Positions 1 to 38,282 of a stretch of 38,282 nt of DNA are shown here, in pieces. Each line of letters begins with the position of its first letter. Positions within the stretch are counted from its first letter, which is position 1. The stretch is taken from the IMG/VR virus record IMGVR_UViG_3300029660_000072, positions 1 through 38,282 of that record. The stretch is one strand, 5' to 3'. The position numbers were made by a program, and so were the translations under genes. The notes under the pieces were generated by a model, which did no database searches, was not told the DNA's origin, and worked only from the letters and a program-made list of their open reading frames with translations. The stretch comes from a virus.

Positions 1-99
1 CTTATGGGGCCAGTTGGAACTGGAAAAACTAGCCTTGCAATAAGTATCTTACGAACTGCAATCAATCAAGGGTATAACGGCTACCTAATCTCAATGATA
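1..99 (+). repeat. Terminal overlap, identical to 38184..38282 (circular assembly overlap, not a biological repeat)
   Basis: Base-for-base identity read directly from both ends. It lies inside the DnaC-like ORF and keeps it in frame. Confidence 0.95.
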
Positions 100-426
100 A
101 GCCTGCTCGACACCTTGCTTGTTTTGAGTAAAGGACCAGCCGAACACTACTTGAAATTTGAAAACAAAATTCGTAATTGTCCATTACTGGTGCTCGATGA
201 TTTTGGGGCGGAATACGACAATAAATGGGTCGGCAATAAAGTCGATGCCATTATATCTGATAGGGTAGAACGTGGCAGAGCTACTATTATTACAACCAAC
301 TTGAATGTAAAGCAGATAAAAGACGGATATGACAGCCGTATTTATGACCGCTTGAAGTCCACATCGTTTCTGCTGCAGTTTAAGGGTAAGTCAAAACGTG
401 ATCCGTTAGAAATTAGCGAAATTTAA
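1..426 (+). CDS. DnaC/IstB-like AAA+ helicase loader, 3' portion (gene begins at 37878 or 37929 and runs through the window junction)
   Basis: Walker A GPVGTGKT, Walker B LLVLDDFG, sensor ATIITTN. The frame is continuous with 37878..38282. Confidence 0.85.
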   Translation, partial: LMGPVGTGKTSLAISILRTAINQGYNGYLISMISLLDTLLVLSKGPAEHYLKFENKIRNCPLLVLDDFGAEYDNKWVGNKVDAIISDRVERGRATIITTNLNVKQIKDGYDSRIYDRLKSTSFLLQFKGKSKRDPLEISEI

Positions 427-556
427 AATTTTGAGTTATACGGCTACTTTTAATTCCTAACTATAAAATACTCATTGCGAATATTAGAAGTACCGTATCG
501 CTCCGAATTCATATCTTAAATTAAAAAATAATGTTCGAATATACGGAGATAAAAAC

Positions 557-802
557 ATGAAAATTGAAGTTACAATAAATGATCCTAAAAATGTGAAATT
601 AAAAATCGAAGGTGAGCCGTTTTGTAACACCCATGAATTAGACGCTTGCGTAGCCTTATGGGGTGCAGCTTTATCCTTATATCATGGGTTAGATAGCGAT
701 ACCGAAAAAGGTGTTGCAAGAGTTATGGCGTTAAAAGCTATTGCAGAAATGTTAGGAACTGACAAAGATAACGAAAGGGGGTGCAAGTGCTGCAATGAAT
801 AG
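557..802 (+). CDS. Hypothetical protein (81 aa, C-terminal CKCC)
   Basis: ATG preceded by GGAG; fits + strand gene packing; no recognisable motif. Confidence 0.5.
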   Translation: MKIEVTINDPKNVKLKIEGEPFCNTHELDACVALWGAALSLYHGLDSDTEKGVARVMALKAIAEMLGTDKDNERGCKCCNE

Positions 803-1208
803 CCTTGTAATATATGGCCGACCAACGACAAAGAAAAATAGTTCGAGGGTTGTAATGGCTGGTCGATATCCTCGTGTCTTACCATCAAAAGCATTCACTG
901 AATATCAAAAGTTAGCGTTACAACAGTTGCAGTTTTACCGAAAACGTTTCTATGTTGCAGGGCCAGTCCATGTCCGGTGCCGCTATTACATGCCGGATAA
1001 AAGATCTTGGCCAGACTTGGTCGGCCTATTACAAGCGACTAGCGACATCTTAACCGATGCGAGAATTATCGACGACGATAAATGGATAGTACACTACGAT
1101 GGCTCGTGTATTGCCGGAGTTGATAAGAGTTCGCCGAGGGTTGAAATAGACATAATTCCGATAACTGAGGGAACTCCGTTACATGATTTAAAACGTAAGG
1201 GGACATAA
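795..1208 (+). CDS. rusA: RusA-like Holliday junction resolvase
   Basis: Size of about 137 aa. It shows YMPDKR..DL and IIDDDKWI acidic motifs arranged as in RusA-family endonucleases, and sits downstream of the replication genes. Confidence 0.6.
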   Translation: MNSLVIYGRPTTKKNSSRVVMAGRYPRVLPSKAFTEYQKLALQQLQFYRKRFYVAGPVHVRCRYYMPDKRSWPDLVGLLQATSDILTDARIIDDDKWIVHYDGSCIAGVDKSSPRVEIDIIPITEGTPLHDLKRKGT

Positions 1209-1321
1209 TGGAACTGATTATATTTATAGCCGGTGCATTGTTAGGTTGTGCAGTTGGTGTATCTATGATGTGCATATGTATTTGGTCCAGTGAATTGTCA
1301 AAAAAGGAGGGTGAAAAATGA
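1208..1321 (+). CDS. Small hydrophobic protein (37 aa, one predicted TM segment)
   Basis: ATG overlaps the rusA-like stop (TAATG) and its stop overlaps the next start (ATGA). Sequence is MELIIFIAGALLGCAVGVSMMCICIW. It is below the ORF-track length cut-off. Confidence 0.35.
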   Translation: MELIIFIAGALLGCAVGVSMMCICIWSSELSKKEGEK

Positions 1322-1695
1322 ATAATATTCCTTACTTTTTGGCTCATTTGCCTATTTGGAAAGCTAGCCATAAAGACAAAGTTAAGGTAACAAAACGTGT
1401 TAGGGAACACCAGTTTGATACTGTTGATAAAAAGACGAATGATATTGTTGTAAAAAAATGTCCTATATGTGGCATTAAATATCGTGTATCTTACCGGTTA
1501 AGAAATGTCAAAAAGACATGTAGTCCGTCGTGTAGTCAAAAACTACGTAATAGAACGTTAAAGCCTACCGACTGGGTAGAGGACGCTATTAAAATGCGAC
1601 AAGATGGCATGATTTTATCTGATATTGCATTAAGAGTTAATCGCTCAACAAGTACTGTATGGAAACAATTAAAAATGAATGGGGTCGACAAATGA
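1318..1695 (+). CDS. Zinc-ribbon plus C-terminal HTH DNA-binding protein
   Basis: CPICG...CSPSC cysteine pairs, then ILSDIALRVNRSTSTVWKQL helix-turn-helix-like segment. Confidence 0.55.
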   Translation: MNNIPYFLAHLPIWKASHKDKVKVTKRVREHQFDTVDKKTNDIVVKKCPICGIKYRVSYRLRNVKKTCSPSCSQKLRNRTLKPTDWVEDAIKMRQDGMILSDIALRVNRSTSTVWKQLKMNGVDK

Positions 1696-2138
1696 ATAGA
1701 AATGAAAATGAATTCGAACAAGTAACAGGTTATCATGACGCAATAATGCCAACACGTAAGACAGAATTTTCTGCCGGCTATGATCTGGCATGTTATCATT
1801 CCGGAAGTGTTAAACCGGGCGAAGTGAAACTCCTAGAAACTGGTGTTAAGTGTAAAATTAACCCAGATGAATACCTACAACTGCACTTGCGTTCTAGTGT
1901 AGGCATTAAAAATAGTGTAATGCTAGCCAATGGCACTGGCATTATCGATGCTGATTACTATAACAATGAAACTAACGAGGGCCATATCATGATACCTATT
2001 CGAAATATTGGCACTACACCTTTTGAATATAAGGCAGGCGATAACTTGGCTCAGCTTGTATTTATGCCTTATCGTGTTACAAGCCGTGATAATGCAACTG
2101 AAAAACGTACAGGTGGTTTTGGTAGCACTAATAAATAG
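1692..2138 (+). CDS. dut: dUTP diphosphatase (trimeric dUTPase)
   Basis: Motifs AGYDL, RSS, GIIDADY and C-terminal RTGGFGST. The ATG at 1692 overlaps the preceding stop. Confidence 0.9.
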   Translation: MNRNENEFEQVTGYHDAIMPTRKTEFSAGYDLACYHSGSVKPGEVKLLETGVKCKINPDEYLQLHLRSSVGIKNSVMLANGTGIIDADYYNNETNEGHIMIPIRNIGTTPFEYKAGDNLAQLVFMPYRVTSRDNATEKRTGGFGSTNK

Positions 2139-2147
2139 GGGGTAAAC

Positions 2148-2354
2148 ATGGATAAAAAGTCGTTAGGTTATATTATAGGCAATATGGGCGAAAATGATGT
2201 TCTCGATATAGTTGACGAGGAAAACGGCAACCACTATAAGATTGATACTGCTACATATCATCAGGACTTCAAGCAAAATAAAAATGTGGTTACGTTTTAT
2301 ATAAAGGTGGACAAAGAATGGAAGAAACTAGGAACCTTACAATCGAAGAAATAA
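2148..2354 (+). CDS. Hypothetical protein (68 aa)
   Basis: GGGGG RBS and ATG; no motif recognised. Confidence 0.5.
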   Translation: MDKKSLGYIIGNMGENDVLDIVDEENGNHYKIDTATYHQDFKQNKNVVTFYIKVDKEWKKLGTLQSKK

Positions 2355-2836
2355 TCAAAATTGCTAGTGAGACAGCCATTGAAAAGTATAAACAAATGGA
2401 GGCTGACAAGTGCGAGCAAGAAAGAGAAAAAGCTAGAAAGAACACTAAAAGACTTCTGAAAGGTTACAAGGAACTCAAAGAACATTGCGAGCATGCGGTC
2501 GCTAGTGTAGAGAATAGCGTTCCTAGTGATCTACAAATAGTACTCAATGAAGTGTTTAATCGCCGAGGACTGTTAAGAGTTGAGGCTATAGCAGCAAGTA
2601 AGAGGCGAACTGAATTGATTATAGAACATATCGATGCTATGTTGGCAGTGTATAAAACTCAATGTGAGCATAGGGAAGTGCCATATTTTGAGATTTTAAT
2701 CGATTTTTATGTCAATTCTGTACCTGTCGAAGATATAGCTATTTCAAAAAACGTTTCTGAAAGAACTGTTTACAACTATCTTGAAAGGGCAGAAAAGGAC
2801 GTAAGCATACTACTTTGGGGAGTTCAAGCAGCTTAA
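2318..2836 (+). CDS. ArpU/RinA-like late transcription regulator (sigma-region-4-like C-terminus)
   Basis: Last gene before the packaging operon. Its C-terminal ISKNVSERTVYNYLERAEKDV HTH is typical of the ArpU family in Firmicute phages. Confidence 0.65.
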   Translation: MEETRNLTIEEIIKIASETAIEKYKQMEADKCEQEREKARKNTKRLLKGYKELKEHCEHAVASVENSVPSDLQIVLNEVFNRRGLLRVEAIAASKRRTELIIEHIDAMLAVYKTQCEHREVPYFEILIDFYVNSVPVEDIAISKNVSERTVYNYLERAEKDVSILLWGVQAA

Positions 2837-2859
2837 TGCAAACTTGCAAAAACATTTCA

Positions 2860-2888
2860 TTTACTTTTCAGTTTACATATAGTAAACT
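2860..2888 (+). promoter_or_regulatory. Putative promoter TTTACT-17-TAAACT, overlapped by the palindrome AGTTTAC-ATATA-GTAAACT (2870..2888)
   Basis: Hexamers and 17-nt spacer were counted in the sequence. The palindrome has the same GTTTAC-N5-GTAAAC core as the two sites flanking cro. Confidence 0.4.
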
Positions 2889-2981
2889 ATTAGTGTCGAA
2901 AAATGTTCATTCTCCTAGGCATTTCAAATCACTCTTTTCGACGACACGCATATACTGAACATTTAACTACCTACGAAAAAG

Positions 2982-3026
2982 GCTCAGACGTACGGATTTC
3001 TCTCCCTGTATGTCTGAGCTTTTTTT
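2982..3026 (+). terminator. Strong rho-independent terminator between the late regulator and the late operon
   Basis: GCTCAGACGTACGG / CTGTATGTCTGAGC stem (about 14 bp with two G-U pairs), followed by seven T. Confidence 0.8.
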
Positions 3027-3047
3027 GTTATGTAATGAGGGCACAAA

Positions 3048-3239
3048 ATGACAACAATAAAATGTAAGGCATTACAGTGCCTTAATAACAGGAAAGGCAA
3101 GTGCATGGCAAACTTTATCGTCATAGATAAATATTGTCGTGCTTTTTTTACGTCCAGTAATGCGAGCCGTTATGAGGGGTGCATAATGAAAAAGGAGCAT
3201 AATCGGTATAAGAGTAGCAAAAGGAGTGTTCTCAAATGA
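3048..3239 (+). CDS. Small Cys-rich protein, DUF1540-like
   Basis: IKCKALQCLNNRKGKCMANFIVI matches the V.C....C.yN..g.C.A..I.I pattern that I recall for DUF1540. Confidence 0.45.
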   Translation: MTTIKCKALQCLNNRKGKCMANFIVIDKYCRAFFTSSNASRYEGCIMKKEHNRYKSSKRSVLK

Positions 3240-3760
3240 ATATAGTCGAACTGGCTTTAAGTGATATAAAGCCATATGAAAATAACCCTCGCTATAATGA
3301 TGAGGCTGCAACGTATGTTGCTGTAAGTATCGACCGTTTTGGGTTTAAAATTCCAATTATAGTTGATAAAGATTACGTTATCATTGCAGGGCATACTCGT
3401 TATAAGGCTGCACATATTTTGGGGCTTGTTACAGTTCCATGTATCATTGCAGATGATCTTGACGAAAAACAAGTAAAAGCATATCGAATTGCAGACAATC
3501 GCATGGCTGAGTTGAGTGAATGGAACTTTGACAAATACAATGAAGAAGTTCAAAAAATGCTTAATAGTGGCATGCTTGATGATATTGAACTATTCGACCT
3601 TTTCTGTAAAGAAGAAGACATCAGTCCGGATATGTTCGACTTGGGTGCGTTAGGTGTATATCGATTGACTATTGAAACCGATATCGATGAAGATATAGAG
3701 AAAATAAAAGAAATTGCATCTAAATATGAGGGCACGGAGGTCAAAGTAAATGGACATTAA
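3236..3760 (+). CDS. ParB/Srx-fold (ParB N-terminal nuclease-like) domain protein 1
   Basis: IKPYENNPRYND ... IIAGHTRYKAA ... RIADN motifs are typical of ParBc domains. Confidence 0.75.
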   Translation: MNIVELALSDIKPYENNPRYNDEAATYVAVSIDRFGFKIPIIVDKDYVIIAGHTRYKAAHILGLVTVPCIIADDLDEKQVKAYRIADNRMAELSEWNFDKYNEEVQKMLNSGMLDDIELFDLFCKEEDISPDMFDLGALGVYRLTIETDIDEDIEKIKEIASKYEGTEVKVNGH

Positions 3761-4295
3761 AATATTGGACATTAATTTTATTAAGCCCTACGAAAATAAC
3801 CCTCGTAATCATGATAAAAATATTGAGGAACTAGCGGAGAGCATTAAAACGTTCGGCTTTAAAAACCCTATTCTAATTAATTCCGATAATGTTATTATTG
3901 CAGGTCATGGTCGTTATGCTGCAGCTAAAAAGTTAGGACTTAAAGAGGTACCTTGCATTTATGCCGATGATCTTAATGAGGAAGATTGCAATTTATTTAG
4001 AATTGTCGAAAATGAGGCTAGTGCAAAAGCCAACTGGGACATTGATAAATTAATTGAAGAAATTAACGACTGCGATGATGTATTCACTGGCTTTAAATAC
4101 AAAGAGTTGGAGGCATTAGGCGAAAAACTTGTCGAGGAGGCAAAGGCCATTAACGAAAGTTTAGACGAGAAGTTAAAAGAAAAAGCAAAATATAAAATAA
4201 CTGTTGTAGTTAATCAACATGAAATATCTAAGGAATTATACGACAAGATAAAAGAGGGAATTTCAGAAAGTGCTACAATCAAAACAAATTATTGA
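3750..4295 (+). CDS. ParB/Srx-fold domain protein 2 (tandem paralogue) with acidic coiled C-terminus
   Basis: IKPYENNPRNHD ... IIAGHGRYAAA ... is clearly paralogous to the preceding ORF. Confidence 0.75.
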   Translation: MDIKILDINFIKPYENNPRNHDKNIEELAESIKTFGFKNPILINSDNVIIAGHGRYAAAKKLGLKEVPCIYADDLNEEDCNLFRIVENEASAKANWDIDKLIEEINDCDDVFTGFKYKELEALGEKLVEEAKAINESLDEKLKEKAKYKITVVVNQHEISKELYDKIKEGISESATIKTNY

Positions 4296-5205
4296 AAAAG
4301 ATACGACTATCTATGTCATAACACATGGTAGGCCAAACCCTAAAGACAGACCAACAACATGGTGGTTAGAGGAGGCAGGCCTACCTTTTAAGTTTGTTAT
4401 GAATGAAAAGCAAGTTGATAGCTATTTAAGGGCAGGCGTAAGTGAAAGCCAAATCGTCTCCGTATCAGATGAATGGGAGGACGAATACTTTGAAAAGCAT
4501 AAAACGTACCCTGTACCATTTCATGGTGCTATCTGCAATCGCCAAATGTGTTTAGAGGACGCCAAAAAGAATGGCAAAAAATATGCTTACCAATTAGACG
4601 ATAACATTGTGATCTTTGGTGCAGGCAAAGTCCACACTACTGGCAAGACCAAAGAATATTATGCTAGAAACATATTACCTAAAGTGTTTGAGCATTTATA
4701 TCGTATGTGTGAATGTACGAACATAGGATATATGGGTATTGTATTAGGTGCTACACCTACCGTAGAAAAGAAAATTTTAAGAAATGGCTATGCTTACAGT
4801 TGCTTTATTGAAAATGTAGAGGCTGACATAAAGTGGCGAGGTCCATTCGATGATGATGTACTTCATAATTTAGACTTCAATCATAGTGGTACATATACGA
4901 ATGCAGTATTAAGTGCTTACCATTACACAAAGGAAAGCAAAAGCAATACTGGCATGCGTGCTGCATATGATAAATGGGGACATATTCGACCTATTGCAAC
5001 AAGTCAGATATATCCGGACCATGTTCAATGTGGCCTTGCAACAAAATCTAATGGGCAGCATATGAGGTTCTATCACAAATTAAAGCCACCTCATAGAAAC
5101 GTTAGAATTAAAGATGAGGTCGCTTTTAAAGAGCTGATACATGATATACGAGAAACACAGTTACAATGGATAAAATACAATAAGGAGGTGCGAAACAGTG
5201 GCTAA
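4270..5205 (+). CDS. Soluble 311-aa protein, possible GT-A-fold nucleotide-sugar glycosyltransferase (function uncertain)
   Basis: GTG start 11 nt after GAGGG. It has an N-terminal beta-strand/loop TIYVITHGRPN, a DXD-like YQLDDNIV about 95 residues later, and a second acidic cluster PFDDDV. No TM segment. Confidence 0.45.
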   Translation: MLQSKQIIEKDTTIYVITHGRPNPKDRPTTWWLEEAGLPFKFVMNEKQVDSYLRAGVSESQIVSVSDEWEDEYFEKHKTYPVPFHGAICNRQMCLEDAKKNGKKYAYQLDDNIVIFGAGKVHTTGKTKEYYARNILPKVFEHLYRMCECTNIGYMGIVLGATPTVEKKILRNGYAYSCFIENVEADIKWRGPFDDDVLHNLDFNHSGTYTNAVLSAYHYTKESKSNTGMRAAYDKWGHIRPIATSQIYPDHVQCGLATKSNGQHMRFYHKLKPPHRNVRIKDEVAFKELIHDIRETQLQWIKYNKEVRNSG

Positions 5206-5575
5206 AATGGGTCGGCCAAGGGCTGAAATAGACAAGAAAGAGTTCGAGGGCTTATGTGGTTTACAATGCACCTACGAAGAGGTGTGCGACTGGTTTGGGG
5301 TTACTCAAAAGACTTTGAACGCATGGTGTAGACGAACGTATGGGAAAACTTTCTCCCATGTTTTTCGTGAAAAGAGGGGCAAAGGCAAGATAAGTTTACG
5401 CCGTATGCAATGGCAACTTGCAGAAAAGTCTCCGGCTATGGCAATCTTTTTAGGCAAAAACTTCCTAGGGCAGTCAGATAAGACAGAAATGGAAGTCAAT
5501 ACAACTGTTCAAAGCAACCCACTTGACGGTGTTACAACTGAGGAACTCAAAAAGCTAATAGACAAAGAGGGGTGA
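5198..5575 (+). CDS. terS: Terminase small subunit (HTH type)
   Basis: GTG start 9 nt after GGAGG. It carries an N-terminal HTH (CTYEEVCDWFGVTQKTLNAW) and lies immediately upstream of terL. Confidence 0.65.
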   Translation: MAKMGRPRAEIDKKEFEGLCGLQCTYEEVCDWFGVTQKTLNAWCRRTYGKTFSHVFREKRGKGKISLRRMQWQLAEKSPAMAIFLGKNFLGQSDKTEMEVNTTVQSNPLDGVTTEELKKLIDKEG

Positions 5576-5579
5576 GGCT

Positions 5580-6992
5580 ATGAAACTCACACCGGAACTC
5601 ATGCAGCAATTCAAATATGAATTAGCAAGGCGTGAGTTTTTTTATTATTGCCATTTACAAGCACCGGACTTTTACAGGAAAGATAGAGATTACCTCGTAG
5701 AATTGTGCAATACGTTGCAAGAGTTCTACGAAGATCCAGATGCAAAAGTCTTAATCATTAACATGCCACCTCGACATGGTAAAAGCCGTACAGCTCAGAT
5801 GGCAGCCAAATGGATATTAGGCAAGAACCCTGTAGAAAAGATTATGACTGGTTCGTATAATGCGACTCTATCAACTACCTTTGCGAAGAATGTTCGTAAT
5901 GATATTCAAGAAGTAAAGGCAGACGAGAGCAGAGTTGTATATACTGACATATTCCCTAACGTACGTATTAAACGTGGCGATGCCTCTATGGATATGTGGT
6001 CGTTAGAGGGCGGTTATAACAGTTATCTAGCTACGTCTCCAAGTGGTACCGCTACAGGTTTTGGTGCTACTATCTTAATCATTGATGATATTATCAAGAA
6101 TGCAGAAGAGGCTTACAACGAAAATACTAAGGCTAAGCACTGGGACTGGTTCACCAACACTATGCTTTCTCGTTTAGAGGAGGGCGGAAAGATTATTATT
6201 ATCATGACTCGTTGGGCATCTGATGATCTAGCCGGTAGGGCAATAGAACACTTTGGAGATAAAGCAAAGGTTATTACCATGAAAGCCTTGCAAGACGATG
6301 GCACTATGTTGTGTGATGATGTGTTGTCGTATGAAAGCTACAAAGAAAAGTGCAGGGCTATGGGTGAGGATATAGCCAGTGCAAACTACCAGCAAATACC
6401 TATTGACTTAAAAGGTTGCCTATATTCAAATCTTAAAACGTATGAACATATTCCGACTGGTGCCGATGGTAGTCCTTTATTTACTCAAATAAAAAACTAT
6501 ACCGATACTGCTGATACTGGCGAAGACTGGTTGGCAAGTATTACTTACGGAATATATGACAAAGAGGCGTACATACTCGATGTGGTCTATTCTAAGGCTA
6601 GCATGGAATATACAGAGCCTGCCGTAGCTGAAATGCTGCACCGTAACCGTGTTAATATTGCAGATTTTGAAAGCAATAATGGTGGTCGTGGCTTTGCTCG
6701 ACAGGTTACAAGGATATTAAAGGAAGAATACAACAGCAATTATACAAAGGTTGTATCGTTCCACCAATCTAAGAATAAGGAGGCTCGCATATTATCCAAT
6801 GCGACATGGGTTATGGAACATATTTACTTTCCTATAAATTGGGCTGACAGATGGCCTGAATTTTATAAAGCTATCACACGTTATCAACGTGAGGGCAAGA
6901 ACGAACATGACGATGCTCCGGATGCATTAACTGGCGTTGCTGAGAAATTAACAGCACCAGATTATAAAGCAACAAGGACTAACATTTATTAG
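5580..6992 (+). CDS. terL: Terminase large subunit
   Basis: Walker A-like PPRHGKS, Walker B ILIIDDI, and a C-terminal nuclease-domain acidic motif (HDDAPDAL); 470 aa. Confidence 0.85.
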   Translation: MKLTPELMQQFKYELARREFFYYCHLQAPDFYRKDRDYLVELCNTLQEFYEDPDAKVLIINMPPRHGKSRTAQMAAKWILGKNPVEKIMTGSYNATLSTTFAKNVRNDIQEVKADESRVVYTDIFPNVRIKRGDASMDMWSLEGGYNSYLATSPSGTATGFGATILIIDDIIKNAEEAYNENTKAKHWDWFTNTMLSRLEEGGKIIIIMTRWASDDLAGRAIEHFGDKAKVITMKALQDDGTMLCDDVLSYESYKEKCRAMGEDIASANYQQIPIDLKGCLYSNLKTYEHIPTGADGSPLFTQIKNYTDTADTGEDWLASITYGIYDKEAYILDVVYSKASMEYTEPAVAEMLHRNRVNIADFESNNGGRGFARQVTRILKEEYNSNYTKVVSFHQSKNKEARILSNATWVMEHIYFPINWADRWPEFYKAITRYQREGKNEHDDAPDALTGVAEKLTAPDYKATRTNIY

Positions 6993-7004
6993 GAGGCTTA
7001 TTAC

Positions 7005-8408
7005 ATGGCTATATTAACCAATGCTCGTAATGACGAATATGAGTTATTGCATGATGCCTATTATGGCACAGGTATGTTTGCAGCTGGTGGTGCATTACAA
7101 AAGCACCCTAGGGAAAATGCTGCAAATTATACCTTTAGACAACAACTATCTTATTACCTAAATCATACTGCACCTATCATCAATGCGTGTGTAGATCCGA
7201 TATTTAAAGATACTATTTCACGTAATTACAATGAAAGCGAATTATTCGAAACATTTCTTAATGATGTAGACCGATTAGGCACTACACTTCAAGAATTTAT
7301 GCGTTACAACTCTACGCAAGCCAAAATCTATGGCGTTATGTATGTATTGGTCGATAATGTATCTGAAATAGGGGAAACAGTAGCCGACCAAGTGAATAAT
7401 AGGCAGTTGCCTTATTTGGTTGCTATTGAGCCAAAAAGCGTATATAAATGGCTTACAAATGACATTGGCGAACTTGAATTTTTTGCTTATACATCTACAG
7501 TCTTTGATGATGAGGGGCAAACCAAAACCCAGTATCATGAATGGACACGAACATCTTGGACATTAAAGAATGATGAGCAAAAAATCATCGCTACTGGTGA
7601 ACATAACCTCGGTAAGGTTCCTATCGTTCAATGGTTTAGTCGCTCATCTCGTAAGATTGATATTCTACCTCCGCCAGAATACTTGGCTATCGCTAAGACA
7701 AATCATCAAGTGTATCACCTATGCTCGTTATTAACTCAAATACTTAATATGCAGACTTTTAGCACATTGACATTACCTGACAATGGGCAAGGTGCGGACG
7801 ATATTACATTAGGTACAAATAATGTGTTGATGTATCCGGCGGAAAGTAGTCATGCACCAGCTTTTATTGCTCCAGATAGAGGACCGGCAGAAATTATTAT
7901 GGCAGTAATTAAAATGCTCGTTGATGATATGTATCGCCTATCCGGAATTAATTCAGTAATAGGTGTACAAGAGGCCAAAAGCGGTGTGGCTAAGCAATGG
8001 GACTTCGAACGTACAAACCAACGCTTGGCAGATTTCTCCGTACAGTGTGAAAGTGCGGAAAAGGACATTATTGAATTGTTTGAACTATGGACGAATATGA
8101 ATGTCGATTATAAATGCGACTATCCTCGTGAATTCAAAATTAATGATATTACAGATAGCCTTGCACAATCTCAGGCCGTGTTAGATCTTGGCCTAGGCAG
8201 CAACACCCTTAAAGTTGAAACAGGTAAAAAGGTATTGGACAGCTACATGCCAAACATTGAGCCTGAAACATTTGATGAAATTGTTGCCGAAATTGAAGAA
8301 AGTGTTCAACGGCAGGAGCAAGACGAAACATATCATAATAATAATGATGAAGTAGAGGACGGTGCGGAAGATGAGAACGCAACGAGAGATAAACAAGGCA
8401 ATAGATAG
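7005..8408 (+). CDS. Portal protein
   Basis: 467 aa, directly after terL and before the MuF-like gene, with an acidic C-terminal tail. The call rests on position and size. Confidence 0.75.
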   Translation: MAILTNARNDEYELLHDAYYGTGMFAAGGALQKHPRENAANYTFRQQLSYYLNHTAPIINACVDPIFKDTISRNYNESELFETFLNDVDRLGTTLQEFMRYNSTQAKIYGVMYVLVDNVSEIGETVADQVNNRQLPYLVAIEPKSVYKWLTNDIGELEFFAYTSTVFDDEGQTKTQYHEWTRTSWTLKNDEQKIIATGEHNLGKVPIVQWFSRSSRKIDILPPPEYLAIAKTNHQVYHLCSLLTQILNMQTFSTLTLPDNGQGADDITLGTNNVLMYPAESSHAPAFIAPDRGPAEIIMAVIKMLVDDMYRLSGINSVIGVQEAKSGVAKQWDFERTNQRLADFSVQCESAEKDIIELFELWTNMNVDYKCDYPREFKINDITDSLAQSQAVLDLGLGSNTLKVETGKKVLDSYMPNIEPETFDEIVAEIEESVQRQEQDETYHNNNDEVEDGAEDENATRDKQGNR

Positions 8409-9462
8409 TTTTGAGCAAGAAGTCAAAGCACAGCTAGCACTTGGGCTTAAACCTAATGAGGCCGTTAGAAAGGCTTATGCAAAATATCCTGTAATGGATA
8501 TGATGAAAGCTACGTTGCAAGCAGAATTAGTTAATACTTTTATGGCAGGGTATGGCGATAATGTTCCATACTCCGCTAAAAGTATTTCACAGGCCATGTC
8601 TGAAAGTTGGGCCAGTGATGATCTTACACTCTCTAAACGTTTATATAGACGGTCAAGCACTATACGTAATGAAGTAGCTGACACTATAAAACAAGCGTTA
8701 AAGACAAATAAAACTGTAAAAGGGTTAGCAAAGTCAATCTTTGACGGCTATGGTAAAGGTGGTATTATCCCAGAGGCTAGCATACCGAAGTTCCTACACA
8801 AGCTATCTGATATAAATATAAGTGGTGAGGCTACCCCAGAGGCTAAACGTAAGCAACGTGAGTTATTACGTAGCGTTAAAGGGAAAATAGCAAGGCTCGA
8901 TACTCCTTATGTTAGGGCCGCATATAATGAAGTAGCTGCAGCCGTTGATGATGGCAACGAAGTTAGATTACAAAAAGCTATCTATACAGCCACACAAGAA
9001 AAAGCACGTTATCATGCTGAGCGTATAGCACGAACAGAAAATGCTAGGGCTTATGCTGACGGCCAAATGAACAGATATTTAGACGATGAGGACGTGGTCG
9101 CTTTTCAATGGAAGTTATCCGCTAATCATCCAAGATATGACATATGCGACTTTTATGCTAATGCTGATTTATACGGACTTGGCAAAGGTGTATACCCTAA
9201 AGACAAGTTCCCTAACCTGCCAGCACATCCGCATTGTATGTGTCATATTAAGCCAATGACTGAGCTCGATATTGATATTAATAAAAGACATAATAACCTT
9301 GAACAGTCAGGACTAGAATATATCAAATCTTTATCTAAGCAACATCAAGAAGTGTTGCTCGGCGTGAATGGTCGTGAACAGGTATTAACTGGCAAAGCTA
9401 ACTGGCAAGATACGGCTAGAGGGTGGACGTCAGAAGTCTATGAGGCTAGAAAACCAAAATAA
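8371..9462 (+). CDS. Head morphogenesis protein, Mu F / SPP1 gp7 family
   Basis: ERIARTENARAYADGQ motif and a C-terminal CxC/H cluster. An alternative GTG start lies at 8362. Confidence 0.8.
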   Translation: MRTQREINKAIDSFEQEVKAQLALGLKPNEAVRKAYAKYPVMDMMKATLQAELVNTFMAGYGDNVPYSAKSISQAMSESWASDDLTLSKRLYRRSSTIRNEVADTIKQALKTNKTVKGLAKSIFDGYGKGGIIPEASIPKFLHKLSDINISGEATPEAKRKQRELLRSVKGKIARLDTPYVRAAYNEVAAAVDDGNEVRLQKAIYTATQEKARYHAERIARTENARAYADGQMNRYLDDEDVVAFQWKLSANHPRYDICDFYANADLYGLGKGVYPKDKFPNLPAHPHCMCHIKPMTELDIDINKRHNNLEQSGLEYIKSLSKQHQEVLLGVNGREQVLTGKANWQDTARGWTSEVYEARKPK

Positions 9463-9473
9463 ATATTGTTATG

Positions 9474-9509
9474 AAGTGCCATATTATGTGTGATAGTATG
9501 GCACTTTTT
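9474..9509 (+). terminator. Rho-independent terminator after the packaging/portal block
   Basis: Perfect 10-bp stem AAGTGCCATA / TATGGCACTT with a 13-nt loop and a T-run. Confidence 0.7.
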
Positions 9510-9576
9510 ATATTGGTGTAATTAGGCGGAGGCCTATTACATATATTTTTCTCATGTTATATACGGAGGTTACAAC

Positions 9577-10191
9577 ATGAACATCGCAGAAGTTTATCAA
9601 GCACTCGAACAGTTGGAGAACGGTCAAGATCTTATCACCGCTATTAAGGGGGAGACGTCTCGTCTTAATAATGAGGCTAAGACAACACGTGAAAAACTAC
9701 AACAACAAATCACGGAATTAACCGGTGAACGTGATACGTTAACCAATCGTGTTACCGAATTGGAGCAGTCGGCAGGGGCCAATACTGGTTCTAATTCTCC
9801 AGAGTATAAACAGCTCGAAAAGCAATTAAAAGCTATGAGTGAAAAGTTCGAACTTGCTGAAACTAAGGCAAAAGAGGCTGAGACAAAGCGTATTCAATCT
9901 GAGATTATGGCACAGACACTTGATGCCTTTACTAAGGCAAATGCGGTAGATCCGCAAGAGTTTGCAAGATTGGTTGCCAATGACATCAAAGTACAAGACG
10001 ATGGCACTTATGGCTATTTAAAAGAGGACGGCACAGTCGGAACTATCCAAGACCGTACCAATGAATGGCTACAAGGCAAAGCATGGGCAGTAAAGTCTAC
10101 TGGCAATACTGGTAGTGGACAAGGTGGCACAGGTAGCGGTGGCGATACAGTCTTGAATGAATTAGCAGCAGCCGTAGGTGTAAAACTTTAA
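9577..10191 (+). CDS. Scaffolding protein (coiled coil)
   Basis: Heptad-rich, charged sequence immediately upstream of the capsid gene, with a Gly-rich tail. Confidence 0.65.
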   Translation: MNIAEVYQALEQLENGQDLITAIKGETSRLNNEAKTTREKLQQQITELTGERDTLTNRVTELEQSAGANTGSNSPEYKQLEKQLKAMSEKFELAETKAKEAETKRIQSEIMAQTLDAFTKANAVDPQEFARLVANDIKVQDDGTYGYLKEDGTVGTIQDRTNEWLQGKAWAVKSTGNTGSGQGGTGSGGDTVLNELAAAVGVKL

Positions 10192-10217
10192 TTATTTAAT
10201 AATGGAGGTCATTAACA

Positions 10218-11138
10218 ATGGCAATTAACACACTTCAATATTCTCAACAGTTCCAAACTGTACTTGACGCTCAAATGTTGGCAAGTGCAACTTCCGCTTT
10301 TATGGAGGCTAATGCAGGCCAAGTCAAATATGACGGTGGCGATACTGTACATATTCCTGAAATTTCTATGCAAGGTCTTGCAAAGTATGACCGTGATGAG
10401 GGGTTCAACCAAGGTTCCGTTACTTTGAAATTTAACCCTTACAAAATGACTCAAGACCGTGGTCGTACATTCCAACTCGACTCTATGGACGTTAACGAAA
10501 CTAACTTCGTTGCAACTGCCGGCACTGTAATGGGCGAATTCCAACGTACACAAGTTATTCCGGAAATTGACTCCTATCGTTATTCTAAAATTGCTGCGTT
10601 AGCAACTGCAGAAAATAAGGTTACTACTGGCTTTACTCCAGCCGTTGCCACTATCTTGGAAAAGTTAGAGGCCGAAATCACTGATATTCAAGACGTAGTA
10701 GGCGAGGACGAGGGCTTAATTATCGTTATGTCCACTAAATTGCGTACTATCTTGAATAATGCAGATAAATTCAATCGTTATTTGAATGTTGCCGAATTCA
10801 AAAATGGCTCCGTAAATACTAAAGTTAAATCTTTCAATGATATTCCTATTTTGGGTGTACCATCTGCACGTATGAAAACTGCTTACGTATTCAATGACGG
10901 TAAAACAGCTAATCAACAAGCCGGTGGCTTTAAAGCTGATACAGGTGCGAAAGACATTAACTGGATCATCATGCCACAACGTGCACCTATTGCAGTATCT
11001 AAAACAGACAAAGTGCGTGTATTCACTCCTGACATTAACCAAAAGGCTGATGCATGGAAAATCGACTACCGTAAATATCATGACTTGTGGATTCCTAAAA
11101 ACCGCTTTGCCGCAATTCGTGTTAATACTGGTGCATAA
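10218..11138 (+). CDS. Major capsid protein
   Basis: 306 aa, strongly CGT/ACT-biased (highly expressed) codon use, positioned after the scaffold gene. Confidence 0.75.
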   Translation: MAINTLQYSQQFQTVLDAQMLASATSAFMEANAGQVKYDGGDTVHIPEISMQGLAKYDRDEGFNQGSVTLKFNPYKMTQDRGRTFQLDSMDVNETNFVATAGTVMGEFQRTQVIPEIDSYRYSKIAALATAENKVTTGFTPAVATILEKLEAEITDIQDVVGEDEGLIIVMSTKLRTILNNADKFNRYLNVAEFKNGSVNTKVKSFNDIPILGVPSARMKTAYVFNDGKTANQQAGGFKADTGAKDINWIIMPQRAPIAVSKTDKVRVFTPDINQKADAWKIDYRKYHDLWIPKNRFAAIRVNTGA

Positions 11139-11155
11139 TTAAGGGGTGTTTATAA

Positions 11156-11332
11156 ATGACAAGACTTGTACGCATGAACGAAGTTCAATATGTAGAAACT
11201 GAGTTTGATATTGAACGCTTACAGTCCGAGGGCTTTGCAGTTGAGGAGTTGGAGGAAACAGAACCAACTGACGATACTGAGGACACAGAAGAAAAGCCAA
11301 AACGTGGTGGCCGTAAGAAAGCTGAGGCGTAA
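11156..11332 (+). CDS. Small acidic protein with basic tail (58 aa)
   Basis: AAGGGG RBS and ATG at 11156. It fills the gap between capsid and connector genes and is below the ORF-track cut-off. Confidence 0.45.
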   Translation: MTRLVRMNEVQYVETEFDIERLQSEGFAVEELEETEPTDDTEDTEEKPKRGGRKKAEA

Positions 11333-11334
11333 TC

Positions 11335-11811
11335 ATGTTACCTGCTGAGGTGTTCGAGCGACGGTTGAGACAGGCCGTTAAATCGAGCACCTTTATGGTG
11401 CAAGATGAGGCACAAGCAAGACATAACTTTATATCTAGGACATCTCAATTAGAACGTGCGATTGATACACGGTTCGACTTTGATAATGGCAATAATGTTG
11501 GGGTTGTATATCTTGATGATAGGGCTGCACCTTATGGGGTGTTTGTCCATGAGGGTACACGACCTCATATTATTCGTCCTAAGACAAAAAGCGTTTTGCG
11601 ATGGGCACCTATGGCCGGTAATGGTTTTATATTTTCGAAAGTGGTTCACCATCCAGGCACTAAATCTGATCCATTTCTATATGACGCTATTAATCGTAAG
11701 CGTGGCGATGTATATGCTACATTCGCAAAGGCTACGAACATGGCACTTGAAGATATAAGCGAAAGTGATTGGCTAGGAAAGGCAGACCATGAAATTAAAA
11801 TTCGATTATAG
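11335..11811 (+). CDS. HK97 gp10-like head-tail/tail-completion protein
   Basis: YGVFVHEGT...PFLYDAI resembles the y..~vE.GT...PFl signature of the HK97 gp10 family. Confidence 0.6.
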   Translation: MLPAEVFERRLRQAVKSSTFMVQDEAQARHNFISRTSQLERAIDTRFDFDNGNNVGVVYLDDRAAPYGVFVHEGTRPHIIRPKTKSVLRWAPMAGNGFIFSKVVHHPGTKSDPFLYDAINRKRGDVYATFAKATNMALEDISESDWLGKADHEIKIRL

Positions 11812-11819
11812 GGGGCTCA

Positions 11820-12200
11820 ATGTTATACGACTACACGGAAATGCAGTTCACCGATGAGCTATTAGGCAAAGAGGTACTGCCACAACATGTCGAACGTGCC
11901 GAGCAAGGTTTATACGCATTCGCTAAACGGTTGGGAGTTCCACAGAATGATGTTATTAGGGGCTATCTAGCAGACGAGCTAGTACAACTATATACATATC
12001 GTTTCGTATGCTTTGACAAGGCTTATGCGTTGCCTGGTGCTTACACTAGGGACGGTTCGACAGATGATTTCTACAGTAAGAAATTACTGTATCTCGATGA
12101 ACGCATTAAAATTTTAGAAAAGCAGATAACTCCGGAAGATTTAACAGGCGATGCGAAGAAATATGCTCGTTATCGTACCGTTGAAATATACAGGGGGTAG
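11820..12200 (+). CDS. Head-tail connector protein (positional)
   Basis: 126 aa ORF in the connector region. Confidence 0.5.
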   Translation: MLYDYTEMQFTDELLGKEVLPQHVERAEQGLYAFAKRLGVPQNDVIRGYLADELVQLYTYRFVCFDKAYALPGAYTRDGSTDDFYSKKLLYLDERIKILEKQITPEDLTGDAKKYARYRTVEIYRG

Positions 12201-12201
12201 T

Positions 12202-12678
12202 ATGTGGCTAGAATTAATGCAACATATTAAATCTACTATCGAGAATAGCGGTGCTGCATTTAATGTCGTGCTAGGTGCTATGCGACCACAGGCAGCAAAG
12301 ATTGACGAGAATGGCGTTATTATGGTTATTCGTGGGGAAACTACGAGGGGAGATAACTCCGTTCAGTCTGAATTGCAACAAGAACTTTATATCGAGGTTT
12401 GGGGACGTAATGACAACCCTGACTTGGAAGTCGGTTACGAAGTTATTGCTAGTTTTGAGGATAAGTTCGAGGCAATTATTAATGATCTACGCAAACGATG
12501 TGGTGAATTAGACGAAGAGGCATGCATATTGCAGTCTAACGGCTATCAAATTATAGATTTAGTATGTACAAGTAAAACTGGCGACCATGACAGTGTACGG
12601 CCTTTAATAGGTACTCAATATCGCTTTATGGTTCGCCTTATTGATTTAAAAGAAGAAACTAACGGAGGTATATTCTAA
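12202..12678 (+). CDS. Head-tail joining / tail terminator-like protein (positional)
   Basis: ATG at 12202 after GGGGG. The upstream extension to 12151 would overlap the previous gene. Confidence 0.5.
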   Translation: MWLELMQHIKSTIENSGAAFNVVLGAMRPQAAKIDENGVIMVIRGETTRGDNSVQSELQQELYIEVWGRNDNPDLEVGYEVIASFEDKFEAIINDLRKRCGELDEEACILQSNGYQIIDLVCTSKTGDHDSVRPLIGTQYRFMVRLIDLKEETNGGIF

Positions 12679-13154
12679 TGCCAGCTCAACCAGCTACAAC
12701 ACCAAAAAAATTATATAAACCGGCTCAAACCGCAATGCCTACTGCCGGTAAGAATTATCTTATTTATTTGAATGTAGGCACTGACGAAACTACAGGTGCA
12801 GAATGGCTTTTATTAGGCGGTCAACGTTCTGGTGATGTATCTCGTAAAGCAGATAGCATCGACGCATCTCATAAAGGTTCTGGCGGTTGGAAGTCTACAA
12901 TCGCAGGTCTTAAAGAATGGTCCATTGACTTGGAAACATTGCTCATGCCTAACGAAGAAAGTTTGACATTGCTTGAAAAAGCGTTTTTAGATGGCGAATA
13001 TGTTCATCTTAAATTTGAATATCCTGACAAATCTTATATGACAGGTATTGCATCCGTTACAGAATTGTCCTTGAACACTCCACATGATGATGTGGCAACA
13101 TACAAAGGCAGCTTGAACGGTGTAGGTCCATTGTCTGAATTGAAAAAAGCCTAA
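12678..13154 (+). CDS. Major tail protein (TP901-1 / RcGTA g9-like)
   Basis: 158 aa. The LLLGGQRS...S.D.S.KG..GW pattern and its position before the chaperones support the call. Confidence 0.75.
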   Translation: MPAQPATTPKKLYKPAQTAMPTAGKNYLIYLNVGTDETTGAEWLLLGGQRSGDVSRKADSIDASHKGSGGWKSTIAGLKEWSIDLETLLMPNEESLTLLEKAFLDGEYVHLKFEYPDKSYMTGIASVTELSLNTPHDDVATYKGSLNGVGPLSELKKA

Positions 13155-13174
13155 TTTATTAAGGAGTGTGCAAA

Positions 13175-13561
13175 ATGAAAAAAATTAATTGTGATCTTTT
13201 CGCTACTGGCGAAACTATCTTTTTCAACATTGGTCGTATTGCCGAATTGGAACAGCTATGGGGCGAACCTATTTTTAAAGCCGTGCAAAGTGGCACAATG
13301 ACATTTAATCAGCTTATTACTGCTTTCGTTGTTGGCATGAAACAACATGGCAAAAAGCGTGATTATATCTACTACCAAGACAAACTTCAAGAACTGTTTG
13401 ACGATGGTTCCGTCCAATATAGTGATCTTGTACAGTTAATTGTGCAAGCCCTTATTGGCAGTGGTGTATTTGGTAAGGCTGCATACTATGCATTATTCCC
13501 AGAAGAGGCTGACGAGCAAGCACACTCCGAAGTTGAGGCTGAGACAGACGCAAAAAACTAG
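13175..13561 (+). CDS. Tail assembly chaperone (G-like, RcGTA g10-like)
   Basis: AAGGAG RBS 8 nt before ATG 13175; acidic C-terminus. It ends in GCA AAA AAC TAG, which contains a slippery heptamer. Confidence 0.65.
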   Translation: MKKINCDLFATGETIFFNIGRIAELEQLWGEPIFKAVQSGTMTFNQLITAFVVGMKQHGKKRDYIYYQDKLQELFDDGSVQYSDLVQLIVQALIGSGVFGKAAYYALFPEEADEQAHSEVEAETDAKN

Positions 13562-13584
13562 AGGGGGGCTACACAGCCCCCTCT
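13552..13584 (+). other. Candidate -1 programmed ribosomal frameshift site: A_AAA_AAC (13552..13558) plus G/C-rich hairpin (13560..13584)
   Basis: The -1 frame read from 13558 is open with no stop and is the same frame as ORF 13615..13893. The hairpin is AGA(G)GGGGGCT / AGCCCCCTCT followed by TTTT. Confidence 0.5.
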
Positions 13585-13614
13585 TTTAGTGTTTGGATAA
13601 CTAAGGCAGAGCGT

Positions 13615-13893
13615 ATGGCGTATGGTCCTCTTAACTTAAAGCCGTGGGAATTCATGAATTTGAGCCCTATGGAATATTACAAACTCGCTGAGGGTTATGA
13701 GTTAAGGACAGAAATAGAGGACCGCAGACAGGCGTATTTTGCATGTCTAATGACAAATGTACATATCGCTGGCAACAGAAAACTACGTGTCGAGGACATT
13801 ATGAAACAACTTCACCCTATGTCTGCCGCTAAACGTAAAACCGAAGAAAAGTTATTCATGGAAGAATTCAGACAGGCAGGAGGTGAGATATAG
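13615..13893 (+). CDS. Tail assembly chaperone, downstream (T-like / RcGTA g10.1-like) frame, probably made as a -1 frameshift extension of 13175..13558
   Basis: LNLKPWEFMNLSPMEYYKL resembles the l.P.eFW.lTp.El motif of GTA-type chaperone extensions. Only a weak RBS precedes its own ATG. Confidence 0.6.
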   Translation: MAYGPLNLKPWEFMNLSPMEYYKLAEGYELRTEIEDRRQAYFACLMTNVHIAGNRKLRVEDIMKQLHPMSAAKRKTEEKLFMEEFRQAGGEI

Positions 13894-13897
13894 AACT

Positions 13898-16800
13898 ATG
13901 GCCGATACTCAAATAAATGTCAAAATTGTTGGCTCGTCCAATAGTGCTGAACAGGCACTTGACCGTGTGGCAAAGAAAGCCGAGCAGTCGCTAGGTAAAA
14001 GCATCGAGGCTAGCCTTGATAATGTTAAGGCCAAGGCTCAAAAGGTCTTTGGGGTTGAAATTCCAGGGCTTATGAATGCAGCCAAAAGTGGTGCTGCATT
14101 TGCAGGTGCTGCGATTGGTATTGAGGCAGCCGGCAGAGCGTTAAAGGACATGGCCGTAAGTGCGATTAAAACCACCGACCAACTAACTCAATTACGTGCT
14201 CGTATCAACCTTATCAATGACGGTACGCAAAGTACTGCGGAAATTATGGATAAGGTATATCAAGCCGCTAACCGTTCTCGTGGTAGTTACCTCGATATGG
14301 CTGATAGTGTTGCGAAGTTGAATATGCTTGCAAAAGACGCTTTCAACTCTAATGATGAGGCTATCTATTTCGTAGAACAGTTAAATAAGCAATTTAAGAT
14401 TGCCGGTGCAAGCGTTGAAGAAACTTCATCCGCTATGTACCAGTTAACACAAGCGATGGCAGCCGGTAAGCTACAAGGCGACGAATTCCATTCCATTATG
14501 GAAAATGCTCCTATGTTAGCACAAGCGATTGCCAGTGAAATGGGCTTGACTGTAGGCCAATTAAAGGAAATGAGCTCGCAAGGGTTAATTACTGCGGACA
14601 TTATTAAGAACGCATTATTCAATAGTGCGGAAGAAACTAATGCAAAGTTCGCCGAAATTCCTTTGACATTCCAAGATATTGGCACTCAATTACAGAATGA
14701 TCTCATTACCGCATTTCAACCAGTAATGGAACAAATCGGCTCGATGGCAAGTTCTGATCTATTGGCAGGTGCACTCAACGAACTAGCTTTCTCATTCAAA
14801 GTAGTGGCTGCGGCTGCACAAGTTGCAATAGCTACTATCAAAGCTGCGTTTGCAGGGTTAAGCGTTACTATTGGTGTTATCAAGAACGTTGTAACAAGTT
14901 TTGTTGGAGTATTCACAACATCTATGCCAGCCGTTAGGGTTGCCGTTGTAGGTGTTACAACTGCTTTTATTGCCTATAAAGCCACTCTATTATTGTGTAG
15001 CACTCAAACTGCTGCACTTACTGTAAAAGTAATTGCATTAAAAGCTGCGGAATTAGCATCTGCAACTGCAACAAAGGCACATGCGGCAGCTATGGCAGTA
15101 TTAAGGGCTGCAATGGCGGCAGGTGCTACGGCATCCGCTTTACTTGCTGCGGCACTGGCTACAGTAAGGGGCATATATATTGGTGTTCGTAGTGGTGCAT
15201 TGGCTGCGGCTGCAGCTCAAAAAGTGCTTAATCTCGTAATGAGGGCGAACCCAGTCGGCTTACTAATTTCAGTACTTGTAACATTGATTACTGTATTTGC
15301 AACTGCGGCTGCGGCTGGCAATGGTTTTGGCAATACTCTAAGCTCGGTATTCTCGACTATCGTTCATACTGCCGTTTGGGGTGTAAATAAAATCATTGAG
15401 GCATTGAACTGGTTAATCGCTAAGCTCAATAGCGTAGGTGATAAAGTTGCCAAATTCTTTGGTGGTACATTTACTGCAATTCAACAAGTAGACACTATTT
15501 CGGCTGATACTGCACAAGATATTGTTAACACTGCCGGTGATATTATGGGCCAAATTACATCAGGTCTATCTGGTGGCGGTGGTGGAGACATTGACACAGG
15601 TGGTTTTGGTGGTGGCGGTGGCGACTACGACACTGGAGGCGGTAAAGGTGGCAAAGGTGGTTCCGGTGGTGGTAAAGGTAGCAAGGGCAGTGGTAAAGAT
15701 CTTGCGAAAGAGGCCAAACAAGTCCACGAAAAAATCTTGCAATCCTTCCTGGAAATGCAAGGCAACCAAGTTGAGTTAGTCGAACTTCAATATCAAAAGG
15801 AACGAGACGAGCTTGAAAAATCTAAGTCCGCCAATGCTAACTATCAAGAAGACTTGGAAAGACTTAACGAAGTTTATGCTGATAAGCGTATCAAGGCTAA
15901 GCAAGAAGAAATGGCAAAACTACGTGCCATTGAAACTGGCATTCGTGATATGCAGAAAAACTTTGCATTCAGTACTGCGGATAAAGACAGTACTGGCTCC
16001 GTATCTCCGGCAATGCAGTTGGCAAAAGATTATATCGACCATATCGATGAAATTGAGGACCGCTACGCAGAAATGTCCGACAACTTCATTAAAATGGACG
16101 CAATGGCTCAGCAAAAATATATTGATACTCTCAAGAAACGTGGCATCGAATTCGAAATGAGTGGCGAGGGGCAAATCTCATTTGAAAAAATGAAAAATGA
16201 AGAATTGCTAGCCCTACAAGAAGAGTATCGAAAGAAAGAGTTGCAACAGCATATTGATCTTGTGAATGAAAAAGCCAAAATCGATGAGGCTATGCGTACT
16301 CAGAACTTCGAGGCACTTCAAGCTGCATTGACAGATGAGTACATCGCCGAGCAACAGCATTATGACTTAAAAAAACAGCTCCTTGAAGAGTGGAAACAAG
16401 CCGTATTCGATGCAAATTGGAATGGGCAACAGGTTCTGTTCGATGCTGCAAATGCAGGGTTAGATAGCTTACAAGGTTCTATCTCAGGACTTATTCAAGG
16501 TACAACAACTCTTATGCAAACGTTCCAAAATCTTGGCAAAGCTATCCTCAAAACTATTGCTGATAGTGTAGCTCAATGGATAGCCGGTCAAATCAAGCAA
16601 GCCGTGTTCGGTAAAATGATGGCAGCACAACAGGCTGCAACTGGTACTGCTGCAGCTAACGCTCAATATCCGGCATGGGCTGCATTGGCTCAACAAGTTA
16701 GTATGGCGACCTTTGGTGCTAGTGCTATCGCCGGCAATGCTGCGTGGTCTGCTAATACTGCGGCCGGTAGTGCATTGTCCCTTGCTAATAGTGCAACGAG

Positions 16801-17119
16801 CTTTGCATCTATAGGTGGTGGTCGATTAGAATTGCCTAAGATGGCGAATGGCGGTGTTGCTTATGGCTCCACTTATGCTGAGATTGGCGAGGGTAAGTAT
16901 AAAGAGGCCGTTTTACCTCTAAGCGAAAGCACATACGATGAAATGGGTGCAGGTATAGCACGTGCCGGTGGTGGTGCTACAGGTGGTATTACGTTTAACG
17001 TATCCGCTATGGACGCTCATTCGTTTGGTGATTGGTTAGAGAATTCGGCAGGTCGTTCCTTACGGCAGTTTTTAGTTAATCAAAATAGGGAATTCGTAGC
17101 TACGGAGGGTACATGGTAA
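13898..17119 (+). CDS. Tape measure protein
   Basis: 1073 aa with N-terminal TMP-type helical repeats, a long Ala/Val-rich hydrophobic core, a Gly-rich linker and coiled coils. It follows the chaperone pair. Confidence 0.9.
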   Translation: MADTQINVKIVGSSNSAEQALDRVAKKAEQSLGKSIEASLDNVKAKAQKVFGVEIPGLMNAAKSGAAFAGAAIGIEAAGRALKDMAVSAIKTTDQLTQLRARINLINDGTQSTAEIMDKVYQAANRSRGSYLDMADSVAKLNMLAKDAFNSNDEAIYFVEQLNKQFKIAGASVEETSSAMYQLTQAMAAGKLQGDEFHSIMENAPMLAQAIASEMGLTVGQLKEMSSQGLITADIIKNALFNSAEETNAKFAEIPLTFQDIGTQLQNDLITAFQPVMEQIGSMASSDLLAGALNELAFSFKVVAAAAQVAIATIKAAFAGLSVTIGVIKNVVTSFVGVFTTSMPAVRVAVVGVTTAFIAYKATLLLCSTQTAALTVKVIALKAAELASATATKAHAAAMAVLRAAMAAGATASALLAAALATVRGIYIGVRSGALAAAAAQKVLNLVMRANPVGLLISVLVTLITVFATAAAAGNGFGNTLSSVFSTIVHTAVWGVNKIIEALNWLIAKLNSVGDKVAKFFGGTFTAIQQVDTISADTAQDIVNTAGDIMGQITSGLSGGGGGDIDTGGFGGGGGDYDTGGGKGGKGGSGGGKGSKGSGKDLAKEAKQVHEKILQSFLEMQGNQVELVELQYQKERDELEKSKSANANYQEDLERLNEVYADKRIKAKQEEMAKLRAIETGIRDMQKNFAFSTADKDSTGSVSPAMQLAKDYIDHIDEIEDRYAEMSDNFIKMDAMAQQKYIDTLKKRGIEFEMSGEGQISFEKMKNEELLALQEEYRKKELQQHIDLVNEKAKIDEAMRTQNFEALQAALTDEYIAEQQHYDLKKQLLEEWKQAVFDANWNGQQVLFDAANAGLDSLQGSISGLIQGTTTLMQTFQNLGKAILKTIADSVAQWIAGQIKQAVFGKMMAAQQAATGTAAANAQYPAWAALAQQVSMATFGASAIAGNAAWSANTAAGSALSLANSATSFASIGGGRLELPKMANGGVAYGSTYAEIGEGKYKEAVLPLSESTYDEMGAGIARAGGGATGGITFNVSAMDAHSFGDWLENSAGRSLRQFLVNQNREFVATEGTW

Positions 17120-17685
17120 TGGCTGATTTATTAAAATTTCCTGACATTAAAACCCTTGCGTGGAAGTCTACAAAGGCTCAAAAATGGGACACTAAGATAA
17201 AACGTACAGGGAGTGGCCGAGTACGAACTATGACTACTTGGCAATATCCTCAGTACACTATTACAACAGAATTCGCAATTTTAAGCCCAGAAGAACATAA
17301 GCGTCTTATGGGCTTTTATGCATCTGTAAAGGGTGGAACAGTTCCATTCTTATGGTTGGATCCAGAGGACTACGAAGAAAAGGGTATTCGTTTAGGTACT
17401 GGGGCTCAGAATGAATGGCAAGCAGTTCGCTTGTATGGTGATTTCAGAGAACCTGTAGCACATATTGAAAACCTCAAATTATATGCTAATGGCTCACCAG
17501 TAAGTGCGGTATCGGATAAGGGTGTTATTAGATTAGCACCGGGGGTAAGAGTGGCACCAACTGCTATTATTACAGCTGACTACACATATTATTGGAAAGT
17601 CATGTTCAGTGGCGACTACACTGACGAGGCCGTTTTTAAAGACATATTTAAGTCTAAATCGTTTAAATTGGTTACGGTGAGGTGA
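17113..17685 (+). CDS. Distal tail protein, DUF2460 / RcGTA g12-like
   Basis: FPD...T..W....KW.T.I....SG...R...W pattern, positioned after the TMP gene. Confidence 0.7.
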   Translation: MVMADLLKFPDIKTLAWKSTKAQKWDTKIKRTGSGRVRTMTTWQYPQYTITTEFAILSPEEHKRLMGFYASVKGGTVPFLWLDPEDYEEKGIRLGTGAQNEWQAVRLYGDFREPVAHIENLKLYANGSPVSAVSDKGVIRLAPGVRVAPTAIITADYTYYWKVMFSGDYTDEAVFKDIFKSKSFKLVTVR

Positions 17686-17691
17686 TTATAA

Positions 17692-18543
17692 ATGAAACAA
17701 GTTAGCGAGGCATTAAGCGTTCATTTAAGCAACTCACAGACGTTTGTATCATGCGACTTATATGAGCTCAAACTCAAAAGTGGCATTTCTTACTACTGGG
17801 CCGATACTGATATTGATGTTAGTTATGGAGGAAACACATACAAGGGCGATGGGCCAATTATTGTACGTGAAAAGATTGCGACAAGCAGTACTGTTAGCGT
17901 TGATAAATTGAACGTTACCATAACTGCTAATCAGTCCGACCAAATAGGTGGTGTTCCTGTTTTAACTGTTGCTCATAATGGTGGTTTAGACGGTGCGACT
18001 TTAAATTTGAGACGTGCTTTCTTTGGCGATAATGGAAATGTTATCGAATGTATTGATCTGTTCAAGGGTATTTGTGAAGTAACACAGGGTGGTGGCTTTG
18101 CATTGAAAATTAATGCAAAATCAGTAGTCCAAAGGCTCAATATTGAATACCCTAACAGACGATACTATCCGCAATGTCCTTATTCTGTATATTCCAAAGA
18201 GTGTGGCGTTGATATTACGAAGTATCGTAAGCGTGTTACTGTAACGGCGGTTACTGGCACCAATACCGTGCAGATTGACACTAGTTTTGAAAAGGGCTAT
18301 TACACTGCCGGTGGTATGGAATGGATAAGCGGACCACTATCAGGGCAAGCAACTCAAATTATGGATAGTGCTACGAATACAATCGTTTATATGAGTGCGA
18401 CCAATACTGCACCTCATGTTGGCGATGTGGCTTATATCTATCCAGGGTGCGACAAAACACCTACAACTTGCAAGGCTAAGTTCAATAATTTTAGTAGGAA
18501 CAGGGCAACTCCGTATGTTCCGTTAAAGGAGACAATACGATGA
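17692..18543 (+). CDS. Tail tip protein, DUF2163 / BR0599 (RcGTA g13-like)
   Basis: C-terminal GCDKTPTTCKAKFNNFSRNRATPYVP matches the GCDK..C...F.N..NF.G.P motif of this family. Confidence 0.75.
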   Translation: MKQVSEALSVHLSNSQTFVSCDLYELKLKSGISYYWADTDIDVSYGGNTYKGDGPIIVREKIATSSTVSVDKLNVTITANQSDQIGGVPVLTVAHNGGLDGATLNLRRAFFGDNGNVIECIDLFKGICEVTQGGGFALKINAKSVVQRLNIEYPNRRYYPQCPYSVYSKECGVDITKYRKRVTVTAVTGTNTVQIDTSFEKGYYTAGGMEWISGPLSGQATQIMDSATNTIVYMSATNTAPHVGDVAYIYPGCDKTPTTCKAKFNNFSRNRATPYVPLKETIR

Positions 18544-18998
18544 AATTGACAACAGGCGAAATGATTGCCGATGCTGCAAAAAAGTGGATAGGCACACCGT
18601 ATCAAAACAATACTATGGTTCATGGTGTTGGCGTCGATTGCTCCTATTTGTTGGTTGCTGCATTGGTCGATAGTGGCCTCATGAAACGTGATGCATTAGA
18701 AATAGAAAATTATTCTAACGAATGGCATCTACATCGTAGCGAAGAAAAGTACCTAAAATACGTTCAAAAAGTAGCCGACGAGGTTCCTATTGATGATATT
18801 CGCATCGGTGATTTTCTACTATACCAATATGGGCGGTGCATTTCTCATGGAGCCGTTTATGTTGGCAATAATTTAGTCGTGCATGCGTTTGTTGATCTAG
18901 GCGTTATCTATTCATCTATTGACGATGTATTATTCTATGACGCTAAGGGCAAAAGTCGCTTACGTGCGGTGTATAGGTTTAGGAAAGGGGGCAAATAA
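18540..18998 (+). CDS. NlpC/P60-family tail-associated cell-wall peptidase (RcGTA g14-like)
   Basis: Catalytic Cys context GVDCSYL and His context ISHGAVY...VHA. Confidence 0.8.
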   Translation: MKLTTGEMIADAAKKWIGTPYQNNTMVHGVGVDCSYLLVAALVDSGLMKRDALEIENYSNEWHLHRSEEKYLKYVQKVADEVPIDDIRIGDFLLYQYGRCISHGAVYVGNNLVVHAFVDLGVIYSSIDDVLFYDAKGKSRLRAVYRFRKGGK

Positions 18999-21900
18999 TG
19001 GGCTTTCTATTTAGTCGAGGGCATAACACTACAAATCGAGCTGATATGATAGGCGATTTTCAAATTAATACGGCATCATACGGCGAAGTAGTTCCAGAAG
19101 TACTTGGCACTACACGATTGAGTGGCAACATTATTTATTACGATGATTTCACCCCTCATGAACACAAAACCACAACACGAACTGGCAAGGGTGGTGGCTC
19201 AAAGCATACTGAAATAACCTACACATATACAGTCGCATGTGCGATTGGCTTATGTGAGGGCCCTATACAGGGTATAGGAAAAGTATGGCGAGATAAGGAA
19301 ATATACGACTATCCTAATGAAAAGATTGAACTTACTGCCTATAAAGGTGATTATGGACAAGCTCCATGGCCTTATGTGTTATCTAAACATCCGGATAAGG
19401 CATTGCCTTATAGTGGCTTGGCATATATGGCCGGTGTTGTAGATTTAGGCGAACGAGGAAGTTTACCGCAATACAACTTTGAGATAAAAGGCAAGCTCCT
19501 AGAAACTGGCGACGGTGTAGACGTTAACCCTGCCGATTATATTGTGCATGTGTTGAAGTCTATCGGCATTGATGATGTTAACATTGACGGTTTGGAGCAC
19601 TACAGGGAGTATTGCAAGGCAGCTGATATTCTTATCAGTACACCTCCGGACAGTAAAAGCACAAAGGCTCAAACTGTAATTAATGATATAGCTGAGATTA
19701 CAAACAGCCTTGTCTTTTGGTCTACAGACCGTCTTAAAATCGTACCATTAGCCGATAAGCCAATAGGAACATGGACGCCTTACAATCAAATTCAATATAA
19801 CTTGAATTCAGATGATCTTATTCCGGCTAGCGATGGGCAGTTAGTTGTGTATAAGAGAAAGGATAGTTCGGAAAGTTATAACCAAGCTACGGTTGAATTT
19901 ATTAATCGTGCAAATAGTTACGAAAAGGAAACAGTCGCTTTCGAGGTTGTAGCCGATGTGCAAAAAAATGGTTTAAAGCCAGCCTCCAAGAAGTCTGCAC
20001 ATTATCTATATACTAAGGCTAGGGCACAATACTATGCTGAGCAATTAGCCATGAAACGGCTATACGCTAAAAACCAATATACATTCCATTTAGATTGGGC
20101 GTTTTGTAGATTGGAGCCAGGCGACCTTGTTACATTAACTGACGAATTATGTGGCTTAAATAATCAAATTGTCGTTATAACTTCTGTATCTGAGGCAGCA
20201 GACGGACAGTTGGAAATAACTGCCGAGGGTAAACCGCCAGGGACATATGCTCCTGCCAAGTACAATGTGCATGAAAATGAACGACCTTTTATTGATTATA
20301 ACCAAGCTGCACCAAGCGTAAATGATGTTGCTATATTCCAAACCGTTGGCGATGTTGGTGGCAATCAGGTATTCGTTGGGGTTAATGCTCCGAGCGGTTG
20401 GGGTGGTTGCTCCGTATGGGTATCTGATACAGGCGAGAATTATCGACGTATAGGATCTATCACTCAACAAGCTAGAATGGGCAGAACAAAAAATGCGTTT
20501 GATAAGTCTGCGAATGTATGCGATGTAGTACTCAATCAAGGTGTGTTGAAAACTGCAACACATATCGATGCTGAACGTGCCAATACATTGTGTTGGATAA
20601 ATGGCGAGGCATTGAGCTATGAGGGTGTAGAAACTCATCCGGATAATTGGTATACGTTAAAAGGTTTAGTTCGTGGACAGTATGGCACTAATACTATTAA
20701 TCACAATGCAAATGAAAGGTTTGCCAGAGTTGACGAGGCTTTATTCCGTTACCCTTATCGTAAGGAAGATATAAATAAGACAGTATATCTCAAGTTCACT
20801 TCGTTAAATCTGTTCGGTAGTAATGAACAGGGACTTGATGAGGTGCAAGAGTATACTTATAAAATCGTTCCTTACTATATCCCAGAAGTTGATAATTTAA
20901 CGTTATATACTAAATATTACGAGATTGGCAACGGTGTATTGTCCTTTGATGTAGTAGCTCAATTTGATGTACCTCAAATCAATAGTTTTGATACGGTCGA
21001 ATTGTGGTACCGTGAGGGCAATGCAAAATGGAAATATGGCGGCAATGGTAATGGTCAAATCTCGATTAGTGGCTGCGAACTTGGACATACTTACGAAGTA
21101 AAGGCTATTGTTAAGGACATACATGGAAACACTTCGCAAGGTGTTACAAAGTCCATTACTGTAGCCATGAAAACGGAAGTTCCTAATGCACCGCAAGGCT
21201 TTTCTATTACGTTTAGTGATAAGGCCAATTTTAACTGGCTTGAAGTTCGTAACGCTGACGTCAATTTCTACGAATTGCGTTTAGATACACGAACAGGGCA
21301 AACCGATGGTCTTATTGGTAAAAGTAACAACACCACTTATAGTGGTATGCTGCGTGAACGTAGTGGCAAAGTCTATTTGTATGCACATAACCCATCAAAA
21401 GGCTATGGGGCACCGGCTGAGGTTACATATAACGTACCAATTCCACCTAAGCCTACAAATGTCAAATTAACTGGTACTATTAGCGGTATCGGAGTGGTGT
21501 TTGAAAACATTCCGACTGGCTGCAAGGGTGCCAATGTCTATGTCGATAATACTGTATATTTCACATCTACTAACGCAATGAGTATTCCTATCGAGGCCGG
21601 TGTTTATTCTGTCAGCGTTGCTTATGTCGATATCTTTGGTGAGGGGCCAAGAACCGATGCAACAAATGTTACAGTAAAGGCTAAAATAGACAGTAAATTG
21701 CTAGATATGGAAGAACTTGGCATATCTGATATGGATAAGGCAGTAAAGGCTTTAAAAAATGAAGTTGGAACAGTTAAAACTAGCGTTGACGGTTTTCAAA
21801 GCAAACTCATCGACCAAGCCAATGCGTTCCAACATAGCATTAGTGATCTAAACACTAATTTAGGTACACAAATAACTCAAATTTCAAACGGCATTGAGTT

Positions 21901-22759
21901 AAAAGTAAGTAATGCAATCAATAGCCTTGACGGTGCCACACTTGTAAGCCGTATCAATCTAAGCCCAGCCGGTACACGTATCGAGGGTAAATTATTGCAC
22001 GTTACTGGCGATGCATTGTTTGAAAATAACATCATTACAAAAGGTATGTTGCAAGCCGGTTCGGTTACTGCTGATAAAATGCAAGTCGATAGCTTATCAT
22101 CTATCACTGCCAATATTGGTGATTTAAGAGGCGGCACCATTACTGGTACAGTTATCAAAAATGCGTCTAATACGTTTAGCGTTGACGCTGACGGTAATAT
22201 TAGAGGCGTAAATATTACTGGTTCAAGAATTGACGCCAACAGTGTATATGCTAATGGTGAACCTCTAAAAAATACCAATTTTATGAGCTTACATGTAGTT
22301 AGTGGACAAAAAATCAACTTGCCAGCAGGATATAACTACGAGCGATGTTTATACTACCTAACCAACGTTAAAATGCGTGAAAGCTCAGCGTATAAAATTA
22401 CTGGACGTTATTTTAATGATAACGATATGAACAAAGTTCATGACTTTAATAATCGCTATTCAATGTATTTCAATAACAGGCCTGGCAATGGCAAGATTGA
22501 TGATTTAGAGGGCGGACACTGGTTACATGGTGAGCCGTTGCAAAATCGTGTATTCTTTCCTAATGGTGATATTCCGAACGGTGGAACTTTTTCGTACGGT
22601 AGGGGCTATCCTAGAAATAATGCAGCCTCTCAAAGTGCTAACGCAAAATGGTTCAAAGGTTGCGGCGTAACCAAAGAGGGTTATTTTTATTATTTCTATA
22701 ATTCAGGTAATTTTGGCTATTATGGCGAGGCTGATTTACTCATCGTTTCATTCTGGTAA
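18998..22759 (+). CDS. Host-specificity / central tail fibre protein (lambda J / RcGTA g15-like), with FN3-like repeats and a distinct C-terminal domain
   Basis: 1253 aa. The N-terminal region is typical of phage-tail_3 host specificity proteins. The ATG overlaps the stop of the peptidase gene. Confidence 0.8.
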   Translation: MGFLFSRGHNTTNRADMIGDFQINTASYGEVVPEVLGTTRLSGNIIYYDDFTPHEHKTTTRTGKGGGSKHTEITYTYTVACAIGLCEGPIQGIGKVWRDKEIYDYPNEKIELTAYKGDYGQAPWPYVLSKHPDKALPYSGLAYMAGVVDLGERGSLPQYNFEIKGKLLETGDGVDVNPADYIVHVLKSIGIDDVNIDGLEHYREYCKAADILISTPPDSKSTKAQTVINDIAEITNSLVFWSTDRLKIVPLADKPIGTWTPYNQIQYNLNSDDLIPASDGQLVVYKRKDSSESYNQATVEFINRANSYEKETVAFEVVADVQKNGLKPASKKSAHYLYTKARAQYYAEQLAMKRLYAKNQYTFHLDWAFCRLEPGDLVTLTDELCGLNNQIVVITSVSEAADGQLEITAEGKPPGTYAPAKYNVHENERPFIDYNQAAPSVNDVAIFQTVGDVGGNQVFVGVNAPSGWGGCSVWVSDTGENYRRIGSITQQARMGRTKNAFDKSANVCDVVLNQGVLKTATHIDAERANTLCWINGEALSYEGVETHPDNWYTLKGLVRGQYGTNTINHNANERFARVDEALFRYPYRKEDINKTVYLKFTSLNLFGSNEQGLDEVQEYTYKIVPYYIPEVDNLTLYTKYYEIGNGVLSFDVVAQFDVPQINSFDTVELWYREGNAKWKYGGNGNGQISISGCELGHTYEVKAIVKDIHGNTSQGVTKSITVAMKTEVPNAPQGFSITFSDKANFNWLEVRNADVNFYELRLDTRTGQTDGLIGKSNNTTYSGMLRERSGKVYLYAHNPSKGYGAPAEVTYNVPIPPKPTNVKLTGTISGIGVVFENIPTGCKGANVYVDNTVYFTSTNAMSIPIEAGVYSVSVAYVDIFGEGPRTDATNVTVKAKIDSKLLDMEELGISDMDKAVKALKNEVGTVKTSVDGFQSKLIDQANAFQHSISDLNTNLGTQITQISNGIELKVSNAINSLDGATLVSRINLSPAGTRIEGKLLHVTGDALFENNIITKGMLQAGSVTADKMQVDSLSSITANIGDLRGGTITGTVIKNASNTFSVDADGNIRGVNITGSRIDANSVYANGEPLKNTNFMSLHVVSGQKINLPAGYNYERCLYYLTNVKMRESSAYKITGRYFNDNDMNKVHDFNNRYSMYFNNRPGNGKIDDLEGGHWLHGEPLQNRVFFPNGDIPNGGTFSYGRGYPRNNAASQSANAKWFKGCGVTKEGYFYYFYNSGNFGYYGEADLLIVSFW

Positions 22760-22770
22760 GGGGGGAATAT

Positions 22771-23091
22771 ATGGATCTAGTCAAACGAGTAAATGAAACA
22801 ATACATATTGGCGAAGATTGGCGAAGAGCTTACACAATCACAGATGATATTGATATAAGCCAAGCCAATGCCGTATGTAAGATACGTAGCAAGCAAGGTA
22901 AATTACTTTGTGAGGCTGAAACAGTAATAAATAATAAAACTATATTTGTTACTATCTCAAAAAATAAAACATTAGAGATTAACAAGATATACACAAAGGC
23001 CGTATACGATGTTTTTCTTATTCAAGATGATGTCTCTCATAAGTTAATTATGGGGGACATTACTATTATTCATGATATTTCTATGCATTAA
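22771..23091 (+). CDS. Hypothetical tail-associated protein (106 aa)
   Basis: Strong RBS; lies between the host-specificity protein and the fibre. Confidence 0.5.
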   Translation: MDLVKRVNETIHIGEDWRRAYTITDDIDISQANAVCKIRSKQGKLLCEAETVINNKTIFVTISKNKTLEINKIYTKAVYDVFLIQDDVSHKLIMGDITIIHDISMH

Positions 23092-23103
23092 AGGGGGTTC
23101 ATT

Positions 23104-24078
23104 ATGGCAGAAACAAACGCACTTCAAGAAATTTTGGTTACATTAGGCGATAAGCCATTGAATGTAAATGTAAACATTCCAGGAATTAAAGGGGATAATG
23201 GTCAAGACGGCCTCAATGGTGCTGACGGTTTAAGTGCATATGATATTGCACAATTAAATGGCTTTACAGGTAGTCAGCAAGAATGGTTGGAAAGCCTAAA
23301 AGCCGGTGCCGTTGCAGATGAGGCACGCACAATGCTATTAAATGGCAACGTGTGGTGTAAATCTGCTGCAATTAGTGATGTATTGGCTGCAGTTATTTCT
23401 AATTTAGGGAAAGCGTTCCCACGTACTGAATTTAAACAGTTGAAAGTACCTAACGTATTACAAGGTCAACGTATTATCGCTGTGGAGGGCGAGCCTCATT
23501 ACTTTGTTAAAGTTGCAGGCATGGAAACTCCGTTCGAGATTGACGATAATGGAACTGGATCCATCTCTATCGAGCCATTGGGCGTTGATGATATTCCTTT
23601 GACTTATCACAACTTTATTGGCGAAAAAGTAGGCGAAACTGTAATCGCTGGTATTCATGACAATACTAGAACACCAGACGACACTTATACAGAAAATGGC
23701 GTTAAATATGAGCTATTTGGTCGCAAGTTAGAAATTAATGTAACAAACTTCACTGGCTACAATGCTCTTAAAATGCTCGGTAAATGGTTAGCATCTGAAA
23801 TTGACAGTATCCTAATTAAAACGAGTAGGAATGTGCAACCTGTAACAGGAAATGGCAGTTTTACAGATAAAAGCGGCAATGCGATTGGGAATATTCCTAT
23901 CATAGTGGAAACTCCTCAAAAGGTTACATTCCATAATACTGATAATAACAGTACTCCGATTAAAATAGGTACGTTGCAATATGGTGTGTATGATGTTCGA
24001 TTCCAATCCTCTCGAATCGAATGGTATGATAGCATGCATCGATATGTTAGTGCAGGCGATGCAGTCGACCATCTATAA
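23104..24078 (+). CDS. Tail fibre protein with a short collagen-like segment
   Basis: Six consecutive G-X-Y triplets (GIKGDNGQDGLNGADGLS) near the N-terminus. Confidence 0.6.
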   Translation: MAETNALQEILVTLGDKPLNVNVNIPGIKGDNGQDGLNGADGLSAYDIAQLNGFTGSQQEWLESLKAGAVADEARTMLLNGNVWCKSAAISDVLAAVISNLGKAFPRTEFKQLKVPNVLQGQRIIAVEGEPHYFVKVAGMETPFEIDDNGTGSISIEPLGVDDIPLTYHNFIGEKVGETVIAGIHDNTRTPDDTYTENGVKYELFGRKLEINVTNFTGYNALKMLGKWLASEIDSILIKTSRNVQPVTGNGSFTDKSGNAIGNIPIIVETPQKVTFHNTDNNSTPIKIGTLQYGVYDVRFQSSRIEWYDSMHRYVSAGDAVDHL

Positions 24079-24098
24079 TCTAGTGGAAAGGAGCGACA

Positions 24099-24629
24099 AT
24101 GCAAGAAATAACAAATTTTCTATGCGACGCATGGCAAACACTTACTGAGTCATTCGCAATTAAGGCTTTATTGGCAGTAATAGCAGAAGTCGGTATTTAC
24201 ATGTTAGGTCTTAAACATGTACAAGTTTTAGGCATATTCATATTACTTGTCTTTTTAGATCTAATCACTAAATGGTCTGCCATTAGTTACCAAATGCTCA
24301 TAGATTTAGGTGCAAACCCAGACAATATCAGTGCGTCAGATAAGTATATCGCTATTCCTGCTGCATGGGGCAAAGGGCTTATTAATTCAAAACACATGCG
24401 AAAACCTTTTGTAACAAAGGTATTAACATATTGCCTAGCTACTGCCGGTGCATGGTGCTTTGATTTTATGGCAGGCAATTATGCGTTTGCAGTCAATTTA
24501 GTATGGCTCTATCTTGGCTCCGTCGAGTTCCTTTCTATATTGGAAAATATGCGAGACGGTGGCAATAGTACTATTTCAGGTCTATTGGAATTAGTACAAA
24601 GTAAGGTTGACGCATTATTAAAGAAATAA
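24099..24629 (+). CDS. Holin (TcdE / holin_4-like)
   Basis: Four hydrophobic segments and the SVEFLSILEN motif resembling E.iSI.EN of this holin family. It lies directly upstream of the endolysin. Confidence 0.7.
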   Translation: MQEITNFLCDAWQTLTESFAIKALLAVIAEVGIYMLGLKHVQVLGIFILLVFLDLITKWSAISYQMLIDLGANPDNISASDKYIAIPAAWGKGLINSKHMRKPFVTKVLTYCLATAGAWCFDFMAGNYAFAVNLVWLYLGSVEFLSILENMRDGGNSTISGLLELVQSKVDALLKK

Positions 24630-24639
24630 CGTTTTATAT

Positions 24640-24666
24640 GAGGGCTGCATATAGTAGCCCTCTTTT
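24640..24666 (+). terminator. Hairpin plus T-tract between holin and endolysin
   Basis: GAGGGCTGC / GTAGCCCTC stem with a 5-nt loop, then TTTT. Confidence 0.5.
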
Positions 24667-24687
24667 AATTTGAAAGAGGTGTATATA

Positions 24688-25077
24688 ATGAAAATTGGTG
24701 CATATTTTGATGATTTTGAGTTCGCTTGCAGTTGCCATAGACATGAAGTCGATGAGAATGGACATAATAAACTGGACCATATCATCGACAAACGTTTGGT
24801 AGACTTATTAGACGCAATTCGTGAACGTTTAGGGGTTCCGTTATATATCAATAGTGGTTACCGTTGCCCTGAACATAATGCGGAAGTAGGGGGCGTGTCT
24901 AACTCTCAACATTTAGAGGGCACAGCCGCCGACATTACATACGATGGCATTGATGTTGACTATCTTGCACAAATTGCCGAAGAATGTGGTGCGGACGGAA
25001 TTGGTTGCTATTATCACCAAGACTTCGTGCATGTTGATGTTAGGGGATACGCAGCACGTTGGAATGATCTTGACTAA
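24688..25077 (+). CDS. Endolysin, peptidase M15 (zinc D-Ala-D-Ala carboxypeptidase-like)
   Basis: SGYRCPEHN...SQH..GTAADI...FVHVDVR carries the H-D-H zinc ligands. ATG at 24688 follows AAAGAGGTG. Confidence 0.8.
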   Translation: MKIGAYFDDFEFACSCHRHEVDENGHNKLDHIIDKRLVDLLDAIRERLGVPLYINSGYRCPEHNAEVGGVSNSQHLEGTAADITYDGIDVDYLAQIAEECGADGIGCYYHQDFVHVDVRGYAARWNDLD

Positions 25078-25093
25078 ATAAAGGGGGCTATGT

Positions 25094-25540
25094 ATGTATG
25101 AGAAAATCACGAAGTACATCAAAGCAGTTAAATCTCAAATTACTGTTAAGCGGTTTATTCTTATTTGTGGTTGTGTGTTGCTCCTCATTGGTGCATGCCA
25201 ACTCATTGACGGCTACTTCACCGCAAGAGGAAACTATCAACGTGCCATTGACAAGTTGGAACGAACTCAAAGGGAACTTGATACAAGCAGACGCCTTAAT
25301 CAAGAGCTCAAACTTGTCATTGAACGAAGCTCAGACCTTAACCGTCAAGCAGGCGACCGAATTGAACGAATTGAAGATTATCAACGAAGAACGGAGCAAG
25401 GAATTGGCCGAGCTCAAAACTATCAACAAGAAACAGGAAAAAGAGTTAGCGAAAGCATCGGAACTAACAGCCAAGCAAGCGAACTCATTGGACGCAGCTT
25501 ACGCATCATCGAACGAGTTGAAAGCGGAAATAAAGAATAA
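25094..25540 (+). CDS. i-spanin-like ORF (N-terminal TM segment plus charged coiled-coil-like region); coding status uncertain
   Basis: 148 codons open; ATG 6 nt after GGGGG. A TM-like FILICGCVLLLIGAC segment is present. It overlaps 25098..25631 completely in another frame. Confidence 0.4.
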   Translation: MYEKITKYIKAVKSQITVKRFILICGCVLLLIGACQLIDGYFTARGNYQRAIDKLERTQRELDTSRRLNQELKLVIERSSDLNRQAGDRIERIEDYQRRTEQGIGRAQNYQQETGKRVSESIGTNSQASELIGRSLRIIERVESGNKE

Positions 25541-25631
25541 TAAACGAACAGAACAAAGGTTACGCCGGCAACGTGATACATGGGCAATTAGTAATGCTGC
25601 ATTATTCCTTGCAGGTGTGTTGCGTAGATAG
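25098..25631 (+). CDS. Unimolecular-spanin-like ORF (N-terminal signal/lipobox-like segment, coiled coil, C-terminal hydrophobic anchor)
   Basis: 177 codons with a basic n-region, LLLSGLFLFVVVCC, heptad-like ELNELK/KELAELK repeats and a C-terminal AISNAALFLAGVLRR. Codon pattern looks natural, especially in the second half. Confidence 0.55.
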   Translation: MRKSRSTSKQLNLKLLLSGLFLFVVVCCSSLVHANSLTATSPQEETINVPLTSWNELKGNLIQADALIKSSNLSLNEAQTLTVKQATELNELKIINEERSKELAELKTINKKQEKELAKASELTAKQANSLDAAYASSNELKAEIKNNKRTEQRLRRQRDTWAISNAALFLAGVLRR

Positions 25632-25700
25632 ACGGAGGTGATCCAATATCTCCTTACTGCATAAAGGTGGATATGCAGACAACTTTTGTTAGTTACATAT

Positions 25701-25740
25701 AGGGCACTTACTTTAACAGTAGGTGCCCTTATTTTTTTTT
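25701..25740 (+). terminator. Strong rho-independent terminator ending the late/lysis operon
   Basis: 12-bp stem AGGGCACTTACT / AGTAGGTGCCCT followed by a run of nine T. Confidence 0.85.
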
Positions 25741-25761
25741 GCAATAATTGCGAACAAACGT

Positions 25762-25790
25762 TTGACTTTAACAAGAATAAGTTATATAAT
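25762..25790 (+). promoter_or_regulatory. Near-consensus sigma70-type promoter TTGACT-17-TATAAT for the moron cassette
   Basis: Hexamers and 17-nt spacer counted in the sequence; 45 nt upstream of ATG 25835. Confidence 0.6.
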
Positions 25791-25834
25791 GTAATCAAGA
25801 TAAGAAGTGATTAAGCTAAAAGGAGGCTTACAAA

Positions 25835-26068
25835 ATGATTAGAACTTGCAAAAAATTAGCAGCAGCACTTAATGAAGTAAATAACGAAACAATCCAAGTT
25901 GTAAAAGAACATGGTTATTACATTGTTAAATGCGGTGGTTATGAAAGCCACATTGCTTATACGCTAAAAGAATTAGTTAATGACTGCAAAGCAACTAAAA
26001 TTGAACTCGTTTATAAATTTTGGACAATGCAAGGCATGAAAGTAATGCACATCAATGGTATTAAATAA
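25835..26068 (+). CDS. Hypothetical small protein (77 aa), moron cassette
   Basis: AAAGGAGG RBS; no motif recognised. Confidence 0.5.
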   Translation: MIRTCKKLAAALNEVNNETIQVVKEHGYYIVKCGGYESHIAYTLKELVNDCKATKIELVYKFWTMQGMKVMHINGIK

Positions 26069-26081
26069 AGGAGAAAAAAAC

Positions 26082-26258
26082 ATGACACTAGATGAATTAA
26101 ATGCAATCTTAATTAACCAAAATAGAAACGTAGCTATTGAAAAGTTCAGAACTTGTTATGAATGTTATAACATTCATACAAACCAATTGGTGGCTAGTGC
26201 GGTTACAGTTGATGAGTTAAAAGAAATTTTAGTTCGTATGGATATTATAAGAGGTTAA
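26082..26258 (+). CDS. Hypothetical small protein (58 aa) with two xxDELxxIL motifs
   Basis: AAGGAG 8 nt before ATG 26082. Motifs are TLDELNAIL and TVDELKEILVR. Confidence 0.5.
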   Translation: MTLDELNAILINQNRNVAIEKFRTCYECYNIHTNQLVASAVTVDELKEILVRMDIIRG

Positions 26259-26265
26259 GTGTATG

Positions 26266-26295
26266 ATCTGGCTGCACCAAATGGTGCAGCCAGAT
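26266..26295. repeat. Perfect inverted repeat / hairpin without a U-tract
   Basis: ATCTGGCTGCACC-AAAT-GGTGCAGCCAGAT, located between two moron ORFs. Confidence 0.7.
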
Positions 26296-26311
26296 AAAAG
26301 GAGATATAAAC

Positions 26312-26596
26312 ATGAAGATGATTAAAAATCAAACAAGCATTGATGAATTAAATAGAACACTAGAAAAATATGAGGAACATCATGCAAACGGCATGATAAC
26401 CTCAGACGAGCTATCCGACATTCTAGTTCGTATCATAAAGCGTAAAATGCAGCTTGCCGAAATAACTACATATACAGAATTAATAACATATATCAATCAT
26501 GTATATTCTTTATATATGAATGATGAAATAACCGACACAGAATATGAAACAACTAATATTGTTATTGATGATATGATTGCAAAGGCTTTCAGATAA
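26312..26596 (+). CDS. Hypothetical small protein (94 aa), shares DEL motifs with 26082..26258
   Basis: Motifs SIDELNRTL and TSDELSDILVR; AAAGGAG RBS. Confidence 0.5.
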   Translation: MKMIKNQTSIDELNRTLEKYEEHHANGMITSDELSDILVRIIKRKMQLAEITTYTELITYINHVYSLYMNDEITDTEYETTNIVIDDMIAKAFR

Positions 26597-26606
26597 AGGT
26601 GATATA

Positions 26607-26747
26607 ATGTACAAAATAACGATGCTTAATGACTACGCTCATTATTTTAAATCTTATAGGTATATAGACAGTCAGACTATAGTAATATATCCGCAAGGAC
26701 ATATTATTGATCTTGAAATGACAAAAACAGGAATTGAGGTTATATAA
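26607..26747 (+). CDS. Hypothetical micro-protein (46 aa)
   Basis: AAAGGTG RBS and ATG 26607. Its stop overlaps the next start (TAATG). It is below the ORF-track cut-off. Confidence 0.35.
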   Translation: MYKITMLNDYAHYFKSYRYIDSQTIVIYPQGHIIDLEMTKTGIEVI

Positions 26748-26971
26748 TGACAAATAGTAGAAACTGGGGCGGCCTCCGAAAGGGGGCCGGTGCTCCTATT
26801 ACTGTAGGTGCAGAAAACAGGCGTAAACAAAGGGTTATCTCATTGAATGATAAAGAATATGAGGAACTTAAAAAGATAGCCTCAGAACGGCAAATAAGCG
26901 TGTCAGAACTAATTAGAATTACGTTCAATCTTGATACGGCAAACGAAACGGCAAATAATGAAAGCAAATAA
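26747..26971 (+). CDS. Ribbon-helix-helix (CopG/Arc-like) DNA-binding protein
   Basis: GGLRKGAGAP...RKQRVISLNDKEYEELKKIASERQISVSELIR shows the typical RHH strand-helix-helix pattern. Confidence 0.65.
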   Translation: MTNSRNWGGLRKGAGAPITVGAENRRKQRVISLNDKEYEELKKIASERQISVSELIRITFNLDTANETANNESK

Positions 26972-27089
26972 TCGTATTTAATGTTAAATAATATTATATA
27001 TAACTGCTTGGCCATACTTTTTATGTGAAATATAATAGCGTATTGAAAGTGAGATAGTAATAATCGTATAATTATATAGTTATAAACAT

Positions 27090-27131
27090 AACAGCCTATA
27101 TCCTTTTTATAAAAGGGGTTAGGCTGTTTTC
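27090..27131. terminator. Bidirectional hairpin terminator between the moron cassette and the integrase gene
   Basis: AACAGCCTA...TAGGCTGTT outer stem with an inner CCTTTT/AAAAGG stem, then TTTT on the + strand. Confidence 0.5.
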
Positions 27132-27152
27132 GTCATATATACGGCAAAAATA

Positions 27153-28205
27153 CTATCCAAATATGCTTGCTATGTGGTTCGTTGCTTGCTTTCTCATATC
27201 GTCTGAATAGTGAATATACGTAGTCATAACCGTATTGAGTTTGTCGCCCAATAAACTGGCTACAGTTTGAATGTCTACACCATTGGCGAGTAGGGTTGTC
27301 GCATATGTATGGCGGAAAGAATGTATCGACTTATCCGGTAAATAACGTTGTATCACTCTATTAAGTGGCGAGCTGCGATTGGTCTTAAATGGGAATAGCC
27401 TTTCATTACCTTTGCCAATATGCCATAATAGTTCGTCAGCTAATATCTCAGGTATAGGAATAGTACGAATACTGTTACGGCTTTTAGGTTGACTAAACCC
27501 ATACCCAGCATTACCGAGCCATGTCCATTGTTTTGATATGGATATAGTATTATTAACTAAATCTATATCGTCCCATGTAAGTGCTAAAATTTCACCATAT
27601 CTTGCCCCTGTATAGCGTGCTATGCTGCATAAGAGATAATATAAGGGGTGCTTACGTTTAATGGCATACAGGAGCAAATTCATGTCATTTTGGCTAATTG
27701 TAGACGGTGAGTTATTAGCCTTTGACTTGAAACGTCTAATTGCTGCACATGGGCTATGGCTAATTATCCGATAAGGAGTGATAGCATAGTTAAATATTGA
27801 TTTTAAAAGTACCAAGCACAGGTTTTTGCTTGCAGATGATCTAGGCAGTTCGTTTAGTAGCTGCATTATATCTTGATGAGTTATATCGCTTATAGCTTTA
27901 TTAAGTAGCGACTGACAATAACTATTTATAATGGTGCTATATGTTCTGCGTGTGTTTTCTGTTATATTGGCTTTCTCGTTAATGTATATATTATAAAAGT
28001 GCAAGAATGTTATATCGCTTTTACTACTATCAATGGTTATTATGGTACTTTTTAATTTATCTACTATTTTAAGTCCGTACATCTTGGCATCTCGTTTAGT
28101 GTCAAAGCCTTGTTTTGACTTTTGACGCCATTTTCGTCCATCTTTAAACGATATAATAACTTGATAACCCTTATTTTTTCTGCGTATTGTCATATTGTAT
28201 TGCAT
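27153..28205 (-). CDS. int: Tyrosine recombinase (phage integrase)
   Basis: The C-terminal catalytic region has ARYTGARYGEIL (Arg), HSFRHTYAT (H-x-x-R) and TTYIHYS (Tyr). The start is chosen at the ATG with GGAG 5 nt upstream; the ORF is open to 28220. Confidence 0.9.
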   Translation of the reverse strand: MQYNMTIRRKNKGYQVIISFKDGRKWRQKSKQGFDTKRDAKMYGLKIVDKLKSTIITIDSSKSDITFLHFYNIYINEKANITENTRRTYSTIINSYCQSLLNKAISDITHQDIMQLLNELPRSSASKNLCLVLLKSIFNYAITPYRIISHSPCAAIRRFKSKANNSPSTISQNDMNLLLYAIKRKHPLYYLLCSIARYTGARYGEILALTWDDIDLVNNTISISKQWTWLGNAGYGFSQPKSRNSIRTIPIPEILADELLWHIGKGNERLFPFKTNRSSPLNRVIQRYLPDKSIHSFRHTYATTLLANGVDIQTVASLLGDKLNTVMTTYIHYSDDMRKQATNHIASIFG

Positions 28206-28245
28206 AGTATCTCCGTTCATATGTTCGTCATAATAGTTATAAATT

Positions 28246-28272
28246 AAGCACCCATAAAAGGGTGCTTTTTTT
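28246..28272. terminator. Hairpin AGCACCC-N6-GGGTGCT with flanking A/T runs, between the ImmA-like gene and int
   Basis: Stem and T7 run read directly from the sequence; it could terminate transcription in either direction. Confidence 0.5.
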
Positions 28273-28273
28273 G

Positions 28274-28486
28274 TTATATATGGCGAATATGTTCTATAAA
28301 ATTAATATGATCTTGCTTATCGTGGTCGCAATTAATGATATGCGATAATTCATGTTTATAAGTCGCTCGTTGCTGGTCGTATGAGTGGTTAGCGTTCAGA
28401 ACAATAGTATAGCTATCATCCTCATTCTTTCTAACGAACCCACCGCAAGCAGCAGGCAACTTATCACTAAATATGGTATTAATCAA
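28274..28486 (-). CDS. Minimal ImmA/IrrE-family zinc metallopeptidase (70 aa, candidate anti-repressor protease)
   Basis: HELSHI (HEXXH) preceded by IVLNANHSYDQQRATY, as in the COG2856 core. It has a TTG start 6 nt after GGAGAG and is coupled to the repressor stop. Confidence 0.6.
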   Translation of the reverse strand: MINTIFSDKLPAACGGFVRKNEDDSYTIVLNANHSYDQQRATYKHELSHIINCDHDKQDHINFIEHIRHI

Positions 28487-28497
28487 AATAACTCTCC

Positions 28498-28863
28498 CTA
28501 GTCTTTTTGTAATAACGATTTAGTTATGTTTATTATTGCTTGCATTTCCTCTTTGGATAAATTACGTTTTGCGTTAAGTAATAGCCTTAGTTCAGGGTCA
28601 TTTTTAATCTCCTCAGCTAGTGCTGCAACTTCAGGATCTGTATAATAACCATCTTGCGTATGTACTGTACCAGTTAAAAGATAGTCAATAGATACGTTAA
28701 ATAACTTTGCAATATCTGTTAGCATATCCGTGCTAGGTGTACGAGCACCACTCTCCCATAGTGATACTGTAGACTTCGCTACGTTTAATTTCTTGCCTAA
28801 CTCCTCACCAGTCCATTGGTTATCTTTTCGCAATTCTTGTATGCGTTGTCCTAAAGTTTTCAT
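28498..28863 (-). CDS. XRE-family (CI/ImmR-like) repressor
   Basis: N-terminal HTH_3 (LGQRIQELRKDNQWTGEELGKKLNVAKSTVSLWESG), divergent from the cro-like gene. Confidence 0.85.
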   Translation of the reverse strand: MKTLGQRIQELRKDNQWTGEELGKKLNVAKSTVSLWESGARTPSTDMLTDIAKLFNVSIDYLLTGTVHTQDGYYTDPEVAALAEEIKNDPELRLLLNAKRNLSKEEMQAIINITKSLLQKD

Positions 28864-28883
28864 ATTGCATACCTCCTATAGCT

Positions 28884-28912
28884 ATCATATTAAATTGTAA
28901 ACAAAATGTAAA
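28884..28912 (-). promoter_or_regulatory. Putative leftward promoter (TTTACA-17-TATGAT on the - strand) for the repressor operon, overlapped by two direct TGTAAAC half-sites (28896..28903, 28907..28913)
   Basis: Hexamers and spacer counted on the reverse complement. The half-sites are spaced 11 bp apart. Confidence 0.45.
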
Positions 28913-28924
28913 CTTACAATATGC

Positions 28925-28943
28925 AAACTTTTATAAAAAGTTT
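28925..28943. promoter_or_regulatory. 19-bp palindrome AAACTTTT-ATA-AAAAGTTT abutting the -35 of the rightward promoter
   Basis: Perfect 8-3-8 inverted repeat read directly from the sequence. Confidence 0.5.
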
Positions 28944-28945
28944 AT

Positions 28946-28974
28946 TTGACGGTATGCATTTTGTGAACTATAAT
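28946..28974 (+). promoter_or_regulatory. Rightward early promoter TTGACG-17-TATAAT
   Basis: Hexamers and 17-nt spacer counted; 47 nt upstream of the cro-like ATG. Confidence 0.65.
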
Positions 28975-28986
28975 AAGCTCATAAGA

Positions 28987-29005
28987 AGTTTACAGGAGGT
29001 AAACA
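28987..29005. promoter_or_regulatory. Operator-like palindrome AGTTTAC-AGGAG-GTAAACA between the early promoter and cro
   Basis: GTTTAC-N5-GTAAAC core; one of three copies in the genome. Confidence 0.55.
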
Positions 29006-29020
29006 CAAGGAGGTGGATAT

Positions 29021-29218
29021 ATGAAAGAACTTTCTAAACTTCGCCAAAAATATGGTTATACACAATTAGAAATGGCAAATATGCTAGGCTTACATAAGTC
29101 TACATATAATCAAAAAGAGAATGGCAAAAGACATTTTAAACCAGATGAAATGGCTAAAATATACGATTTCTTTCGCCACCTTGATAGTCAGTTAAATATG
29201 CAGGATATTTTTTTGTAA
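29021..29218 (+). CDS. Cro-like XRE-family HTH protein
   Basis: YGYTQLEMANMLGLHKSTYNQKENG HTH. It is the first gene of the rightward operon, divergent from the repressor. Confidence 0.8.
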   Translation: MKELSKLRQKYGYTQLEMANMLGLHKSTYNQKENGKRHFKPDEMAKIYDFFRHLDSQLNMQDIFL

Positions 29219-29222
29219 CGAA

Positions 29223-29241
29223 TGTTTACTAAACGTAAACA
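29223..29241. promoter_or_regulatory. Operator-like palindrome TGTTTAC-TAAAC-GTAAACA immediately downstream of cro
   Basis: Perfect 7-5-7 inverted repeat with the same core as 28988..29004 and 2871..2887. Confidence 0.55.
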
Positions 29242-29254
29242 TAGGAGGGTGAAC

Positions 29255-29476
29255 ATGAACAAAGAACTGTTACTACAAGAATTATGGGAACTTGAATTCA
29301 ATTTAGTATATGAACAAAATTCCTTACCTTACACATCAACCAACTCAAATGAAACTCATAACGAATGGGCTAAGGGTTATGCAACTAAGTGTGCTGATAC
29401 CTTATGCAGCGACTTCGAGGATGCACCTAATAAGGAAATTCAAAAGTTAATCAATGAATATAACAAGGAGCATTAA
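29255..29476 (+). CDS. Hypothetical early protein (73 aa)
   Basis: AGGAGGG RBS before ATG 29255. The longer ORF from 29222 would include the operator palindrome. Confidence 0.5.
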   Translation: MNKELLLQELWELEFNLVYEQNSLPYTSTNSNETHNEWAKGYATKCADTLCSDFEDAPNKEIQKLINEYNKEH

Positions 29477-29478
29477 TC

Positions 29479-29751
29479 ATGAAGAAAACTGCAAAAGAGT
29501 TTTGGGATTTCGCTCCTATGGATCATGTGGAATATATGTTCAAGCAATATGGACTGGTTCAAATTACAAAATGGGGTGAAACAGTAAAAGAGTTCAATAA
29601 AACCATATTACGTCATGAGCGTGCCGAAAAAGATATTTTAGAACGTTTTAAAAAATGCCCTGAACAAACAGCTGCTCTCCAATGGAGTTTAGATCTTGTC
29701 AGAGCATACCTAGATAGATGTTACGAGGTCAAAAAGGTGCTTGGCTTATGA
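29479..29751 (+). CDS. Hypothetical early protein (90 aa)
   Basis: AAGGAG RBS; no motif recognised. Confidence 0.5.
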   Translation: MKKTAKEFWDFAPMDHVEYMFKQYGLVQITKWGETVKEFNKTILRHERAEKDILERFKKCPEQTAALQWSLDLVRAYLDRCYEVKKVLGL

Positions 29752-30035
29752 GTTTGGTCTATACCGTGAAAGAGGTTGCGGAACTCTTTCAAATATCTAC
29801 ATCCGCAGTATATCAGCTCCGAGACGAGGGTAAACTAATTCAATTATCAGACGTTCCGGGCGTCAGATTTAGTAAGGAGGGAGTGCATGCACTAGCTAAG
29901 TACGACAAAGAGTTTACGGCAACAAGATATGCCGAGTTAGTGGCTGAGAATGAACAGCTAAAAAGGGAATTGAAAGAATTAAAAGAAAGCATACGAACTA
30001 CTACAGCAGGTATGCTGCAACTTATGGAGGTGTAA
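29748..30035 (+). CDS. Excisionase-type (MerR/HTH_17-like) DNA-binding protein with C-terminal coiled coil
   Basis: YTVKEVAELFQISTSAVYQLRDEGKL...GVRFSKEGV pattern. The ATG overlaps the preceding stop (ATGA). Confidence 0.55.
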   Translation: MSLVYTVKEVAELFQISTSAVYQLRDEGKLIQLSDVPGVRFSKEGVHALAKYDKEFTATRYAELVAENEQLKRELKELKESIRTTTAGMLQLMEV

Positions 30036-30038
30036 AAA

Positions 30039-30200
30039 ATGAACATGACTTATCGAGAAAAACGAGAATTGAGACGAGCAAATGCATTACCTCAATTCGC
30101 AGATATTGTTGAGGGCTTTATATTCGGTTCCGTATTTCTATTTGTAGTAATGAGCATGCTCACATGGTGGGTTACAGGCGAGGTGTTGGTGAAATGGTAA
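30039..30200 (+). CDS. Small membrane protein (53 aa)
   Basis: GGAGG 8 nt upstream. It has a hydrophobic FIFGSVFLFVVMSMLTWWV segment and is below the ORF-track cut-off. Confidence 0.4.
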   Translation: MNMTYREKRELRRANALPQFADIVEGFIFGSVFLFVVMSMLTWWVTGEVLVKW

Positions 30201-30358
30201 AACGTTGCTATCAATGCGGCTACAAGCTGACACCAGCTACAACGTATAGCCTATACAATACTGGAATTGGCAAGGTCGTTACTGTATGTAAAGACTGCCA
30301 TACATCTTATTTAAGAATTCGAGCTAAACAAAGAAAAAAGGCCGCCACTCAAATTTGA
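30194..30358 (+). CDS. Small zinc-ribbon protein (54 aa)
   Basis: CYQCG...CKDCH cysteine pairs and a basic tail. The ATG overlaps the previous gene's end. Confidence 0.45.
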   Translation: MVKRCYQCGYKLTPATTYSLYNTGIGKVVTVCKDCHTSYLRIRAKQRKKAATQI

Positions 30359-30428
30359 GTAACAGCCCTTAATTAAATTAACCAACTTTAATATACATTG
30401 TATTTCTTATTTCGTAAAGGGGTGTTAA

Positions 30429-30944
30429 ATGGCAACCAAGCATGCACTTATAAATAATTCTTATTCCGATGAGTGGTACACGCCATCCGATGTAGTACGA
30501 ACAATGCTCAAAGTATTCCCTCCTAAAATTGGAGACAGAATATTATTGCCATTTGATACCGCTGAAAGTGAGTTTACAAAGATCATTACTGCAGAATATG
30601 ACAAACATGCTATATGGGGTATACGAGATTTCTTAACTAAGCATTATGAGTTCGATTATCTCATTACCAACCCACCTTACAGCATAAAGGATAAAATCAT
30701 TGAACGTTGCATTGATCTTGGCAAGCCCAGTGTACTGTTATTGCCTATAGATACACTGGGGGGGGTACAAAGGCATAAATTATTCCACCGTACACGGATA
30801 GGCGTATATATACCTACTAAGCGAATTAAGTTTACAAATGTTGCAGGCGATAACTCTAAAACGCCTGCTTATCACAATATAGTTTTATTTTTAAATGCTG
30901 AACGAAATAGTATCAGCTTTGAGTACGAATATAAGGAGAATTAA
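30429..30944 (+). CDS. Compact orphan DNA N6-adenine methyltransferase (phage Dam-like)
   Basis: N-terminal DEWYTP motif, LLPFD, and the catalytic ITNPPYS (NPPY). No adjacent restriction gene. Confidence 0.7.
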   Translation: MATKHALINNSYSDEWYTPSDVVRTMLKVFPPKIGDRILLPFDTAESEFTKIITAEYDKHAIWGIRDFLTKHYEFDYLITNPPYSIKDKIIERCIDLGKPSVLLLPIDTLGGVQRHKLFHRTRIGVYIPTKRIKFTNVAGDNSKTPAYHNIVLFLNAERNSISFEYEYKEN

Positions 30945-30946
30945 CC

Positions 30947-31450
30947 ATGAATACATTCACAATCGAATTTAAAGGCCCTAAAGACTTGGCAAAAAAAATT
31001 GCTGAGTATAACGAACTTATGAACCCTAAAACTATTGAGGAGTTAGCGGTAAAAGTTGTAGAGGAGCCTAAACAAGAGGTAAAAGAGGAACCTAAAAAAG
31101 AAACTGCACCAAAAGTAGTTGAGGAAACTCAGCCAGAACCTGTTGAGGTGAAAGAAGAACCGACCGAGGAGGTTGCAGAAGTACCTGTAACAAACTTCGA
31201 GGGCGAGCCTGTAGAGGCTAAGGCGGAAGAAGTTGAGGAACCTGCAGAAAATGAATTAGACGTAGACACTGCGGAAATAGATCCGCAAGTCTACTGGAAC
31301 GACTTCAAAGACTGGCTTAAACATGTAGGTGCTGAGGGCGTGAAAGCTGCACTCGATGTGTTCCGTAATCATGGAGTTAACGGCAAGCCAAATTCCGGTG
31401 ATTTAACACCAGAAATTATGCAAGAACTTAATGCGTTAATGGGTAAATAA
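30947..31450 (+). CDS. Acidic protein with a PEVK-like disordered linker
   Basis: Repeated VVEEPK/EEPK/EVKEEP units sit between short N- and C-terminal folded-looking segments. Confidence 0.55.
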   Translation: MNTFTIEFKGPKDLAKKIAEYNELMNPKTIEELAVKVVEEPKQEVKEEPKKETAPKVVEETQPEPVEVKEEPTEEVAEVPVTNFEGEPVEAKAEEVEEPAENELDVDTAEIDPQVYWNDFKDWLKHVGAEGVKAALDVFRNHGVNGKPNSGDLTPEIMQELNALMGK

Positions 31451-31470
31451 ACAGATAGGAGAACGAACAA

Positions 31471-31809
31471 ATGTCTAACATAAATAGTTTTAAACAAGTA
31501 ATTGATAACGTAACACCTCAAATTGAGGTGTTACAAAAGGCAATCGAGTTAGATCCAACTAACACTATTGAATATCAAAGGGCAATCGACTTTTGTGAAA
31601 CAAATATATCCGTCTCCAAAAGCATTGTAAAGGCCATTAAGTTGGTTGAAAAAGAGGCTAAGAAAGCAGATAAAGCTGAGGAGCCAAAAGAGGAAGCTCC
31701 AAAACCAACTAAAAAGAAAACCAAAAAAGAGGAACCTCAAAAGGTAGTAGAGGAACCTCAACCAGCCGCAGAGGAAACTCCGGAAGATATGTTCGATATG
31801 TTTGATTAA
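31471..31809 (+). CDS. Small protein with a K/E/P-rich tail ending in EDMFDMFD
   Basis: Strong RBS. The C-terminal acidic-aromatic tip is reminiscent of SSB-type tails. Confidence 0.55.
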   Translation: MSNINSFKQVIDNVTPQIEVLQKAIELDPTNTIEYQRAIDFCETNISVSKSIVKAIKLVEKEAKKADKAEEPKEEAPKPTKKKTKKEEPQKVVEEPQPAAEETPEDMFDMFD

Positions 31810-31823
31810 AAGGGGCGAATGTC

Positions 31824-33470
31824 ATGGAGGTATTAGCGAGAACATATATCCCTAGAATGTTTGATAGTGTGATATTGGAAAGTAGCTACGATGCAGCTTA
31901 TACAACTATATATCATACTGACTGTAATTTTACGTTCGGTGGAAAATGGAAACGTAAGTATAACTATAGCAACGGTTATACAACTGCTGCGAAGTATTTT
32001 ACTTGTCCAAATTGTGGCTATCATAGCGAGCCATACAGAGACAAGGTATTACATATAGGTGATGAAAATCACCTCATACCACTAAACATTTATGCAGAAG
32101 TAGTTGAGCTCAAAGACTGTATCGATTTACGTATCAGCTATAAAGCTATATCAATGCGATTGGACGGAACCTCTATTGATGAGGGAACACGCAAAGAGGT
32201 ATTACGGTTTGACTTTAAGAAAAAGAAAGCCATTTACACTGACTACAATCGCCAAAAGTATGATCTAACTACTAGATATATTCGAGAACACTATTTCATG
32301 GAGGTCTTAAAATACTTCGGCAAGTCTTATGCTATGCATAGCATTAACAAAAAGCCTTTGAATGATTTATTCAGAGTGTTACGAGTAGCGTTCCAAAAGC
32401 GTTTATTGGCTACATATGGTTATAGTGCAGCCGATGTGTATATATCACCCTCCGCTAACGAGGAGGGCGGATATTTCTTTACGATGCTATTAAATATGGC
32501 ATTAAAGATTGCTGCACCAGATATGCCTAGCATAGCGTATATACATCGTTGTGCATCGTATTGGAATGATAGCCATTTATATAGCAGAGTTATCAATATT
32601 CCTATTGGTGATAATGTGTTCGAGCTAACCAAAAAAGGAATGAACTTCCAAGAGGCCATGCGAGTAGTAAGCAAATCTCCTGACAGTAGATCTTTACGCA
32701 GGGCGATGGCAAATAACCCTTTGGCAGTTTGTATGTCTGAGGTGTTAAAGCTATTCAACGATGAGAACATCAGACGAACTATTATGACACTAAATCGATA
32801 TGGTGTTCCAGATTGCGATATACAACGTTATAGCGGCAAAGTGCAACGTGCTAAGGACATAAGAAAGTCCATGAAATTGCATATCGATGGTTCAAAAGAA
32901 TTTTGGCAAGTAATGATTGCTAGATATGGCGAGCCTGCTGCATTGCGTTGGATATTATCAGAGGACTTCAGAGATATTGAAGACTGCGTAAGAATGTATT
33001 CCGAATTGAAGTTGAAATATCGAGATAAGTTTTGGGGCAACAGGTTTAAATTAAAAGACTTACATGCAGAACTTATCAACATCTATAACAAACAGGAATA
33101 CGGCGACGTAAACTTGCCTAAAGTTCCTGAGTTAAACGCCGATGTGAATGGTATGCACTTTATGGTGCCTAAAACTGCAGCCGATTTAATGATGATAGGT
33201 AAAGAGCTACGCAACTGCGTTGGATCTTACAAAGACAGAGTTATGAAAGGCAATACGGCCATTGTTGTTGTTACCGACGATAACATGAAACCTATTGCAT
33301 GCCTTGAATTGTCAAAAGATGATAAGAAATTTACAAAACTGGTTCAGGCAAAATTATTTGGTAATCAATGCGTATCCAAGAATAAAGATATTAATAATAC
33401 CGTACTTAAATGGGCTAATCAATTAGAGATTGAACCACGCACGATTGATGTGCAGGCACAAGTTAGCTAG
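31824..33470 (+). CDS. PcfJ-like domain protein with an N-terminal zinc ribbon
   Basis: The C-terminal MMIGKELRNCVGSYKDRVMKGNTAIVVV matches my recollection of the EG..l.nCVgsY signature of PcfJ-like domains. CPNCGYH lies near the N-terminus. Confidence 0.55.
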   Translation: MEVLARTYIPRMFDSVILESSYDAAYTTIYHTDCNFTFGGKWKRKYNYSNGYTTAAKYFTCPNCGYHSEPYRDKVLHIGDENHLIPLNIYAEVVELKDCIDLRISYKAISMRLDGTSIDEGTRKEVLRFDFKKKKAIYTDYNRQKYDLTTRYIREHYFMEVLKYFGKSYAMHSINKKPLNDLFRVLRVAFQKRLLATYGYSAADVYISPSANEEGGYFFTMLLNMALKIAAPDMPSIAYIHRCASYWNDSHLYSRVINIPIGDNVFELTKKGMNFQEAMRVVSKSPDSRSLRRAMANNPLAVCMSEVLKLFNDENIRRTIMTLNRYGVPDCDIQRYSGKVQRAKDIRKSMKLHIDGSKEFWQVMIARYGEPAALRWILSEDFRDIEDCVRMYSELKLKYRDKFWGNRFKLKDLHAELINIYNKQEYGDVNLPKVPELNADVNGMHFMVPKTAADLMMIGKELRNCVGSYKDRVMKGNTAIVVVTDDNMKPIACLELSKDDKKFTKLVQAKLFGNQCVSKNKDINNTVLKWANQLEIEPRTIDVQAQVS

Positions 33471-33484
33471 GGAGAACATACGAT

Positions 33485-35389
33485 ATGAAATTACTTAAAT
33501 TAAACTTGCAAAACTTCAAAGGAATAAGAAACAGTGAGTTTGACTTTGGAGGAATAGACGCCACTATCTATGGCGACAATGCCACTGGCAAGACGACAGT
33601 ATTCGACAGCTTATGTTGGCTATTGTTTGGCAAGGATAGTTTAGACCGTGCCGATTTTGAAATTAAAACCCTTGAAAATGGTGAGCCAATTCATAAGGTT
33701 AATCATGAAGTCGAGGCCGAGTTCCTAAACGATGATGGCAATAGTTTTACTTTACGACGTGTGTATCGTGAAAAGTATAGTAGCCCTCGTGGTGGCGACA
33801 CAAAACTAACTGGACATACTACGGACTACTTCGTAAATGATGTGCCAGTGAAAGAAAAGGAATACAAGCAATATATCAATGATGTAATTGCAGAGGACGT
33901 GTTTAAGTTAATCACTAACCCTCTATATTTCAATGAGCAGTACTCATGGCAAAACCGCCGTAAGTTATTGCTAGAAATGTGCGGTGATGTGGACGATGCA
34001 AGCGTAATCAATAGCAAGGATGAATTAAAACGATTATCCGAACTATTAAATGGTAGAACAGTTGATGAGCAACGCAAGATTGTTGCTGCAAAGAAAACTG
34101 CCATTAATAAAGAACTGGATATGATCCCAGTTCGTATCGATGAGGCTTTAAGAAATAAAGTGGATATAGCTGCAAGCGAAAGCAAGCTAACAACTGATAT
34201 TGAAACCTTAAATAAATCTATTGATGAATTGGAAAGTCAAAAGGCAACTATCATTAATGGTTTTAGCTCCACAGAAAAGCGTTCAAAAATCGATGAAATT
34301 GGCCGTCAGTTGAAAGCAAGACAGTCCGAGGTGTTATCTATCTACAACTCAGAAAAACAACGTAAACGAGGCGAATATGAGGCTTTATTGACGCAATTAA
34401 AAATCATCGAAAGTGAACATGATAGATACACCGATAGGGCTTATGACTTGGCGAAAGATATTGAACGAGAAAGTAAGCGAATTGAAACCTTGCAGGCTGA
34501 GTTCGACACCTTTAATGCTCAAGAGTTTAACAAAGAGGCTTGCCCCACCTGTGGACAACCTTTGCCAGAAGATAAGCAAGCCGAGTTAGAGGCTGCGTTT
34601 AATTCTGAAAAGGCTGCAAAGTTGGAGGAATGGCAATCACTAATTGAAAGTGCGGAAACGCTAAAAGCCAACTATGAAGAACAGCGAGAAGAATTAATGG
34701 TCAAAGCCGATGGACTTACTAAAGAAATTGAGGACAAAACAAAGGCTTATGAAAGTAAATTCAAAGAATATGAAAACTATTTAGAACCTAATATCGAAGA
34801 TGATCAAGATTATAAGGAACTAAAAGCCGAATTATTCTTACTTGAATTAGATGAGGGCGAAGAGACTGACGACAAAGAAGTGGCAAGGCTTGATGATGAG
34901 ATAAGCTCAGTCAAAGAAAAGCGTGCAGCGTTAGAAACTGAGCTCAATAAATACACGTTAAATGCTGATATTCAAAAACGTGTGATTGAACTTGAAAACC
35001 AACAACAAAAACTTGCTGCAGAAAAGAATTTACTAGATGAAACATCTTTCTTAATTGATGAATTCGTCAAAGCCAAGGTGGATATGTTGGAGGAAAGCAT
35101 CAACAGTCATTTTGAATATGCTCGTTTTAAAATGTTCAATGTTTTAGTCAATGGGAACATTGAGGAATGTTGCGAAACTACTTATAAAGGTGTTCCATAT
35201 CGTAGCATGAATAATGCAGCTCGTATGAATGTAGGGCTCGACATTATTAATGCGTTAACTAAATTCTATAACGTTACTGCTCCTGTATTTATTGATAATG
35301 CCGAGGCCGTAACAGACTTTATTAAATGTAACAGCCAAACAATCAAATTAGTTGTAGACGCTGATTTTAAAGAATTAACAATGATCTAG
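33485..35389 (+). CDS. Rad50/SbcC-like SMC-type ATPase with a CxxC zinc hook
   Basis: N-terminal LKLNLQNFKGI...GDNATGKTT Walker A, a long coiled coil, CPTC at 34541..34552 near the midpoint, and a C-terminal VFIDNAE Walker B/D-loop. Confidence 0.8.
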   Translation: MKLLKLNLQNFKGIRNSEFDFGGIDATIYGDNATGKTTVFDSLCWLLFGKDSLDRADFEIKTLENGEPIHKVNHEVEAEFLNDDGNSFTLRRVYREKYSSPRGGDTKLTGHTTDYFVNDVPVKEKEYKQYINDVIAEDVFKLITNPLYFNEQYSWQNRRKLLLEMCGDVDDASVINSKDELKRLSELLNGRTVDEQRKIVAAKKTAINKELDMIPVRIDEALRNKVDIAASESKLTTDIETLNKSIDELESQKATIINGFSSTEKRSKIDEIGRQLKARQSEVLSIYNSEKQRKRGEYEALLTQLKIIESEHDRYTDRAYDLAKDIERESKRIETLQAEFDTFNAQEFNKEACPTCGQPLPEDKQAELEAAFNSEKAAKLEEWQSLIESAETLKANYEEQREELMVKADGLTKEIEDKTKAYESKFKEYENYLEPNIEDDQDYKELKAELFLLELDEGEETDDKEVARLDDEISSVKEKRAALETELNKYTLNADIQKRVIELENQQQKLAAEKNLLDETSFLIDEFVKAKVDMLEESINSHFEYARFKMFNVLVNGNIEECCETTYKGVPYRSMNNAARMNVGLDIINALTKFYNVTAPVFIDNAEAVTDFIKCNSQTIKLVVDADFKELTMI

Positions 35390-35399
35390 GAGGTAAACC

Positions 35400-36107
35400 A
35401 TGTCAAAAGAAGTTACCATAAAACAACAATCATTACCAGGCTTTCAAAGTGCCGATGGCTTTGCGTTGCTGCAACGTCAAGCAAGTATGTTCAGTAAATC
35501 TACATTAGTTCCACAGCAATTCCAAGGCGAACAAAATCTTGGCAATGCAATAATTGCATTAGAAATGGCACAACGTATGAACGCATCACCTTTAATGGTT
35601 ATGCAAAATCTATATATCGTATATGGCAACCCAGGTTGGTCCAGTAAATTCTTAATAGCTACATTCAATCAATGTGGTCGATTTGAGGCTATCAAATATA
35701 AAGAAACTGGCAAGAAAGGTACGGACAGTCAAGGTGTTATTGCCTATACAAAAGAAAAGGGCAGCGATGAGGTTATATACGGCCCAGAAGTTACCATATC
35801 CATTGCCAAACAAGAGGGGTGGTACGACAAGAAAGGTAGTAAATGGAAAACAATGCCAGACCAAATGCTACGCTATCGAGCTGCAGCATGGTTGATCCGT
35901 ACAACTGCTCCTGAAATTAGCATGGGGCTACAAACTACAGATGAAATTATCGACGTTGAGGGCAAAGTCAGTGATGTAATGGACGACGTTACAACTACTA
36001 TTGAACATAATGCCAATAGCGAAGTGATTGACATTGAACCTAATGAACCAACTTTTGTCGATGCTGAGACTGGCGAAATATTGAACGCCGATGCAATGTT
36101 CAAATGA
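35400..36107 (+). CDS. recT: RecT/Redbeta-superfamily single-strand annealing protein
   Basis: Size, position next to the ATPase and nuclease-like genes, and LMVMQNLYIVYGNPGWS...W.TMPDQMLRYRAAAWL resembling RecT-family blocks. Confidence 0.55.
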   Translation: MSKEVTIKQQSLPGFQSADGFALLQRQASMFSKSTLVPQQFQGEQNLGNAIIALEMAQRMNASPLMVMQNLYIVYGNPGWSSKFLIATFNQCGRFEAIKYKETGKKGTDSQGVIAYTKEKGSDEVIYGPEVTISIAKQEGWYDKKGSKWKTMPDQMLRYRAAAWLIRTTAPEISMGLQTTDEIIDVEGKVSDVMDDVTTTIEHNANSEVIDIEPNEPTFVDAETGEILNADAMFK

Positions 36108-36823
36108 TTAACATCGAATGTTTTGGTAGCAGTTCCGCTGGCAACTGCTACCGCATTAAATCTAGCGTAAACGGCGACGAATTATTGCTTGACGTGGGTT
36201 TACCTTTCAAAACTATTCAAAGGGCATGTAGGTATAATTTTCTCCACCTACTGGGTGCCGTAGTTACTCACCAACATGGCGACCATTCAAGGGCCGTGGC
36301 TGATATGTTAAAACTTGGCCACAAAATATATATGTTACGAGAAACTGCCGATGCATTACATGTGGTAGACGAACATTCATGGGTTGAGATAACTCCTAGG
36401 AAGTCTTTCAAACGAGGAGTATTTACAATATTGCCTTTTGAGCTGCAACACGATGTACCTAATGTTGGCTATCTTATTTCAGATGGCGAAGAGAAATTGC
36501 TATATATTACAGATACATACTACTGCAAATACACTTTTAAAGGTGTACATCACATATTGGTTGAGTGTAATCACTCTTACGAATTATTGAATAAGAAAGT
36601 CGAGCAAGATGAGTTGAGCAAGCAGCGAATGGAGCGACTTATTCAATCTCACTTTGCACTTGAAAATGTCATAAAATTTTTACGGTCTATGGATCTTTCA
36701 CAATGTAAAGCTATTCACCTCATCCATCTATCTAATGAGAATTCGAACGAGGTTGAATTCAAGAAAGCAGTGCAAGCTGCAACAGGGAAGTTAGTTATTG
36801 TGCATAAAGAAAAGGGGTGCTAA
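36104..36823 (+). CDS. Metallo-beta-lactamase-fold hydrolase (candidate recombination exonuclease partner)
   Basis: HQHGDH (HxHxDH) motif; ATG overlaps the recT-like stop. Confidence 0.8.
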   Translation: MINIECFGSSSAGNCYRIKSSVNGDELLLDVGLPFKTIQRACRYNFLHLLGAVVTHQHGDHSRAVADMLKLGHKIYMLRETADALHVVDEHSWVEITPRKSFKRGVFTILPFELQHDVPNVGYLISDGEEKLLYITDTYYCKYTFKGVHHILVECNHSYELLNKKVEQDELSKQRMERLIQSHFALENVIKFLRSMDLSQCKAIHLIHLSNENSNEVEFKKAVQAATGKLVIVHKEKGC

Positions 36824-36825
36824 TT

Positions 36826-37020
36826 ATGCGAGTAAAGTTTGATGTATTTATTAAAGCGTTGGAGGAAAAGCACCTAACGCTTATGGAGTTTAGCAACAGG
36901 GCTCAAACTATTCCACGTGCTTTGGTTTTATATCTAAGTGGCAAGCCTATTACGTTTGATAAAAAGCGTTTTATGTGGGCCGATGTGTTAGGCGTTAAGC
37001 ATGATGATTTATTTTATTAA
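36826..37020 (+). CDS. Hypothetical small protein (64 aa), possible HTH
   Basis: GGGGTG RBS and ATG 36826. Confidence 0.45.
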   Translation: MRVKFDVFIKALEEKHLTLMEFSNRAQTIPRALVLYLSGKPITFDKKRFMWADVLGVKHDDLFY

Positions 37021-37030
37021 GGGGTAAACT

Positions 37031-37975
37031 ATGGCGAAAGATCAATCTTATTATTTCAGTCATGACGTAGATGCCTTTAACGACCCTAAGATTGTCGCCA
37101 TGATTTCTGAGTACGGCGTAATTGCCTATGCTTGGTGGTGGATAATCATCGAAAAATTGGCATCATATGAAGATTACAAACTACCTCTTAAAAAGTATAC
37201 GTTCGTTGCCCTCGATAATGAATTAGGCATGAAAAACGAACAAAATTCAACATGTGTTGAACATGTGTTCAACAAAAACGAACACGTGTTGGAACAAAAC
37301 ACCTTTTGTTCATTTTGTTCATTTTTGTTCATTAACGCACTTATAAATGACTTCGAATTATTGGCATGTGATGACGAATTTTTCTGGTCGCCGAGTTTAA
37401 CACGTCGATTTGAATTGCGTAAAACCAAAAATGAAGAAATTAGCCAAAAACGTAGGTTGGCAGGTCTTAAAAGTGGTGAGGCAAGACGTAAAAATGAACA
37501 AAAACGAACAAGTGTTGAACAAAAACGAACAAGTGTTGAACAAAATGAACTAATAAAAGAAAAGAAAAGAAAAGAAAATATATATTCATATTCATATTAT
37601 AGCGACGCTGAAAATAAAAAATCAGATGAACTATTACATATGTTTGATGATGAACCACCAAAAACTGATCCATATAAAAACGTATTCAAAATTTACATGA
37701 ACGATGTTGGAGAAATTTCTCCAATGACAAAAGAAAAATTAGAATACCTTGTCAATGACTTTGGCGAAAGCGAAGTTATTACAGCTATAACAAAATCAGT
37801 TGAGGTTGGCAAAGCTAGTATTGCATATATCACTGCCATACTAAATAACAAGATAAGGGAGGAGGCTGCAAAAGAAAGTGGAACCAATAGACGTGGCAAA
37901 GGAACTGGAAAGGCTAAGGCAAAATCAGATGGCTCGGACGTCGACTGGAAAAACGAAACAGGCGAATGGCTATGA
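37031..37975 (+). CDS. Replisome organizer / replication initiator (DUF4373-like N-terminus plus DnaD-like C-terminal domain)
   Basis: N-terminal YFSHDVDAFNDPKIVAMISEYGVIAYAWWW. C-terminal FKIYMNDVGEISPMTKEKLEYLV...IAYITAILNN is a DnaD-domain pattern. Iteron clusters lie in the middle of the gene. Confidence 0.8.
   Translation: MAKDQSYYFSHDVDAFNDPKIVAMISEYGVIAYAWWWIIIEKLASYEDYKLPLKKYTFVALDNELGMKNEQNSTCVEHVFNKNEHVLEQNTFCSFCSFLFINALINDFELLACDDEFFWSPSLTRRFELRKTKNEEISQKRRLAGLKSGEARRKNEQKRTSVEQKRTSVEQNELIKEKKRKENIYSYSYYSDAENKKSDELLHMFDDEPPKTDPYKNVFKIYMNDVGEISPMTKEKLEYLVNDFGESEVITAITKSVEVGKASIAYITAILNNKIREEAAKESGTNRRGKGTGKAKAKSDGSDVDWKNETGEWL
37231..37333. repeat. Origin-like iteron cluster A inside the initiator gene
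   Basis: AAAACGAACA occurs twice. The inverted repeat GTTGAACA-TG-TGTTCAAC lies at 37256..37273, and three tandem TTTGTTCAT units lie at 37305..37332. Confidence 0.6.
37492..37550. repeat. Origin-like iteron cluster B: two perfect 21-bp tandem repeats AAAACGAACAAGTGTTGAACA (37501..37542), flanked by AATGAACA units
   Basis: Read directly from the sequence; encodes the duplicated peptide QKRTSVE. Confidence 0.65.
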
Positions 37976-38282
37976 GTTTTATAAACCTACATATGCTCCG
38001 CCTATTGTGATTGACCGTCAAAAGGATCTAAGCCGATACGGAATTAAAGGCCGATATAAGGATATGGACTTCGACAAGCTTAAAGAACTGGGAGCTCCTC
38101 CAGAGGATAAAGAGGCGTATAACAATGCCTTTAAATATTCCCTACATTTAAGCGAACATATCCGAAATGGTAAAGGGCTCATACTTATGGGGCCAGTTGG
38201 AACTGGAAAAACTAGCCTTGCAATAAGTATCTTACGAACTGCAATCAATCAAGGGTATAACGGCTACCTAATCTCAATGATA
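37878..38282 (+). CDS. DnaC/IstB-like AAA+ helicase loader, 5' portion (continues into 1..426 on the circle; 243 aa from GTG 37878, 226 aa from ATG 37929)
   Basis: The frame is open from 37857. GGAGG lies 12 nt before GTG 37878. The frame is identical to the 4..426 ORF through the 99-bp overlap. Confidence 0.75.
   Translation, partial: MEPIDVAKELERLRQNQMARTSTGKTKQANGYEFYKPTYAPPIVIDRQKDLSRYGIKGRYKDMDFDKLKELGAPPEDKEAYNNAFKYSLHLSEHIRNGKGLILMGPVGTGKTSLAISILRTAINQGYNGYLISMI
38184..38282 (+). repeat. Terminal overlap, identical to 1..99
   Basis: Direct comparison of both ends. Confidence 0.95.

Follow-up and report, generated by a model that had tools for sequence, protein, structure and literature searches.

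A glycosyltransferase (GT) of a DNA-type family and small ParB-fold proteins were found to form a conserved cassette in phages. The window analyzed here, the whole 38,282-nt stretch of IMGVR_UViG_3300029660_000072 (38.2 kb), carries this cassette in a genome with no recognisable enzyme for making the usual acceptor of DNA glycosylation, and such a dioxygenase-less combination of ParB and GT has not been described before. A first-pass annotation made from the letters of the DNA had proposed a candidate DNA-modification module with unusual acceptor chemistry. On comparative and structural analysis this proposal is considerably strengthened, because the ParB-GT pairing is conserved and probably co-evolving, a natural fusion of ParB with the GT family exists, ParBs of the same kind stand before DNA methylases, and phage ParB-like proteins have been published as activators of dioxygenases (PMC13229309). 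We regard it as an even call that the cassette is a ParB-assisted DNA glycosyltransferase whose acceptor is not phage-made 5hmC or 5hmU.

The window represents a temperate phage genome, which a 99-nt overlap between its two ends shows to be complete and circular. When 25 kb of the window were compared with GenBank phages by megablast, no near relative emerged, and six prophage relatives were detected among 185,579 species genomes, all of them distant and all in Actinomycetota. A late-gene regulator with a sigma-70 region-4-like HTH (Sigma70_r4_2 at 9e-5, below the gathering score) lies upstream of the 400-nt leader that precedes the ParB/GT module. The terminator suspected within this leader proved to be real, being a hairpin of -32.7 kcal/mol (z -9.3; 0 of 200 shuffles equally stable) followed by T7. 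It was missed by a simple terminator consensus scan, and the leader matched no Rfam family. The stop codon of a putative gene for a small, basic, Cys-rich protein overlaps the start of ParB-A (ATGA), and an ORF of 50-77 aa occupies the same position in most of the close relatives (L007-L016). The following reading frames overlap by 11 nt (ParB-A/ParB-B), 26 nt (ParB-B/GT, as first described) and 8 nt (GT/terS), and the GT begins with a GTG codon served by a good RBS (agaggga). Judging from this gene order, the ParB/GT module is the head of the late operon, with predicted translational coupling to terS (Table 1).

Table 1 Features of the window discussed in the text.
Feature	Position	Strand	Basis
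Late-gene regulator (context, outside the cassette)	2318..2836	+	PHROG 1558, 3e-38
Intrinsic-terminator hairpin, 23 bp then T7	2973..3028	+	RNA fold
Small Cys-rich basic ORF, 63 aa, putative gene	3048..3239	+	ORF list
ParB-A, 174 aa	3236..3760	+	Pfam ParB_N
ParB-B, 181 aa	3750..4295	+	Pfam ParB_N
TAGT-family GT, 311 aa	4270..5205	+	Pfam TAGT, GT-A fold
terS (context)	5198..5575	+	PHROG 309 and 606
terL (context)	5580..6992	+	PHROG 30251, 2e-222; Pfam terminase domains
ORF without annotation	25098..25631		
N6-adenine-MTase-like small protein	30429..30944		
ORF without annotation	30947..31450		

The 311-aa protein had been taken for a soluble GT-A glycosyltransferase from its motifs alone, and this guess was borne out by profile search, by structure prediction and by fold search. 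The protein matched Pfam TAGT (PF20691, TET-Associated Glycosyltransferase) with 58.2 bits (gathering score 27.5; E 1.4e-15), its residues 13-223 covering positions 2-199 of the 205-position model, and it matched PHROG 842, 'beta-glucosyl-HMC-alpha-glucosyltransferase', at 4e-17. PF20691 was present in all close homologues. While a sequence search against the PDB gave nothing meaningful, a fold search with the AF2 model (pLDDT 88.7, pTM 0.89) returned GT-A enzymes as all of its top PDB matches (GpgS, AvpGT, SunS/ThuS and ColGalT1; TM 0.43-0.45). In BFVD it returned TAGT proteins at TM 0.6-0.77, including a T6-type beta-glucosyl-HMC-alpha-glucosyltransferase (E 1e-9). Profile matches and the predicted structure thus confirmed a GT-A fold of the TAGT family, closest to phage TAGT proteins, rather than a non-transferase fold. 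The motif spacing was as described, with TIYVITHGRPN at residues 13-23, QLDDN 95 residues later at 108-112 and FDDD at 193-196 (GPFDDD, 191-196). Across 18 GT sequences, down to 30% identity, QLDDN, GPFDDD, H199 and KESKSNTGMR were invariant, including D110, D111, N112, D195 and D196. The protein is basic (pI 8.7) and contains no hydrophobic segment (maximum Kyte-Doolittle 19-residue window 0.88), and PADLOC found no defence-system match for it. Its clade is peripheral and rare: a search of 1.84 billion representatives gave 262 matches, of which 20 were below 1e-30.

The TAGT family was reportedly defined by Iyer et al. in 2013. Its members include the kinetoplastid base-J glucosyltransferase, the T2/T6 beta-glucosyl-HMC-alpha-glucosyltransferase and phage TET-associated GT-A enzymes (Pyle et al. 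2023/2024; PMC13390438), and the characterised members treated there and in bioRxiv 10.1101/2023.12.21.572611 all act on DNA. The window GT resembles them in its score above the gathering threshold, its predicted GT-A fold, its DXD-type motif and its phage origin. In contrast to them, its clade shows no association with TET/JBP, C5-MTase or ThyA-like enzymes, which leaves it without the usual acceptor. An N-terminal extension, present in 45 of the 148 TAGT family representatives examined, is absent from the window GT. The idea that such extensions (100-190 aa) of long canonical TAGTs are ParB domains was rejected as a general rule; Pfam detected ParB in 0 of 10 tested and a family-specific ParB profile in 2 of the 148 representatives.

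The two overlapping genes upstream of the GT encode paralogous ParB N-domain proteins, as had been claimed. Pfam ParB_N matched ParB-A with 37.2 and ParB-B with 43.6 bits (gathering score 26.3), and the two proteins share 50% identity over 106 aa (E 1e-33). The motifs are IKPYENNPRY and IIAGHTRYKAA in ParB-A, whose motif set is PYENNPR, GHTR and ADN, and IKPYENNPRN and IIAGHGRYAAA in ParB-B. In both, an acidic linker joins the ParB-CTPase-fold N-domain (approximately residues 1-95 in ParB-A) to a short C-terminal domain; neither protein has an HTH, and both are acidic (pI 4.45 and 4.87, respectively). ParB-A matched PHROG 620 at 3e-43, and both proteins matched the ParB part of MTase PHROG 498 (about 1e-35 to 1e-40) and the N-terminal region of PADLOC MTase_II (about 9e-21 to 1e-24). 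The first-pass annotation had held that phage ParB-like domains are usually fused to methyltransferases, which does not apply to this family: close homologues are mostly stand-alone, with PF01555 in 3 of 120 among the matches listed. Its statement that no methylase accompanies the ParBs stands for the two proteins, which end after the short C-terminal domain and contain no MTase domain by Pfam, PHROG or PADLOC, but not for the genome, which encodes an N6-adenine-MTase-like small protein elsewhere (Table 1).

A sequence search of the PDB with ParB-B matched CTP-binding ParB, Noc and KorB. In the AF2 model of ParB-B, the N-domain reached pLDDT 83-97, and Foldseek aligned the model with CTP-gamma-S-bound Myxococcus xanthus ParB (7bnr) at an rmsd of 2.2 Å over 99 columns, the alignment to ParB structures being confined to the N-domain (approximately residues 1-100). 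Together with the sequence matches, this bears out the proposed ParB/Srx fold. In an alignment of 36 homologues, R19, G52, H53, R55 and N88 were invariant and D/E87 nearly so. These residues align with QPR, GERR and EN of the PDB ParBs, with T or G in place of the first Arg of GERR. The residues of the anticipated CTP pocket are therefore conserved, and nucleotide binding is predicted for the family. Like the ParB/Noc/KorB CTP-dependent clamps, which their N-domain fold resembles at rmsd 2.2-2.7 Å and 25-36% identity, the window ParBs keep the Arg of (N/Q)PR, the Gly and last Arg of GERR in the equivalent GH(T/G)R, and the (D/E)N equivalent of ENLQR. Unlike these clamps, they are half the size and strongly acidic and have no HTH/parS-binding domain, no ParA partner and no Pfam-defined C-terminal dimerisation domain. 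Pfam detected neither HTH nor ParB-C domains in either protein, and the searches of the genome revealed no ParA-like gene. Lacking the parS-binding HTH, the C-terminal dimerisation domain and ParA, the two proteins are not canonical partition ParBs (ParABS). The ParB gene is duplicated in the window, as compared with the published 5mYOX/ParB pairs. Near-identical phages have a single recombinant ParB copy and most of the distant relatives have one copy, indicating that the second copy is not essential.

We compared 23 diverse loci with 30-74% GC, including those of cultured Gordonia and Microbacterium phages, by all-against-all clustering. The only families common to the loci were GT (23/23) and ParB (22/23), the next being TerL (7/23). 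ParB lay directly upstream of the GT, usually overlapping it, from the lowest to the highest GC content, and adjacency in 22 of 23 diverse loci places the arrangement far beyond chance. Distances among the GTs and among the ParBs co-varied strongly (Mantel r 0.92; none of 5000 permutations as high), also within the high-GC loci (r 0.64; 1/5000). One locus encodes a natural ParB-TAGT fusion of 515 aa (L061), and five loci have a stand-alone ParB whose end is separated by 4 nt from the canonical TAGT that follows it. The pI values were 4.4-5.4 for GT-adjacent ParB copies and mostly 8.4-9.2 for the GTs (6.6-6.7 in L005 and L034). Three large 'families' that co-occurred with ParB and GT in high-GC loci turned out to be antisense shadow ORFs over these genes and were set aside as artefacts. 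These comparisons of sequences indicate that the pairing is conserved and suggest that the two proteins co-evolve. Database records label such proteins 'ParB-like nuclease domain' or 'partition protein', and small stand-alone ParBs are far commoner than the GT (977 versus 262 matches), as would be expected if the ParBs were nucleases or left over from a partition system and the GT had arrived separately as a moron. Such unrelated neighbours are hardly credible, however, given adjacency across phyla with overlapping reading frames, the co-variation, the natural fusion and the lack of a detectable parA gene in the genome.

In the window and in a majority of the diverse loci, the module immediately precedes terS/terL (gene order by inspection). 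This position, the overlap of the GT with terS and the role of ParBs as DNA-loading clamps in partition systems (PMC12704722) would fit a packaging accessory, in which the ParBs load the terminase, or else tag or arrange the pac region, and the GT is structural or regulatory. We consider this very improbable, since the cassette is found together with terminases and portals of at least three unrelated types and the ParBs have no HTH or parS-binding domain. In Microbacterium phage Gingerbug, ParB and GT stand by themselves as two genes on the strand opposite to their neighbours, and the terminase, counted across the genome ends, is about 5 kb away. In Lactococcus phage KSY1, the GT lies beside the DNA polymerase and not next to the terminase, and no ParB was detected within about 6 kb of it. 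These two phages speak against the pac-site role that had been put forward as an alternative. In addition, the invariant DXD site of the glycosyltransferase argues for catalysis, and the pre-terminase slot also houses DNA methylases. A C5 DNA methylase is preceded by a member of the same small acidic ParB family in one locus (L050), and a ParB-MTase fusion follows the GT in another (L021).

To our knowledge, the known sugar modifications of DNA depend on a hydroxy(methyl)pyrimidine that is first made by a dioxygenase or a thymidylate-synthase-like enzyme, and the known DNA glycosylations all use 5hmC, 5hmU, 5-hydroxycytosine or a sugar already on one of these. Among the ORFs of at least 125 aa in the complete genome, no TET/JBP, ThyA-like hydroxymethylase or C5-MTase was found at Pfam/PHROG sensitivity, which upholds the earlier statement that hydroxymethylase and TET are missing, at a level that leaves room for a very divergent oxygenase. 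No TET/JBP or other source of hydroxy(methyl)pyrimidine was found among the conserved neighbours in the 23 loci, and bulk Pfam scans of the neighbours of distant loci revealed no TET/JBP among the top 25 families listed. At canonical TAGT loci (n = 80), the frequent neighbours were sugar-nucleotide enzymes, terminase and DNA polymerase, not TET. Because the complete genome has no recognisable enzyme that forms a hydroxymethyl-pyrimidine, the acceptor is probably not phage-made 5hmC or 5hmU, and the lack of an enzyme for the attachment point leaves either a new type of DNA glycosylation or a target other than DNA.

The first step could also be hidden, with the GT glycosylating 5hmU or 5hmC that is made by a divergent oxygenase or hydroxymethylase or supplied by the host. 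Membership of the TAGT family is in keeping with this, several ORFs of the window are without annotation (for example two in Table 1), and phage-specific 5mYOX profiles match thousands of contigs that have no Pfam TET/JBP annotation (O'Toole et al., PMC13229309). Nevertheless, we judge this explanation improbable. The unannotated non-structural ORFs do not exceed 177 aa, which is small for a 5mYOX, and no third gene family accompanies ParB and GT in the 23 loci. The 39.7-kb genome of Gingerbug, in which the pair stands isolated, has no TET/JBP, ThyA or C5-MTase annotation, and the searches of the complete genome and of the distant neighbourhoods described above point in the same direction.

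As for a target other than DNA, the GT might modify a virion, terminase or host protein, an envelope polymer, a nucleotide or a small molecule, with the ParBs as NTP-dependent regulators or adaptors. A gene for UDP-galactopyranose mutase (GLF) overlaps the 3' end of the GT in two loci (L001 and L002), and cell-wall glycans typically contain galactofuranose. Among solved structures, those closest in fold belong to enzymes whose substrates are small molecules, peptides and proteins; sulfiredoxin and a serine kinase, which are non-DNA enzymes, share the ParB/Srx fold; and the window ParBs are acidic and without a DNA-binding domain. In the view of Pyle et al., a DNA-modifying role is less likely for GTs without 5mYOX or ThyS beside them, and in 65% of phage GT contigs a base-modification neighbour is missing. 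We nonetheless regard such a target as rather unlikely. By sequence and structure, the nearest relatives of the GT are DNA-acting TAGTs (TM 0.6-0.77, against 0.43-0.45 for the PDB enzymes), and the ParB subfamily is the one that is fused or adjacent to DNA methylases. Furthermore, the GT has no membrane segment, and its gene sits in the late operon, unlike a gene for lysogenic conversion.

Phage ParB-like proteins that consist of an NBD and a CTD and have no DNA-binding domain activate 5mYOX thymine dioxygenases on dsDNA, and these 5mYOX/ParB pairs are often near GTs and terminases (O'Toole et al., PNAS 2026, PMC13229309). Going by the published description, the window resembles these pairs in having a small ParB with an N-domain, a C-terminal domain and no DNA-binding domain beside a candidate DNA-modifying enzyme. 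In contrast to these pairs, the partner of the window ParBs is the GT itself, no 5mYOX was found in the complete genome, and the dependence of the GT on ParB is one that we infer. The window ParBs also resemble the fusions of ParB with N6/N4 methyltransferases (PF02195 and PF01555; Kaljevic et al. 2025, PMC12704722) in their profile, their location before the terminase and their coupling to a catalytic module, whereas the catalytic module of the window is a separate gene and a glycosyltransferase instead of a SAM methyltransferase. Such fusions bind CTP, ATP or GTP (PMC12704722). In bacterial 7-deazaguanine DNA modification, the ParB-like NTPase DpdB is needed for the action of DpdA on DNA; the chemistry of DpdA is a transglycosylase base exchange, unlike that of a GT.

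Under the ParB-assisted DNA glycosyltransferase that we favour, the cassette would be a self-contained, late-expressed system of two components, namely a basic soluble GT and one or two small acidic ParBs that serve as its obligate partner. With replication over and packaging about to begin, the GT would take a sugar from a nucleotide-sugar and attach it to phage DNA. The donor would probably be a UDP-hexose, or UDP-galactofuranose in the lineage that has added its own mutase. The involvement of a sugar donor is in keeping with this mutase gene at the 3' end of the GT and with the many nucleotide-sugar enzymes encoded at canonical TAGT loci. ParB may work as a homodimer or, if there are two copies of the gene, as a heterodimer of A and B, and would bind and activate the GT so that it can act on duplex DNA, as published for the ParB-dependent thymine dioxygenases of phages. 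The purpose may be to shield virion DNA from host nucleases. Since the ParBs are acidic and have no DNA-binding domain, their contact with DNA is itself something that we infer. For the acceptor, the exocyclic amine of a canonical base would be the most obvious candidate, an amine of adenine or cytosine being the same kind of target as that of the N6/N4 methylases otherwise fused to the ParB family. In the strongest form of the proposal, which we hold possible but would not count on, ParB and GT are a two-component system complete in itself, which glycosylates DNA with no preceding hydroxymethylation step and places the sugar directly on a canonical group such as this amine.

The cultured SEA-PHAGES isolates Lilbeanie (a Gordonia phage), Gingerbug, DelaGarza and Lesiram carry the cassette, which makes the proposal directly testable; our literature search found no DNA-modification data for cultured phages with the cassette. 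The cassette is widespread though rare, and minimal, tying a DNA-type GT to a ParB-fold partner in complete genomes without a recognisable first-step enzyme. If the DNA is not modified, a TAGT annotation would be an unreliable indication of 'DNA glycosylation', and the ParB fold would gain a new non-DNA partner. If it is modified, the acceptor chemistry would be new and a single enzyme would suffice to glycosylate DNA, with bearing on the resistance of phages to restriction and CRISPR and on DNA-labelling tools, and direct glycosylation of a canonical group would be a type of DNA modification new to description. The role of the ParB fold as an activator would then extend from dioxygenases to glycosyltransferases and, judging by gene adjacency, to C5 methylases.

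Positions 38184-38282 of the window are identical to positions 1-99, and since this 99-nt terminal repeat is an assembler overlap, the window represents a contig that is complete and circular, with 38,183 bp of unique sequence and a DnaC/IstB-like gene crossing the circular junction. Its gene content comprises an integrase, a CI-type repressor, RecT, DnaD/DnaC-like replication proteins, RusA, dUTPase and a siphovirus-type structural module. In the structural module, the MuF-like protein gave no toxin-domain match in the PHROG scan; in the close relative L051 the MuF-like head protein bears an Ntox50 toxin domain, and in L011-L013 a 520-aa ORF occupies the same position. Ahead of RecT and an MBL-fold protein, the early region encodes a PcfJ-like protein and, downstream of it, an SMC/LmuB-like ABC-type ATPase (PADLOC LmuB, 5e-17); the pair may be a module for recombination or anti-defence.

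Three co-directional, overlapping ORFs on the plus strand at 3236-5205, each with a good ribosome-binding site, encode two small ParB N-domain proteins, ParB-A and ParB-B, and a putative glycosyltransferase (GT). This arrangement, picked out by the first-pass annotation as a candidate DNA-targeting or DNA-modification module, was confirmed, and all the motifs quoted there were found in the three ORFs with the spacing claimed. A hairpin in the leader, overlooked by a consensus terminator scan and picked up by RNA folding, has the appearance of a strong intrinsic terminator that may work in both directions, and the late genes would therefore depend on antitermination or on a promoter within 3029-3235. 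The small ORF that precedes ParB-A may be a fourth, lineage-specific operon member; most close relatives (L007-L016) have an ORF of 50-77 aa at the same place.

Features of the window and of the comparison loci
Record	Feature	Position	Size	Remarks
Window	Late regulator gene	2318..2836		400-nt leader between regulator and module
Window	Hairpin in leader	2973-3028		Perfect 23-bp stem, A-run before, T-run after; -32.7 kcal/mol, z -9.3
Window	Small Cys-rich basic ORF	3048-3239	63 aa	ATGA overlap with ParB-A start
Window	ParB-A	3236..3760	174 aa	
Window	ParB-B	3750..4295	181 aa	11-nt overlap with ParB-A
Window	GT	4270..5205	311 aa	GTG start; overlaps ParB-B by 26 nt and terS by 8 nt
Window	Small terminase gene (terS)	5198..5575		
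Window	MuF-like protein	8362..9462	366 aa	
Window	N6-adenine-type methylase-like gene	30429..30944	171 aa	EWYTP and NPPY motifs
Window	PcfJ-like and SMC/LmuB-like proteins	31824-35389	548 aa; 634 aa	
L001	UDP-galactopyranose mutase (GLF)	10885-12003		5e-68
L003	Protein directly after GT	10920-11879	319 aa	
L046 (KSY1)	gp094; gp097	5983-6948; 9860-10768		
L050	ParB homologue and C5 cytosine DNA methylase (PF00145)	225-1760		Pre-terminase position
L051	Locus of single recombinant ParB	10001-11456		
L051	MuF-like head protein	14610-16193	527 aa	
L061	ParB-TAGT fusion	6105-7652	515 aa	

The first-pass annotation had guessed a GT-A glycosyltransferase from motif layout, and the guess was borne out at the levels of family and fold. 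GT scores 58.2 bits against Pfam TAGT (PF20691; cutoff 27.5) and also matches PHROG 842, 'beta-glucosyl-HMC-alpha-glucosyltransferase'. Its AlphaFold model is confident (pLDDT 88.7, pTM 0.89), and the top matches in a PDB fold search were all GT-A nucleotide-sugar transferases, at TM-scores of only ~0.45; among predicted viral structures the best matches were TAGT-domain proteins (TM up to 0.77), and a T6-type beta-glucosyl-HMC-alpha-glucosyltransferase was also among them. QLDDN, GPFDDD, H199 and the KESKSNTGMR block are invariant in 18 homologues with identity down to 30%. GT is a basic (pI 8.7), soluble TAGT-family protein of GT-A fold with catalytic-type conservation.

ParB-A and ParB-B both pass Pfam ParB_N (37.2 and 43.6 bits; cutoff 26.3) and share 50% identity across the first 106 residues, beyond which they diverge. 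Their best matches are to the ParB part of phage ParB-methyltransferase profiles (PHROG 498 at 1e-36 and 1e-40; PADLOC MTase_II at 1e-21 and 1e-24). The N-domain of the ParB-B AlphaFold model is confident and superposes at 2.2-2.7 A on CTP-gamma-S-bound Myxococcus ParB, Noc and KorB; since nothing past residue ~100 matches ParB structures, ParB-B has no HTH. A 36-sequence family alignment showed conservation of the nucleotide-pocket motif positions, namely the R of (N)PR, G52, H53 and R55 of GH(T/G)R, and D/E87-N88. Both proteins are strongly acidic (pI 4.45 and 4.87), and they are not partition ParBs. The GT-adjacent ParBs form one family, separate from a second, 'GNHT' type of ParB that is fused to methylases, and duplication to two copies arose at least twice. 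Some near-identical phages (P0175 and P0177 as ParB homologues; loci L051 and L052) carry a single ParB with the N-terminus of ParB-A and the remainder of ParB-B, followed by the same GT, terS and terL. The tandem paralogues evidently collapse through homologous recombination, and the existence of these single-copy relatives indicates that a second copy is not required, as would fit either a homodimer or a heterodimer.

Members of the GT clade are rare. A word index returned 19 homologues, 1.84 billion representative proteins gave 262 matches (20 below 1e-30), IMG/VR held 31 loci, and 185,579 species genomes contained six prophage loci, all in Actinomycetota. A ParB gene lies directly upstream of GT, mostly overlapping it, in virtually all loci, whose GC content spans 30% to 74% and whose terminases, portals and capsids belong to unrelated types. 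When all ORFs of 23 diverse loci, two of them complete genomes, were clustered all against all, the only common families were GT (23/23) and ParB (22/23), the next real family being the large terminase in 7 of the 23. Pairwise distances of GT and ParB co-vary (Mantel r 0.92, with 0/5000 permutations as high). These results demonstrate that ParB and GT are functionally tightly coupled; the two very probably work as a unit. Three further families that seemed to co-occur were rejected as antisense shadow ORFs. Long antisense ORFs over ParB/GT, where present in loci of 55-74% GC (L017-L047), cluster between loci and so mimic conserved gene families, a pitfall of neighbourhood analyses.

Cultured carriers include Gordonia phage Lilbeanie (gp88, gp89) and Microbacterium phages Gingerbug (gp60, gp59), DelaGarza and Lesiram, in which the pair is annotated as 'ParB-like' and 'hypothetical'; in Gingerbug the two genes form a unit by themselves, on the strand opposite to all their neighbours. 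Lactococcus phage KSY1 has a GT without a nearby ParB. Its gp094 is a distant TAGT-like GT, and gp097 too matches GT-A-like structures; their genes lie on either side of the DNA polymerase gene, and KSY1 DNA may therefore be glycosylated.

Further, independent evidence ties ParB to DNA-modifying enzymes. A natural single-chain ParB-TAGT fusion (L061) lies in a canonical TAGT locus (ParB E 1e-38, family profile; TAGT E 1e-42, Pfam), and in five further canonical TAGT loci a stand-alone ParB stops 4 nt ahead of the TAGT start. Stand-alone ParBs closely related to those of the window lie ahead of a further TAGT-like GT in L049, a 225-aa protein in L048 and, directly, the C5 cytosine DNA methylase in L050; a Pfam-identified large terminase directly follows the modules of L049 and L050. 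The L050 arrangement suggests that the small ParB serves DNA-modifying enzymes of several classes as a common adaptor. In L021 a ParB-N6/N4-methylase fusion lies downstream of GT. As for the sugar, the UDP-galactopyranose mutase gene overlaps the GT 3' end in L001 and L002, suggesting that galactofuranose is transferred in this low-GC lineage. The protein following GT in L003 matches T4 beta-glucosyltransferase weakly and below threshold (PF09198, E 1.2e-3) and may be a second DNA glycosyltransferase.

Known DNA sugar modifications are all built on 5hmC, 5hmU or 5-hydroxycytosine (bioRxiv 10.1101/2023.12.21.572611; PMC13390438; PMC13326640). Every ORF of at least 125 aa in the complete window was scanned against Pfam or PHROGs, and none encoded a recognisable TET/JBP dioxygenase, thymidylate-synthase-like hydroxymethylase or C5-methyltransferase, in agreement with the first-pass annotation for the first two. 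The window module is thus not a canonical TET-TAGT system, as the defining TET association was absent. Absent a hydroxymethyl source, it is conceivable, if doubtful, that GT directly glycosylates a canonical DNA group; a cryptic hydroxylating step that supplies the acceptor is very improbable. The sole methylase-like gene in the window is N6-adenine-type (PHROG 799 at 1.4e-24, with the profile only partly covered); a 167-aa protein (PHROG 35266) begins 3 nt after it.

TAGT membership, the company that the ParB family keeps with DNA enzymes, late expression just before packaging and the published precedent of 5mYOX, the phage 5-methylpyrimidine dioxygenase, all point to DNA as the reasonably likely target of the pair, which supports the original interpretation; a target other than DNA is rather improbable. 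A role in packaging or pac-site recognition, one alternative raised at first, is unlikely, because the ParBs have no DNA-binding domain and because the cassette occurs irrespective of terminase type and not always beside the terminase.

Phage ParB homologues made up of an NBD and a CTD, with no DNA-binding domain, were shown to be activators of their cognate thymine dioxygenases on dsDNA, and the genes most often found beside 5mYOX encode GTs, ParBs and terminases (O'Toole et al., PNAS 2026, PMC13229309). Of the phage GT contigs of Pyle et al., ~65% have neither 5mYOX nor ThyS, and those authors set them aside as less probable modifiers of DNA. A survey of the ParB-CTPase fold that takes in its fusions to methylases is given by Kaljevic et al. 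(PNAS 2025, PMC12704722); the word 'glycosyltransferase' is absent from their main text. Our literature search found no description of a dioxygenase-independent ParB-GT cassette and no DNA-modification data for the cultured carriers. The module is best filed under ParB-assisted phage DNA-modification systems, from whose 5mYOX/ParB form it differs in that the partner of ParB is the glycosyltransferase itself, and the cassette is readily testable in cultured phages.

Follow-up and report, generated by a model that had tools for sequence, protein, structure and literature searches.

Two overlapping genes in the lysis cassette of Veillonella phages encode membrane-anchored coiled-coil proteins, candidates for a lipoprotein-independent outer-membrane step

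Long same-strand overlaps in which functional proteins are read from different frames, with reduced synonymous variation, are known from the phiX174 genes A/B, D/E and K. The lambda holin and antiholin S105/S107 are near-identical proteins that arise from same-frame starts a few nucleotides apart, served by one ribosome-binding region. The phiKT disruptin gp28, a small cationic amphipathic peptide without a transmembrane (TM) anchor, is encoded in a lysis cassette and provides a lipoprotein-independent outer-membrane step. Among the spanins, the second gene of the embedded lambda pair Rz/Rz1 and of the overlapped P2 pair LysB/LysC occupies the +1 frame of the first and closes the holin-endolysin cassette, and most two-component systems have a periplasmic cysteine, while the unimolecular spanin T1 gp11 is beta-rich and needs an outer-membrane lipoprotein signal (PMC6139136). 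Negativicutes are without LolA/LolB (PMC5007114), and in Veillonella parvula no lipid-modified outer-membrane proteins were detected (PMC5491611). In the literature that we searched, we found nothing on how phages of diderm Firmicutes cross the outer membrane and nothing relevant on spanins in Veillonella or diderm Firmicutes.

The locus described here, in which two proteins (A and B) are read from nearly the same DNA, lies in a viral sequence of 38,282 nt (IMG/VR record IMGVR_UViG_3300029660_000072), the whole of which was analysed and is called the window. Its features are collected in Table 1. The initial annotation described two co-extensive ORFs behind one Shine-Dalgarno, and when coordinates and sequence were checked, the GGGGG, the ATGs at 25090, 25094 and 25098, both ORF extents and the +1 relation were all found as described, with the starts of A and B 4 nt apart and the frame of 25090 closing after 3 codons. 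The three-frame, triple-ATG arrangement ATGTATGTATG is not itself conserved: in most relatives the first ATG (25090) has given way to ATA, AGA, GTG or another triplet, and the conserved start motif is ATGTATG/ATGNATG only, that is, two productive starts. A and B share 443 nt in the window and 368-474 nt across the A/B pairs, with starts 2-4 nt apart. In the window, A begins 16 nt past the endolysin stop with no separate promoter; in relatives, a G-rich or AGGAGG element sits just as far ahead of the starts as in the window, and one Shine-Dalgarno probably serves both. The pair is preceded by the holin gene and by an endolysin without a signal or SAR segment, and is followed by a terminator. 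Further downstream, an ordinary gene with a 355-aa ORF occupies 27153..28220 on the minus strand.

Table 1. Features of the lysis cassette and of the A/B locus, in window coordinates.
Feature	Position	Strand	Description
Holin gene, first of lysis cassette	24099..24629	+	PF05105 Phage_holin_4_1, E=2.3e-5, above gathering score; phrog_199 holin
Endolysin, Peptidase_M15_3	24688..25077	+	PF08291, E=1.5e-26; phrog_894 endolysin, E=8e-43
Shine-Dalgarno-like GGGGG	25083..25087	+	read directly; spacer 6 nt to A ATG, 10 nt to B ATG
ORF A	25094..25540	+	148 aa; predicted type II (N-in) inner-membrane protein
ORF B	25098..25631	+	177 aa; +1 relative to A; predicted type I (N-out, C-in) inner-membrane protein
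Signal peptide of B	25098..25199	+	n-region MRKSRSTSKQLNLK, h-region, site LVHA/NS; hydropathy
TM segment of A, F21-I38	25154..25207	+	hydropathy; ends in lipobox-like LIGA/C35 in this clade
B-only tail past A stop	25541..25631	+	basic juxtamembrane motif K149-D160, anchor W162-L175, RR, stop codon
Intrinsic terminator closing late/lysis operon	25701..25739	+	12-bp stem, 6 GC pairs, then T-run

An endolysin immediately precedes the pair at every locus, and these endolysins belong to three unrelated families (Peptidase_M15_3, Glyco_hydro_25 and Amidase_3). At one locus (L081) the endolysin stop overlaps the A ATG as TAATG, and at another (L054) the pair sits at a prophage end, next to host genes. 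The loci come from phages and prophages of Veillonella parvula, V. dispar, Veillonella sp. and one related genus. A position in the lysis cassette of a phage with a diderm host is thereby supported.

Homologues were compared for frame-specific constraint, as the initial annotation had suggested, using 53 close loci, 132 loci of the P0253 clade (about 40% identity) and 8 loci at 30-50% identity, gathered partly via single-protein scans and exact look-ups. A and B each have 0 stops in 53/53 close loci, where the third sense frame contains a mean of 15.8, and the A ATG is invariant in 52/52 of them. Both frames are likewise open in L053 and L054, whose B proteins are 54% and 48% identical, in about 128/132 loci of the P0253 clade and in 8/8 loci at 30-50% identity; every complete relative examined keeps both. 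Interruption of one frame in homologues, which would speak against two genes, was looked for in about 190 loci, and the two-frame reading came through. Stop avoidance, codon-phase diversity and simulations all place both frames under selection.

The initial annotation regarded about 440 nt open in two frames as unusual, and by simulation and permutation this is far beyond chance. With protein B fixed and synonymous codons drawn from phage usage, 17.5 stops are expected in the A frame, and in the reverse simulation with A fixed 12.8 are expected in the B frame, the probability of 0 stops being <5e-5 in each case. The stricter permutation of the gene's own synonymous codons yields 6-8 stops in the A frame, and 0 stops in <1/3000 permutations; when A's synonymous codons are permuted, only 1-3 stops arise in the B frame, with a probability of 0 stops of up to 0.26. 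For each of 10 deeply diverged loci, the chance of A being open is ≤0.03, mostly <0.006. Elsewhere in the window, alternative-frame open runs inside long genes have a mean of 7-16 codons, and the longest, a +1 run of 126 codons within the gene at 13898..17119, has nothing gene-like about it.

The constraint is also visible at single sites. Of 1515 B wobble positions at which T would introduce a stop in A, none has T, compared with 714/2785 harmless sites (26%), and past the A stop T returns to 71% (234/328) in this "risky" context; a second clade, used as a replicate, gave stop-creating T at 0/2552 versus 1703/6557. In the reverse direction, A has 0 xTA/xTG codons before A or G in about 1490. 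Third-position diversity in the overlap is 0.147 for B and 0.106 for A, compared with 0.387 in the neighbouring endolysin, whose codon-phase diversity across relatives (0.112/0.063/0.387) is normal, and with 0.293 in the B-only tail, where positions 1 and 2 have 0.089 and 0.086, a pattern that marks frame B cleanly as coding. Among third bases synonymous in B, 57.6% are identical in the overlap versus 39.5% in the tail, and the amino-acid identity of A in deep pairs is 0.247 versus 0.142±0.006 (~17 SD) for a null from B constraint alone. The phase B3/A1 is still the most variable one, indicating that A is less constrained than B, and in long-A variants the C-terminal extension of A looks unconstrained. 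The heptad cores of the two proteins are co-encoded, in that an A xTT codon for Ile, Leu or Val together with the next base supplies TTG/TTA (Leu) in B, which makes the long overlap workable.

One could argue that only one frame is functional and that chance or composition keeps the other ORF open. A is the choice of gene callers and PHROGs and codon periodicity favours B, one antisense frame is stop-poor too, and both the permutation of A's codons (1-3 B stops) and the variable B3 phase would accommodate such an explanation. However, B is certainly coding, as judged from the periodicity of its tail and its conserved anchor, and with B given, the probability of an open A is <1/3000 for each close locus and, as stated above, ≤0.03 in each of the 10 deeply diverged ones. 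Stop-creating T occurs at 0/4067 sites in both clades, the A ATG is invariant, and A lies far above the B-only null. The caveat raised in the initial annotation, that antisense frames are also open over parts of the stretch and its composition is hence stop-poor, holds for one antisense frame, but merely as a by-product: this frame is aligned with the A codons and lacks stops because A avoids xTA codons, whereas the other three non-coding frames have 12-18 stops. It contains a mean of 1.4 stops and is fully open in 4% of loci and interrupted in 96%. A single functional frame is therefore highly improbable. Even less credit can be given to programmed ribosomal frameshifting that joins the frames into fusions, for example the A N-terminus with the B body. 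Seven chimeric database ORFs do switch between A and B (P0243, P0257, P0260, P0261, P0263, P0270 and P0271), but each is a singleton cluster represented by one or two short contigs, for which reason frameshifting was rejected. They change frame at different points, a conserved slippery site was not noticed, and separate start codons and full-length ORFs of A and B are both conserved. In divergent homologues both frames are open and both sequences are under purifying selection, as is expected of an overlapping gene pair, and by these comparative measures 25094-25631 is a true dual-coding locus, with both proteins maintained by purifying selection across Veillonella-group phages and prophages.

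Protein A has basic residues at positions 1-20, an 18-residue hydrophobic TM segment and a single heptad helix to about residue 144, in which hydrophobicity shows a marked period of 3.5 residues; its AF2 model is a single helix over residues 2-144 (pLDDT 86). The N-terminal TM is conserved in all clades and has no signal-peptidase site, and the positive-inside rule suggests an N-in/C-out topology. The i-spanin topology proposed for A is supported, as both the N-terminal TM and a helical/coiled-coil periplasmic domain are present, but there is no spanin match in Pfam, PHROGs or NCBIfam that would place A in an i-spanin family; A matches phrog_18860 (E=4.5e-36), whose function is unknown. Sequence and model together strongly suggest that A is an inner-membrane protein with an N-terminal TM anchor and a periplasmic rod, a heptad helix of ~105 residues. 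In the whole window no ORF apart from A has a canonical lipobox, and that of A is disrupted or missing in L022, L040/42/46, L050/51, L053, L054 and all distant clades. A reversed arrangement, with A as an o-spanin-like lipoprotein and B as the i-spanin, was rejected as a general model, because this lipobox is lost in close relatives with ~95% identical periplasmic domains and in all other clades.

Protein B starts with a signal peptide (residues 1-34, cleavage at VHA/N), followed by a short disordered linker, the conserved motif TIxVPLxxWNxLK and a heptad helix of ~125 residues. On the C-terminal side lie the basic motif RTEQRLRRQRDTW (RLxRQR(D/N)xW), a hydrophobic anchor and the final RR. The AF2 model shows a helix from 51 to 176 with pLDDT >90, invariant residues occupy heptad a/d positions, and the architecture is identical in all 31 clusters of the family (at 50% identity). 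This bears out the export signal, coiled coil and hydrophobic tail previously claimed for B. The anchor, just 14 hydrophobic residues in the window, is present in all clusters of the 31-cluster set that reach the C-terminus; it comprises 14-19 hydrophobic residues followed by K/R, and since at least three sequence versions, unrelated to one another, all keep its hydrophobicity, we regard it as real.

The processing site of B had been described as either a non-canonical lipobox or a VHA/N signal-peptidase site, and only the latter stands. The -3/-1 signal-peptidase-I site is kept in 12/13 diverse members through compensating changes (VHA, SFA, SLA, ALA, SYA, VFA, VRA, TSA, VGA), and this AXA-type site is conserved 5-6 residues downstream of the lipobox-like position. 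Cys28 of the signal peptide, in contrast, is not part of a canonical lipobox (VVCC/LAFC; -1 = C or F), the o-spanin pattern [LVI][ASTVI][GAS]C does not occur in B, and the cysteine is absent in the distant homologues P0253, P0269 and P0271. B does share with o-spanins the +1 frame and the adjacent place within the lysis cassette, directly after the endolysin. Of the two elements of a unimolecular spanin it has the C-terminal TM but not the lipoprotein signal, and the reading as a T1 gp11-like unimolecular spanin is not supported, given that a canonical lipobox is lacking, the cysteine is lost in distant homologues and the signal-peptidase-I site is kept. With the lipobox of A lost in close and distant relatives and the cysteine of B likewise not conserved, neither protein is an obligate lipoprotein. 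Mature A and B are also without periplasmic cysteine, which excludes intermolecular disulfides. From sequence and model, we conclude that B is very probably exported via a cleavable Sec signal peptide and held by its C-terminal TM, forming a periplasmic rod of ~125 residues with the conserved N-terminal motif free at its far end.

Database searches gave no further lead. Neither the region nor either protein matched the INPHARED phage collection (blastn, tblastn), Pfam, NCBIfam and PADLOC returned sub-threshold coiled-coil noise only, and PDB profile searches returned only ATP synthase subunit b (E=0.01, compositional). Foldseek of both AF2 models against BFVD produced no matches, as expected for single helices, and A and B showed no homology to any characterised spanin or to any entry of Pfam, NCBIfam, PADLOC, PDB or BFVD. 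Gene callers annotate one protein or the other (A, 1423 clusters; B, 550 clusters), and none of the family records examined calls both at one locus, so that the other protein is missing from each such genome record. The database names are "hypothetical", apart from a few misnomers ("lipoprotein", "EnvC", "chromosome segregation ATPase").

From the genomic context and the host, we consider it probable that A and B form a lysis accessory pair, a lipoprotein-independent spanin equivalent for the outer-membrane step. The genes would be co-transcribed with holin and endolysin, the shared Shine-Dalgarno would feed both starts so that A and B are made together late in infection, and the two proteins together would carry out the last lysis step in a diderm Firmicute, the disruption of the outer membrane. 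A spanin equivalent without an outer-membrane lipoprotein fits a host lineage that has no Lol pathway. Because A and B are each predicted to be anchored in the inner membrane and an outer-membrane targeting signal is not evident, a spanin-like bridge remains a proposal. An A-B coiled coil is speculation, and with this anchoring it would run antiparallel. More tentatively, the pair might represent a third solution to the outer-membrane step for Lol-less diderm Firmicutes: a lipoprotein-free "spanin" from two fully overlapped genes, in which a type II and a type I coiled-coil protein form a periplasm-spanning rod whose tip (TIxVPLxxWNxLK of B plus the C-terminus of A) attacks or fuses with the outer membrane. 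The layout of B, with its cleaved signal, N-terminal tip, long heptad helix and C-terminal anchor, resembles that of a class I viral fusion protein.

The two proteins could also be real and serve other purposes, as lysis-timing regulators (antiholin-like), as accessory factors of holin or endolysin, or as a membrane-acting pair for superinfection exclusion or conversion at the end of the late operon. The predicted inner-membrane anchors without an outer-membrane signal and the missing homology to spanins agree with such a role, and so does the L054 locus beside host genes, since prophage ends next to host genes are frequent sites of morons. We nevertheless regard this as rather unlikely: the pair has no promoter of its own and starts 16 nt past the endolysin stop or overlapping it, it strictly adjoins endolysins of three families, and the modelled rods of 16-19 nm would suit a periplasmic span and exceed what a regulator needs. 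Moreover, no ORF in the window other than A has a canonical lipobox, and the phage has no other candidate for the outer-membrane step. A canonical spanin, either with A as i-spanin and B as +1-frame o-spanin in an extreme overlapped or embedded arrangement or with B as a unimolecular spanin like T1 gp11, would account for the +1 relation, the place after the endolysin, the TM and helical periplasmic domain of A, and the export signal and C-terminal TM of B. It is very unlikely all the same, as B has a conserved signal-peptidase-I site instead of a canonical lipobox, its cysteine is lost in distant homologues, and its 125-residue helix is neither short and Pro-rich nor beta-rich, while the host lineage is without Lol and the sole lipobox, that of A, is dispensable.

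A lipoprotein-independent spanin equivalent therefore remains our preferred reading, and A and B are the best candidates for outer-membrane breakage in Veillonella phages, whose host cannot make the usual spanin lipoprotein partner. Outer-membrane passage in the Negativicutes, which have no Lol and probably no outer-membrane lipoproteins, becomes testable via a defined gene pair; the Halanaerobiales, by comparison, do possess LolA. With ~440 nt and nearly all of both genes, A/B is also among the longest and best-supported same-strand overlaps in tailed phage, conserved from >95% down to ~30% protein identity, and offers a code-level account of how two coiled coils share DNA (A xTT plus a purine equals B TTR Leu).

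Of the known systems, lambda Rz/Rz1 and P2 LysB/LysC share with A/B the +1 second gene, the last place in the holin-endolysin cassette, the diderm host and a first product of type II inner-membrane topology whose periplasmic domain is helical and rich in heptads (PMC6139136). In contrast to these pairs, the A/B overlap covers nearly both genes, there is no periplasmic cysteine and no sequence similarity, and in place of the short outer-membrane lipoprotein Rz1 or LysC stands a 177-aa coiled coil that carries a signal peptide and is anchored at its C-terminus. B resembles T1 gp11 in carrying one determinant at each chain end, an export signal at the N-terminus and a C-terminal TM, but differs in its signal-peptidase-I site, the lack of a conserved cysteine, its one long alpha-helix and the constant presence of its partner A. 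Like S105/S107, A and B are two membrane proteins, probably of the lysis pathway, from close starts, although in different frames and with unrelated sequences. From the phiX174 overlaps they are set apart in that both products are membrane-anchored coiled coils with co-encoded heptad cores, in the genome of a tailed phage of ~38 kb that is not under extreme size constraint. With the phiKT disruptin gp28, finally, A and B have lipoprotein independence in common, whereas they are anchored rods.

On direct reading, the window matches the coordinates and frames that the initial annotation gave for two overlapping sense ORFs, here called A and B, which share 443 nt and lie 3' of a holin (PF05105) and an M15 endolysin (PF08291). 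The frame opened at 25090 stops after three codons, and the triple ATG described in that annotation does not hold up as a conserved feature, since its first ATG varies among close relatives; ATGTATG is invariant in the complete close loci. The hairpin upstream of the endolysin may be a read-through attenuator within the lysis cassette or a processing site.

Features of the lysis region in the window and, where a locus or clade is named, in related DNA
Feature	Position	Strand	Remark
Terminator-like hairpin	24640-24662		9-bp stem (6 GC pairs) with TTTTAATTTG after it; lies from holin stop to endolysin start
Endolysin stop	25075-25077	+	read from sequence
GGGGG (Shine-Dalgarno)	25083-25087	+	read from sequence
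ATGTATGTATG	25090-25100	+	start-codon cluster, read from sequence
ORF A	25094..25540	+	148 aa
ORF B	25098..25631	+	177 aa, +1 relative to A
Insertion in both frames	~25380-25421		B residues ~92-105, LKIINEERSKELAE; A residues ~97-110, RRTEQGIGRAQNYQ
Intrinsic terminator, strong	25701-25729, then T-run		3' of the A/B pair
Near-consensus sigma-70-type promoter	25762-25790		TTGACT-17-TATAAT; 3' of the terminator, opens next module
355-aa ORF	27153..28220	-	sole long minus-strand ORF near the promoter module
103-aa gene	L194:2569-2880; L195:538-849		overlaps B's start by 4 nt
Putative TrmK-like methyltransferase host ORF	L054:4922-5686		3' of A/B; named by eye from sequence
Small HTH_3 ORF, then OEP/TolC efflux operon	L193:5263-8510		3' of A/B; HTH_3 ORF on minus strand
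Extension of long A	P0253 clade, locus positions ~3400-3482		reads just past B's stop; Ser/Gly/Thr/Asp-rich tail

The window has a G+C content of 39%, and open runs in the alternative sense frames of its long genes average 7-16 codons (maximum 126). With one protein fixed and synonymous codons redrawn from the phage's own usage (20,000 trials each way), 17.5 stops are expected in frame A when B is fixed and 12.8 in frame B when A is fixed, and a zero-stop outcome occurred in 0/20,000 trials in either direction. Under a stricter permutation restricted to the gene's own synonymous codons, 6-8 A-frame stops are expected and zero stops were found in <1/3000 trials. A search for homologues with interrupted frames in 52 IMG/VR loci (98-61% identity in A) found both frames open in every complete locus (A 145-152 aa, B 174-179 aa), and two Veillonella genome loci with a B of 54% and 48% identity also keep both. 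Across the overlap in 53 loci, stops are absent from A and B in every locus, as against means of 15.8 in the third sense frame and of 11.6 and 17.9 in two antisense frames. The caveat of the initial annotation that antisense frames are also open stands insofar as the antisense frame aligned with A codons is stop-poor (mean 1.4 stops), but this is accounted for by the need of A to avoid xTA codons, and the frame is wholly open in 4% of loci only (n=53).

T is found at 0/1515 of the B wobble sites where it would be silent in B but introduce a TAA, TAG or TGA into A, compared with 714/2785 (26%) at equivalent harmless wobble sites and 234/328 (71%) in the same sequence context 3' of A's stop. A in turn has no Leu/Val/Ile codons ending in TA or TG before a B-stopping base (0/~1490), although such codons are used elsewhere, and the P0253 clade, with ~40% identity, replicates the stop-avoidance (0/2552 vs 1703/6557). 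In the B-only tail, diversity is 0.293 at B's third codon position versus 0.089 and 0.086 at the other two, an ordinary coding signature from which we conclude that B is translated; the neighbouring endolysin of the same loci gives 0.112/0.063/0.387. Within the overlap, diversity goes down to 0.147 at B's and 0.106 at A's third position, a 2.5- to 3.5-fold suppression of both. Besides, nucleotide identity in the overlap (0.89) exceeds the protein identities (0.82 and 0.83), a reversal of the usual pattern and one characteristic of dual coding. Third bases that are synonymous in B match in 57.6% of cases within the overlap vs 39.5% in the tail. At B-aligned columns, A reaches an identity of 0.247 among 53 deep pairs (those with B identity <45%), compared with 0.142±0.006 (max 0.162) when the B protein is kept, synonymous sites are randomised and A-frame stops are forbidden. 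The amino-acid sequence of A is conserved beyond the constraint imposed by B, and we conclude that each frame codes for a protein on which purifying selection acts, B being more constrained than A. We are nearly certain that they form a true dual-coding pair.

A full HMMER scan with B against 1.8 billion representatives recovered 31 clusters only. Full-length B homologues at 30-50% identity keep a signal peptide with a (-3,-1) cleavage site, the motifs TIxVPLxxWNELK and RLxRQR(D/N)xW, the heptad helix and a C-terminal hydrophobic anchor with a K/R end. Of the 132 IMG/VR loci of the P0253 clade, ~128 have an ORF in frame A (133 or 161-163 aa), whose ATG precedes that of B by 4 nt in 110 loci and by 7 nt in 16; further loci at 30-50% identity have a co-extensive A-frame ORF in 8/8 cases (123-167 aa, overlap 368-474 nt; start offsets -4 (ATGNATG), +2 (ATGTG, GTG start) or -40). 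For ten deeply diverged loci, the chance of an open A under strict permutation is <=0.03 each and usually <0.006. In the window clade, both frames contain an insertion of 14 residues (two heptads) compared with all other clades, which points to a single 42-nt indel that lengthened both rods equally. The P0253 clade includes a short A (133 aa) and a long A (161-163 aa), seen on comparing L077, L081, L083 etc. with L055-L076, and codon-phase diversity across the long-A extension resembles B-only constraint, suggesting that the extension may be neutral.

In A, a basic N-terminus of ~20 residues is followed by a hydrophobic segment of 18 and then by a single helix to ~residue 144 (AF2 pLDDT 86); B has a signal peptide with n-, h- and c-regions ending at VHA/N, a disordered linker (residues 37-50) and one helix (51-176, AF2 pLDDT >90). 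The dominant hydrophobic period is 3.5 residues in both, and the heptad cores of the two fall on the same DNA positions (Fisher p=8e-5), an xTT Ile/Leu/Val codon of A plus the next purine being read as TTG/TTA Leu in B. The previously claimed C-terminal anchor of B is short in the window, but as it is hydrophobic in at least three unrelated sequence versions, with basic residues after each, we consider it real. A lipoprotein signal is the defining feature of o-spanins and u-spanins (PMC6139136). Cys28 of B is invariant in the close clade, lies in a VVCC/LAFC context without lipobox and is missing from distant homologues; instead, the signal-peptidase-I site is kept by compensating changes in 12/13 diverse members. 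This leaves B without the defining feature of an o-spanin or of the u-spanin suggested by the initial annotation. In all six frames of the window, A alone has a canonical lipobox (LIGA/C35), which is broken in L022 and L040/42/46 and absent in L050/51, L053, L054 and every other clade, with the rest of A conserved in these loci. On this evidence, neither A nor B is an obligate lipoprotein.

The A/B pair lies directly 3' of the endolysin in every locus, and these endolysins belong to three unrelated families: Peptidase_M15_3 (window, L193, L194), Glyco_hydro_25 (L190, L191, L197) and Amidase_3 (L081, L196, L198). In L081, the endolysin stop and A's ATG overlap as TAATG. One distant clade (L194, L195) has an extra 103-aa gene between the M15 endolysin and A/B, whose product, with an N-terminal transmembrane segment, a coiled coil and a weak DivIC-like Pfam match (E=0.004), is predicted to be a third i-spanin-like component in this lineage. 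In the integrated copies (L054, L193), host genes follow within ~300-750 nt 3' of A/B, which places the lysis cassette at one prophage end; in the window, small phage genes follow the cassette, and the window therefore probably represents a phage genome that is either free or circularly permuted. Named sources of the loci are Veillonella parvula, V. dispar and Veillonella sp.; for one locus we infer a related genus, since the Ppx/GppA protein of its genome is only ~52% identical to named Veillonella counterparts. Negativicutes are diderm and lack LolA and LolB (PMC5007114), and in V. parvula no outer-membrane protein with a lipid modification was detected (PMC5491611), so that a classical o-spanin may not be deliverable in this host. 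No publication dealing with spanins in Veillonella or diderm Firmicutes emerged from our literature search.

The mechanism we propose is based on two selected proteins, their late-operon place after the endolysin and diderm hosts without Lol. One Shine-Dalgarno, at a distance of 6 nt (A) and 10 nt (B) from the respective ATG, would feed both starts, and the proteins would be made together. A would be inserted N-in in the inner membrane and B exported, cleaved and held by its C-terminal anchor, with the rods (~16 and 19 nm if fully helical) projecting across the periplasm; if the two pair with both anchored in the inner membrane, they would do so in antiparallel orientation. Once the endolysin has removed the wall, the rods would work on the outer membrane as a spanin equivalent that needs no lipoprotein. 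Some lysis-related role is very probable, and we lean slightly towards outer-membrane disruption as that role. The pair could instead be a lysis regulator or a moron, which we regard as possible though rather unlikely, and a canonical spanin or u-spanin is very unlikely given that the lipobox test failed.

At 90% identity, 1423 clusters have frame A called as a gene and 550 have frame B (P0001-P0240, P0285 and P0297 among the records), and among the database records examined both were called at one locus in 0 cases. A single functional frame is contradicted by the permutation, stop-avoidance, phase-diversity and identity tests and is highly improbable. Seven database ORFs switch between the frames (P0243, P0257, P0260, P0261, P0263, P0270, P0271), at differing points; as all are singleton clusters from one or two short contigs each, they are probably indels or assembly errors, which inflate apparent family diversity at 50% clustering, and a programmed frameshift fusion of A and B is scarcely credible.

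No database name or family describes the A/B locus, and PHROGs holds A alone, as 'unknown function'. Source names are 'hypothetical protein', 'lipoprotein' (A), and 'septal ring factor EnvC' and 'chromosome segregation ATPase' (B), the latter two being coiled-coil artefacts. If demonstrated, a lipoprotein-free outer-membrane mechanism could raise the novelty standing of the locus. The nearest known kind is a +1-frame overlapped or embedded spanin gene pair; this locus departs from such pairs in having another kind of second partner, an almost complete overlap whose starts nearly coincide, two coiled coils encoded together and a different host envelope.
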